Assembly (NCBI RefSeq): GCF_009914755.1 | Contig: NC_060931.1 | Reading direction: 5' to 3' (one strand) | DNA length: 64,000 nucleotides | DNA from: the human T2T-CHM13v2.0 reference genome, Homo sapiens | Shown here: piece by piece, positions 1-64,000 of the stretch | Layout of the letters: each line of letters begins with the position of its first letter | How positions within the stretch are numbered: position 1 is the first letter of the stretch | Notes under the pieces: generated by a model | What the model was told of the DNA's origin: nothing | The model's database searches: none | Seen by the model: the letters and a program-made list of their open reading frames with translations, nothing else | Translations under genes and position numbers: made by a program

Positions 1-845
1 TCTTCAACTTTCACAATGGCATAAGAATTCCCTGAAAAGGCCAGAAGTAAAGAATCTTGTTCAAATGTAACTAAGCTTTTCTTTAAGATATTTAAATATG
101 AGACACTTTTATTATTATTATTAACTCTAAAAAAGTATTGAGGTAAATGATCATCAAACTATTCTCTGAAACTCATGGTAAATAATATAATGTAGTCATC
201 AACTTGGAATTCAGGCAGACATCCTTAAAATTATTGTGATAGGCATAATAATTTATATCAGTTCTACCTTGAGATTGTCTTCTTATTTCCATTTTAGAAT
301 TGTAAAAACTGAAACACAGGTAGGTTACATACCTCTTCATGATTATCTTATATTTGAATGGTGAAGATGGAATCAATGGGAATAAAACCAGTCTATGCCC
401 TTGTGTGCTCTGATACCTTGTTTTTTTGTCATTTCTAAGTCTCTACTGTCTGTCATCCAATTTTTTTTTTACTTACATGAATGAAAGGCTTTAATTTTAT
501 TTTAAAGCAAACAAAATTCCAGGGAAAAGTGAAAAGAAGCGTATTGTGTTTCAAGTGGTTTATGTGTCCCCTGCAATTGTCGAAATTCGTCCTTTTCATA
601 CCATAAATTAGGGAATGTGATTAATCTGTGGTGGTTTTGCATAGAAAATTTACATAAAAGCAGGCGTTATAATTCATACACTCTAACATAATCGACAATC
701 TGATGGTAAAATTTTCTCTATGTGTATTGCAGAGCTGAATTTTCAGTCATACAATTTCAGTGATTTCTAATTCAGCTTTTTGGAATCCTAATCAGTTATT
801 TAGTTAGCATTTTTGACTTCATTCAATTTAATACTTAATTGGTCG

Positions 846-864
846 ATATATATATATATATATA
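846..864. repeat. (AT)n microsatellite
   Basis: atatatatatatatatata read directly. Confidence 0.9.
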
Positions 865-1856
865 ACTTAATAGCTAGTTAGACTCCAAACACTATATGTT
901 CCTGATGTAAAAACCAGCAACTTTTTATATAATTACTTTGCAGATTTTCTGTGGTTCAAGGCAGTGACAGCCATATCCTGCTTGCATGAGGCAAGTATAG
1001 ACTGCAGCCTTGAATCCGTTTTCATTCAGGTCCATCATCTTGAAGTACCAAAGTATAGTAATGGTTATGACAGTTAAGATTGTTTGGCACCAGGTGACCT
1101 TATTATTCTTGCAAATATGAAGCTTAAAATTGTACCATATATAGAAAGTTCAGGTAAATTTGCAATGGTATGATGTAGTACTTGTTAGTCTTAAATTACC
1201 ATTGGTGTAAGATAATATTATGGTAATGGTTATAACTAAATAATAAAGATACTTTTCATATGAGTTTTTATAAGACTTGTGCTGCCACAAGAATTGCTGA
1301 AAGTGACCTCACATGCTCACCTTGTGTTGCCTGTATATTAGCAAATTGAAGGTAGGGATTCCCTTACCAAATCATCTTCCCATAGGCCTGAGGCTTCCTC
1401 CCCCAACAGAAGGATTTCTTGAGATCCAAGATCTCTAGGTTTTGAAATGCTAGTATTTCCAGAACACCTTTGGAAATAGATGGACCCTAAATCCATCCAT
1501 TCGTTTATTCCTTCAGTGATGATACTGTTTCCCTATACTTGTTATATGAAAAAGGAAACTCATATTAGAGGGGACTCAATGATTTAACAGGCTCAGAGAT
1601 TGAGCACATTTCTCTGTGGAATGAATGATAAGAGGATAAGGGGTTCCTAAAACTTTGCTTGCTGACCTTGGGCATACACAGATTTTCTCAATAAAGTGTA
1701 TTCCTTAACTCATGTTATACATTCTGAAATTTATCCAGACTTCTGCTGCACTACAGGTAAAGACGAAGAAACGATATAATTTGTATGGCAATACTCTTTG
1801 TGATTGTTCAAACTTAAATTATAGTTTCTGTGTTGAAAAATGGCTATACATTGACT

Positions 1857-4127
<2,271 letters not shown>

Positions 4128-4785
4128 TATAAAAATAAATCAATAAAAAAGATAGTTCCTCATTTTTTAGCAGTGGGGAAAATGAAGCAGTTGGCCTTAA
4201 GTGAAGACCAACATTTAACAATAGCACTTTGTCATATTATTCATGAAAAAAAATAAAATGTCATGACAACCGTAGATTCAAACAATTTTATAACATGCTT
4301 CCTTTTATTGAATAAAAGCATTCAATATTTTTAAGTAAGTTTTTAAGCCTTGTAAAATCCTCTTCAATGCCTTATATACATTACTCTAAACCTTATAGAT
4401 TAAGTCCATAATGCTGGCTATACAAAATTGAAGTCAGATTTTTAAAGCACATTATCCAAAATGCCACTATACTATATGTAAATGACCAAGTGTAATGTGC
4501 TGTTTGTTACGGGCAACTGCACATTTTGGTTTGCTTGGGACAGGTCTGGTTTCTGTCTATTGTCCTGGCATCCATCTAGTTTAGCATTTGTCCCAGATTT
4601 TCATTTATTAATCAAGATTTTTTTAAAGTAAATAGTTGCTTTAGAATAAATCAGGATAGGTGTGGGAAAACTCAAAGCATCTTATTTCTAGCTTTTGTCA
4701 TGGTCTCATTGTCTACTTCTAAATTTTGGTTATTTAAGAAGATTGGACACAAAGCTGCAAGGGCTCCATTTATGCATTTATGTAT

Positions 4786-6787
4786 TGTATTATTCCATTT
4801 TCACATGCTATAAAGATACTACCTGAGACTGGGTAATTTATAAACAAAACAGGTTTAATTGACTCATAGTTCAGCATAGCTGGAAAGACCTTAGGAAACT
4901 TACAATTATGGCAGAATGCGAAAGGGAAGCAAGCACCTTCTTCACAAGGTGGTAGGAAAGAGAGAGAGCACAGGGGAAACTTTCACTTTTAAACCATCGG
5001 ATCGCATGAGAACTCCCCACTGTCATGAGAACAGCATGGGGAAAACCACCCCCATGATCCAATCACCTCTCACCTGGTCCCTCCCACATCACATGGGGAT
5101 TACAATTTGAAGTGAGATTTGGGTGGGGGCACAGAGCCAAATCATATCATTCCACCCCTGGCACATCCCAAATCTCATGTCTTGACATTTCAAAACCAGT
5201 CATTGCCTTCCCAAAAGCCCCCAAAGTTTTATCTCATCCAGCATTAACTCAAAAGTCCAAGTCCAAAGTTTCACCTGAGAAAAGACAAGTCCCTTCCACC
5301 TATGAGCCTGTAAAATCAATAAGCAGGTGTTAGTTACTTCCAAGACACAGTGAGGGTAGAATCATTGGGTAAATGTTCCGATTCAAAATGGAAGAAACTG
5401 ACCAAAACAAAGGGGCCACAGGCCCCATGCAAGTCTGAAACCCTGCTGGGCAGTCATTAAATTTTAAAGGTCCAAAATCTCCTTTGACTCCATGTCTCAC
5501 ATCCAGGGCATGCCGATGCAAGGAGTGGGCTCCCACAGTTGTGGAAAGCTCCATCCTGTGGCTCTGCCGCGTACAGTCCCCCTCCTGGCTGCTTTTATGG
5601 GCTGGTGTTGAGTGTCTGTGGCTTTTCCAGGTGCATGGGGCAAGCTGTAGGTGGATCTACCATTCTGGGGTCTGGAGGATATCGGATCTCTTCTCACAGC
5701 TCCATTAGGCAGTGCCCCAGTGGGGACTCTCTGTGGGGTATCCAACCCACACATTTCCCTTCCACACTGCCTTAGCAAAGGTTCTCCATGAGGGCTCTGC
5801 CCCTGCAGCACACTTCTGCCTAGACATCCAGGTATTTCCATATATCCTCTGAAATCTAGGTGGAGGTACTCAAACCTCAACTCTTGTCTTCTGTGCATTC
5901 GCAGGCTCAACACCACATGGAAGCTGTCAACGTTTAGGGCTTCCACCCTTTGAAGCAATGGGCTGAGCTGTACCTTGGCCCTTGTATCCGTGGCTGGAGC
6001 TGGAGTGACTGGGATGCAGGATGCCACATCCCAAGGTTAACCCAAGAAACCACTTTTTCCCTCTTAGGCCTCCAGGCCTGTGATGGGAAAAGCTGCCTCT
6101 AGGATCTCTGAAATGCCCTGGAGACATTTTCCCCATTGTCTTGGTGATTAACATTTGGTTCCCCATTACTTATGCAAATTTCTTCAGCTAGCTTGAATTT
6201 CTCCCCAGGATTTTTTTTCCCTATTAAATATAATGGCAAAAACCACAATTACTTTTGCATCAACCTAAACCAAATGGTCAGACTGCAAAGTTTCCAAACT
6301 TTTATGCTCTGCTTTACTTTAAAACATAATTTCTAATTCCAAACCATCTCCTTGTGAACACATATGACTATGCTTTCAGGAAAAGCCAGATCACCTCTTG
6401 AATGCTTTGCTCCTTGGATATTTCTTCTTCCACATACCCTAAATCATCTCTCTCAAGTTGAAAGTTCCACAGATCTCTAGGGCAGGGGCAAAATACCTCC
6501 AGCTAAAGCATAGCAAGAGTGACCTTTGCTTTAGTTCTCAATAAGTTTCTCATCTCCATCTGAGACCACCTCAGCCTTGTCTATATCATCATCAGCATTT
6601 TGGTCAAAACCACTCAACAAGCCTCCAGGAAGTTCCAAACTTTCCCACATATTGCTGTCTTCTGAGCCTTCCAAACTGTTCCAACCTCTGCCTGTTACCC
6701 ATTTCCAAAGTTGCTTATACATTTTCAGGCTATCTTTATAGCAGTGCCCCTCTCCTTGTACCAATTTCTTATATTAGTCCATTTTCA
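4786..6787 (-). mobile_element. THE1C/D-like (MaLR) element: complete 3' LTR (4786-5149), internal region (5150-6769), 18-bp remnant of the 5' LTR (6770-6787)
   Basis: LTR ends in reverse complement of TGATATG..TTGGCTCTGTG.CCCCACCCAAATCTCA; internal region ends gtaccaattt; ORF 5497-6027 is a MaLR-int frame. Confidence 0.88.
6224..6268. mobile_element. Half Made1 (Hsmar1 MITE): one TIR arm nested in THE1-int
   Basis: taatggcaaaaaccacaattacttttgcatcaacctaa matches the Made1 arm TAATGGCAAAAACCGCAATTACTTTTGCACCAACCTAA; inserted after a TA. Confidence 0.85.
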
Positions 6788-8129
6788 TGAAGAATGATGT
6801 GATAGATGTGAAATGTCTTGGCTCCATTGGTGCAAGAGAAACTTCAAAAATAAATTATTCTAGTTTTTTTTTAATAGTGTTTTCAAATGCTTCTTTTTCC
6901 TATATATTCATTGACTGAAAATATGGATGTAGAAGTTCAATTTGTTAAAAGTGAAACAGTTACCATGCTATTGGAATATCAGTAAAAACTGACTGGGAAT
7001 GATACAAATATTTTAGCCAATTGGCAAGGCAAAGCTTTGTAGTAAAAGGAATATTTTAAATTCCTTTGTAGTAAAAGGAATAAATAAATTAAACCTATGG
7101 AGCAGAAGTGTAGCTGGAATTGGTTTTTGGACACACATAAGTTATAATTATACTCAAATAAGATGAATGTTCTACTAATGGACATAGAAGCATGAAGTTG
7201 TAAACATTTACAATTTTTCTAGTGGTATATAGATACCACTAGAGTAAATAAACTAAAAAACTTATAGCAAAACTGATGTTGAATGAACCCATATACGAAA
7301 GCTCAGTATGGTGATACGTGCAGCCTTTCTTTTTACTTTCTATAATACTTCACGTTTCAGAAGTAGTTACAACTTGTTTTATGAGTTTTATTTTGTGAAA
7401 ATATTTATTGAAGGAATATACTCTGATTGGAGATGAAAAGACAATAACTGAAATGTCTTATGCTTAGTAGAAATTTTTTTTTTCTCAGCTCCCAGGGACT
7501 TCAGCATGTAGAGAGATTTTCATAATTTAAAAATATGTGAAGACTCTTCAATATAATTTGTTAGCATTTTCCTATTTGTTAACTATAAAATACTATTTTC
7601 AGAACAAATATAGGCAGTTTTATAAAAAATATTAAAAATATTAAGAACATATTTAAAATGTATTTATATTAGCATCATTGGCATTGTACTAGAAACAGAT
7701 ACGACTAAGAAACTGAATAAAGTATGTAAATTTATGCCCAGGTGAATTTGTAGTATTTTTAAAGGCTTAGAAAATTAAACACTTTCAAAAATTTTCTTTA
7801 ATGTAAATAAATATGTGGATATATTTAAACATTTTTAAGAAATATATTAATTTCAAAAATATTTTAAAACATAATTCTGTTAAGGTCTACCAATATAATG
7901 AAACCAATGGCTAGTCAATAAAATTTTTTATAAAATTATATTTTATAATTATTTTAGTAACCCCATTCACTGCAAAACTTTCCCAATTTGGATCAGTAAG
8001 CTATCTGGTCAACTAATATTGAATTGAATATTCTTTCTTTTCTTTGCAATTGTTCTCAACCAGGATCTGGTAACTTGGTTACAGATTATATTACTGCTTC
8101 TTGCATTTTACTTCTCTCCTCTAATTCAA

Positions 8130-8870
8130 TTTCTTTCTTATCCAGGTATGTTATTTGTAATTCTTTTAGCAAGTATGTGTTAGGGCTAAACTGTTCCAGT
8201 ATTTGAAAGAAAATGTGTTTATATCATCTATGCTCCTGAATGATAATTGAACTGAGTATAGAATTCTTAGGTGATATTCATTTTCTCTTAGCACTTTTAA
8301 GATACCGTTCTGCTGTCTTTGAGCCTCTTGTTGCTGTCAACAACTGTCAGTCTAATTGTTATTCTTTATAAGTAATTCATCTTTATGGTTATTTTCAACA
8401 TCTTTTCTTTCTTTCCTTTTTTTTTTTTTTTTTGAGACAGGTCTTACTTTGTCACCCACCATGGAGTGTGGTGGTGCAAATGCGGCTCACTGCAGCCTCA
8501 CCCTCCCAGGCTCAAGCAGCCTCAACCCTTCAAGTAGCTGGGACTACAGGCACATATCATCACGCCTGGCTCATTTTTGTATCATCATGTTGCCCAGGCT
8601 GGTCTTGAACTTCTGGACTAAAGTGACCTGCTTGCCTCAGCCTCCAAAAGTGTTGGGATTACAGGTGTGAGCCACTGTGACCGGCTTCAATACTTTTTAT
8701 TTGCTTTTGTGAGGGTTATTTTAACTATTAATTATATATGGACTCTTTTTATTCGTTTTGCTTGGGAATAAATGGCATATTTTAATGTGATAATTCATAT
8801 CTTTACTAAGTGCTGAATGATTTCAGTCATTATTTTTACAAGAATCGGTTCTGTGACATTCCTTCTATAC
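8130..8870 (-). mobile_element. Old L1M fragment, split by an AluJ
   Basis: tgataattgaactgagtatagaattcttaggtg...ttttctcttagcactttt resembles antisense old L1 ORF1 region; boundaries approximate. Confidence 0.55.
8403..8685 (-). mobile_element. AluJ
   Basis: gagacaggtcttact, cactgcagcctc, ggctcaagc are J-type diagnostics; T-rich tail. Confidence 0.88.
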
Positions 8871-10184
8871 TATGCTGTTGGAGCTCCTACTAATGAATGT
8901 GGTGGATTCTACCACTGGCCAGTATACTCCCAGACCTCTTCTTCCTTACACCCTTTCATTAAAAAGACCAGCGCTGCTAAATATTTACTTTTCTAGCCTC
9001 TTTTAAAGGCAAGACTTGCCAAGTACAGTTTTAAAGATGAAATGTTAACTGGAATTGTGTTGTTGGAACTTGTGGGAAGTTCTTTCTTTCATGATGAAAA
9101 GAGAAACCCAATTGGTGGTGTTTCCATTCCTCTTCTTCCTGCTACAAACTTAAATACAATGAGAAGAGCTTTAGCCTTCATTTGGATTTTAGTAAAAGGT
9201 CAAGATAACATCAGGGATGCATCTGTGACATCTCCGAGACAGAGATCTGGTGATTGTTAGCTGCCTCCCTCCAAATTTTTAATTATGTGATAGTGTAACC
9301 TCGGTTTCTTTCAACTGAGTCCATGGAAACACCTAAGCGCTAATACTTTACTTAAGAGAAACACACATAGAGTATGTGGGTGATGAAAACACGGCAGCAA
9401 AGGAAAGGAAGATGCCAAGTAAAATAATGCAATGTATCTCTCTCTGCGTATCTGCTCACCAGGAGGCATAGTAACACAAGAGACAGTACAGTTTTTCACT
9501 TGCCACGTAACAATTTTTGAAAACATGGAATGGAGAAATTTTACATCAGAGTAGTTCACTAGAGAGGAAACGGAGGGAGGCTATTTGCCTAGTGCTTTCC
9601 TGCCTCCTGCTTCCCATGAGATCACATGATGCAGAACATTTGGAAATAATCACCTCTTTCACTTCTGTGTGATGATGTCCAGCCTCTGGGTGACTGGTCA
9701 GTAAGCCATATCCTATAACCTGTAGTATGATATTTCATCCATGTCTAAAAATGGGATTGAAATGAAGTTCTGAGAGGTGGGATATGGACCAGGAGAAAGA
9801 GGAAAGGAACTAGTTGGAAGAATATTCCTAACATAGAACCTTTTCATTTAAAATTCCAAACCCTTTTCTGAGACTTCTCATATTTCTTCCCATTTTTTTT
9901 ACTTTATATGATAGGACTTAATTCTAGATAATACCATGATACTATATTTATATGATTTATTTATTTGTAATCTTTTACTCTCTAATAGTTTGTAAGCTAA
10001 TTCATGAAGGCAGTGAATTTTTTCATAGGATATTAATGAATTGCAGCCTTAGTGCTTTGCCCTACCTTCTTGGATATTAATACGTATTTGAACCAGATTC
10101 ATCTTTCGGAGATTTGGTCAGCTTGGACTTATTTGTATTGGAGATAATTACAGGTGACAGGGGTGATTTTTATTTAGTATTCTG

Positions 10185-10400
10185 GTGGTCAGGAGCATTA
10201 AATTTAGAGTCTGTCTGAATTCACATTCTCACTCTGACACTTATAGTTGTGTGACATGGTGAAAATTATTGAATAACTTTAAAGTTTTCTCATCTACCAA
10301 ATGATTCTACTAATATTATCTATATTTATGGTTGTTGTAAGCAATATATGCAGCATCATATATAAATCATTTTTATGGTGCCTAGCACCCAGTAAAACTT
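10185..10400 (+). mobile_element. MIR
   Basis: Core resembles ...acttatagttgtgtgac...agttttctcatct...; 3' ggtgcctagcacccagtaa. Confidence 0.65.
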
Positions 10401-10409
10401 GCTAGTCAT

Positions 10410-10597
10410 TTTAATCAGTTCAAGGTGCTATAAGAAACTACCATAGATGAGGTGGCTTAAACAACATAAATTTATTTCTTATGGTTTTGGAGACTGAGAA
10501 GTCCGAGAGAAGATGCCAACAGACATGGTGTCTGATTAGGAAGTATTTCTGATATGTATAACACCTTCTTCTCTTTGTGTCCTCATATGGTGGAGAG

Positions 10598-10649
<52 letters not shown>

Positions 10650-10792
10650 TCTTGTCTGTTCTTATAAGGGCGCTAATCCCATTCATAAGGGCTCCACCCT
10701 CATGAACTCATTAACTCCCACATACCATCACATTGGGGATTAAGATTTCAACATGTGAATTTTAGGGGAACACAAATATTTGGTTCATAACT
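10410..10792 (-). mobile_element. MLT1A-type MaLR LTR
   Basis: ggtggcttaaacaac...aatttatttc; taagggcgctaatcccattcataagggctccaccctcatga; atttcaacatgtgaatttt. Confidence 0.8.
10605..10646. repeat. (AG)21 microsatellite inside MLT1A
   Basis: Pure AG run read directly. Confidence 0.95.
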
Positions 10793-12551
10793 ATGGTGTT
10801 TATATCCTCAGTGTCTAATGAGAAAGACAGTAAACCCTCTGTTTTGATGTATACAGCTTTTTACACAAGTGGTGGAAAAGCTGAAAAAAACTGTGGTGAG
10901 GCAATCCATAAATGAGCAACAGCAGGATGCCGCTACCACCTCTAGGCATTCTGGACAAAGAGATCAGGCAACATGAGAGCTCAGGGGCAAAGTCACATGA
11001 TTGGAAGCTGCTGCCTTGAAGGAGATGGAGGCACTGCCTGATGTTGATGACAAGATGGACCACAAATACCCTGCTTTCTCTCATCTTTTCACCTTCTATC
11101 CTCCCCTTCAAGGAACCTAACTAGAAGTCAAGTGATAAGAGAACCTTAAAAATCCAGCTCATGAAATCAGCTTGCCAGTTGTACAGAGTGTTCAGAGAGA
11201 AGGGCAAAGAATGGATCTGAAGGCAAATAGGTCCAAACTCTGGTCCATATTCATTATTATTGTTAGAATTATTATTGCCAAGATTTCAGCCTTTCTCCAT
11301 TCTATTACTCAATGTAATGCAAAGGCTTTTTCTTATTTCCTTGGGATCACCTACAAATTACTTTTTATACTATTTCATATTAAAGCAGAAACCATACTTA
11401 CTAGTTTTAGTATAACCCATGTTGCAAAGTGCCTCTCTCATGGAAAATACTTCTGTTACAGGAATAAATTAGATTGAATCTATAAATCCATATTAGTACT
11501 TTATAATTAAACCTTGATCAGTTCAGCCACTTAGCAGTTCACCTACATACCTCTAATTTCATTTTATACTTCCCTGTTTTAGAATAAATTACTATTTTTA
11601 TGCAAAGCAAATGAGTGTTTCATTTCCATTACTGACTCTTCATATCAGAGAAATTGTATGATGAAGGGTTATTGTCATGATAAAAAGTTTCTAACATTTT
11701 TTCCCTTTATGCTCTTTAGCAGTTATTATAAATAAATGATTCCTTATATCTAGATACTATTTGTGTGTTTTTTAAAAGCTAATTAATTTTAGCATTAGTG
11801 AGTAATATTTTCTGTGAAACATTATCTGATTCTGTTCATCGAACAAACAGGAAGATTTAAGAGTACTTCCCCCTCGAACATTTTCTAATTCATGAAATTT
11901 TATGTTGCTTTCAAAAAACAAATCTTATTTTTTAATTTTAAAATGTTTTTGGAGAATTTCCTCAAAAATAATGTATTTTCAAATGCAGTACTATTTATAC
12001 ATAGGACATTCCACTATAAACCCTCTACCTCTCCAGGTTTTAAATAAAAGCCTGACCTAAAAAAGACACATCTGAATATAATATATTTCTAAAATCCCTC
12101 TGTTTTTCATAATGAATAGCATTTGTGTGCTTAAAACTTTTACAGATTTAAAACCTAATTCATAATGTTATGATCAACATAGTACACAATCCCTCTGGCA
12201 TTTAGACCCCCTTTATTTTACTCATTGCACAAATACATTGGTTGTAATTGTGAAGCTCTTCTGTTATATACCAGATACAGAATTTCAAGGATAAAGAGGT
12301 AAAAATAAATAGCAGTCCCAATTTCTTCTATTAAATTGAAATTTATAGGACTGATATTTTTTAGAACAACTACAACCCATATTTATGCATTTTTTATAAG
12401 TGAATCACCCTCAAAAGGACTTTTTAAATCCCCTCTTTCTTTCTACTGGGATACTTATAATATGAGGTATGTTTTGAATATTTCCAGAAAATTGCTCAGT
12501 GTTTCAAACATTACTGGTAATTAGTGATAGACAGTGCAACGTCTTTCATCA

Positions 12552-13001
<450 letters not shown>

Positions 13002-13149
13002 TTAAACATAAAAATATAAGGTCAAGTCAAGGTCATGGATAGAAAACAGATTTTGGATCGTTTTCTTAAAGTGAAAATGAACTAAGATGGAAAATAATTA
13101 TATAGAACAGACGTTAAGTCAAGAACTATAACATCTATAGGATGTCCTG

Positions 13150-14430
13150 GGATATTTCTTTTTTCTGTCCTCAAATTGATTATTATTGTTCTCTCACTGT
13201 TTGTTGATCATTTCATGTTGCCAGCTTTTGGCTTTGACTTTCTCTATTTTTTTTTTTCCTGTTCTGATGTTTATTGATTTCTGCTGTTATTTCCATGTTT
13301 CTTTTTTCTATTTTTTTTTCTCTAGTATGGTGTGGTAGAATCTTAGTTATTTGTTGTTAACTTTTATAAAAGTTATATTCTAGTATTAGCATTTAATAAT
13401 GTAAGTTGTCTGATAAGTATTGCTTTAACTATATCCCACACTTCTATTTGGTTTTCATTAAGTTTAAAGTGCTTTCTAATTTTCATAGTAACATGTTACT
13501 CTGACACATGAATTATTTAGAAATGTTTGTTTAATTTTTTAATATTTAGGGGTTTGACAGATAACCTATTGTGGTTAATTTCTATTTTAAATATTTTATG
13601 GCCCTAAAATATATTCTGCATAATCACAACCTTTCCAATCTTAATTTTGTTTATGTCTAACATATATATTTTGGTGCATCTGCCATGTGCAGAAGAAAAT
13701 AATATTTATTCTGCAAATTTAGGGTACAGTGTTATATAAATATTAATTAGATCGTGGTGGGTAGTACTATTCAGATTACTTATTTCTGTATTAATTTTTT
13801 GTTTCCTTATTCTACTGTATTTCAGAGAAGGGTATTAAAATCTTTCTTAATGGTAGAATTCTCTATGCCTTTAATTCAAATTATGCTACATGCACGTTGA
13901 GGCTCTGTTCTTAGATGTTTATACTTTCACAATTGTTATGTGTTCCTACTGAATTGAACATTTCATCATTAAAAATGTTTCTTATTATCTTTGCCAATAC
14001 ACTTTTTCTTGAAGTCAATTTTATCTCCAGCTTTGTATTTTATTCTTTGCATGTTTTATCTTTATCCATCTCCTCCTCTACAATGTATCAGTATATTTAG
14101 TTACATTTCCCATAAATAGAATGTTATTTACCTTTATTTCCTTTTTGTTTACCTAATTTATTTCATTTACATTTATGATATAATCATAAGGATGGCTGGA
14201 TTTGTATCTATTATTTTATTTTGATCTTCAGTGTGTTCTCTTTTTTTCTCTCTTCTGTTCCCATCTTCCTTTTTTATTCTGATTTTGAATTTTTAGCAGT
14301 TACATTTCAATTAATGTATTGACTTTTTAATTATGTATCTTTCCTTCAATTTATAGTAGATATTCTTTAGAATATCCAACTTCCTTTAGGGATTACAAAA
14401 TGTATCCTTAAATTTTAATCATCTACTGAA
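13150..14430 (-). mobile_element. Old L1M ORF2 fragment (may continue at about 16520-16710, beyond Tigger1)
   Basis: T-rich antisense L1 text (tattgctttaactatatcccaca, ttatttagaaatgtttgtttaattt, gagaagggtattaaaatct); boundaries approximate. Confidence 0.6.
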
Positions 14431-14439
14431 ATTTCACTT

Positions 14440-16517
<2,078 letters not shown>

Positions 16518-18133
16518 TAATAATTACATGTATTAGAAACCCAGAGTCAAAGTTATAATTTTTAAGCCATTATATGTATTTTGCATAAAGAAAAATGCTG
16601 TTTCATACTCTCTCACATATTTATGATTTCTGAAATTAATTATTCCTGACCATATGATTTTTCTTTCTAGTAGTCATTTTCTTTTAGTCTGAAGAAATTC
16701 ATTTAGCCCTGGGGTATTTCACCACATGCTGGTATAGTCTAGTTAATGAGCTTTGAGCCCCCATGGATAATTATTTCAGAATTGTAGGTGCATCATGGAG
16801 ATGCCAGATTATTTAAGCTGTAAAGCACCCTTAGAATTGGGATAGTTGTCCCACTTTCATGTCATTTAAGGAAAAATTCTCATTTTCCTTATTCATCCAA
16901 TGCCATCCAAGGGTGTTGGATAAATATATACTTATTTGCTGGACTCTCTTTATTTTTCTATATTATTTTTTGATTGTCAGAGGCTCTCTTTAAAATGATC
17001 TCATGGCAGATAAATCCCAACTGAACATCAGATTACACTTTATGTTAGTAATCTTTCAGAATGTTTGTTGAGGATTTTCAGTGTTTGTGTGTGTAGTTTC
17101 AATATTAATGTCAATCAATTTTCATTTGTTTCACTTTCAGTTCTCAAAGTAGGATTTTCTGAGTTTCTAAAAGTATGTGTTCTTTCAGGTTACTATACTG
17201 TTCTATATGTTACACAGATGATTTGCAATTCCATAGGACAGAAAATCCACTACATGTTTATGTCCATGATTGGGAGTCATCCCTTTTGCTCACAAGATCT
17301 ACTGTACTGTGCTGTGTATTTTACTTTCTGAGTTTCTAGAGATGACCCCGGGGAAAAGTCAAATAAGTGAAGTCTGTCTTCATTTTATACTTATTTCTTG
17401 ATTTATATTTTCTCTTTTTCCCTTATGAAAACCATCACTGTGGAAACACTTTGAGGAGCTTATTAACATTAATCACTTTAATTATTATTCTATCAAAGGG
17501 AATTTGCTTTAACAGAGGTTAAAGGAGTAAAGCAATAATAATAGTGAAATTTTTGCACTTTTAAATCAGTTGGAGGAGGGCTCTTTAAGAAAAAGTAGTG
17601 TATAAAAGAGAAAGAGGATGATGCTTTTAGAAATATGACATTTGGGAAATTTCCTCATTCTGACTAATCCAATTTAAAAGGACTCCTACACTAAACCACT
17701 TACCTTGAATCTGTTTTTGCCTTAAAAACAAAAACAATAAGCTGAATATATGCAAAATCAAATGAAATGCACAGTCATCAGCTATTTTTATTTATCAGTG
17801 AAGAGTCTTAAATCATCACTGAATTTTAATACCTAGGATAGTATATTTGTCTGATACAAGACGGTTATTTGCTGTCTCTGGATTTAAGGCAACAGAAGGC
17901 TGACTATACATCAGATACAGTAGAATTACAAATATCAGAATATAAAAAAGAGTTCAAATAATAATGTACTTCTTCAATCAAATTCAGTCATACATTTTAT
18001 TTACCCAAGAAGACTTTGATAAATATTAACTGATTATTCCCATATTATTTAAAAAAACTCATTTGGATATATCAATATGGATAACTCTAACGTTGAAAGG
18101 CAGGGTGGAAAACTTTATACTAGAAACCAATTC

Positions 18134-18439
<306 letters not shown>

Positions 18440-19080
18440 TAACATACTAATATTTTATTGTTATTTCCTCTTTAAAAGATAATAATGTCAATCTGGGACT
18501 CATGCTATTTATTTCAAAATATATGTTGTTGGATCATCAGTAGAATCCAGTGAACCAGTTATAGAGTATCCAGAATTCAAACTCTTTCAACAAAAGTGGC
18601 ATATAATATAGATATAAAATATAAATAACATACATATAAACAATATACATAGTGTTATATATAAAGGGTAGCTCAATGAATAAATGAGTTACTAAAAAAC
18701 ATTTTTTCTATGTCAGTGTAAAAGATCGTATAGTATTTCGCTGATGGCAGAGAAAGTATCATCGCAGGATTTCAAGAGTAAACTAATCTGTGTTAGAAAT
18801 GCATCACTTTTTACTTTCCTGACTAGTTATTCCTGTGAAAATGTGTTGACCCCTTCAAATCCAGTAGAGAAATGCACACAAGGAGAGTCATTATTTACAT
18901 GTGGTGAAGGCTTAAAGGCTAGATGATATCAGACTCAGTCCCTTGTGATGAACCTTAAAAAGTCAGTGGTCTTCACTGATGTCCAGTTAAAATGTTAGTG
19001 TCCAAGGGATCAAAAGTACTCAGACGTGAGTTTTAGCAGTTTTTGGCAATTGTTTCAATACTGACTAAAAGTCTTTGTGA

Positions 19081-19459
<379 letters not shown>

Positions 19460-20959
19460 TTATAAAACTACTGTCCATACCATTGGCATTAACTTCATGT
19501 TCAATTTGTGTATGCAGCCTTTTTGTGCCAAGATGGAGAACCTGGCTGAGAAGATATGTACCTATAAAAAGGTCCACTTAGAGGCAACTCTTTACATTGA
19601 CTACAAAGATAAAGAACAATGAGCAATTAAAGAACATTGGTTTTGGGGAAAACAGTACTGTGTTTGTTCCTTTTTGTTCCTTTTATTTAATTAGATGACT
19701 ATCAAATTATCTTGGTAACTAAAAAATAGTAGTCAATCTGACAGGAAAGAAAAATAATGCTGGTAGCAGAATTATGCTAAACAGCATTCAAATACGCTCT
19801 AATGGAAAGGTTTCTCAGTTCAGCTGACCTTCATATTTTTACTGGTACAGAGGAAACATACAGCATTTAAGTTGCAATTTGCCCTGACTAGTTATAATTT
19901 ATGTATATCTTGTTTATGTTTAGCTAATATTATAATTCATTGCACACAGGATTCCCATTTATCTGGGACCCATCTCTAAACTGATATTTTGAGTTGATAG
20001 TTTTGAATTAATTGCCTGATATTTCTCAGGCATCATGATATAATATAATCAGAAGGCTTGTGCTGATTCTTGAATTTACTAGCAGTCAAACTTGGAAATG
20101 TCTCTATTTCTTAGTGTCCTAGTTCTCTCAGCTGTTATATGTGAATAATTTGCATTGCATTCCCTGAAGATAAAATATCATAATAGATGGGGAAATGGTT
20201 TTTATACTGCAAAGTGATGTGGTCCTATCATCATCATCAACCTGCTCACATAAGCAGGTCATTTCAGCCACTCAGTGGCTAAAGAGAACTGTCTTCTCTT
20301 TTCTTATATTGCTGATAAACTCTCATGCATTGTGGATATTTTCAGAAGTGTCACCTGTTGTGCATAGGATGTGGCCAGGTGTGGTCTAACGGATCATCTC
20401 TGTGGTTGGAATCAACAAGGCAGAGAATAGAAGCAGTCCCAAGTTTCCCATCATACCATGGAGTGTGAGATTCATTCTAATACTACTTCCACCTGTGGAT
20501 CTCTTCATATAGAAGACATTCAAAGAACAGATCTGCACAGGAGAAAATAAATAGGCTGTTTGGCATAGATAATTTCTATTAAAGGGTGTTGCTTGCTAAC
20601 AGAGTGTCTGGGAAAGCCAGGTAACCTGCACCTGTTGATCAAGGGACAGCTGAGAAACAAAGTCCTTGGGATGCTACATGCCAAAAGGAGGGCACCACTG
20701 ATCCTATGAAAAACTGAGTTTGGTTTGCTCTCTAGCTGAGAAAATAAGTCTCCTGAAATCCAGCTAGCCCTTTGTTTAAGGAACACAGAGTGAGCCCCTA
20801 AGATCTTACTCAAACAGTCCTGATTCTTGTGTGATACAGACTCACTATTCTCTAAGAAGAGACTATTTTACTCCTTAATTCACCAAAACTGGGTCTGTAG
20901 GAAAGCATCTCTATCTTCTGCATCCTGCCAAGTCGTGTCAATTCTGCCTCCTTTGTAAG

Positions 20960-21220
20960 AGGTAGTTTGGTATATAGAGTAAGAGTGTAAGAGTGCATGT
21001 GCTCTGGATCCAGACTGCTGTGGCTCAAACCCAGCTCCTCTGCTTGTTATTCTGTCATCTTCATCGTGTTACTGTCTCTGGGCCTCAGGTTACTCACTTG
21101 CAAAGTACAAATAACAGAAATACCTATCTTATAGATTTTTACATATATCAAACAATATAAAAGATTTGGAGCACTGAGGAGAACACCTCCTATATATTAA
21201 GAACTCAATAACAGTTGCTA
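20960..21220 (+). mobile_element. MIR
   Basis: gctctggatccagactg...ctctgggcctcag...acctatcttatag...ctcaataacagttgctat. Confidence 0.7.
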
Positions 21221-21796
21221 TCTTTATGGACTTATACAAATTTGATCACTAAGCATTTAAGATCTTAAAAAGCAACACTTGCTGACTGAGGTAGGAAGTT
21301 TCCATTTATTGATTATATAGATTGATTCCCTACACTGTGCCAAGTATTTCATCCTCAAATAATTATATGTATATTTTATCTGCAGGTAATTTGAAGCCCT
21401 GAATAACCTTTTGAGGCTACATAGCACTTAGTAGATGAAGGAGATCTCAGGATCATCTGACTCCAAAGTACTGGCTTGCTTTCTTATTCTATGTTCAGAA
21501 GCTCTGTTCTTCCTTCAGTTTTCTGTTTCATTTCTCAATGAGAATGATTTTAAAGCATGCTAGTTTTTATGTGCGTGCCCAGAGGCACTCTAGCAGAGAC
21601 ACAGTTACCCAGAAAAAGATGCGCATGTCTTCTTTATGATCCTCATATATCTATAAAGAAAAAAATCCTTACAAATACACATATATATTCCAATCTTTAC
21701 AATTCCAATAGTAGATACTCACATAGAGACAGAAGAAAGCATTCTTCCATTCACTAATGTGGACATGCACATAAGCATATTAGAAGGTGTCTGTGG

Positions 21797-22103
21797 GCCA
21801 GGTGTGGTGGCTCATTTCTGTAATCCCAACACTGAGAGGCAAAGGTGGGAGGATCACTTTCAGCTCAGGAGTTTGAGACCAACCCAGGCAACATGGTGAA
21901 ATGCCATCTCTACAAACAAACAACCAAACAAAAAAACAGGTGTGGTGGCAGATGCCTGTGGTCTCAGTTACTCAGGAGGCTGTGGTGGGAGGATCATTTG
22001 AGCCCAGTAGGTAAAGGCTGCAGTGAACTGTGATCGTGTGACAGACTCCAGCCTGGGTGACAGAGTGAGACCCTGCCTCAAAAAAAAAAAAAAAAAAAAA
22101 AAG
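21797..22103 (+). mobile_element. AluJ
   Basis: gggaggatcactt, ggaggatcatttgagccc, gagaccctgcctc followed by poly-A. Confidence 0.9.
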
Positions 22104-23979
22104 AAAGGAAAAAAAGACTTGGTGTGAGGAGAACTGGCAGATAAAGCAAGAGTTGATCATAGTATGTGAGATTATCCAACTCAAACTTAGCTATTTAGTC
22201 TCAAATGCCATGAAAAATTAGTTTTGAATCTAGTTTGCTGCTTGAGTGTTGAGAGAAGGAGCTGACCAATAACTACAATGAGTAAGCATAAAAACAGGCT
22301 TCTGGGAGACAGTATGGAGGAGTTCCGTGGAGGACAGTGGGGAAGAAGAACAAACATTGCTTCCTGATCTGTGAAGGTGCCAGAAGTTAAACAACAACAA
22401 CAAAAACAAGACCCCAGAAAACAGAATCAAGTCTACAATAACAAAAAAAGCTCAAGTCTATGGGCAGATATGGTCTGACCTGGAGTCTAGGTGTGTGCAA
22501 TGTGACTTCTTTGAGTGAGTTTTTGATGTGGGGTGAGGAGAAAGGAAATGTGGGAAAGGGCACAGCACCTCTATGTGAGGAGTGGTGTGTGAACCATTCT
22601 AGCAACTCCAGTCCAGCAGAACACAGGGTTTGCTAGCCTTAGGATCAGTGAAACAGATACAGCTGTAGGAATTCAGCACCTGCAGTGACCATAACAGAAA
22701 TTATCCCTCCTTATAACCAGCATCCTTGCAGAACTAACATGACAGCTCATTTGGTGCTGCATTCCAATACATATGAGACCCAGAGAATGACAGCTTTTAC
22801 AAAAATATAAGGACTTCCTGTGACCCACAATATCAACCACTGAATCAAAGTAAATGAATGGGCTGGATTGGGTTGGGATTCCTTGAGCCCAGATACAAAG
22901 TAAGGCATTTTAAATTTGCTTGTACACTGACTATACATCCAGGCTTTTGTAGCCTGAGGGACCAATTTTTATAAACACACTGCACAATATGGTCATAAAT
23001 ATTCTTTACAATACATATATATCTACTTGAGCCAAGGGTCAGAGGAGTCTTCTACTACAATTTAGAAATCATCCATGAAGTGCTGATAATGTAGGTCTAC
23101 ATCAGAGTCCTGAGAAGACAGATGAAACTACATTTCAATGATTGATTTCCTTTATAATCCTGTGTATTTAATTTAATACAGCTAAAATCAATATTGTGAG
23201 ACAGGGTCAGTAGGCTTTGCCCAACTATCACAAGGTAATAGCAATAAATATGTGAACAGAGGAAGAGAAATTGGCAGCTATTGCAGATGCAATTCAAACC
23301 TCAGAAATCCGGAAGTGATAGGCAGGACAGGATCCCTGACCATGGTAGACATGTCCCATGGTAACATAGCTCCCTTTAAAATGATGGCTGGCCCTCACTA
23401 TAAATATAAACATCTTCTCTACTATTCTTTCAAATAATCCATATGCTATGCTTACATTTATATCTCCTGAGGCTCTCTTTTGTGAAATGAATATTCTATT
23501 TATTTCAAATAAAACTCTTTTAAAATTATCACATTATTTATACTAGCATATTCACTTATTAGATTTGTAATAGCTCTCCAGAGATGGTCGCAAACATGCA
23601 TGAGATTAATTTAAGCATCTACTATTTTTCACACATGTCAAAATAAGTTATATCGGGGAAAATAATGCATATTTCTTACCTGATTAGAATTTTCAGGATC
23701 GTATATCATCTTCAGTGAGTACTAATTGCTACTAACTGGCATTTGATTGAAGTGGTGAAAAGGTGGATTCATTCTGTTTCACTAATTGATTCAAGTTGGA
23801 TTTTGCCCAAGTCTTATAAGCTAAATATCCAATAATAAGGGAATGATTAATTGAATCTCAGCACATCCATATGACAGAATAATGTGAAGCCATTAAAATG
23901 GTATTTTAGAAGAATGCTTAGTAAAATTGGGAAATGCTTATAATAAATTTATTATTACTACATGGAGAATAAAATCTAC

Positions 23980-24840
23980 ATTCATCATTCTGGACTCTAA
24001 GGTCCTACATAATCTGTCCCCTGCTTAACTCTACTTCCTATCTTACCCATCTGTCTCCTTCCATATCACAATTTATCCACACTGGTCTTTGTTTTACTTC
24101 CAGAACATACCCTGACTTTTCTGCTGTCAGAACTTCACATTAGCTGTTCCCCATGCCTGGAACGCACCTCCCTATGTCTTCACCTGAATGATGCCTTCTT
24201 TTCACTGAAAAGGTCCTTTTGTAACCACTATATTTAGTATAGTGATATACTAGACTTACTTTCTAGTATATCACTTTGTATTTTCTAGTATACTACTTAT
24301 TAACTTCTCACTATCTGATACCGCCTTACTTATTTTTAGGTTTTTTTTTTTTTTTTTACACTTCCTACTAAAATGCAAGCTTCTTGAAAGCAGGGACATA
24401 GTCTATGTTAATTTTTTATTTTTTTATTACATAGTAGGTGGTAGGTGTATATATTTCTGGGTTACATGAGAGATATTTTGATACAGGCATATGATGCATA
24501 ATAATCACATCAGGGTAAATGGAATATTCATCACCTCAAGCATTTGTCCTTTGTGTTACCCAATCCAATTATACATTTATTTTAAAATGTACAATTAAAT
24601 CATTATTGTCTATAGTCACTCTGTTGTGCTGTTGAATACTAGATCTTATTTACTGTACTTTTTGTACCCATTAACGATCCCCATTTCCTCCCCACTTGCC
24701 CACTACCCTTCCCAGCCTCAGGTAACCATCATTCTACTCTCGATGTCTGATGTTGTCTCTCTTGTTCACTGTTTTATTCCCAGAACCTGGGAAAATGCCT
24801 GACACATAGTAAAGATCCAATATGTGTTTTTTAAATAAAT
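23980..24840 (+). mobile_element. L2 3' end, split by an L1MA fragment
   Basis: gctgttccccatgcctggaacgc; aatgcaagcttcttgaaagcagggac; resumes cttgttcactg...tgcctgacacatagta. Confidence 0.72.
24410..24748 (-). mobile_element. L1MA1-3-like 3' end fragment
   Basis: gatattttgatacaggcat...aataatcacatcagggtaaatgg...catcacctcaagcattt; cccagcctcaggtaaccatc. Confidence 0.8.
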
Positions 24841-25479
24841 ACACCTGTAATTATTTTAAGTTTCAAAAGTAAAAATGCTCATTTTAGAATTTTTAATAAT
24901 ATAAAGAAGTAAAAAGAGAATTCAAAATTATCAATGACTTTATCTGGAGGTACTCATTGTACACTTGTTGGTATATGTTAGGGCACAGACAAGTAAATGT
25001 ATAGCAGCTGGAATCATCTAACTGCACCCCTGTTTTATAATCTTCTTTTCCTTATATTCTTCCCTCTTTTCCCTTTAGCAAAATAAAATAAATTTCCCTC
25101 ATAGACTCATGTATAACAGTCTGGTGATAATTTCCTTGGAATCACTCTGCATAGTTTGTCAATGTAGTTTTTGCCAATAGTAAAAAAAAAGCAAAAAGCA
25201 AAAAGCAGTACTCTCCCAAAGAGGAATTTTGGTACTCATATTTTTCTGCACTTCTGAAATGTGGAATGGAGCACAACATGGAGACCGTGTTGAGTGCTGT
25301 GGGGACAGACAAGAGACACAAACACTTTCTCCTTTTTGGTGGGTCAAAGAATGCTTACCTTCAGAAGGATGTGAGTTCTCAGCTGAGACCTGAAGTGTAT
25401 CTAGATCAGCTACAGTAGATTCATAAGGTTTGGAACCTGTAGGTTGGGAGAGGCAGGGAATTCTAAAGTCCCTCTGACC

Positions 25480-25720
25480 TCTGGGTCATTAATCACATCT
25501 CCTTTTCTGACCCTGACTCTCCTGTCTCCCTCTTATAAAATCTCTTGTGATTACACTGAAACCACCTGGAAAATCTAGTATAATCTACCTGTCTCAAGAC
25601 TCTTGACTTAGTCACATGTGCAAAATCCCTTTTTAGATGGAATATACCATATTTACAGGTTGTGAGAATTAAGCCATGAACATCTTAATTGGGTGGGGGA
25701 AGTTACTATTCTGCCTACTA
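25480..25720 (-). mobile_element. MLT1D-like LTR fragment
   Basis: cttgtgattacac...cacctgg...tcacatgtgcaaaatccctttt...attctgcctacta. Confidence 0.7.
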
Positions 25721-26331
25721 TGGTTCTGTATCATCAATCGAATCAATTCAACGGGGAGCTTATTACTTTTAATTTTATGCTGTCATTTCCTCATCTGTAA
25801 AAGGTAATAAGAGTTCTACAACAACTTAGGTTTGTTCTGAAGAGTAAATGCTTTGAAGGTTCTGGCACATATCAGATACTTAAGAAGCTATTATTATTGC
25901 AGCAAATAATATGATTTTACAAATACCCTCATGGAGTTAAAAATTACACCACCCACGTATATTGATGGAATGTGGTAGGACTTATGAGGCAATATATGAG
26001 AATTTAATAAGATATAATACCATAGTAATTTATTCTAGATACATATATACCCAAATTATGAATGATATAGTTTTTGAATTACCCTTGAAGAGTTATTAAT
26101 ATTTTAGCAACTCTAGAAGAAAATGATGAACATGTTTTTTGGAACATTAACTTATTTTCCCATCTTTGACAAGGTAAAGATATCTACATTTGCATATTTT
26201 CAGTCTACTTTTTTTCTCTATGATCAAGAAGATTCTTATGTTTTTCTATTGTGATTCTATATCCTCATCCACATCTAGTGAGTACCTGCTTTGTGTCTGC
26301 TATGCCTTTGGGCTTTTTGTAATGTAGATTT

Positions 26332-26622
26332 ATTTTTTTTTTGTAAGATGGAGTCTCTGTCACCCAGGCTGAAGTGCAGTGGTTTGATCTTGGCTTACTG
26401 CAACCTCCACCTCTTGGGTTCAAGTGATTCTTCTGCCTCAGCCTCCTGAGTAGCTGGGGTTACAGGTGCCTGCCACCACGCCTGGCTAATTTTTGTATCT
26501 TTAGTAGCGACGGGTTTTCACCCTTCCAACCAGGCTGGTCTTGAACTCCTGACCTCAAGTGATTCACCCACCTAAGCTTCCCAAAGTGCTGGGATTACAG
26601 GTGTGAGCCACTGCACCTGTCC
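26332..26622 (-). mobile_element. AluSx/Sz-like
   Basis: Full antisense dimer; TSD tgt(a/g)atgtag.ttt. Confidence 0.92.
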
Positions 26623-26709
26623 TGTGATGTAGTTTTAAGATAACAAATAGAGATAAAAACAAGGAGAGCATCATGAATTTTGGACAACAAATAGAAAGAG
26701 ACACACCCA

Positions 26710-26995
<286 letters not shown>

Positions 26996-28416
26996 AAAGA
27001 GACAAACACATAAATCGAGCATCATTGAAAAGGGCCTGCATACTCAAAAAAGAGTAGAAAGAATCGTGGCTAAAAAAAAACCAGTAGGAATTCAGAGTTG
27101 TAGGGGAGAGATTTTGAGGAAATCGGTTGTGATTCAAGGGAAAGATATTTCTAATGACAGAAGTATAAAATTTGATAAAGCTGTTCAGAACAAAGAGAAT
27201 ATGTTTCTTACCCTTTGACATTATCTGAGAGATGACAGTAAACAGCAATGTTTTTTTCATTACTTTCAGTTGCTAGATATTATTTTGTCCCATCCAACTC
27301 CATGCTTGGGCTGGCATGTGGGGCTTCATTTTTGTTTGAATTATACATCATCCAGTGGATATGTTATATTCTCTTCAAGTCTCATAAACCCATTGCATGT
27401 CATTCACACTCATCAAACCATTTGCAGTCCATCCGTCTTCTCCTCCAGCAATCTTTATCATTCCCTATATCTTTTTTTCTGAACAGAGAAACTGACCCTT
27501 CCTCTGTTTACGTTCACTTTTTCCAACTGTTCAGAAATATTAATCTCACCTTCAATCTACAAACATGTCCTCTAAACATACAACCATGTTTCCTTGTAAG
27601 CAGCTACCCTCATTTTCTCCCTTCTATAAACAAACTTTGTTAGAGAACCTACAAAACCACTTATTTTCTTTCATTTCTTATTTTCTAGTAAACTCACTTG
27701 GATATGATTTCTGTTTTTAATATGATAGACATGCACCTGCAATCGTTAAATCCAGTGATTGCCTTTTATTTAGTTAGGCTGCTCTATAGAATGATAACAT
27801 TGATCATGCTTTTCTTCCTTCACTGTAACACATTATTTTATTACCCACCCTTCAGCTCACTGATCATTGTCTTTCTGGCTTTCTTCCAGCCGTATCTCAA
27901 TAGTTGGTGCATCCCATGGTTTCATCTTTGCTCCTTAACTCATATAGACATGATTTGTGTGTGCTATTATTCTCTTATGCAGATTTTCTTAACAGCAATA
28001 GACATTCTTAAATAAGCAAAACTAAAAAGGCCAAAGTAAATTTGTCCCTAAAGTTTCCTGTGTTTCCTGTTTCATTAAATGAAGCCAATGACATTATTAT
28101 TCACGAGGTGTCCAAACACAAAAGCTCAAACATTTTTGAAATGCCTTCCTTCAACCTCGTATCAGTTGTTACCAAGTCATTCTTATTATTCTGCCTATGT
28201 TAAATATGAAATTACTTTCCTCCACTCCATAGCTCTATCAGTGCAGGCTTCTTTTCCCAATTGTCTCAGTTATCCCTGAACTGAGAGATCTCTTGTGATG
28301 TCTCATCCTCTATGTCTTCCTTTCCACAGATTTGAGCACAATATCCTCTACTTTAACACTTATTTCAAATATTGGACAGAAAAGAATGATACATAAGACC
28401 TTTACAATATGGCCAC

Positions 28417-28791
28417 TGATATGGATTAAATATTTCTGTCCCCCTTTTCCCAATTTTTATGTTGTGGTCCTAATCCCCAATGTGATAATGTTTGAAGGTG
28501 GGACCTTGGAGAGGTTGATTGGATTTGGATGAAGTCATGGGGATAGTGCTCCTGTAATGGGATTGGTGCATTATAAGCGGATGAGGAGACCAGAACTCTC
28601 TCTGGGAGATGTGAAGATGTAGTGAGAAGGTGACTGTGTATAAGCCAGGAAGAGGGCCTTTAGCAGAACCTGACCATTCTGGCACCCTGATCTTGGACTT
28701 CCAGTCTCCAGACCACTGAGAAATAAACATTCGTAGTTTAAGTTACCCAGTCTATGGTATCTTATTATATCAGCCTGAGAAAATTAATACA
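28417..28791 (+). mobile_element. MLT1A solo LTR
   Basis: TG...CA termini (tgatatgga...taataca); aataaa near 3' end; 5-bp TSD gccac/accac. Confidence 0.82.
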
Positions 28792-30249
28792 ACCACAAAT
28801 TCCTTTTCTTAATTTGCCAAGCCACATCTCATTTTTAACTATACTAACTTATTTTTTAAACATATGCAGAGCTGAGAGGTACCACTATTCAAATATCATT
28901 AAAAAGCTTTCTAAAGGCACACAAACGCATGAGTTCAGGCAGTGTACCACAACTGTAAATGCTGGAAAGAAGCTCTAATGGACAAAGCACTTGAGTACAG
29001 GCAGTAGCAAGAGGCTGGCTGAGTCTGTGACACTCCAGAGGCATGGCTGTAAACATTTGACAGCACTAATAGTGGCTCAGAAAGGGCTAACCACTGGCAA
29101 CAGTGGAAAAAAAATAGTTACTCCACATTTTTACAACTGACATTGCTATTTCTGAAACCTTCCTCTTCTTTCCCTTTCTCTATGTTGTAATAGGAATTCA
29201 GGTATTGACATGTCTCAAGTATGATTAATAAGTAATTCATGCAAGAAATATTCTATGAATATGAAAAATATTTGAGGGCAAAGAGTGATTACTTTTGTTC
29301 CCATTAGTCTCATAATGACAGCCTGTTCTGACATAAGTTAGCTCTGGCTAGTCTCAACCAAAATATTTTCAGGTACAGTTCATCTGAAGTTTTAAGTTAT
29401 TCTCAAATAGATGATATCATCTACAGTAGCATGCTCAAATACCGTAATACTCATTGTGTGGGGGAGCAATTAAAACTGAAGGTGATTCAGGTGAATATAT
29501 TGCTTGGCTTTAGAAACTGGAACTGCAAAATGGATTCTTAAGAATGTGAGTCTAGTAAAAGAAACGAGAATGAACACTGACAAATAAGAGATGAATAGTG
29601 GCAGAAAGAATTAGAAGTCATAATGATACTTTTAGAAAAGGAAATTAGAGCAGAAAAAAAAAAGTAACCCTAGCAACAAAAAGAACTGTAAACATTTTTA
29701 GAGATAGGAAGAAAGAAAAAAAATCATGGTAACTGAAAAAAAAAAAAAAATAGGTACTTTACATTAGAGGAGTGTATTTTTTACTAATATATTTACTCAC
29801 ACACACACTTAGAATAGGAAATCTATCCAACAATTCAGCAAAAGACAACAAATTATTTTAAGGAAGCCAAAAAGTAAAATAAAAAAATTCCGATTAACCT
29901 TCTTGGAAAAAGTATTCTAATATCAAAACTTTATTATTTTTTCTTTTTTACTAAAAAAACCTCTAGAGTTAGAAGTTAACCTTTAATTGCATAGTGTCAT
30001 TTTACATTCAGCATTACATAATTTGAATAGTCTTACTCAATTTTATAAGCTGACAATTATAAGGAGATTGCTTTTAAATGGCCTCAGGCTTTAACTAGGC
30101 TAGGATCCTCTTTGGTTTGGAAAGCACAACATCTCATTGAGCATTACCCAGGAATCTGATCATTATTTCAAAAAAAAAGAAATCTCATTTTTTATGGCCA
30201 GAGAGAATCAGATAGGAGAATTTCTGCATGAAAATGTAATTGTATCATC

Positions 30250-31260
30250 CAAGCTGATGAGGTGGAGGGGGAAAATGTAACCATTTGAAAGACGTTTTGG
30301 TTGTGTGTTACATGAAGCTGAACATAGACTTACCATACAATCCAGAAATCACACTCCTCGTTATTTACTCAATACTCAAGAAAGGGTTCAATTGGGCCCA
30401 AAGATGTAGAAGAATAAATGTGAAAACAGAATCGTGTCAACTATATTAAATTCCTAACATATATTCAATGCATTTAAAAAAACTCTCACAAATGAAATCC
30501 TGATACCAGATGCCTCCACTGGTGTATTCTTCCATTTATTTCTGAATAAATTACCCCGATCTTAAACAAACTCTTCTGAATTATAGGAAAATGGCTCTTT
30601 TTTATGAGGTCACCGCAATCTTGATTGTAAAATCTGACAAGGATATCACCCACTCTGTAATTCCAAAAGTTTCTCTCATGATATAGTTATAAAAATCCTA
30701 AACAAGATAACAAAGCAAACTCACAGAATGATTTAACATAAAAAATATGTCAATGCTATTTACCATAATAACTACAAAAAAGATTAAAAATGATTATCTC
30801 AAAATAAGTTTTTAAGATGCCTTTGCTGAATTCAATACCCATTCATAATTTAAAAACAATTAATAGTATGTTAGGTGTACAAAGAATTGTCTTTTATGAA
30901 ATAAAGACTGTCTGCAAAAATCTAAGAGCATTCATATTTGATGGTAAAATATGAAAACTTTCTTCCCTTCTGCCCTCTTTCTTTTCCCACTACTTCAGAT
31001 AGTGCACAAAGGAAAAATCACCCCTATCATTACTTTTGTTCTACATCTCACTATAGGGTTTAGCCAGGACAATATAACAAAAGAAACAAAATAAAACAAA
31101 TCAAACACAAAATAGAGAAAAGAAAAAAAGAAACAAAAGTAGAGATCATGTGCATAGAAAAGGAGAAAGAAAATTCTTATAATTTGCCTATCAATGGTTA
31201 TATAGTTAGAAAATAAAAAATCCATGAATTATAATAAATTTAATAAGATTGCTTTACATA
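30250..31260 (+). mobile_element. Old L1M ORF2 fragments
   Basis: acttaccatacaatccagaaatcacactcct; ccagatgcctccactggtg; aaaatctgacaagga; attcaatacccattcataatt; boundaries approximate. Confidence 0.6.
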
Positions 31261-33275
31261 CTGTTTTGCACAGTGCTTACAGATGCTTTACTAAGAAAGG
31301 TGAAAACAGCAAATACACAGATAAAACTCTGTGTCAGCATTTGGCAGCATTTAGCTGTCATGAGACTTCCTGAAGGTAAGACTTAAATCAGTAGTTCATG
31401 TAAACTGTGCTGGTGTGCAATGTTAATGCCACCCGTCTCACTGCCGGGTGAGTGCAACATGATTCTTTACAGGGCTGAGGACTGGAGTGCATTCTCGTAT
31501 TTTCAAATTAATGTTAATTCTATCTCATTTTAAATGTAGACATTTTATCACCAGCTTTTGTATCAGCAAGGGAGATTCTAGTCTTGGCAATAGCCTCAAG
31601 TCTGATTTCAACATTACCCAAATGATGGTGATGTTCACGCTTCTCATCAAATGAAACTTTCATCTGTTTTTAAAGCAATCTACAGAATATTTATCTCTCA
31701 GTTGCTTCATCAAAAAGAGCTCCCAAGAGGTGGTAAAAATTATTTTCGCACTATCACAGTGAGATTTAATGACATTTTAAATAAATAACAATATCCTGTT
31801 TACACATAATAAAGTATTACATTTATAGCGTTTTGGCTTAGATTTATAAAAATTCACTAAACCAGTGATGAAAATCAGGATTTATAATTGTTCTATTATT
31901 ATTTCTGAAACTATTTATGGTAGGAAAGGTTAGTGACTGCTGCTGGCACTGTGGTAGCAGAAAGTTAATGATTCTCTTGTCTTTTAGTGGAGTTAGACTG
32001 TAGTTCATGTGTAAAACAATACCTCCAGGCTGTGCTTTAAATGCTGAGCTCATTTATCTCTCATCAGTTAGGTAAATGAGATGCGGAAGTGGCTCCTGGT
32101 TTCTAAATAACTTTTTATACACTACTGAAAGCCTTAAAGGGTACTAAAATGCTTTCTCTTGTTAATGAAATTTCACTCATATAATCCATTCCTTAGTCTA
32201 GGAGACTCATTTTTTTTTTTTAAGCTTCCAGGCAGGCTGCTGATTTCACACTTATGCCAATGTTTATAAGTTCATTTTTATTACAGATTTACTTGTTTAT
32301 ATGAGGATATTTCCAAAATATATGTACCATAGTTATGTAAAGTGTTAACATTAGGGGTAGCTGAGTGAAAACTATGCTGTCTTTTCATCTCTTTGGTAAA
32401 TCTGAAATTATTCGAAAAGAAAAGATCTAAAAAATTACACACCAAAATACTCTCCTTTTACCCCTCAAAATAAGAAGATAGTTCTGATCAGCATATTTTG
32501 TACTTATTTTATTATTATAATGTGGAATGCTTTCAAATTTACGTGTCATGCATGTGTGACTAGCATAAGTTTTTAAATGTGTATTCAAGAAGTTTATAAA
32601 GATTGCCACAAAAATAATGCCTAGTAAGTAGTTACAGCCCAAACATTCCAACTGCCACTCTACATTTCTTTCTCACACATCACTATCAACACTATGATAG
32701 TTGAAGACCAAAAATAAATATCGTTGAGTGAATGTCTCTGTGTAATCTATAGTATGATCCTCAAGGGCCACCATTATTGTGCTGGAGAGAGCACACTGTC
32801 TTTCATTCACAGAAAGAAAATTAACTTTATTGCGGTCCCTCAACCTTTTAGTGTTTCCTATTCCACAGACAAAAACTCTCAGGCAGAGCAGAATTATTTT
32901 CTCTCCTTCACTTAGATAAATTCTAAGGACAAAGGAAATACTTACGAAATTGTTTTTGGATAGATCAGTGTGTGAGTATAAGTGATTGAGCTATACATTC
33001 AGAAAAAAGTAAGACACAATTTCCAATTTAAGACCTCATCTCTGTATGGAGGTTGTGATCCTTAATTTTGTGTGGCCTGGGCCATAGGAGGCTCCAGATA
33101 TTTGACTGAGCATTATTCTGGGTGTGTGGGTGAGGGTGAAGGTGTTTCTGGATAGGATTAACATTTGAATTGGTAGACTGAGTAAAGCAGATTACCCTCC
33201 CACACGTGTGTGACCCTCATGCAATCCACTGAAGGCGTTAATAGAAGAAAAAGTCTGAGAAAGGAGAATTTACTC

Positions 33276-33747
33276 TGTGAACCCCAAATATCTGAGAGAG
33301 GTATCAGTTAATTTAGATTGTTTATTTTGCCAAGATTGAAGATGCATGCCTGTGACACAGGCTTAGCAGGTCCTGATGACATGTGCCCAAGGTGGTCAGG
33401 GCACAGCTTGGTTTTATACACTTGAGGGAGACATGAAACATCAATTAAAATATGTAAGATGAACATTGGTTCAGTCTGGAAAGCTGGGACAACTCAAAGC
33501 AAAGGGGGGACAACTCACAGCAGGGAGGGGGCTTCCAGGTCATGGGTAGATAAGGGACAAATGGTTACATTCTTTTGAGTTTCTGATTAGCCTCTCCAAA
33601 GGAGGCAATCAACCATGCATTTATCTCAGTAAGAGGACTGGTTACTTTGAATAGAATGGGAGGCAGGTTTGCCCTAAGCAGTTCCCAGCTTGACTTTTCC
33701 CTTTTGCTTAGTGATTTTGGGGCCCCAAGGTTTATTTTCCTTTCACA
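33276..33747 (-). mobile_element. MER4A-type (ERV1) solo LTR nested in MLT2
   Basis: Reverse complement begins TGTGAAAGGAAAATAAACCTTGGGGCCCCAAAATCACTAAGC and ends GGGGTTCACA; AATAAA on - strand at 33321-33326. Confidence 0.88.
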
Positions 33748-33984
33748 GTTCTCTCTGCCTGACTATCTTCAAGTGGAGACAATAGTCTTCTCTTGCTATC
33801 AAAGTCAGAATCAGACTTAGACTCAGACTGGAATTCACACCATTAGCTTTCCTTGTCTCAGACCTTTAGGCTCCAGACTAGTTCGATGGCATTGGCTCTC
33901 CTAAGCCTTCAGATTGCTGATCTCAAGTTGTGGGACTTAAGTCTCCATAACTGCATAAGCCAATTCCTTATAAAAAAAAATCTC

Positions 33985-34005
33985 TGTGTGTGTGTATGTG
34001 TATGC

Positions 34006-34050
<45 letters not shown>
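33985..34050. repeat. Alternating pyrimidine/purine tract ending in (TG)19
   Basis: Read directly; pure TG at 34013-34050. Confidence 0.95.
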
Positions 34051-34051
<1 letters not shown>

Positions 34052-34206
34052 CAAGAGGTCCATAGATAGGGCTGGGTGTATGTGTTTCTATGTGTGTATA
34101 TATATTTATATGATTCTATTCCTCTGGAGAACCCAGACCAATACTGAGATGATTCATAATTAAGTTTAAATTAAAATAACTCTGAGCTTTTTTAGTATGT
34201 CATTTA

Positions 34207-34707
34207 TGTCAGGCCTCTGAGCCTAAGCCAAGCCATCGCATCCCCTGTGACTTGCACGTATATGCCCAGATGGCCTGAAGTAACTGAAGAATCATAAAAG
34301 AAGTAAAAATGCCCTGCCCCGCCTTAACTGATGACATTCCACTACAAAAGAAGTGTAAATGTCCGGTCCTTGCCTTAACTGATGATGTTCCACCACAAAA
34401 GAAGTGAAAATGGCCGGTCCTTGCCTTAAGTGATGACATTACCTTGTGAAAGTTCTTTTCCTGGCCCATCCTGGCTTCAAATCTCCCCCACTGAGCACCT
34501 TGCAATGCCCACTCCTGCCCGGCAGAGAACAACCCCCCTTTGACTGTAACTTTCCTTTATCTACCCAAATCCTATAAAACGGCCCCACCCTTATCTCCCT
34601 TCACTGACTCTCTTTTCGGACTCAGCCTGCCTGCACCCAGGTGATTAAAAGCTTTATCGCTCACACAAAGTCTGTTTAGTAGTCTCTTCACACCGACAGG
34701 CATGAAA
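34207..34707 (+). mobile_element. Solo LTR7 (HERV-H LTR) with three U3 repeat units
   Basis: TGTCAGGCCTCTGAG...CATGAAA; TATAAAA 34573-34579; ATTAAA 34644-34649; perfect 5-bp TSD ATTTA (34202-34206 and 34708-34712); no PBS follows. Confidence 0.96.
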
Positions 34708-35179
34708 ATTTAAATATATTCGAATGCTATGGGTCTAAGGTCTAAGATTGTTTTGGATTTTAAACCAAGGTTGAATTCCAATTTGGTCTTTGTTATGGTT
34801 TTCTTTGGAAAGGCGTTATGCCATTGAGTCAGTTAAAAGTGAAATTTACTCATAATCCTTGGTCAAGGGTTTTATAACCCTCTCATCTTTGAATTACTTA
34901 TAACTTACTTTAGAATTATTGTTCATCCTCTTCCCTTTCTTTTACATTATCCATGCTCCTCATATAACATAGCTATAATTAATGAGTTTTACCAAGTCTG
35001 TTTCCTGAGTCTGTAAATCCAGGGGGGCATATATTTCCATATAGCATCTAGTGTTCTAAAAATGCTTGTCTAGGCGATTGGGTTCCCACCTCAGCCATCC
35101 TGTTCCCTCATGGGATTCTGAAGTTATCATGTTTATAATTTACCATCATTTCAATTATAGTAGGTTTCATCACATCAGC

Positions 35180-37100
35180 TGTGATGGCATGGAGAAACAG
35201 TGTAAACCGGCAGTGTAAACAAGAATAGGGCATGTATGAGTAGTTGAGAACGGTGAATAGGAGTATCACTAGACAGAAGATAGTAGGGATGACAAGTTTT
35301 TTGGGGCACAGTCTAAGTTGGTCTGGTGTCTGGAATGAGACTGGGGCCTAATAAAAAGGAGCGTCTTTACAGGAGCTTAAATGGTCTGTACCCTGTAGCG
35401 TTCCGAGGACAGGCCTGAATTCTGAGAAGGGAAAGTGGTAAAAGTATTGTCCAGTCCTTTTTGGTGGCTGAGCTTGGTGAGGTGTGTTTTTAAAAGACCT
35501 TCAGTCCATTCTACTTTTCTTGAAGATGGAGGACCGTAAGGGATATAAAGATTTCACTGAATACTAAGAGCCTGAAAAACTGCTTGGCTGATTTGACTAA
35601 TAAAGGCTCATCTGTTATCAGACTGTATTGAGGTGGGAAGGCTAAACTGAGGAATTATGTCTGACAGAAGGGAAGAAATGACTGCGGTGGCCTTCTCAGA
35701 CCCTGTAGGAAAGGCCTGTACCTATCCAGTGAAAGTATCTACCTAGACTAAGAGGTATTTTAGTTATCTGACTCAGGGCATGTAGAGTAAAGCTAATTTG
35801 CCAGTCCTGGGTGGGGCAAATCCTCCAGCTTGATGTGTAGGGAAGGGAGGGGGCCTGAATAATCCCTGAGGAGTAGTAGAATGGCAGATGGAACACTAAG
35901 AAGTTATTTCCTTGAGGATAGATTTCCACGATGGAAAGGAAATGAGAGGTTCTAAGAGGCGGGCTAGTGGCTTGTACTATAGTATAACCTGCCTTTGCTG
36001 GTGTGTGGCGATTAGGCCTGGTGGAACCGTCATCAATAAATCAAGCATGATCAGGGTGAGGAACAGGAAAGAAGGAAATTTGGGGAAATGGGGTGAATGT
36101 CAGGTGGATCAGAGAAATACAGTCATGGGGGTCAGGTGTGGTATCAGGAATAATGTGGGAGGCCGGATTGAAGTCTGGGCCAGGAACAATGGTAATTGTG
36201 GGAGACTCAACAAAGAGTGAGTATAGCTGAAGGAGCCGGGAAGCAGAAAGTATATGCGTCAGGTATGAGGAAGAAAATAGATTTTGGAAGTTATGAGAAC
36301 TGTAGAGAGTGAGTTGAGCATAGTTTGTGATCTTGAGGGCCTCTAAAAGTATTAATGCAGTGGCAGCCGCTGCACGCAGACATGAGGGCTAGGCTAAAAC
36401 AGTAAGGTCAAGTTGTTTGGACAGAAAGGCTACAGGGTGTGGTCCTGGCTCTTGTGTAAGAATTCTGACCATGCTAACCATGCCTAGGAAGGAAAGGAGT
36501 TGTTGTTTTGTAGAAGGTGCTGGGGTTTGAGAGATCAGTCGGACAAGATTGGCAGGGAGAGCACGTGTGTTTTTATGAGAATTATGCCGAGATAGGTAAC
36601 AGATGAGGAAGAAATTTTGGCTTGATTGAAGTAATGGGGGCTGACTGTGAAGCTTTGCAGCAGTACAGCCTAGGTAATTTGCTGAGCTTGATGGGTGTCA
36701 GGGTCAGTCCAAGTGAAAGCGAAGAGAGGCTGGGATGAAGGGTGCAAAGGAATAGTAAAGAAGCATGTTTGAGATCTAGAACAGAATAATGGGTTATAGA
36801 GGCAGGTATTGAGGATAGGAGAGTATATGGGTTTGGCACCACAGGGTGGATAGGCAAAACAATTTGGTTGATAAGGCACAGATCCTGAAGTAACTTGTAA
36901 GTCTTGTCTGGTTTTAGGACAGGTAAAATGGGGAAATTGTAAGGAGAGTTTATAGGCTTTAAAAGGCCATGCTGTAGCAGGCAAGTGAAAACAGGCTTTA
37001 ATCTTTTTAAAGCATGCTGCAGGATGGGATATTGGCGTTGAGTGAGGTAAGGGTGATTAGGTTTTAATGAAATGGTAAGGGGTGCATGATCGGTCGCCAA
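35180..37100 (-). pseudogene. pol: HERV-H pol remnant (RT N-terminus, frameshifted and internally deleted, then RNaseH/IN fragments)
   Basis: QYPI..SPYNFPILPVLKPDKTYKLLQDLCLIN..VPNPYTLLS..YSVLDLKHA, frameshift to FFTIPLHPSSQPLFAFTWTDP; no YxDD segment visible between SPHYFNQA and SSSVTYLG. Confidence 0.9.
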
Positions 37101-37651
37101 GGAGGGAGTAGAGATATCTTATACTTGTGGGTTAGGGTGGGGGGATACAAGAGGAGGACGCAAAGGAGGCTTTGAATTGGGATGAAGGGCGGCAATGAGA
37201 TATAGCTGTAGTCCAGGAATAGTCAGGGAAGCAGATAATTTAGTTAAAGTGTCTCAGCCTAATAAGGTAACTGGGCAGGTGGAGATAACTAAAAAGGAGT
37301 GCTTAAAAGAGTATTGTCTAAGTTGGCACCAGAGTTGGAGAGTTTTAAGAGGTTTAGAAGCCTGGCTGTCAATACCCACAACAGTTATGGAGGCAAGGGA
37401 AACAGGCCCTTGAAAAGAAGGTAATGTGGAGTGGGTAGCCTCTGTATGATTAAGAAGGGGACAGACTTACCCTCCACTGTGAGTTACCCGAAGCTCGGCA
37501 TCTGTGATGGTCTAGGGGGCTTCCGAGGCGATCGCGCAGCGTCAGTCTTCAGCCGCTAAGCTGAGAAGATCTGGGAAGGAGTCAGAGAGCCTTGGGCCAG
37601 AGTTCCAGGGGCTCTGGGAGTGGCTGCCAGGTGAGTTGAACAGTCCGATTT

Positions 37652-38700
37652 TCAGTGGGGTCCCACACAGAAGGGACATGGCTTAGGAGGAATCCTGGGC
37701 TGTGGGCATTCCTTGGCCCCGTGGCCAGATTTCTGGCACTTATAGCAAGCTCCTGGGGGAGGAGGTTCTGGAGGAATGCCTGGCTGCTGCGCTTCAGGTG
37801 TTTGGAAGCTCTTGTGTGCTGGAGATGTGGCTGGGGTTTGTCTCACAGTGGAGGCAAGGAATTGCAACTTTTTTCTATTATTGTACACCTTGAAGGCGAG
37901 GTTAATTAAATCCTGTTGTGGGGTTTGAGGGCCGGAATTTAATTTTTGGAGTTTTATTTAATGTCGGGAGCAGATTGGGTAATAAAATGTATTTTGAGAA
38001 TAAGACGGCCTTTTGACTTTTTAGGGTCTAGGGCTGTAAAGTGTCTCAGGGTTGCTGCCAAACAAGTCATGAACTGGGCTGGATTTTTATATTTGATGAA
38101 AAAGAGCCTAAACGCTATCTGATTTGGGATAAAGAAAAAGGAGCATTAAGCTTGACTGTGCCTTTGGCTCCAGCCAACTTTTTAAGAGTAAATTGCTGGG
38201 CAGGTTGGGGAGGGCTAGTCATGGAATGAAACTGTAAGCTGGACCAGGTGTGAGGAGGGGAGGTGATAAAAAGATTATAGGGTGGAGGAGCAGAGGATGA
38301 GGAAGAATTGGGATCTAGCTCGGCCTGGAGAGGAGCAGCCTGGGGAGGAAGGGAGAGGTCAGATGGGTCTGTAGAAAAGGAAGATTAGAAAGACTCAGTG
38401 ACGCTTGGGGTTGGGACTGAGGGGACAGGCGGGAGGGAAAGAAGGAAGATTTGGGACGAGTTGCACTGGGCACAGAGACTAGGAACGGACTGATGTGTAA
38501 AAGAATGCCTGGACTTCAGGCACCTCAGACCATTTGCCTATTTTACGACAAGAATTATTTAGATTTTGCAGGATGGAAAAATTCAAAGTGCCATTTTCTG
38601 GCTATTTGGAACTACTGTCGAGTTTGTACTGGGGTCAAGCGGCATTGCAGAAGAAAATAAGGCATTTAGGTTTTAGGTCAGGTGTGAGTTAAAGAGGTTT
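37652..38700 (-). pseudogene. gag: HERV-H gag remnant including nucleocapsid CCHC knuckle
   Basis: ORF 37652-37888 PPPPGACYKCQKSGHGAKECPQP; upstream frame broken; 5' boundary approximate. Confidence 0.82.
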
Positions 38701-38779
38701 TAAGTTTTTGAGAACACAGGCCAAGGGAGTAGAAGGAGGAATGGAGGGTGGAAGGTTGCCCATAGTGAAGGAAGCAAGC

Positions 38780-39130
38780 CCAGAGAAAAGAGTAGAGACA
38801 CAGAGAAGGGGTGGGGGGTTCTTGCCCTCCAGAAAAGCAGAGAAAGGGTTGGGGCACGGAAATAAGGGATTGGGGCACAGAGATAAGAGGTTGGGGTGCG
38901 GAAATAAGGGATTGGGGTACAGAGATAAGAGGTTGGGGCGTGGAAATAAGCGATTGGGGGGTTCTTGCCCCCTAGGAAAGCGGGACTTGCCGCTAAGGGT
39001 GAAGGAGAAGGGGTTGAGGGGTACTTGCCCCTCTCCCAGAAAAGCAGAGAAGGGGTAGAGACAAGGAGAGAAGGGGTTGAGGTACTTGTCCCTTCCCCAG
39101 AAAAGAGGGACTTGCCGCTAAGGGTGAAGG
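38780..39130. repeat. HERV-H leader tandem repeats (about 21/42-bp ggggcacggaaataagggatt / ggggcacagagataagaggtt units; duplicated ccagaaaagc...gacttgccgctaagggtgaagga blocks)
   Basis: Read directly. Confidence 0.85.
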
Positions 39131-39583
39131 ACCAAGGCAGGCGTCCCTGCGTGGTCTGACACCCTTGAAACGTGTAAGTATAATCAGAGAGGTGTCCCTG
39201 CAGTGATTAAACACCAAGGGAAGGCTGCCTTCCCAGTCCGTGACTGGCGCCGGAGTTTTGGGTCCATGGATAAAACGTGTCTCCTTTGTCTCTCCCAGAA
39301 AATGAAAGGAATTGAAATGAAGAGAAGGGAGAGATTGAAGTGTAGCACCAAAATTGAAAGGAGAAAGAGGTTGAGGGATAGTGAGGGAGGTTGGAGAAGA
39401 GAGTAAAAAGAGGCCGCTTACCGGATTTGAAATTGCTGAGATGTTTCTTGGGCTGGTCGGTCTGAGGACGTGAGGTCGTAGGTGGATCTTTCTTATGGAG
39501 CAAAGAGCAGGAGGACGGGGGATTGATCTCCCAAGGGAGGTCCCCCTATCCAAGTCACGGCACCAAATTTCATGCGCGTCCAT
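38993..39583 (-). CDS. Candidate ESRG/HESRG-like HERV-H leader ORF, 196 aa from AUG (frame stays open further upstream into the LTR)
   Basis: MDAHEIWCRDLDRGTSLGRSIP...SNPVSGLF...PAPVTDWEGSLPLVFNHCRD...RPRRDACLGPSPLAASP...GASTPQPLLLHP matches my recollection of the ESRG protein; translation unproven. Confidence 0.35.
   Translation of the reverse strand: MDAHEIWCRDLDRGTSLGRSIPRPPALCSIRKIHLRPHVLRPTSPRNISAISNPVSGLFLLSSPTSLTIPQPLSPFNFGATLQSLPSLHFNSFHFLGETKETRFIHGPKTPAPVTDWEGSLPLVFNHCRDTSLIILTRFKGVRPRRDACLGPSPLAASPSFLGKGQVPQPLLSLSLPLLCFSGRGASTPQPLLLHP
39416..39424 (-). promoter_or_regulatory. HERV-H major 5' splice donor CCG|GTAAGC
   Basis: Plus strand gcttac|cgg; standard position about 145 nt after the LTR. 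Confidence 0.8.
39548..39565 (-). promoter_or_regulatory. Primer binding site for tRNA-His
   Basis: TGGTGCCGTGACTTGGAT, one mismatch to TGGTGCCGTGACTCGGAT, 2 nt after the LTR end. Confidence 0.93.
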
Positions 39584-40016
39584 GTGAAGAGACCACCAAA
39601 CAGGCTTTGTGTGAGCAACATGGCTGTTTATTTCACCTGGGTGCAGGCCGGCTGAGTCCGAAGAGTCAGCGAAGGGAGATAAGGATGGGGCCGTTTTATA
39701 GGATTTGGGTAGGTAAAGGAAAATTACAGTCAAAGGGGGTTTGTTCTCTGGCGGGCAGGAGTGGGGGTCACAAGGTTCTCAGTGGGGGTGATTTTTGAGC
39801 CAGGATGAGCCAGGAAAAGGACTTTCACAAGGTAATGTCATCACTTAAGGCAAGGACCGGCCATTTACACTTCTTTTGTGGTGGAATGTCATCAGTTAAG
39901 TTGGGGCAGGGCATATTCACTTCTTTTGTGATTCTTCAGTTACTTCAGGCCATCTGGGCGTATACCTGCAAGTCACAGGGGATGCGATGGCTTGGCTTAG
40001 GCTCAGAGGCCTGACA
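39568..40016 (-). promoter_or_regulatory. 5' LTR7 promoter of the provirus
   Basis: TATAAAA at 39694-39700 (-); two CACAAAAGAAGTG units; AATAAA in R. Confidence 0.93.
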
Positions 40017-42259
40017 GTAGGTACTGGTGGAATCACCTGACTTTTCTTATCTCCTTGCCTAAACATCCTTCTCAGGAATAAGAGCACCACAGGCCTGAGC
40101 TGAAGCCCAGAATCCAGAGCTAATCTGAGTGGGGTAGATGAACCTGTATCAGTAAGACATGAAATTAGAAACTAATGGCAGACAGGAAACTATGGGCTCT
40201 TGGACCAAGACGGACTTTCGAAAATGGCAAAACTAAATCAAAGATGAAGACAAAGGATAAAAATTAAAAGCTGACTTGGGTACAGCTACAGAGGACTTGC
40301 AATGACGTTCAGTGAGATTGATCAGAAAGCATCAGGGATGCATAAGAAGCTCATTCATTCAGAGATTCCCTGACAAAGGAATCCTCTGATAAGACACTTG
40401 GGCTTTTACCCATGAACATGGAAGAAGAGATAAGGTCTGGCTTTGAAAACGATTTTATTAAACACTGACCCTTCTAATATACCCAACAAGACCTAATTGT
40501 GCATGAATTCTAACTTGCGGAATGTTTTGTTCTTCAGAAGCCACAACATAAAGAAGTGAACATAAGTAAAATTTCAGGACAAGCAGTATCAAAAGTGTAC
40601 AGGTGTATATATAACTTTTTCATAGTTTTCCTTAGTTAAATATTAAGAAAAAAAGCAAGAGTTATATTTCCTTAAGCAGACAGTTTCTTTGACAATATAT
40701 TTTAATTAGTACAAGAATGGTAGAATATGATAAATATAGAAGATAATTTAGGCATAGAAACATGTTAAGTGTATCTAAAACTAATATTTATGAATTATTA
40801 ATTTAGTAAAATTTGTCACTGTGTTTAGGAATATTAAGCCATATTAAGTAGTATATCTTAAAGTTATTCACATATTCCAATAAGTATGAAGAGTTAGAAG
40901 AATATTGTTTAAAAATATAGATGGCAAAAATACTAAAGTTGCACCGTTATTGTAGTTTTGGAATACGGAATAGGAAAACAGCAATGTGAAATATTAGAGT
41001 TTATTTCAATGTTTTAAAGTCCTGCAATCTTCATTATGTAGCTATTAAAAAGCAATTTTTTGTTCATATTACTTTGACCATATCACCTTAGGCCTTCCAA
41101 CGATGTTTTCCTGCCAAGAAACAAATTAAGCATTTATTAGAGGTCACTAAGGCATCATTACAGGAGTAATTGCTCACTATAGGTTCTTGCCATTCGTTCA
41201 TTTATTACTCTCTCTGTCTCTTACAAGCCCTTTATAGAATCATGGATTTTTAATAAGTCTTGCACTCTGTGGTGATCTCAGGTTTGGCGTCGCTCATATA
41301 ATTTGTTTCCTTTTTGATTCTGACAGCTTGTTGTTTACAAAATGATAAGTTCTTCCTACAAGAAAGTCCATAAAATGGCCTGAAAGATGCTATAAAATTG
41401 CTAACACTGTAGAATATGAATTATTAACAATACGAATTCTTTGTCTTTTCTGTGACAATTACCTTCCTTCTTTTCTTTATCATCTTATAATTTCCAAATT
41501 ATAGGTAGATTATGTAGCTTTATAGTAAACCACAAGGCCATTCATAGGCTCATTCTGGAAAGTTTCTATACTTTCCATGGTATACCAATGTGGAAACTGT
41601 CCAACATGGTGCTCTCTCTACCCCTCACCAAAGGCCATGCCACTGTGGCTCAGACAAGTGCTTGGGAATTCCAGTGGGACAGGCACTAATAGTACTGACC
41701 CTAAAATAAAAACCACAAAATAACTAATTTCCTGATGCACCATTATATTCCCTTTCCACTTTTCTGAAAAGAAAACTCTGACTTTGCTTTCACATATAAG
41801 GTTGTTATTATGCAACTAATTTTTATATGAAAATGATCTCCTTATGAGATAGTCCAGCATCTTTTCATACAGATGTAAATAAATGTGGTAAAACTGTAGT
41901 TTACACTCTCATTTTCTAAAGCATTAGCAATATTGCATGATAAACAGTGTCATTTCATATAAATATTGTACTGTATAAAAATGATATTTTAATGACTTCC
42001 TCTAAATTTCTTGGAATATGAGACTAACTGCATTGTAAAAGTAATCCAAGCATAGACAAAGTAATGGTTTTATCATTAAGATTCTGTATCATACAGTACA
42101 AAGAAACTCTGTTGTTGTGTTTTGCATTTCAGAACATCACACAGTTGAATATTGGTATTATGCAGTTATGAATAGTGCCTAAATTTTCTCTTAAAAAGTC
42201 TGCTTTTCATTTTCAACCAGAAAACTAAATGTATGAGTATCACAACTTTCATTCAAATA

Positions 42260-43700
42260 ATGTATGTGGTAGTCATGATTGCTGTCCATATCAGTTATGT
42301 CTGGGCCTTCTTCCCTGCCACCTTGCAATTGGGAAGCTCTATGGTCTAGGTTGCTTTGGACAATGAAATGTTAACAGAAGTGACTTGTATCATTTATGAA
42401 CTGAGATTTTTAAAACAGCAATAATCCATTACATTTTTTTTCTCTGCCACAGTGATATAGTTTAGCTATGTCCCCACCCAAATTTCATCTTGAACTATAG
42501 TTCCCATAATCTCCACAGGTCATGGGAGGGACCTGGTGGGAGGTAATTTAATCATGGGGGTGGTTACCTTCATGCTGTTCTTGTTATATGAGTGAGTTTT
42601 CACAAGATCTGATGGTTTTACAAGGGGTATTTCCCCCTTTGCTCGGCACTTCTCCTTCGTGCCATCATGTGAAGAAGGACATGTTTCCTTCCAGTTCCAC
42701 CATGATTTTAAGTTTCCTGAGGCCTCCCCAGCCATGCTGAACTGTGAGCCAATTAAACCTCTTTCCCTATACATTATCCAGTCTCGGGTATGTCTTTATT
42801 AGCAGCATGAGAAAGAAGTGATACACAGAGTACCCAGGAAATATTCCAGAAAATATCTTCTTGTTTTCTCAGCCTAGGTCCCAAAATAAGAATGACTTAG
42901 AGAAGAGGCCTTAGCTAACCTTCATAGGACATAAAATTTGAGTAAAAAACTAACCTTCAGTGCTTACATCATTAAGTTGTTTGTTGTACATCTTAACCTA
43001 GTATAAATGAATGTTCCCATAAGGGGAAACACTTAAATATGTGGTATTTGTTTAGGGTCTGACTGGTAGATAGTGAATAAATAATGGTTGGCTGTTGGAA
43101 AGCAAGCAATCTATGCTATGTAATGGCGAAAATGTTGGTAACATTTTTGCTATGATAGCTTGGAAGGCAGGTCAATTACTAATGAACCTGCAGCTTTGAG
43201 GGAAGAAGTTGGGATGTGCAGGGTTGGAAGCATATGTTGATTGCTATTGGCTATATTTGGCGATGTATTAAAAGGAAGAGATGAAAGGAGGAAAGAATTG
43301 ATCAGTTTGCAACTAGAAATGAAAGAGAATAGAGAAAAATCACAAAATTAGGTACCTGCAAGTTTGCAAAAGATAGATGCTTGTCAATTACCGAGTAAAT
43401 AAAGTAAAATAAAAGTGATAGAAGACATTTGAAATAATTTGAAAAAATGAGATGTCACTGAATATTGGATATTATTTCAAAATGAATGAGATTAAGAGTA
43501 ACATATTTGAAAATAATACAATATAAAATAAAATATTATAAAAAATTTGAGCACGGAAGTCTATTTGAACCTCAGCCTTTCTGTTCAGATCCAATTAGTG
43601 TTAGAAGTACAATATTGGTACTTGAAAAAGTTAAATGGATTAAAGTGGTGTGTATTAGGTCCATTCAACTGGACAAAATAGCACAGGGAAAAAAAAGGCC
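42260..43700 (+). mobile_element. Old MLT1 (H/I/J-like) LTR plus MaLR internal fragment, hosting a THE1
   Basis: ttgctttggacaatgaaatgttaacagaagtgac; aaccttcagtgct...ttgtttgttg; subfamily and boundaries uncertain. Confidence 0.5.
42453..42825 (+). mobile_element. THE1B/C solo LTR
   Basis: tgatatagtttagctatgtccccacccaaatttcatcttgaa...attaaacctctttc...gataca; TSD cacag/cagag. Confidence 0.9.
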
Positions 43701-43717
43701 AAAGGTATAGTTCCCAC

Positions 43718-44222
43718 TGTATTCATTTTCTATTGCTGCTGTAACAAACTACTACAAACTTAATGGCTTAAAACTGCACAAATGTATTATTTTACATTTC
43801 TCTTGGTCAGAAGTATAGCATTGATCTTATTGGATAAAATCAAGGTAGCAGCAGAACTGTTTCTTTTAGAGGCTCTAGAGGAGAATCTATATCCTGACTT
43901 TTCCAGCTTTTAGAAGCTGACGAAATTCCTTGGTTTATTGTCCTCTTTTTAAAAACCAACAATGGCCGGTTAGGTCTTTCTCAGGATTCTGACTTCTGCT
44001 TCTGTTCTCACATCTTTTTCTCTGACTCTGCCTATCCTGCCTTTGTTTTACTTTTGCAGAATCTTGTGATTACAGTGGTCCACCTGAATTATCCAGGACA
44101 GTCTTTCTGCCACAAGATCCTTAATCACATATACAAAGTCCCATCTGTTATGTAAGGTAACATAATCAGAGTTCCGTGGAATTAAGATGTGGATATCTTT
44201 GGAAGTCATTATTCTGCCTATC
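43718..44222 (-). mobile_element. MLT1D-like solo LTR
   Basis: tgtattcattttctattgctgctgtaacaaa...ggctctagaggagaatc...cttgtgattaca...attattctgccta. Confidence 0.8.
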
Positions 44223-44379
44223 TTAGTGAATAAATGATGAATGGATGTTGGAAAACATGCCATCTATCTTATGTAGTGGTGAAAATGTTGGTGAAGTTTT
44301 TGAGATGATAACAAAGCAGGTCAGTATCTAATGAACTTGTAGCCCTAGGGGAAGAGGTTGCAATTTGCAGCATTAGGAT

Positions 44380-45095
44380 CCCCTTGTATCCAAAGATTCA
44401 TGTCCAATCCACATGCAAAATACTTTCACCTTATTTACTCCAATATTCTCAAAAGTCTCAACTAATTACAGAATCAACTAAAAGTTAAAAAAAAAACTCA
44501 TCTAAATTTTATTAGCTCAAAGTTTCAGATCTCATTACCTAAAACATTTAACTCAGGTATGGGTGAGAATCTGGGTAAAATCCATCCACAGGGAAAATGT
44601 TCCTTTATCTTTAGACTTATAAAACTAGGAAACAAGTTTCCTGCTCCTAAAATACAATGATGGGACAGGAATAAGACACAAGTTATAGACATTCACATTA
44701 AAAAAGGAAGACAAGGGAAGAATAAAGGAGACACCAATTCCAATTTCAAAATCTCAGATGGAAAACTCCATTGAATTTAAAGGCCTGAGAATAATCCTGA
44801 GAGTAGTGGCTCTTTCCTTATAATTGTCCTCCTTTTTTCATGAAGGATGGCACAGTAGGTTAGTAGTTTTACCAGCCTGTTTCCTGCTCTTAGAATTTTG
44901 GAAGTCAACACCTTTTTTCATTACTTCATCTTTCTATTCCTTTTAATAAAATCTGGCTATGTTTCTAGTGAGCCTGTTCTATTATACTCCTCAAAATTAT
45001 TCCAGCCTATGTTCATTGCCCAATTCCAAAGCCATGTCTACAGGTTAGGTATTTTTACAGCAGCCACCCTCTTCTTGTATGATAATTGGTTTTCA
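44380..45095 (-). mobile_element. MLT1-int fragment
   Basis: aaaatacaatgatgggacagg; cccaattccaaagcca...ggtatttttacagcagc resemble MaLR internal ends. Confidence 0.55.
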
Positions 45096-45114
45096 TTTCC
45101 TATTGGATCAAAAG

Positions 45115-46152
45115 TTAGTTTTTAGTTTTTTAAGGATTCTCCATATTGTCTTCCGTAGTGGTTGTACTAGCTTACATTCCCACCAGCAGTGTAAAAGTGT
45201 TTCCTAAAAAGGAAATATTAAGGATGTGGTAAAAAACCACATGCATCTCAGCATCTATTATTTTTGGATTTTTAAATTATGGCCATTCTTGCAGGAGCAA
45301 GGTGGTATCTCATTGTGGTTTTAATTTGCATTTCCTTGATAATTAGTGATGTTGAGCATTTTTTCATATGTTTGTGGGCTGTTTGTATATCCTTTTTTTT
45401 TTTTTTTTTTTTTTTGAGAATTCTCTATTCCTGTCATTTGCCCACTTCTTAATAGCATTATTTGCTTTGTTCTTCTGGGTTTGTTTGAGTTCCTCGTATA
45501 TTCTGGATATTAGTCCTTTGTCAGATGCATAGTTTATGACTATTTTCTCCCATTCTGTGGGTTGTCTGTTTACTCTGCTTATTATTTCTTTTGTTGTGCA
45601 AGCTTTTCAGTTGAATTAAGTCCCATTTATTTATCTTTGTTTTTGTTGCACTTGCTTTTTGGTCATGAATTCTTTGCCGAAGCCAATGTCTATGAGAGTT
45701 TTTCTGATGTTATCTTCTAGAGTTTTTATGGTTTCAGGTCTTAGATTTAAGTCTTTGATGCATCTTGAGTTGATTTTTGTATAAGGTGAGAGGTGAGGAT
45801 CCAGATTCATTCTACATGTGGCTTGCCAATGATCCCAGCAGCATTTGATGAATAGGATGCCCTTTCCACCACTTTATGTTTTTGTTTGCTTTGTCAAAGA
45901 TCAGTTGCCTATAAGTATTTGGGTTTATTTATGGGTTCTGTATTCTTTCCATTGCACTATGTGCTGATATTTATACCAGTACTCTGCTGTTTTGGTAACT
46001 ATAGCTGTGTAGTATAGTTTGAAGTTGGGCAATGTAATGCCTCCAGATTTGTTCTTTTTGCTTAGTTTTGCTTTGGCTATGAGGGCTCTTTTTTGGTTCC
46101 ATATCAATTTTAGGATTGTTTTTTTCTAGTTCTGTGAAGAATGATGATGGCA
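45115..46152 (-). mobile_element. L1 (L1PB-like) ORF2 C-terminal fragment
   Basis: ORFs [47 protein letters not shown]. Confidence 0.9.
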
Positions 46153-47671
46153 TCTGGCAAATCAGAAAGGAGGAATTACCTAAATGTAGAGCCAGGGCAT
46201 AAGAGACTGGGGAGGCCTTCAGTGGAGAAGAATTAGGACCTAATAATGATACATTTCATAATCTAGTGTAGAGGATCTTGCATAGTATGCAAATAGGTTA
46301 TAGATTTTCTATGCATAAGTAACTGCTGCTTCTCCCATCATTTTTCTATCAAATGGAATATTTACTGTGAGTTTCCTTTTGATGCTTCATCATCATATAT
46401 TAAGAGCACTGGAAGCAAACAAATTGGATTTTAAGTTTATAGATTTCTGTACCAAGAGGAATGGCAACCAAATCAAATGAAGACACAGCCAGTCATCATG
46501 CTCAGACATTAGACTTTGCGCCTGAGGCAGAGATTAAGTATAATTTTTGGTTTTTCTTTATGTTCTGAAATGTAGAAAGGAGCATAAACTGCATATTTGG
46601 CAACCCAGAAGGTAAATTGTTATAGTCTCTGATGCTGCCTGAAAGCACTTCTGCTTCTTTTCCTTGGCAAGTTGATAGGCTCACACTTGCTTTTTACTTT
46701 GAATTTGGGAATGGTCATATTTCTTGATTTGACCAGAAAACTTAATGCAGGGAGAACACGAATCACTTCTAGATGGACGTTTATCCAAGTTATCATGCAC
46801 TAGACTGTCTCTTCCTTCTGAGATGGAAATGATTTTCCAGGTAGTAGCTGTTTTATCACTCTGGGTTCAAGAGTGAGGGTAGCTTGGTGCAAGTGCCCCT
46901 AGCTAAATTATACTGGACATGAGGTATGAACAAAAATGAGCAGGAAAGAAAACTTTGTGGCTTGAATCCACTGAGATTTCAAGGCTTTTGTTTTGTCTTT
47001 TGTAACTATAGCATGACACAGCTCATACAAATATCATTGAAAAATCTCATTTTATTTTTCATATGAGACAACATGGGACAATAAAAATAATTGGCTTATC
47101 CTTGTCAGTCATCTTAAAAGGCTAATGCAAGTCGATTTGAAATCTGAGGGTAGACTGAAAAAAATAGGTTTTTGAAAAATATATATGTAATTAATAAAAT
47201 ATGTGTCATATTTCAAATTTACGTGCTAAGATGCCAGTAGTTATGTTTATGTAGTTTGCCTTTTTCAGATCCAGTTTTCTTACTGACTCTGAGGCATCAT
47301 TCTGTGCAGTTGAGAGCATTTTTAGAATTTACCTACATAAAAGTATTTTGTATTATAAACTTATTTTGATTTTTTTCGCTGTAAAATAAAAATTGGGCTT
47401 TTCTTTTCCCAATTAATTTGATGCTTTTTCAAATATACTTATAATGCTTGATATCTTACATTCCACACTCCTCTGATTCTGATGACAGATAGAAATGATC
47501 AGCCTATTATCAACTCAACAATTTCTTGTTAAAGACAATAAATGACTTTGCTGTTGTGTTAGCTGTGGATTCAACTTTTACTTTAAAAACATGTGATTCA
47601 GCTTCCTACTTCATCTTCTCCCCAGCTCCTGACAACCACTGTTTACTCTCTGCTTTTCTGTGTTTGATTCA

Positions 47672-49761
47672 TTTTATTTTTACTTTTTATTTTATTTGTA
47701 TGAATTTATGAAGTGAAGTGTAATTCTGTTACATGGATATATTGTATAATGGTGAATTCAGAGCTTTTAGTGTGTCTATCATCAGAATAACACACATTGT
47801 ACCTGTTAAGTAGTTTCTTGTTTTATACGGTTCCCAGCCCCCAACCCTTCCAAGTCTACATTGTTATCGTTCCACACTCTATGCCCATGAATACCCATTA
47901 TTTAGTTTCCACGTATGTGGTAATTGACTTGCTGCTTCTGTGTTATTTCTCTTATAGCCTCCAGTTCCATCCATGTTGCTGCAAAAGACATGATTTCATT
48001 CTTTTTCATGGCTGAATAGCATTCTATTCTGCATATGTACAACATATTTTTTAAAATCTAGTAATCCATTGATGTAAACATACAGTGATTTCATATTTTT
48101 GCTATTGTGAATAGTGCAGCAATAAACATGAGTTCATGTATCCTTTTGAGGTAACAATTTCTTTCCCTTTGGGTAATTACCCAGTAGTGGGATTGCTGGA
48201 TCATATAGTAGTCCTCTTTTTAGTTCTTTGAGAAATCACCTCACTGTTTTTTTCAAAGGTTGTACTAATTTACATTCTCACCAACAGTGTACAAGTATTC
48301 CCTTTTATCTTCATTCTTGCAAACCTCTATTAATTTTTTTTTAATAATTATGATTGGTATAAAATGTTATCTCATTATGGTTTTAATTTGGATTTCTCTA
48401 ACGACTAGGGTTGATGACCTGTTTTTCCTGTGCTTGCTGGCCATTTGTACGTCTTTTTTAGCAAAATGTCTGTTCATGTCCTTTACCCACTTTTTAATGG
48501 GATTATTTATTTATTTATTTATTTGGTTGAGTTGTGTGATTTTTCTCGTCAATTTTGACTATCAATCCCTTGTCTAAGGTACAGTTTTTCAAACATTTTC
48601 TTTCATTCTGCGAGCTGTCTGTTCACTCTATTGATTATTTCTTTGGCTGTAAACCAAATGTATCTGGTAGACATTTCATTTTATCCAGCAACTGAAAAAT
48701 ATAAATTTTTATCATCTGAACATGTAACATTCTCCAAGATACATCATAGGTAAGGATACAAAATCAGTCTCAACAAGTTGAAAAAATCAAAATTATGTTA
48801 AGTATCTTTTCAGATCACAGCAGAATATACTAGAAATTAATACCAAGAGGAACGTTAGAAACTATAAAAATACATGGAAATTAAATAACATGCTTCTGAA
48901 CAATTTTTGAGTCAATGAAAAAATTAAGACAAAATTTAGAATTTTTTTGAAATGAATGAAAATGGAAACACAACATACCAAAATGTCTGGGATATAGCAA
49001 AAGCAGCGCTAAGAGAAAAGTTTATACCATTAAATGCTTACATCAAAGAAGAAAAAAAATCACAAGTCATCAACCTAACCTCACACCTCAAGGAATTAGT
49101 AAAACAAGAACAAACTAAACTCCAGGTTGGCAGAAGAAAAGAAATAACAAAAATGAGCAGAGCTAAATGAAATTGAGACCAAAAATAGAGTACAAGTGAT
49201 CAACAAAACAAAAAGTCGGTTTTCAAAAACATAAAATTGATTAACTGCTAGCTAGACCAACCAATAAAAGAATAGAAGATCCAAATAAACAAAATCAAAA
49301 ATGAAAAAGACATTACAGACTACTATGAGCAACTACAGGCTCACAAACTAGAAAATGTAGGGGAAATTAATAAGTTGCTGGAAAAACACAACTTTCTAAG
49401 CATGAGCCACGAAGAAATAGAACTCCTGAACAGACCAATAATAAGTAACTCGATTAAATCCATCATAAATATTCTTCCAACACAATAATAAAAGCCCAGG
49501 AGCAGATGGATTCAAAGTTGAGTTTTTCCAAATATGCAAATAACTGATACCAATCCTCCCAAAATTGTTCCAAAAAAAAAACACAGGAGGAGGGAATTCT
49601 CCATAACTCATTCTATGAGTTCTGTTATCACCCCGATACCAAAACTAGATGAGGACACAACAACAAACTGCATACCAATATCCTGGATGAATATAGACAC
49701 AAAATCCTTGACCAAATACTAGCAAAATAATTCAATGGCACATCAAAATGATAATACACCG
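47672..49761 (-). mobile_element. L1 (L1PB/L1MA-age) with 5' inversion: 3' part on - strand (47672-48650), EN-to-RT part on + strand (48651-49761)
   Basis: ORF 48952-49170 [17 protein letters not shown] is ORF2p on +; antisense 3' UTR to the left; degenerate TSD t.t.tttgatt(c)atttt. Confidence 0.88.
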
Positions 49762-49849
49762 TCTATTTGATTATTTTAGATACCTCATTTTAGACTGTGC
49801 TGAAGTCTAACGTAAGTAATCTTTGTGGTAAATCCAATCATGCAGTTTA

Positions 49850-50018
49850 TGGGAAGTTGCTATTCAATGGATATAAAATTTCAGTTAATCAAGGTGGTTA
49901 AATTTTAGAGATCTGCTGCACAACATTGTACCTTTAATTAACAAAACTGTGTTACACACTTAAAAATTTGTTAGGAGAGTGTATTTCATGTATAGTGTTC
50001 CTACTACAATCTAAAAAA
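49850..50018 (+). mobile_element. L1MB-like 3' end fragment
   Basis: tagagatctgctgcacaacattgtacct...acacacttaaaaatttgtta. Confidence 0.7.
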
Positions 50019-50138
50019 TCTGATTCAAAATACTTATTTTTTTATTTGTGGAGCTAATATACTTTTGAGATTAGTTTGAAATTAATTTTGAGGTTGACTT
50101 TAGTAATAGTATTTTGAGAAAAATCTTAGGTTTAATTA

Positions 50139-50827
50139 TGAGAGGTGAAGCCAGCTGGACTCCCTGGGTTGAGTGCGGACTTGGAGAACTTTTCTGTCTA
50201 GCTAGAGGATTGTAAACGCACCAATCAGCACTCTGTAAAAATGCGCCAATCAGCGCTCTATGTCTAGCTAAAGGATTGTAAATGCACCAATCAGCACTCT
50301 GTAAAAATGCACCATCAGCACTCTGTGTCTAGCTAAATGATTGTAAATGCACCAATCAGCACTCTGTAAAAACGTACCAATCAGCACTCTGTGTCTAGCT
50401 AAAGGATTGTAAAATGGACCAATCAGCTCTCTGTAAAATGGACAAATCAGGTCTCTGTAAAATAGACCAATCAGCAGGATGTGGGTGGGGCCAAATAAGG
50501 GAATAAAAGCTGGCCACCCGAGCCAGCAGTGGCAAACTGCTTGGGTCCCCTTCCACACTGTGGAAGCTTTGTTCTTTCACTCTTCACGATACAATCTTGC
50601 TGCTGCTCACTCTTTGCATCTGCACTACCTTTAAAAGCTGTAACACTCACTGCGAAGGTCTGTAGCTTCAGTCCTGAAGTCAGTGAGACCATGAACCCAC
50701 CGGGAGGAACAAACAACTCCGTACACGCCACCTTTAAGAGCTGTAACACTCACTGTGAAGGTCTGCGGCTTCACTCCTGAAGTCAGCAAGACCAAGAACC
50801 CACTGGAAGGAACCAATTCCAGACACA
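50139..50827 (+). mobile_element. LTR12 (ERV9) solo LTR, short form
   Basis: TGAGAGGTGAAGCCAGCTGG...AATTCCAGACACA; tandem caccaatcagcactctg units; AATAAAAG TATA-equivalent at 50502; duplicated gctgtaacactcactg U5 repeats; TSD not clean. Confidence 0.93.
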
Positions 50828-51907
50828 GTATGATAGCTTTGGGAGACAAAAGTAACACCTATAGATAGCAGACCAGAAAAGACATTTCCTGTGATTATCT
50901 ATAGAGATAATGTTTTTTGTGCTTATTCATAAAAACATTAAAAACTGAATAGCCTTAAATGAGTTTTAGAAATGCCCATACCTGAATTCAAGTCCTGGAT
51001 CTGCCAATGTCTAACTATATGATTGAGCAATTAAAAAAAAAAACAAAACTTATCTAAACCTCAGTTTACTCATCTGGAAAATGAGGCAGAGGGGAAATAT
51101 TTTTAAAAAGCCAAACATAGATTTTAATCTGTCAATTGAATGTGGTCCTTTTTGTAAAGTGTTTTGCATTAAAATTTCAAAAAAAAATACTAGATGAAAT
51201 GATTGGTATTAGAAAGGCTATGTATGTAATTCTGGGACTGCCTGAACATGTGCTTTAAATTTTTCATACCTATTTGCAGTTGGAAAATCAGCTCTTACCT
51301 GCTGGTAGAAAGGCCTAGTTGATCAATTAACTTTATAATAATTACCCCTCCTGCTGTAAAGTTAATTAAATAATGGCCCAAGAGCAGATGTCAGGAACTG
51401 TTTTAAATTTTCTAAAGTAATTTCTTTGATTCAGCCAGCAACTATTCATTAGATTACGTATATAAATTCTGAAACTCTAATTTCAATGAAATTGGGTATT
51501 ATACTACTTTCAGTTTATATTTTGTTGAAGATACAATTGTCCCTAAAGAACGATCAATTTAACTGCTTTCATCACAACCAGTGGGCAAATTTAGGCACAA
51601 ACCTATCTAATAAAAAATAATTCATGAGTTATAACTTTTTTTGTCAAATAATTATTGTGGCCCAGGGTAAAATAACTAGATGTTATCTTGAAACAGTTAG
51701 AATTCTTGATCAAACACTGATATGCCAATAATTTGTTATCTTCTATCTTTCTGTTACCATTGGTGAAGCTTTTATCACAAATAACATTTTAGAAGGGAAT
51801 AATAGGAGTTCAATTAAAGTGTTAAACCAAACATTGCATTTATTATCTACTATGTTTCTGGCAATGTAGATTTCTATGTGTATAATTTTGAATATATTAT
51901 ATTGTTT

Positions 51908-52204
51908 TTATTAGGGTTCTCTAGAGGGATGGAACTAATAGGATAGATATATGTATAAAGGGGAGTTTATTAAGTAGTGTTAACTCACAGAATCACAAGG
52001 TCCCACAATAGGCCATCTATAAGCTGAGGAGCAAGGAAGCCAGTCCAAGTCTCAAAGCTAAAGAACTTGGAGTCTGATGTATAAGGTCAGGAAGCATTCC
52101 ACATGGGAGAAAGATGTAGGCTGGAAAGCTAAGCCAGTCTAGCCTTTTCACATTTTTCTGCCTGCTTTATATCCTGGCCATGCTGGCAGCTGATTAGATG
52201 GTGC
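51908..52204 (-). mobile_element. MLT2A1-type (HERV-L) LTR, 5' part missing
   Basis: tattagggttctctagaggga...gctgaggagcaaggaagccagtcc...gctggcagctgattagatggtgc. Confidence 0.85.
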
Positions 52205-52680
52205 TGTGACTCAGATAAGACTTTGAACTTTAGACTTTTGAGTTAATGCTGAAATGAGTTGAGACTTTGGGGGACTGTTGGGAAGGCATGATTGGTTTTG
52301 AAATGTGAATATATGAGATTTGGGAGGGGCCAGGGGTGCAATGATGTGGTTTGGCTCTGTGTCCCCACCCAAATCTCATCTTGTAGCTCCTGTAATTTCC
52401 ATGTATTGTGGGAGGGACCTGGTGGGAGATGATGGAATCATGCGGAAGGTCTTTCCCATGCTGTTCTCATGATAGTGTATGGGTATCATGAAATCTGGTT
52501 TTAAAAACAGGAGTTTCTCTGCGCAAGCTCTCTCTTTGCCTGCTGCCATCCATGTGGGATGTGACTTGCTCCTCCTTGCCTTCTGATTCATGATTGGGAG
52601 GCCTCCACAGCCATGTGGACCTGTAAGTCCAATACAGCTCTTTCTTTTGTAAATTGCCCAGTCTTGGGTATGTCTTTATT
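52205..52680 (+). mobile_element. THE1-int 3' end plus THE1B-like LTR (from 52342; last about 25 bp missing)
   Basis: gacttttgagttaatgctgaaatgagtt...gggaggggccagggg (PPT) then tgatgtggtttggctctgtgtccccacccaaatctc. Confidence 0.88.
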
Positions 52681-52822
52681 CATGGCTAGCAAATGGCAGA
52701 GATATGATTTATATCCAGAGCTTTCTGACTGTAAGTATTTACCACTTTGTTTTCTTGCTTGTTGGTATCGTGAAGTTATATATAGCTTAATAATTCTCAC
52801 AAAGAGAAAAACATATTCCCTT

Positions 52823-53090
52823 TTGGAGGCTGAGGCAGGTGGATCACTTGAACCCATGAGTTCAAGACAAGCCTGGGCAATATGGCTAAACTCCATGGTT
52901 GCAAAAACTACAAAAATTAGCCAGGCATGGTGGCCTGTGCCTGTAGTCCCAGCTACCTAGGAGACTGAGGCCAAAGGATCATCTGGGCTCAGGAGGCCGA
53001 GGCTGCAGTCGGCCATGATTATGCTACTGCACTGTAGTGTGGGCAACAGAGTGAGACCCTGTCTCAAAACAAACAAACAAACAACAAAAC
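52823..53090 (+). mobile_element. AluJ, 5'-truncated, (CAAA)n tail
   Basis: ggatcacttgaaccc, gcctgggcaa, gaggctgcagt, gagaccctgtctc. Confidence 0.88.
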
Positions 53091-53374
53091 ATCACCAAAT
53101 CAAAACATATTCCAAGAACTGAGAGAGGAAGTTCCAGACATGAAACTAACTGAATACCCTGATAGGTAATTGTTAATAAGCTAAAATTCCTCAAATCAAG
53201 GTTTTCTGAGCTGTACATTTGTGCTAAATTCAAAGATTCATGTTAAGAGTATTTGAAAGTTTAAGAAGCTCTTGGATGACATGGCCCAGTGATTTGGAGT
53301 TTTGGTCATCTATAAACATGTTGGTGTAAAATGGATACTCTAGAGACATAGATATTCACCTGAACATGGCTGCT

Positions 53375-53610
53375 TAGTGCAGTAGTTATAAAAAATTATT
53401 AAGCTAAACTGCCTAGGTTCAAACCTCTTTATAGGTATGTGACCTTGTTTAACTCTTCTATTTATACCCCAGATATTTTCATCTGTAAAATTGGGATGAT
53501 AATAATAAAGTTTCACAGATGATTGGTAGAATAATTAAATGGTAATGTCTGAAAAATATGTGGAATTATGTCTGGAACAAAGTAAGAGCGATACAAATAT
53601 TTGCTAAATA
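53375..53610 (+). mobile_element. MIR
   Basis: ctgcctaggttcaaacc...gtgaccttg...tcatctgtaaaattgggatgataata. Confidence 0.72.
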
Positions 53611-54002
53611 AATAAATAAAAATAAAGTCTTCACTGATGACCCGGAGTGGAAGTAGTCTCTCTGTCTTCTGTGTTCTGATATATTGGAGTAAACTCATGG
53701 ACGTTACCACATTACCCTTCCTTTTAATTACTTATTTACCTACCTTTTTGTTATGGTAGGTTTTAAGCTTCTTGAGAAGAGAGAGTATTTTTTTTCCTAC
53801 AGTCTCAGAATATTGCTCAATAAGACTCATGCATAAGAGAATCAATGACTCTCTAGAGGCAGGAGTGTGACTTCTGTTTCCTTTCCTGGGAGGGAACATT
53901 GCTAACTGTGACAGTTTTACACCATCTGTCAGAATACAGTGGCAGTTAACATTGGTGGAAATTGATACCTTCTGATATAATCATTTAGTTCTTTCTATGT
54001 AT

Positions 54003-54438
54003 ATGGTAGGTGACATAATATGCCTACAAAGTTGTCTGTGTCCTAATCTTTAGAACCAGTGGATATGTTACCTTACATGACAAAGAGGACTTTGCAAATG
54101 TGATTAAGTTAAGAAACTTGAGATGGGAGATCATCCCGGATTATCCATATGAGCCCAGTATAATCATAAGGGTCCTTATAAGAGGGAGACATTTGAAGCA
54201 GGGGTCAGAGAGGTGCTATTGCTGATGAGGAACATGTGCCAGGGAATGTAGGCAGCCTCTATAGACTGGAAAAAAAAAAAGGAATAAATTCTCTCTTCGA
54301 ATCTCCATAAAAAACTCACCCCTGCTCACACACTGATTCTAAGATCTTTGACCTCCAGAACGTTAGTATGCTACGTTTGTGTTATTTCACACCACTAAAT
54401 TTATAGCAAGTTTCTACAGCAGCAATTGGAAATTTATA
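54003..54438 (+). mobile_element. MLT1D/C-like solo LTR
   Basis: atatgttaccttacatgacaaagaggactttgcaaatgtgattaagttaag...acagcagcaattggaaa. Confidence 0.8.
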
Positions 54439-57066
54439 AAATCTGCTTCTGGAATAAAAGAAAATGAAAACAAAAAGATAATAAGAAAGAAAAGAAAGAA
54501 AGAAGATTGGAAGAAATAGGGTGCTTTGCTATAAGTAACATCTCTGGTTGGTGTTAATAAAGGCGCCATAAATTGTAAGACAGAATTAATTATCACAACC
54601 GATGATGGGCAGGAAATAGCATGAATTGTTGCAAACAATTTAAAACAAGTACATAAAGTATTTTTTACTAGAAGTTAGTAGAAGTTTATATAAAAATTAC
54701 TTTAGTATGAGCGTGGCAACGCAATAAAATAAAATCAATTCATTGTATAAAGAAACAATAAAATTAATGAAATAAAATTAATTCATTATAAAAACGCAGG
54801 TGTCACAAGCCAAGTGCAGAGTTTATACAATATTTTATAAGCAAAATATTGTAAATGGTAAAAGTTTTATTTTTTTTATAAACTCTAATATGTAAATATT
54901 TATATTCATGCCTCTACTACCTTGCCTGCTGTCTCTGATCCCCGATTTTAAACCAGAAGCAATTGTGTTTAGGGCTTTGTGAAGGGATAGCAAACAGAAC
55001 AGCACTGGATAGGATGATACTGTCACTCTCGTTTTAATAAAGGGTCCTCAGAAATGCTGAACAGAAGCTTTAATAGCATTCCTGGCAACAACCATCCCTG
55101 TTCCCCATGTATTTTGAATCAGATTTAATTTGAATTAAATAGAAATAAAAACTCTTTACCATTGCACCCTAATGACTGTAATTTTCTCTCAAGCTGTTAC
55201 TTACACACACAGTATGCTGCACCTAGGAAAGAACATCCCTATGCTTATTTATTGAGTCTCAAGAATAATGTCTTAAAAACTAACATGTTCAAAGGATGAA
55301 CTTAACTTCAATACTGTGAATTAATATGAAATATAAGCCTTTCTGAATTCTCCAAAATAACAAAAATCTCCAATTTAGATGGCTTCCTTTTGTTGCAATA
55401 ATTCTAGTCAGCCCATTGACATCACCCAGTTTGTCGTTTTCAGGGCTGTAATACTCCTGTCAGCATCTCTGTGTGGAGCATTTAACTCACCACATAGCTG
55501 TAACCCTGATTACCAGAACCAAAATGTCTCTCCATTACCACTTCAAGGAGCTCAACTGTCTGGTGCCAGATGGTATGCAAATTGGTCTCTTTCCAAAGAT
55601 ACAGATGTCACCGTGCCCAGAGTTTGTTAGAGTGTCTACATCCTCTCCTGCTGGGAATATAATTTGGTGGAATAACTCTTTGGCCTACCTGCCAATGATC
55701 TGCAGAACATTGACTCATTCCCAGATGACAGCTTTTAAAAATGCATCTTTCTATTCATCAGAATGACAAAGAACCAAAATTCAAAATTGGGGATCAACAT
55801 ACATTTTTGAAATATATGTGCTGAATGGAACATATGCTAGGTGAAAAAAGAAATTTGCTATAAAATTAGGATGATTACTAAAATGAAATTTCAACAAAAT
55901 GAGAGCTCTAATTTATCTTTCCCTCCTTTCCTCATTGTAAATACCACCTAGAAGAATATCAAGTTGTTCATGGCAAATAGACCAGGGGAACCTGTTTGCT
56001 TCCATGTATCATTCCTTTCATATGTAAAGAAAGGCAGGAATGAAAGGAAAAAACATCAGTATTCATGAAAGTTACTTGAACTACATAAAGGTTTTTAGAT
56101 TGAATAGCTGAATTTAAGCCCTATAGCCTAAGTTTTCTCTTTGTTAATATCTAACATATATGTCCACTTTTAAGGACGTTTCTTTTGTTCCAATTCTATT
56201 CCATGGAGTTCTAGGGTAGGATTTTTTTTTTTTTTTTTCTGTTCCCATGCACTTTTAGGTCATCCCGTGACCTAATTGATTATTCAACAATCACATAGTC
56301 AAAAATAGGAATAAAATTTTAGCCTAAGACAAGCACACCTGGGAAGATAAATTAGCTCCAAAATAAAATAATTTATACTACAGACCAACGAAACTATTTT
56401 AGAATTGTTTACAATTTTAAATTATCCATATCACTGTCTCCTTTATTTAAAAAAATATATAGTCTGAGAGTATTTTATAGATTCAAGCATAATCCTTGGA
56501 GTGAAATGTAAAGCTACAATGGAAGCCTGATTATATTTTCTGTGTTTTTATCATTTCTCTAAGATATGCTGGACTTCAGTCTTTAGCATGGAGAAATAAA
56601 ATATATAATTATACTTTCGGCAGGGTTGTATAATTTGCCATCTCACCAAATTATTGCTATGCCACCAAAATATTTTTAGAAATCATCATAGAGAAAATCC
56701 AACAACTCTGTCCTATACTTAAGCCAATAGATTGGTATACAGACACCTCTTAGTGAAATTTATGTGCTAGTTTAAATTTGAGGTAGATTATTTAGTATTT
56801 AGGAAGGAACGAAAAACTATTTTTGTATGGAAGCTATAAACTTAGTGCCATTTTATAAAGAACATGTCTAGAAAGAATTAACTCAATAAAGACATTATAT
56901 TTTTAAGTTTTATAAGCAAAAACAATGTTCTTTTATTTAAGGGTTTGAACTACTATACGTTATTAATGCTAGAAATGATCTACTGTAAATACAGTGCATT
57001 TTTTCAGACAGTCAAAACTGATTTAATAAAATAAGTCACAGTTAAACAGGAGATTAAAAAGATAAT

Positions 57067-57419
<353 letters not shown>

Positions 57420-58129
57420 CTAGTCTAACTTCTAATTTCATCTGACTTCAAGATAAATTATTTGATTTCATTGTAAGGCTGTAGGAAACTCTGAGAGTCT
57501 TAATTTACTTATCTGTAAATTGGAGAAAATAGCTGCCTGAAGAAGTAGATAGACACATTATGGTGTTAGACCAATAGTAAGTACTTAGTAATTTTTAGCT
57601 ATGATGTTGATGATGATGATTAGTATCACAGATATCTAATAACACTACATCTATAACAAATGTTTCTGTCCATTTGACTTTAATACACTATCATTTTTAT
57701 TTTAAAATATTATCTTTTTAATGGTCTTATAGTCACTGATTTTTCTTCTTCAACTTGTAGCTGTTTTGCTTTCTCTACCTCATTGTCACACATACTTTTC
57801 TGGCTTGTAGACTCCTTATGAAAGTAGACGAATGTCCACGTACTGCCTTTCTTAAGAGGACTTAGGCAACTCTGGAAGAAAATACTTGTAAATTTACATT
57901 GTGCCCTCACTTTCTGTCTTCTTTAATTTCAAATTTTAGTGCCCTATTTTTTAGTACAGTACAGTTGCATGTTCTCTTTATTGCTCCCTGGTGAAAATGG
58001 ATATTCACTAAGTCCAGCCTCCAACTCCCATCAGATTATCTTATAACTAGTGAGTTATGGTCATATATGAGAGAAAGTTTTTCCTAAAATTAAAACATGA
58101 AAATTGATTTGGTTATCAACAATTGCATA

Positions 58130-58304
<175 letters not shown>

Positions 58305-60789
58305 AATTGCATAATAGTGACGTACTGCTCTTCAATTTGCCTAATATCATGCAAAAGGCCATTATGAATATAAAACAAACTAAAAGCTGGATGTTTGCTT
58401 TCAAAAAGTTGGAAAAACTAGATCAATTGTTTCTACTATCCTCTGTCAGATTTGCAGTGTTACTGATATTTAAACACTAGAGCCATCAACATCAATGCAA
58501 TCATTAGGATTTTTAAAAGTACTTTGGATAGCATAGTTAATATGCTGTACTTATTAGATAAACAGAACTGTTATTCTATAAAGTTGTCATAGATCTCATT
58601 TGTCATTTGATTAAAAGGCAACAATTTGTAGTAAATGTTAGTATGTGTTTCTGAGGCTGCCTTCCCCTACCCACCCTCTACTGTTTTAAGAAAACCGACA
58701 CTATCTTGTTATGTCAGAAAACTTAGAGGGTCTCTATGGTTTTATACAACCAAATACAGTTGATATAGAATATCAATACTTCTTACTCTACATTCCTCTC
58801 TACCCCTTGTGTGATTACTATCACATTAAAAATTGAGGCTTATGGAGGAAGCTGCTGTAAATCAGTAGGAATATTATTTCTCTGTGCCTCTTAAAATAGA
58901 CAATTATGATTCAGATCCTCAACAGCCCATGTATAAAGATAAGTTCTGCATATCTATACTGGCATTTAAACAAATAAAAGTTTATGACTATAGAATCTAT
59001 TAAGAAAGTTTAGTTAATGTCAACCTTGTGGGAAGTATTCATTTTGAACATAGTTATTTCTAGAAAAAAATAAATAAATAAAACTTTTTTCTGTTGTCCT
59101 AAAATGGTAAATACAAAACATTCAAAAGGAGTGGTTTTCTTTCAATGTGACTATATTATTATTATTGTTGTTGTTTTTAGTTCTGTATTTAGTTGTTTTT
59201 AGTTTCAAACCCTGAAAACACGGGGCCTTTTGTAACATATAGTGACAGGTCTTTCACTGGGTATCATTTTTATTTTAGCATCTTGTTCTAGACATTTTCT
59301 CCAGAGGCAGTAGTAGTAATAGATCAACAACATTTTACCAAAATCTTAAGACTGCGTGCCTGTAGAAGGAAAGGAAAGTCAGCGATGGTAAAAGATGAAG
59401 GAGAAACACAATCAAATAAATTAAAACAGGAGTCACATCTTGTAATGAAGGTGATATGTCATAAACTAAGAAATAGAATTTACTTAGCTTCATGCATCAA
59501 CAATTCAAATGAATAAATAAGTAAACACACAACTTGACATGGGTAAAAATAGCACTGAAACAGGCAGGACTAACGATGCCAATATACAGGTGTCAAGCCA
59601 ACCTCCCCATTGTGGTCAAACCTCAAACACCATTGCATAGAATCTAATATATCAGAATTATTTAGCCCAAATAGATTGGTAGTATGTGTGTGCAATCAAA
59701 TTGAAAAGTGTACATTTTTACCTATTTAATGTGTTTATTTCTAGTGTTATTTGTAATTTTTGTTTTTAAGATATATTATTCAATTTTTAAAGCATTAAAA
59801 CCTGCCAGTAAGATGTTTCAAACATTTATGCCATGTATAATTTTGGCTTCAAAAATTAAAAAAAAAACACATTTATTTTTGGTGCTTTAATAGAAATGAA
59901 TAAATTAGCATGTCTTTACCTATTATGTTGTTATATCTTTAGTGTTAATTTGATGTTTGAAATTTAAAAATTAATATCTTCCAAAATAATTTATCCATTA
60001 AACTATGTATATAATTTTTTGAAATGACCAGAATATAAGAAAAAAGCCATGATGCCAGAGATGTATTCATGAAGGCCAAAATTACCTTCTGCAGAAGACT
60101 TTTTGTTTCTTCACTCGTTTTTACATTTCACAGAAATTTCAAGGCCTGGGGAGCTGGGTCAGGGAAGGCATATCTACTTCAGGCTTGCAGCCATTAATAG
60201 AATTTGGTTTTATCTTTTCTTTTGTTACAGTGATATTTTTACTAACTATACTTGTCTCCTCTCAGTGAGCAGCTTGTATCTACATTTAGAATGAATCAAT
60301 ATGGGAGTGCTTTAATAACTATCACCTTTAACAACTTCAGACTGAGGCTAAGGTCTAAAATCAGCTGCCTGTAGAGGTTACATGATCTTCCCTGAGAATT
60401 TTCAGAAATACTTGGATAGGAAAACCTGGTTTAAAGAGAAAGGAAGGAAAAGAAGGCAGGACAGAAGGAGGGAGGAATAAAAGGAATAAAATGAACCCCT
60501 CAAATAACTGAAAACTATACTTCCTGTGGTAAGCCATTAAAGGAAGTGTTAGTTTTAAATGGTGAAAAAATATGGCACATCTTGGTTACAATTGCAGGAA
60601 TGTCTAAAGATAAATCATATAGCAATTGACTCTGCATTTGAGTGGAGCTGGATATCTACATGCCAAAATATATATTCCATGTTTCAATGTAATTGGACAA
60701 AATACATTTGACATTTTAACAAGTAATAATCATTACTCTTGTTGCACCTTTTCCATGTGTTTGCAACCACTTTAGACGTTTGCGTGTTT

Positions 60790-60960
60790 TATGTGAGAGC
60801 TTGGGATTATTTTTTACCCTCATTTTCACAAAAATGAAACTCAATCTCAGCAAAATTAAATCACTTCCCAAAGTTCTTACTGAGGAATTTTAGATGCTTG
60901 TTAGAAGCTGGTTTCAAACTGGGTAGTCTAACTCCAATAGTCCTGCTCTTTACCACTATG
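60790..60960 (-). mobile_element. MIR
   Basis: cattttcaca...gaaactca...ttaaatcacttcccaaagt...gtctaactcca...ctctttaccact. Confidence 0.65.
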
Positions 60961-62499
60961 ATATTATTTTAGAAATATGTTCCTTTTAGCTTAAAAAGCT
61001 CATTTGAAATCTTCAACTTTGATATCTCATTATTCTAGGCACACACGTATAACCTCTGTATCTCTATATACCAATGACCTACTCAGAATTTGATAAAATT
61101 TAAGTGTAATTACTTTTTCTATAAATGATAGTCTAATAGCTGATGTGTTGAAAACATTACACACCAAATTATCCTGAATATACTTCACTATAATGTCATG
61201 GCAGATATTTAGCTCTCCAAAATGATTATAGCATTTAAGTTTAACTATTATCAATTTGATGCCAAATAGAATGTCCTGACTCACAAGTACTTATGAAATA
61301 ATAGTTATTAAATAAATGGATTTGAAAAACTTTTAGTTATGCAACCTAAATTCTAGCTTCATGCTTGTACCCTCAAAATATACTTAGAATATGCAAGCTT
61401 AAGAGAATATTTTCTCTTGATTCTTTTATTCTTTATTTTGCCACTAACAATGCAGACAAGGTACATATTGCAGAAGAGGTGTCAATAACCCCTAAGGATC
61501 AGCAGAAGAGGTTAGATAGGTATCTACAAATGTGCATATTCTTTCAAACATAGAATCAAAGTCTATGCAGTCTGATTTGGGTTTTTCTTTTTTTTTTTTC
61601 AATATATTGGCTTCTGTTTTCTGAGACCACATGACTCCTTATAGTTAAAATTCCAGATTTGTTTGGTTTCTATTTATCTTTTTTGAGGGAAATAGGAAGA
61701 GGATGGACTATTTATGAATAATTGAGCAAACTGAATTTCACTCAGTGGAATTTGCTTGTACAAGCACATATACAGGGTTATATTTGTTATAATAAAGAAG
61801 AATGACAACAACAAAATTTCATCACTGATAATTTAGAAATATTAAACACTCTTGCCTTATGAAATAATCTCATTCATCTAAAAATTAATGAATGGTTTTA
61901 GAGAGACTTTTGAAATCATCAATCTGTTTCTTATGCCATTATGATATTGTCTTGTGAATATGAGAATGACTAAGCAATGTATTGCCTTTCATGGTATAAG
62001 TAAAAATACAGCATCACTCTATTACCTCACTGTATAGTTCAGTATGATATTAGAAATGTAAGTGGCTACAATTCAATAGAATCTATATTTAAACTCAAAG
62101 CATCTTTTCATATGATGTCAGAAATTGAATGTGGACTAGTAATACTTCCAAGTATGACACATCTTAGTTGAAACATATTACCTGTTTTTGTCACAGTTTA
62201 AGACAGATGCTTTAATGATGCAGGCAGACAGTTTCACTGAAATCTCATCAAGATGTTACTAAAAATGTCTTTGGTCTTTATACTGAAATTAAACTCTAGA
62301 GAAAATTAGAATATTTTCTTACATACTTCTAGACAATAAGGCTTAGAAACTGAATTGGGTCCATAGCATTTAAGTAGAACTAGAATTTAAGATAATTTTT
62401 CAAGGAATAGTCTTACCTCCATTTCTAAGGAAGAACTCATATATAGAAATATTTAGATGGAAATATATAGATAGAAATATTACAGAAAAATTTTTAGTC

Positions 62500-64000
62500 T
62501 GGAGTGGAGGGGCCCTGTGTCGGACCACCACACTCTTCTACACAACACTCACTGTCAAAGCTGGGAACTAGGTTTCCTAGAATCCTCTTAAGTATGTGGT
62601 GCTGGTTTAAGGTTTGCCAATGAGAGGAGCTTAGGTGAGATTTAGAAGCCATTACTCTTGGCAACCAAGACATGGCAGTCATGCCACTCTCCAGCTAACT
62701 CCTTTTTGAAACTAGAGGATGAATGTAATGACTTCTTAGTCTTCTCCACAAGCTCTGCCTTCTCTACCTGCTCCTGTTTGAAGCCATTAGCAACTGTCTC
62801 TCCATGCCTTTGGCTAAGGTACCCCAGACCTTCCCTCTAACATGTCCTTCTACATTTGTTTAAGCTCAAATTTCTTGATTAAATTCTTCCCTGAAAAATT
62901 GTAGTGGCTCTATTTCCTTGAATACACCAGGATTAATAAAATTTTTGGTACCGTAAGTGCTTTGGTGAGTACAGACTTAGGTTGTGAAATTAGAATTGAT
63001 CATCTGATCTGATTAGATTTAAAGGGATAAATAATCTAATTGTCTGATAATTAGGATACAATGAAGGCCAATATCTTAAAAATATGTACACTTGACAAGC
63101 TAGAAAATCTTTGGTGTTCAAAGTTTAAGAAGGTAGGAAAGCTTGAGTGGATTTATTTTATATAACCTTTTCTCTTATTCCTAACCAGTTCCCCTGAGAT
63201 AATCCAGAGGACAACCTCTTCAGCACAGCCTTGTGAGATATATTAGCGAGTGAGTTTGTTTCTTAGTTTTACCTTAATAAGTTACCATAAAGTTGGTGGC
63301 TTAAATAACAGAAATTTATTTCTCACAATTCTAGAGGCTAGAAACCCCCAAATCAAGCCAATCGTAGCACCGTGCTCCCTCCGAAGGCTCTAAGGAATAA
63401 TTTTTTCTTTCCTCTTCTTTCTGCTGTTTGCTGTCAATCCTTGGCATTCCTTGATTTTTGGCATTGTAACTCCAATCTCTGCCTCCGTCTTACATGGCTC
63501 TTTTCTCTGCATGTCTCCTCTGTGTCATTTTTTCCCTAAATCTCTCTCCTCTAAGTACCCCAGTCGTTGAATTTAAGGCCCTCTCTAATCCACTATGACC
63601 TCAACTTAACTCAATAATGTCTACAAAGTCTATATTTCCAAATAATGCCACATTTACAGCTCTTCAACATATTTTTTGGAATTCAACCCGCACAATGAGG
63701 GAAGCAATAGCACTTTCAAAAGGCATGGTAGTGTTTTTTCTCTGCAAGCAAAGCATAGTAGTGGGAAATGGTGCTATTAAAATGGGATTATTAAATATAA
63801 TGAAACGATGGAATTTTATAATGGTGGGACCATGCAGTGCCACTTAATCACTATAGACAGCCTACGTAGAGTAAGCCTAATCCGTAGCAGGACCAGAGCA
63901 GTACCAAGAATGGTTTGACCTACAAAGATCTTGAACAATCTTTTGCTAGCATATCATGAAATTCTCAGGATTGCCTTGCTGCCCCTTCACCTTCTGCCTT
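62500..64000 (+). mobile_element. Old ERVL-class element: LTR16/33-like LTR (to about 62940) then gag-like internal sequence, split by MLT1C
   Basis: tttttggtacc internal start after the LTR; ccagaggacaacctcttcagcacagcc resembles ERVL gag PEDTPFT region; subfamily uncertain. Confidence 0.55.
63255..63694 (-). mobile_element. MLT1C/B-like solo LTR
   Basis: ggtggcttaaataacagaaatttatttctcacaattctagaggctag...aattcaacccgcaca; TSD gtgag/atgag. Confidence 0.8.

What the first reader, a model, noticed from the sequence alone, without database searches (positions are those of the whole stretch)
34207..40016. Convergent LTR7 pair around a HERV-H that has no terminator: candidate sense/antisense and fold-back dsRNA unit
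Seen: a + strand solo LTR7 (34207-34707) faces a - strand HERV-H 5' LTR7 (39568-40016). Both TATA boxes are intact, and the solo LTR sits about 460 bp beyond where the proviral 3' LTR should be. Each has its own TSD (ATTTA; GTAGG), so these are two independent integrations and not one inverted provirus. Known: LTR7 is a promoter active in pluripotent cells and the early embryo. Inference: unterminated HERV-H RNA would run into the antisense of the solo LTR, letting its 5' R-U5 (about 100 nt) pair with its 3' end. The solo LTR could also fire antisense through pol/gag, giving transcriptional interference, dsRNA, ADAR editing or small RNAs.
Basis: partly seen in the sequence, partly recalled or inferred. 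Interest (0 to 1): 0.8.

Follow-up and report, generated by a model that had tools for sequence, protein, structure and literature searches.

The report
Truncated HERV-H lncRNA promoter facing solo LTR
Two separate ancient retrovirus insertions sit tail to tail here; the younger has lost its terminator end and now starts an annotated non-coding RNA gene that runs backwards through the older one, an ordinary arrangement whose proposed double-stranded RNA role is possible on paper but untested.

Summary
34207-34707 (+) is a 501-bp solo LTR7-type element flanked by ATTTA. 35165-40016 (-) is a HERV-H provirus with an intact 449-bp 5' LTR (39568-40016). It has no 3' LTR: about 0.9 kb is deleted, leaving 6-9 bp of the LTR end next to the GTAGG target-site duplication. 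The two LTRs belong to different lineages (91.5% identity over aligned bases, plus a 51-bp extra unit). Carter et al. 2022 already list both: the solo as 7u1, the provirus as 'truncated LTR7up1'.

The 5' LTR is the annotated promoter and first exon of lncRNA LOC101928254. Its start lies 30 nt after the TATA box, and it splices from the conserved HERV-H leader donor (39422) to 25436. The antisense solo LTR is therefore intronic. Fold-back of the 103-nt R-U5 onto it is strongly predicted for unspliced RNA (94 of 103 nt paired in the MFE), but the mature RNA cannot form it. In H1 ESC tables the solo LTR has no RNA or GRO-seq call and carries enhancer-type marks, so convergent firing lacks support. 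Longer, closer inverted Alu pairs lie in the same pre-RNA. This is an ordinary case of known kinds.

The parts
34202..34206 (+). Left copy of the 5-bp target-site duplication ATTTA of the solo LTR
   Evidence: sequence read directly
34207..34707 (+). Solo LTR of the HERV-H (LTR7) family, 501 bp, 7u1 lineage. It carries three 51-bp units each holding AAAAGAAG, TATAAAA at 34573-34579, an inferred start near 34603, and ATTAAA at 34644-34649.
   Evidence: labelled 7u1/solo at hg38 chr7:125258828-125259326 in Carter et al. 2022 supp 1
34708..34712 (+). Right copy of the TSD ATTTA
34603..34707 (-). Distal arm of the predicted fold-back: the antisense of the solo LTR's R-U5 as it would appear in - strand pre-RNA (intron 1 of NR_110182.1)
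35160..35164 (-). 3' copy of the proviral TSD (CCTAC on the - strand, GTAGG on the + strand)
35165..35173 (-). Stump of the deleted 3' LTR: ATGAAA (35170-35165) matches the LTR end; the three bases before it (35173-35171) are uncertain
   Evidence: compared with the LTR ends
35174..39567 (-). HERV-H internal region, degraded. A gag zinc knuckle lies in 37655-37957 (above the Pfam cut-off). A Gag_p30 fragment (37957-38145) and a protease fragment (37257-37466) fall below the cut-off. No RT, integrase or env domain was detected. The last ~450 bp of the internal sequence is missing.
39422..39670 (-). Exon 1 of lncRNA LOC101928254 (NR_110182.1): R-U5, primer-binding-site position and leader up to the HERV-H leader splice donor (G|GTAAG at 39422|39421)
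   Evidence: hub annotation; the donor is conserved in 4 other HERV-H 5' ends
39568..40016 (-). 5' LTR (LTR7up1 type), 449 bp: two AAAAGAAG units, TATAAAA at 39700-39694, annotated start at 39670, AATAAA at 39632-39627
   Evidence: provirus labelled 'truncated, LTR7up1' in Carter supp 2
39568..39670 (-). Proximal arm of the predicted fold-back: the 103-nt R-U5 at the 5' end of the - strand RNA
40017..40021 (-). 5' copy of the proviral TSD (CCTAC on the - strand)
25437..39421 (-). Intron 1 of NR_110182.1 (13,985 nt). It contains the proviral body, the 457-bp spacer and the antisense solo LTR.
   Evidence: hub annotation; GT-AG checked

Best explanation
[quoted passage not shown] The solo LTR (7u1 lineage) belongs to a subfamily that the literature dates to an older wave. 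A younger LTR7up1 provirus landed next to it. That provirus later lost about 0.9 kb at its 3' end by a simple deletion: the last ~450 bp of internal sequence and all but 6-9 bp of the 3' LTR. The target-site duplication was left in place.

The surviving 5' LTR acts as the promoter and first exon of the annotated lncRNA LOC101928254. Transcription starts 30 nt after the TATA box and passes the promoter-proximal AATAAA in R. With no 3' LTR and no poly(A) hexamer for the next 3.3 kb, it reads out of the provirus, through the solo LTR in antisense, and on for about 35 kb. Splicing from the conserved HERV-H leader donor (39422) to 25436 removes the proviral body and the solo LTR as part of intron 1.

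The solo LTR most likely behaves as a NANOG-bound, enhancer-like element in primed pluripotent cells, not as a second promoter.

Shown: the anatomy, the TSDs, the deletion, the lineages, the splice-site sequences and the predicted pairing energy. Taken from annotation or literature: the transcript model, the chromatin/RNA calls and the subfamily ages. Inferred: that loss of the 3' LTR promotes read-through, the order of the two insertions, and that any R-U5 fold-back is confined to nascent or unspliced RNA and has no demonstrated consequence.
For: - Anatomy and TSDs.
- Colinearity with a two-LTR provirus down to 35174, and absence of any third LTR copy.
- LTR lineages: 408 of 446 aligned bases identical, plus 58 gap columns. 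The solo falls in a supported clade (99/97) with 7 other ~500-bp LTRs; in that clade of 8, 7 have ATTAAA and 7 have three AAAAGAAG units. The solo's terminal branch is 0.058 against 0.02 for the 5' LTR.
- Nearest genomic relatives: 95-96% identity for the 39 other scored hits of the 5' LTR, against 83-93% for the 39 other scored hits of the solo.
- Published labels and ages: 7u1 solo and 'truncated LTR7up1'. Waves of 9-20 Mya (7u1) and 4-10 Mya (7up1) are stated in Carter et al., section read.
- The transcript start is 30 nt after the TATA box, and all four introns are GT-AG.
- The leader donor is conserved in L002, L009, L013 and L016. These are 4 of 15 other loci searched; the others matched nothing within 6 substitutions and may be solos or 3' LTRs.
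- No - strand AATAAA/ATTAAA between 37002 and 33736.
- H1 ESC calls for the solo: RNA 0, GRO 0, H3K4me3 0, NANOG 1, H3K4me1 1, H3K27ac 1. Robust ESC transcription is restricted to 7up.
- RefSeq 'enhancer' features cover both LTRs (hub annotation).
Against: - No expression data for this provirus were seen. It is absent from Carter's locus table (supp 1 has no entry in 1252597xx-1252646xx). The tissue source of NR_110182.1 is unknown to me.
- The 3' end of the RefSeq model has no poly(A) hexamer in the 50 nt upstream, so the model may be incomplete, and a second RefSeq isoform was not shown.
- The FASTA header for the solo LTR in Carter supp 4/5 carries the tags 'h3k4me3' and '7up'. This conflicts with the table value h3k4me3_mnase 0 and the label 7u1.
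- Carter's re-masking (supp 2) calls the first 182 bp of the solo LTR7up2, so its subfamily label is not clean.
- 7u1 shares the AAAAGAAG SOX2/3 insertion that is necessary for 7up activity, so promoter competence in some embryonic stage cannot be excluded.
- The order of the two insertions rests on subfamily ages and branch lengths, not on orthologous loci in other primates.
Confidence: 0.8

Rival explanations
1. One reading: both LTRs fire in the same cells. Convergent transcription gives up to 5 kb of perfectly complementary sense/antisense RNA (34603-39670), with transcriptional interference, ADAR editing or small RNAs.
For: - Both TATA boxes are intact, and the solo keeps three AAAAGAAG units, the motif necessary for 7up activity.
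- NANOG and H3K27ac calls sit on the solo LTR, and an 'h3k4me3' tag appears in its FASTA header.
- RefSeq enhancer features lie over both LTRs (hub).
- A + strand lncRNA gene (LOC101928283) already spans the whole window as intron (hub), so + strand RNA over the provirus may exist without the solo promoter.
Against: - The solo LTR is scored RNA 0, GRO-seq 0, chimeric transcript 0, KLF4 0, SOX2 0, H3K4me3 0 in H1.
- The 7u1 subfamily is largely NANOG-bound (85%) but is grouped with loci lacking active transcription.
- No + strand transcript starting here is annotated (hub).
- + strand AATAAA hexamers at 35350, 35599 and 36035 could end such RNA early.
Confidence: 0.1
2. Intramolecular fold-back only: in nascent or intron-retaining - strand RNA, the capped 5' R-U5 (39670-39568) pairs with the antisense solo R-U5 (34707-34603). 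This loops out the proviral body and has a measurable effect, such as A-to-I editing of exon 1, altered use of the 39422 donor, or nuclear retention.
For: - Cofold energy is -160.5 kcal/mol against -26.0 and -28.9 for the separate arms.
- 94 of 103 5' nt pair with 34603-34707 in the MFE of the 5521-nt RNA.
- The distal arm is transcribed about 9 kb before the exon-2 acceptor, so both arms coexist in the nascent RNA (coordinates from the hub).
Against: - The arms are 4.9 kb apart, 81% identical, with a longest exact run of 15.
- An MFE of a 5.5-kb RNA ignores co-transcriptional folding, proteins and helicases.
- The annotated mature RNA lacks the distal arm.
- Nothing marks the pair as selected. 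The juxtaposition is near chance expectation, and better inverted Alu pairs lie in the same unit.
Confidence: 0.12
3. One provirus whose 3' LTR was inverted or displaced: the solo LTR is the missing 3' LTR.
For: Only the proximity (457 bp) and the absence of a 3' LTR in place.
Against: - The solo LTR has its own matching 5-bp duplication, ATTTA, on both sides.
- The proviral TSD CCTAC sits directly after a stump of the true 3' LTR end.
- The two LTRs differ by 38 substitutions and 58 gap columns, including a lineage-specific 51-bp unit and ATTAAA against AATAAA. By contrast, the reference provirus's own two LTRs pair as sisters (96/92) in the tree.
Confidence: 0.01

Closest known systems
HERV-H/LTR7-driven chimeric lncRNAs of human pluripotent cells (LTR7up class; Carter et al. 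2022, PMC8912925; review PMC12228294)
   Same: - An LTR7up1-type 5' LTR with TATA box and both AAAAGAAG units.
- The start of an annotated lncRNA lies in R.
- The conserved HERV-H leader donor splices to non-viral downstream exons.
- The review describes such chimeric lncRNAs as capped, spliced and polyadenylated (passages read).
   Different: - Expression of this particular locus in pluripotent cells was not seen in any table I could open.
- The provirus is of the 'truncated, one-LTR' class. That class is common: about 802 such entries against about 735 two-LTR entries in Carter supp 2.
SPARCS and 'SPARCS-like' antisense LTR configurations (Canadas et al. 2018 as cited in PMC13735202; passages read)
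   Same: An LTR lies antisense inside a host transcript, so complementary RNA could form if both strands are transcribed.
   Different: - SPARCS are in 3' UTRs of interferon-inducible genes, with shown bidirectional transcription and dsRNA.
[quoted passage not shown]
- Here the antisense LTR is in intron 1 and so is absent from the mature RNA.
- Here the host promoter is itself an LTR of the same family, which adds an intramolecular option.
Inverted-repeat Alu pairs in pre-mRNAs and UTRs as ADAR/MDA5 substrates (recalled; the papers listed were seen as listings only)
   Same: Two copies of one repeat family lie in opposite orientation within a single transcription unit and are predicted to pair.
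   Different: - The transcribed LTR arms are shorter (about 103 nt against about 300 nt) and far apart (4.9 kb).
- The same unit holds Alu-like inverted pairs of 266-316 bp at 80-86% identity, two of them only 97 and 661 bp apart. These are the more likely dsRNA source.

Membership tests
HERV-H provirus (LTR7 / HERVH-int) | LTR of about 450 bp, bounded TG...; homologous to many genomic LTR7 copies | tested here: met
   The other 39 of 40 scored genomic hits are full length at 95-96% identity, from 2827 first-look candidates.
HERV-H provirus (LTR7 / HERVH-int) | Internal region colinear with other HERV-H proviruses, with gag/pro remnants | tested here: met
   92.8% over 4935 columns to L009. 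zf-CCHC scores 23.6 bits against a cut-off of 20.8; the Gag_p30 and RVP fragments are below their cut-offs.
HERV-H provirus (LTR7 / HERVH-int) | 5-bp target-site duplication at both ends | tested here: met
   CCTAC at 40021-40017 and 35164-35160 on the - strand.
HERV-H provirus (LTR7 / HERVH-int) | Two LTRs (complete provirus) | tested here: not met
   No 3' LTR; only a 6-9 bp stump remains. Listed as 'truncated' in Carter supp 2.
HERV-H provirus (LTR7 / HERVH-int) | Primer-binding site complementary to tRNA-His | not tested
   An 18-nt stretch follows the LTR + TT at 39565-39548. That it matches tRNA-His is recalled, not tested.
LTR7up1 subfamily (Carter et al. 2022) | Block 2b with the 8-bp AAAAGAAG (SOX2/3) insertion | tested here: met
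   AAAAGAAG at LTR positions 90 and 140; the motif is defined in the section read.
LTR7up1 subfamily (Carter et al. 2022) | Assignment by the authors' re-masking or phylogeny | tested here: met
   chr7:125259793-125264636 C 'truncated LTR7up1' in supp 2. The LTR is not in their tree or table (supp 1).
LTR7up1 subfamily (Carter et al. 2022) | Transcribed in ESC (true of only 33% of 7up loci) | not testable with these tools
   The locus is absent from supp 1, and no RNA data are on hand.
7u1 subfamily (solo LTR) | Placement in the authors' 7u1 clade | tested here: inconclusive
   Supp 1 and supp 4 label it 7u1. Supp 2 re-masks its first 182 bp as LTR7up2, and the header tag says '7up'. In my own tree it sits in a separate supported clade of ~500-bp LTRs, but I had no labelled reference sequences.
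[quoted passage not shown] | Antisense ERV located in the 3' UTR of the host transcript | tested here: not met
   The antisense LTR lies in intron 1 of a lncRNA (hub annotation).
[quoted passage not shown] | Interferon-inducible bidirectional transcription and detected dsRNA | not testable with these tools
   No expression or dsRNA data are available.
Inverted-repeat dsRNA substrate within one transcript | Both arms are present in the same RNA molecule | tested here: inconclusive
   True for the primary transcript implied by the gene span 39670-4958, not for the spliced NR_110182.1 (hub).
Inverted-repeat dsRNA substrate within one transcript | Arms predicted to pair more stably than competing local structure | tested here: met
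   ddG about -106 kcal/mol; 94 of 103 nt paired to the distal arm in the MFE.

The most novel reading that the evidence does not exclude
In cells where the LTR7up1 promoter fires, the capped R-U5 of the nascent lncRNA snaps back onto the antisense 7u1 LTR 4.9 kb downstream. This closes the whole proviral body into a loop. The roughly 100-bp imperfect helix next to the cap would then tune use of the leader donor, attract ADAR, or hold the RNA in the nucleus. If so, same-family LTR pairs would form a self-recognising class of RNA switches peculiar to ERV-promoted lncRNAs.
Probability: 0.07. Interest if true: 0.5.

Novelty: new member of a known kind. Interest (0 to 1): 0.2.

Why it matters
If the fold-back or convergent transcription were real, it would be a concrete single-locus case for asking how ERV-promoted lncRNAs in human pluripotent cells avoid or use dsRNA sensing. 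As the evidence stands, the value is modest. The locus is a clean worked example of how a HERV-H that lost its 3' LTR became the promoter and first exon of a 35-kb lncRNA gene. It also shows that 'LTR7' promoter activity cannot be assumed for every LTR7-type copy: the facing solo LTR belongs to a lineage that the literature describes as bound by NANOG but not transcribed in ESC.

Tried and rejected
- **Third LTR copy or diverged 3' LTR.** I looked in the 457-bp spacer and the whole window and found none.
- **Single rearranged provirus.** Rejected on the TSDs and LTR lineages.
- **Coding capacity.** 40 stop-free stretches of at least 35 aa on the proviral strand were scanned against Pfam. Only one domain passed its cut-off (zf-CCHC). 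Casein, Atrophin-1 and Msb1 hits are weak chance matches.
- **Locus-level expression in print.**
  - 'LOC101928254' gave 1 paper, an ATAC footprint list with one passing mention.
  - 'NR_110182/LOC101928283/NR_110188' gave 9 papers. All hold LOC101928283 only, and by their titles most are GWAS, assembly or clinical-genetics papers; these were seen as listings only.
  - The Gemmell 2019 supplements hold no 'chr7' string and none of the coordinates tried.
  - The Kelley & Rinn 2012 supplements hold no match on chr7 at my estimated hg19 coordinates. That estimate assumes a constant hg19-hg38 offset, and one file was cut when stored.
  - Expression status is therefore left open.
- **HERVH + inverted + dsRNA + LTR7 search.** It gave 12 papers, none about LTR7 inverted pairs by title. 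I read passages of only one of them (PMC12228294); it does not discuss antisense or fold-back HERVH RNA.
- **duplexfold shuffle control.** It gave -69 +/- 4 kcal/mol for shuffled targets against -161 observed. The control used mononucleotide shuffles and looks generous, so I rely on the cofold and MFE results instead.

Full report
**1. What is there**

34207-34707 on the + strand is a 501-bp LTR that begins TGTCAGG and ends CATGAAA. It is flanked on both sides by ATTTA (34202-34206 and 34708-34712). On the - strand, 40016-39568 is a 449-bp LTR of the same family. It is followed by TT, an 18-nt stretch at the primer-binding-site position, and leader sequence.

A blastn of each LTR against the whole window (word size 7) found only the LTR itself, the other LTR and the solo's own internal repeat at E < 1e-6. 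There is no third copy and no 3' LTR. Both LTRs are ordinary members of a large genomic family, with 2827 and 2898 first-look candidates in the window's own genome. Of the 40 hits scored for each, the 39 other than the query were 95-96% identical to the 5' LTR and 83-93% identical to the solo.

**2. The provirus and its missing end**

I compared the window with a two-LTR HERV-H of the same genome (L009, fetched). The window is colinear at 92.8% over 4935 columns, from the first base of the 5' LTR (40016) down to 35174. That point corresponds to about 450 bp before the reference's 3' LTR.

At the break the - strand reads ...CAGCTGAT / GTG ATGAAA / CCTAC / TATAATT. ATGAAA matches the last six bases of the LTR (compare). 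CCTAC matches the 5' flank (40021-40017). An 11-mer of this kind within 10 bp of the break has a chance probability of about 2e-6.

The provirus therefore integrated whole, made a GTAGG/CCTAC duplication, and later lost about 0.9 kb: the last ~450 bp of internal sequence and all but 6-9 bp of the 3' LTR. Corrected coordinates:
- TSD at 35160-35164 and 40017-40021
- LTR stump at 35165-35170 (perhaps to 35173)
- 457-bp spacer to the solo LTR

The body is degraded. Of 40 stop-free stretches of at least 35 aa on the proviral strand, only a gag zinc knuckle passes its Pfam cut-off (37655-37957). Gag_p30 and protease fragments fall below the cut-off, and no RT, integrase or env domain appears.

**3. 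Two insertions, two lineages**

The LTRs share 408 of 446 aligned bases (91.5%) and differ by 58 gap columns. The main differences are:
- an extra 51-bp unit in the solo, giving three AAAAGAAG units against two
- a 4-nt insertion just after the start-site position
- ATTAAA against AATAAA in R

In a tree of 19 LTR copies the solo sits in a supported clade (99/97) with seven other ~500-bp LTRs. In that clade of 8, 7 carry ATTAAA and 7 carry three AAAAGAAG units. The solo has the longest terminal branch there (0.058, against 0.02 for the 5' LTR). The reference provirus's own two LTRs pair as sisters.

The supplements of Carter et al. 2022 (PMC8912925) already list both elements. hg38 coordinates are about the window coordinate plus 125,224,621.
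- The solo is chr7:125258828-125259326, +, '7u1'.
- The provirus is chr7:125259793-125264636, C, 'truncated, LTR7up1'.

The sections I read place 7u1 in a 9-20 Mya wave and 7up1 in a 4-10 Mya wave. The likely order, inferred only, is solo lineage first, provirus second, deletion last.

The labels are not entirely clean. The authors' re-masking calls the first 182 bp of the solo LTR7up2, and its FASTA header carries the tags '7up' and 'h3k4me3'.

**4. What the 5' LTR does**

The hub's RefSeq table puts exon 1 of lncRNA LOC101928254 (NR_110182.1) at 39670-39422. The start is 30 nt after the TATAAAA of the 5' LTR. The exon runs through R-U5 and the leader to a G|GTAAG donor, and all four introns are GT-AG.

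The same donor sequence, within 6 substitutions, is present in 4 of the 15 other loci I held (L002, L009, L013, L016). The rest may be solos or 3' LTRs. It is therefore the family's leader donor. Exon 2 lies at 25436-25359, so intron 1 (13,985 nt) contains the proviral body, the spacer and the solo LTR in antisense.

On the - strand there is no AATAAA or ATTAAA between 37002 and 33736. Together with the missing 3' LTR, this fits read-through out of the provirus. One-LTR proviruses are common: about 802 entries against about 735 two-LTR and about 1817 solo entries in Carter supp 2.

**5. The dsRNA idea**

The transcribed arms are the 103-nt R-U5 (39670-39568) and the antisense of the solo's R-U5 (34707-34603).
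- They match in 87 of 107 columns, with a longest exact run of 15.
- Cofolding gives -160.5 kcal/mol against -26.0 and -28.9 for the separate arms.
- In the MFE of the 5521-nt unspliced RNA, 94 of the first 103 nt pair with 34603-34707.

Pairing is thus thermodynamically plausible, but only in nascent or intron-retaining RNA. The annotated mature RNA lacks the second arm.

The unit is also not special as a dsRNA source. Among the 39 inverted pairs found in the window, many are 266-316-bp repeats whose dimeric sub-threshold hits to Metazoa_SRP are the pattern expected of Alu. Two of these pairs lie inside this transcription unit only 97 bp (26334-26617 / 26714-26998) and 661 bp (18134-18429 / 19090-19397) apart.

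**6. Convergent firing**

In the H1 ESC table the solo LTR is RNA 0, GRO-seq 0, chimeric transcript 0, KLF4 0, SOX2 0 and H3K4me3 0. It is NANOG 1, H3K4me1 1 and H3K27ac 1. The paper states that strong ESC promoter activity is restricted to 7up, while 85% of 7u1 loci bind NANOG without evidence of active transcription.

This reads as enhancer-like, in line with the RefSeq 'enhancer' features over both LTRs (hub). No + strand transcript starts there in the annotation, and + strand AATAAA hexamers at 35350, 35599 and 36035 could end such RNA early.

On the other side, 7u1 shares the AAAAGAAG insertion needed for 7up activity, and the header tag 'h3k4me3' conflicts with the table. The section I read on embryonic expression does not mention 7u1. 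A + strand lncRNA gene (LOC101928283) spans the whole window as intron (hub). Antisense RNA over the provirus could therefore arise without any solo-LTR promoter.

**7. Chance and comparison**

With Carter's element counts and uniform placement, about 1.8 solo LTRs within 1 kb of a provirus end are expected genome-wide. About 0.23 are expected inverted within 500 bp of a 3' end. One such pair is therefore unremarkable.

The closest known things are:
- HERVH/LTR7up-driven chimeric lncRNAs
- SPARCS and 'SPARCS-like' antisense LTR configurations, counted in thousands but defined in 3' UTRs or last exons rather than introns
- inverted Alu pairs as ADAR/MDA5 substrates (recalled; listings only)

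No paper on this locus's function was found in the searches, and none on LTR7 inverted pairs in the search.

**8. Verdict**

The anatomy is confirmed and well explained. It is a truncated LTR7up1 HERV-H serving as lncRNA promoter and first exon, reading through an older, independently inserted antisense solo LTR that lies in its first intron. The dsRNA/interference reading is a legitimate but untested hypothesis. It is weakened by the splicing pattern, by the ESC calls on the solo LTR and by better competitors in the same RNA. Interest is low to modest.

Noticed in passing
window 34010-34050: A (GT)n microsatellite lies about 160 bp upstream of the solo LTR.
   Followed up: no
window 21723-21909 (exon 4 of NR_110182.1) and 21797-22100: The exon overlaps an Alu-like repeat (sub-threshold dimeric Metazoa_SRP hits). 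This is probably Alu exonisation in the lncRNA.
   Followed up: partly
window 4958-5010: The annotated 3' end of NR_110182.1 has no AATAAA or ATTAAA in the 50 nt upstream, so the transcript model may be incomplete at its 3' end.
   Followed up: no
window 26334-26617 / 26714-26998 and 18134-18429 / 19090-19397: Close inverted Alu-sized pairs (about 81% identity, gaps of 97 and 661 bp) lie inside the same - strand transcription unit. They are stronger candidate dsRNA formers than the LTR pair.
   Followed up: partly
window 4810-5279 / 52210-52679: An inverted pair of about 487 bp at 74% identity, of an unidentified repeat family. One arm overlaps the last exon of the lncRNA.
   Followed up: no
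window 50195-50326 / 50326-50458: A tandem direct duplication of about 132 bp at 87% identity.
   Followed up: no
Carter et al. 2022 supplements, entry chr7:125258828-125259326: The annotation of the solo LTR is inconsistent. The table says 7u1 with h3k4me3 0, the FASTA header tags say '7up' and 'h3k4me3', and the re-masking calls the first 182 bp LTR7up2.
   Followed up: partly
L007 (G000:C16:65874234-65877686), second hit at locus position 2818: A second, more diverged LTR7-like copy (435 bp, no TATAAAA, one AAAAGAAG) lies about 870 bp from another LTR7 copy. This is another close LTR7 pair elsewhere in the genome.
   Followed up: no

What the first reader, a model, noticed from the sequence alone, without database searches (positions are those of the whole stretch)
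38993..39733. Unbroken ESRG-like leader ORF with an apparently newly gained AUG
Seen: the longest ORF in the window (246 codons) runs from the LTR through the PBS and leader, while gag and pol are disrupted. From memory its sequence follows the HERV-H-derived ESRG/HESRG protein down to the C-terminal GASTPQPLLLHP, and ESRG is thought to start at a non-AUG codon in R. Here a 4-bp deletion in R (ctgactcttcgg versus ctgactctcttttcgg in the solo LTR) shifts that CTG out of frame. U5 CAC-ACG-GAC appears instead as CAC-ATG-GAC (39583), giving an in-frame AUG with +4 G and a 196-aa Pro/Ser/Leu-rich product. An out-of-frame upstream AUG (GCCATGT, about 39621) overlaps it and would dampen initiation. 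Inference: a candidate de novo or paralogous ERV-leader protein.
Basis: partly seen in the sequence, partly recalled or inferred. Interest (0 to 1): 0.7.

Follow-up and report, generated by a model that had tools for sequence, protein, structure and literature searches.

The report
ESRG-like leader frame of HERV-H
This open reading frame is the ordinary leader frame of the HERV-H endogenous retrovirus, the same frame that was once annotated as the ESRG protein, and its start codon arose by a common mutation found in dozens of other copies, so it is not a special new gene.

Summary
The stop-free frame 38993..39778 (-) has 261 codons and is the longest in the window. An ATG at 39583 gives 196 aa. 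An out-of-frame ATG lies at 39621. R carries a 4-bp deletion. The frame is 83% identical to ESRG_HUMAN and ends in the same residues.

The feature is not locus-specific. It is the HERV-H "pre-gag" leader frame already described in print. ESRG_HUMAN is that same frame at the chr3 ESRG provirus, read from a CTG.

The ATG is a CpG change (ACG to ATG). It occurs in 229 LTR7 U5 copies and 86 proviral 5' ends, against 577 and 152 with ACG. ATG copies are not each other's closest relatives, so the gain looks recurrent.

Of 65 other ATG-bearing 5' ends read, 14 have an AUG-initiated frame of 196-309 aa. I found no sign of coding constraint: dN/dS is 0.70 in frame and 0.74-0.81 out of frame.

The curated transcript splices at 39421, which leaves a 62-codon ORF. 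It also carries an earlier 42-codon overlapping uORF.

Verdict: a decayed proviral leader and one of many ESRG-like paralogous frames. Whether it is translated is untested. Low interest.

The parts
38993..39778 (-). Stop-to-stop open frame of 261 codons (stop codon at 38993-38995). It runs through U3 end, R, U5, PBS, the splice donor and the leader ('pre-gag') of a HERV-H provirus.
38993..39583 (-). AUG-initiated part: 196 codons plus stop. Leu, Pro and Ser make up 40% of residues. No Pfam family matches. 83% identical to ESRG_HUMAN.
39581..39583 (-). ATG derived from ACG by a C-to-T change at a CpG. Context CTTCACATGG.
39493..39621 (-). Upstream overlapping uORF of 42 codons plus stop. It starts at the first AUG of the RNA (ACAGCCATGT) in another frame. 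A family-conserved ATG at 39573 lies in the same frame as this uORF.
39658..39669 (-). CTGACTCTTCGG: the CTG homologous to the annotated ESRG start, followed by the 4-bp deletion that puts it out of frame. It lies 1 nt after the RefSeq transcript start at 39670.
   Evidence: annotation supplied with the finding
39644..39646 (-). In-frame CTG between the transcript start and the ATG. It is a possible near-cognate start; its use is untested.
39565..40016 (-). 5' LTR (LTR7 type) of the provirus. It is 79-94% complementary to the LTR at 34207-34710.
39416..39421 (-). Leader splice donor GTAAGC, used by NR_110182.1 (exon 1 = 39422-39670). Splicing here cuts the ORF after codon 54 and gives a 62-codon ORF.
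   Evidence: annotation supplied with the finding
38838..39081 (-). Stop-poor tandem repeats (periods 21 and 42) at and beyond the 3' end of the ORF. All three minus-strand frames are open over 38993-39117. Leader-frame length differs among copies (196-309 aa); a paper reports that part of pre-gag varies greatly among elements (PMC3036903).
38689..38763 (-). Gag-like start MGNLPPSIPP... in a different frame, stopped after 24 codons. That this is the gag start is recalled, not tested.

Best explanation
The ORF is the inherited leader ('pre-gag') reading frame of a 3'-truncated, decayed HERV-H provirus on the minus strand. The same frame at the chr3 provirus was annotated as the 222-aa ESRG protein. 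It is open here because the frame is open in most of the closest copies, which implies it was open in the source virus (inferred). The region is also stop-poor, and this copy has happened to escape stop-creating changes. Its ATG arose by ordinary CpG decay (ACG to ATG), a change that has struck this site independently in many copies.

The locus works as an LTR7-driven promoter and first exon of a spliced lncRNA (LOC101928254). In that RNA a scanning ribosome first meets the out-of-frame AUG at 39621, which opens a 42-codon uORF. By leaky scanning it could reach the AUG at 39583, whose frame ends after 62 codons because of splicing at 39421. The 196-aa product needs an unspliced leader.

Shown: anatomy, homology, recurrence of the ATG, and lack of a constraint signal. 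Inferred: that no functional protein is made.
For: - Same frame as ESRG. ESRG_HUMAN (P0037) is 221/222 identical to the frame of the chr3 locus and 185/223 identical to the window frame.
- Family-wide frame. It is open to the usual stop or beyond in 20 of the 29 closest genomic copies. A search found 541 database proteins at E<=0.001.
- Already in print. Passages of PMC6995185 report that Jern et al. [quoted passage not shown]
- Recurrent ATG. There are 229 U5 copies with CACATGGA against 577 with CACACGGA, and 86 against 152 when the PBS is included.
- Independent gains. Among 30 copies, ATG-ATG identity (93.1%) is not above ATG-nonATG identity (93.8%). The nearest neighbour of each of the 7 ATG copies lacks the ATG.
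- Not unique. 14 of 65 other ATG-bearing 5' ends have AUG ORFs of 196-309 aa.
- No constraint signal. Pairwise differences by codon position are 708/665/757. dN/dS is 0.70 in frame against 0.81 and 0.74 in the shifted frames.
- Stop-poor composition. The mean longest open run in resamples is 118 codons.
- Splicing. NR_110182.1 leaves a 62-codon ORF and has an earlier overlapping uORF.
- No Pfam family matches.
Against: - A fully open 261-codon frame is still rare by composition alone (11 of 5000 resamples), so an ancestral viral coding role for the frame is likely and residual translatability cannot be excluded.
- The ATG has +4 G and lies in the first exon of a curated transcript.
- HERVH-superfamily RNAs give ribosome footprints in ESCs (PMC10759522, passages).
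- The constraint test has little power. It used 12 copies, all chosen for being open, and most of their divergence arose after insertion.
- I could not examine RNA-seq, Ribo-seq, peptides or ape orthologues.
- 20 of the 86 ATG-bearing loci were not read.
Confidence: 0.85

Rival explanations
1. The locus makes an ESRG-like 196-aa protein, or a longer one from the in-frame CTG at 39646, from leader-unspliced RNA in pluripotent or germ-cell-tumour cells. The protein would be an unselected by-product, for example a source of HLA peptides.
For: - An AUG with +4 G sits in the first exon of a curated LTR7-driven transcript (annotation supplied with the finding).
- HERVH-superfamily ribosome footprints are high in ESCs (PMC10759522, passages).
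- The frame is intact.
Against: - An earlier out-of-frame AUG with a -3 purine overlaps the start.
- The AUG at 39583 has -3 C.
- The curated transcript shown with the finding (1 of 2) uses the donor at 39421, which leaves 62 codons.
- There are no locus-specific translation data. One search for the gene name found 1 unrelated paper.
Confidence: 0.1
2. It is a selected, functional paralogue of ESRG: a new protein-coding gene enabled by the AUG gain.
For: - The frame is intact and has an AUG.
- ESRG has been called a human-specific de novo gene in reviews (PMC12051474 and PMC4862087, passages).
Against: - There is no codon-position bias, and dN/dS equals that of the shifted frames.
- The AUG is recurrent in 86 5' ends.
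- 14 of 65 other copies have the same kind of ORF.
- ESRG's own coding status is doubtful. It is treated as a lncRNA and reported dispensable, with no evidence of selection (PMC8184003, passages).
- No protein domain matches.
Confidence: 0.02
3. The frame is open purely by chance, from pyrimidine-rich composition, and has no ancestral coding meaning.
For: - The strand is 61% C+T.
- The mean longest open run in resamples is 118 codons.
- All three minus-strand frames are open over 38993-39117.
Against: - Only 11 of 5000 resamples are fully open.
- The same frame is open at the ESRG locus and in 20 of the 29 closest copies. This points to a frame that was open in the source virus, as reported for HERV-H pre-gag.
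Confidence: 0.05

Closest known systems
ESRG / HESRG putative protein (ESRG_HUMAN, 222 aa; chr3 HERV-H locus)
   Same: It uses the same reading frame of the HERV-H R-U5-PBS-leader. Identity is 83% over 223 aligned positions, with the same stop and the same C-terminal GASTPQPLLLHP.
   Different: - The ESRG frame has no AUG. Its annotated M is a CTG at the start of R.
- Here that CTG is out of frame through a 4-bp deletion, and an AUG lies 86 nt further on, so the product lacks the first ~30 residues.
- This copy has two small insertions relative to ESRG near residue 165-170 and differs over the repeat-derived stretch before the C terminus.
- ESRG lacks the upstream GCCATGT.
HERV-H 'pre-gag' leader ORF (Jern et al. 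2005, as cited in PMC6995185)
   Same: It has the same position between PBS and gag in a long leader. Leu, Pro and Ser make up 40% of its residues. It is present across copies.
   Different: In this copy the frame is not continuous with the gag-like start at 38763, which lies in another frame and stops after 24 codons. I could not read the original paper, so equivalence with their ORF rests on position and composition as described second-hand.
MLV-type glyco-Gag (leader-initiated, non-AUG, N-terminally extended Gag)
   Same: It is a leader ORF upstream of gag in a gammaretrovirus-like element, and the homologous ESRG annotation uses a CUG start.
   Different: No fusion to gag is seen here, no sequence similarity was detected (no Pfam match), and no signal or anchor feature was tested.

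Membership tests
HERV-H provirus leader (pre-gag) frame | Lies downstream of an LTR7-type 5' LTR and the His-type PBS, upstream of gag | tested here: met
   The LTR arms pair with the second LTR. U5 is followed by TGGTGCC.... The provirus is collinear with the ESRG HERV-H over 4.8 kb at 92.7% identity. A zinc knuckle lies downstream. That the PBS is His-type is recalled, not tested.
HERV-H provirus leader (pre-gag) frame | The same frame is homologous and open in other HERV-H copies | tested here: met
   Open in 20 of the 29 closest copies. Open for 235 codons at the ESRG locus. 14 of 65 ATG-bearing copies have 196 aa or more.
HERV-H provirus leader (pre-gag) frame | Proline/serine-rich product | tested here: met
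   L 30, P 26 and S 23 of 196 residues.
Glyco-Gag-like extended Gag | Leader frame continuous with gag | tested here: not met
   The leader frame stops at 38993. The gag-like ATG at 38763 is in another frame and stops after 24 codons.
ESRG protein paralogue | Significant full-length similarity to ESRG_HUMAN in the same frame with the same stop | tested here: met
   E 1e-92, 83% identity, 99% of the query covered. 185/223 identities and an identical C terminus.
ESRG protein paralogue | Start at the CTG at the beginning of R | tested here: not met
   The 4-bp deletion shifts it out of frame, and a TAA follows after 13 codons.
ESRG protein paralogue | Pluripotent-cell-specific expression | not testable with these tools
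   Only the RefSeq lncRNA model supplied with the finding is available. No expression data are on hand.
De novo / newly born protein-coding gene | A locus-specific enabling mutation | tested here: not met
   The same ATG is in 229 U5 copies and 86 proviral 5' ends. The gains appear independent.
De novo / newly born protein-coding gene | Signature of coding constraint | tested here: inconclusive
   dN/dS is 0.70 in frame against 0.81 and 0.74 in the shifted frames. Codon positions show 708/665/757 differences. Power is low: the comparison is among paralogous copies, not orthologues.
De novo / newly born protein-coding gene | A mature transcript that contains the whole ORF | tested here: not met
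   NR_110182.1 keeps 54 codons of it, and the ORF in that RNA has 62 codons. The second annotated transcript was not shown to me.
De novo / newly born protein-coding gene | Evidence of translation | not testable with these tools
   No Ribo-seq or MS data are on hand. The literature search gave only family-level footprints.

The most novel reading that the evidence does not exclude
HERV-H leaders form a dispersed family of ESRG-like proteins. At least 15 of the 66 AUG-bearing loci read, this one included, carry AUG-initiated frames of 196-309 aa. Leader-unspliced RNAs from the active ones could jointly be translated in pluripotent cells. That would give a multi-locus Pro/Ser/Leu-rich protein pool that single-locus knock-outs such as ESRG would not remove.
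Probability: 0.06. Interest if true: 0.6.

Novelty: new member of a known kind. Interest (0 to 1): 0.2.

Why it matters
This mainly serves as a caution. The ESRG protein annotation is the generic HERV-H leader frame read from a CTG that, at the homologous place in this window, lies 1 nt after the RefSeq transcript start. Dozens of other loci carry the same frame, some with a real AUG.

Any claim of a human-specific ESRG protein therefore has to deal with this paralogue family. The same holds for peptides, antibodies or Ribo-seq reads assigned to ESRG. For this locus itself nothing sets it apart from at least 14 sister copies.

Tried and rejected
- The census of all 86 ATG-bearing 5' ends is incomplete. 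One batch of 20 loci was not obtained, so it covers 66 of 86.
- Pfam on the 196-aa product and on the ESRG-locus frame gave no family at E<=1.
- Pfam on seven other minus-strand fragments gave only a zinc knuckle.
- Jern et al. 2005 (PMC1091717) is not held, so the pre-gag description is second-hand.
- One search for LOC101928254 found 1 paper, unrelated by its title and abstract.
- The search 'HERVH + Ribo-seq + ESRG' found 2 papers, neither on this question by their abstracts.
- I considered a shared-subfamily origin of the ATG and rejected it, because ATG copies are not nearer to each other than to non-ATG copies.
- I did not simulate neutral decay or build any reference copy. Comparisons are pairwise only.
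- I made no structure prediction. The product is low-complexity with no family, so a fold would not bear on the verdict.

Full report
**Observation**

On the minus strand a stop-free frame runs from 39778 to 38993. It has 261 codons and is the longest of five stop-free frames of 150 aa or more in the window.

The sequence shows these features:
- An LTR7-type 5' LTR.
- The transcript start region GCTGACTCTTCGG at 39670.
- GCCATGT at 39621.
- CTTCACATGG, with the ATG at 39583-39581.
- U5 followed by TGGTGCC....
- The leader splice donor GTAAGC at 39421.

The ATG is in frame and gives 196 aa. The ATG at 39621 is in another frame and opens a 42-codon uORF that overlaps it.

The 4-bp deletion in R is real. 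This copy reads CTGACTC----TTCGG. The other LTR of the window (34604-34619 +), the ESRG locus and two further copies read CTGACTCTCTTTTCGG. The CTG at 39669 is therefore out of frame and meets a TAA after 13 codons.

gag and pol are in pieces. Minus-strand frames are at most 178 aa, and Pfam recognises only a zinc knuckle in 37655-37957.

**Is it ESRG-like?**

Yes, and this is shown directly. A search of the large protein database with the 196-aa product found 541 proteins at E<=0.001. Among them is P0037, which a source names ESRG_HUMAN (222 aa), at E 1e-92, 83% identity and 99% query coverage. The pairwise alignment gives 185/223 identities and the same C-terminal GASTPQPLLLHP.

I placed the ESRG locus in the assembly with a ChIP primer printed in PMC9909993 and fetched it. 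The window's provirus is collinear with it over about 4.8 kb at 92.7% identity.

At that locus the same frame is open for 235 codons and contains no Met. ESRG_HUMAN equals it from residue 14 at 221 of 222 positions. The single difference is M in the database entry against L (CTG) in the genome.

In the window the homologous CTG lies 1 nt after the RefSeq transcript start (annotation supplied with the finding). I infer that the ESRG start may be an artefact of a frame that is open to the 5' end of the cDNA.

**What the frame is**

Passages of PMC6995185 report what Jern et al. (J Virol 2005) saw. [quoted passage not shown] I could not read the original paper.

The window's product fits this description. 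L, P and S account for 79 of 196 residues, and no Pfam family matches.

PMC3036903 (passages) notes that part of pre-gag varies greatly in length among elements. Here tandem repeats of period 21 and 42 lie at 38838-39081, and all three minus-strand frames are open over 38993-39117. In this copy the leader frame is not joined to the gag-like start at 38763.

**How common the frame is**

A DNA search of the window's own assembly gave 2881 first-look candidates, of which 40 were scored. All were 93-95% identical over the full 786 nt.

In the 29 closest other copies, counting from the site of the ATG, the frame is open to the usual stop or beyond in 20. It is broken earlier in 9. The site is ATG in 6, and both hold in 4. 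This set is biased towards copies without indels.

**How common the ATG is**

ACG to ATG is a C-to-T change at a CpG. The genome-wide pattern counts are:

| Context | ATG | ACG |
|---|---|---|
| U5 alone | 229 | 577 |
| U5 with PBS (proviral 5' ends) | 86 | 152 |

The ESRG locus is among the ACG places.

Among the 30 copies, ATG copies are not closer to each other (93.1%) than to non-ATG copies (93.8%). The nearest neighbour of each of the 7 ATG copies lacks the ATG. The gain is therefore recurrent and not inherited from a subfamily.

**Census of AUG-initiated frames**

Of the 86 ATG-bearing 5' ends I could read 66: this locus and 65 others. One batch of 20 was not obtained. Lengths of the AUG-initiated frame in the 65 others:

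| Frame length from the AUG | Copies of 65 |
|---|---|
| 196-309 aa | 14 |
| 150 aa or more | 16 |
| 84 aa, sharing one C terminus | 9 |
| 35 aa | 18 |

The median is 84 aa. The upstream GCCATGT is present in 11 of the 14 long ones.

This locus is therefore one of at least 15 with an AUG-initiated ESRG-like frame of 196 aa or more.

**Constraint and chance**

Among the 12 ungapped, open 196-codon copies (66 pairs), differences fall 708/665/757 on codon positions 1/2/3. NG86 dN/dS is 0.70. The same sequences read in the two shifted frames give 0.81 and 0.74. So there is no coding signal. The test is weak, because the copies were selected for being open and most of their divergence arose after insertion.

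First-order Markov resamples of the 786 nt have a mean longest open run of 118 codons. 164 of 5000 reach 196 codons and 11 of 5000 are fully open. Composition helps, but an inherited open frame is needed to explain the whole.

**Expression context**

The RefSeq lncRNA NR_110182.1 starts at 39670 and splices at 39421. In that RNA the AUG at 39583 opens a 62-codon frame, 54 codons from exon 1 and 8 from exon 2. The first AUG of the RNA is the out-of-frame one at 39621. The AUG at 39583 has -3 C and +4 G; the upstream one has -3 G.

The 196-aa product needs a leader-unspliced RNA and leaky scanning.

Family-level ribosome footprints of the HERVH superfamily are high in ESCs (PMC10759522, passages). 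Nothing locus-specific was found. One search for LOC101928254 gave 1 unrelated paper.

ESRG itself is treated as a lncRNA. It is reported dispensable for pluripotency with no evidence of selection (PMC8184003, passages). Reviews still cite a human-only 222-aa ORF (PMC12228294, PMC4862087 and PMC12051474, passages).

**Verdict**

It overstates novelty: this is the known HERV-H leader frame, with a recurrent CpG-derived AUG, in a decayed provirus whose curated RNA splices most of the frame out.

Translation of the long form is not excluded, but nothing I could test supports it.

Noticed in passing
window 34208-34712 (+): A second LTR7-type LTR lies in the opposite orientation, about 460 bp from the end of the provirus's internal homology (~35174). 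It is followed by non-PBS sequence, and ATTTA can be read on both flanks, which may be a target-site duplication. It looks like an independent solo LTR. The provirus itself has no 3' LTR in direct orientation.
   Followed up: partly
L032:7188-7895 (-) (ESRG locus, G000:C3 ~54.673 Mb): The frame behind ESRG_HUMAN contains no Met codon. The database M stands for a CTG that, at the homologous place in the window, lies 1 nt after the RefSeq transcript start. This suggests the annotated ESRG start is a frame open to the cDNA end and not a usable initiation site.
   Followed up: partly
65 ATG-bearing HERV-H 5' ends (L003-L093): 18 of 65 copies stop after 35 codons at the same place. In the window that codon is CGA (39478-39476), so another recurrent CpG change (CGA to TGA) probably closes the frame often. 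9 of 65 share an 84-aa form with one C terminus, probably a deletion subfamily.
   Followed up: no
window 38993-39117 (-): All three minus-strand reading frames are open at once across the repeat-rich end of the leader. This reflects a stop-poor, pyrimidine-rich composition (61% C+T over the ORF).
   Followed up: partly
window 39573 (-): An ATG (GCGCATGAAATTTGG) at the U5/PBS junction is conserved in all 30 copies aligned. It lies in the same frame as the ATG at 39621, so the family carries a short conserved AUG-initiated frame (26 codons here) across the PBS.
   Followed up: no
window 43071-43157 and 44224-44310 (+): A direct repeat of 87 nt at 82% identity, 1153 nt apart, unrelated to the provirus.
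   Followed up: no
one search hit list: Many of the 541 related predicted proteins come from kilobase-size contigs of sequence-archive sources. ESRG-like frames therefore appear to be predicted as proteins there, which could mislead annotation.
   Followed up: no
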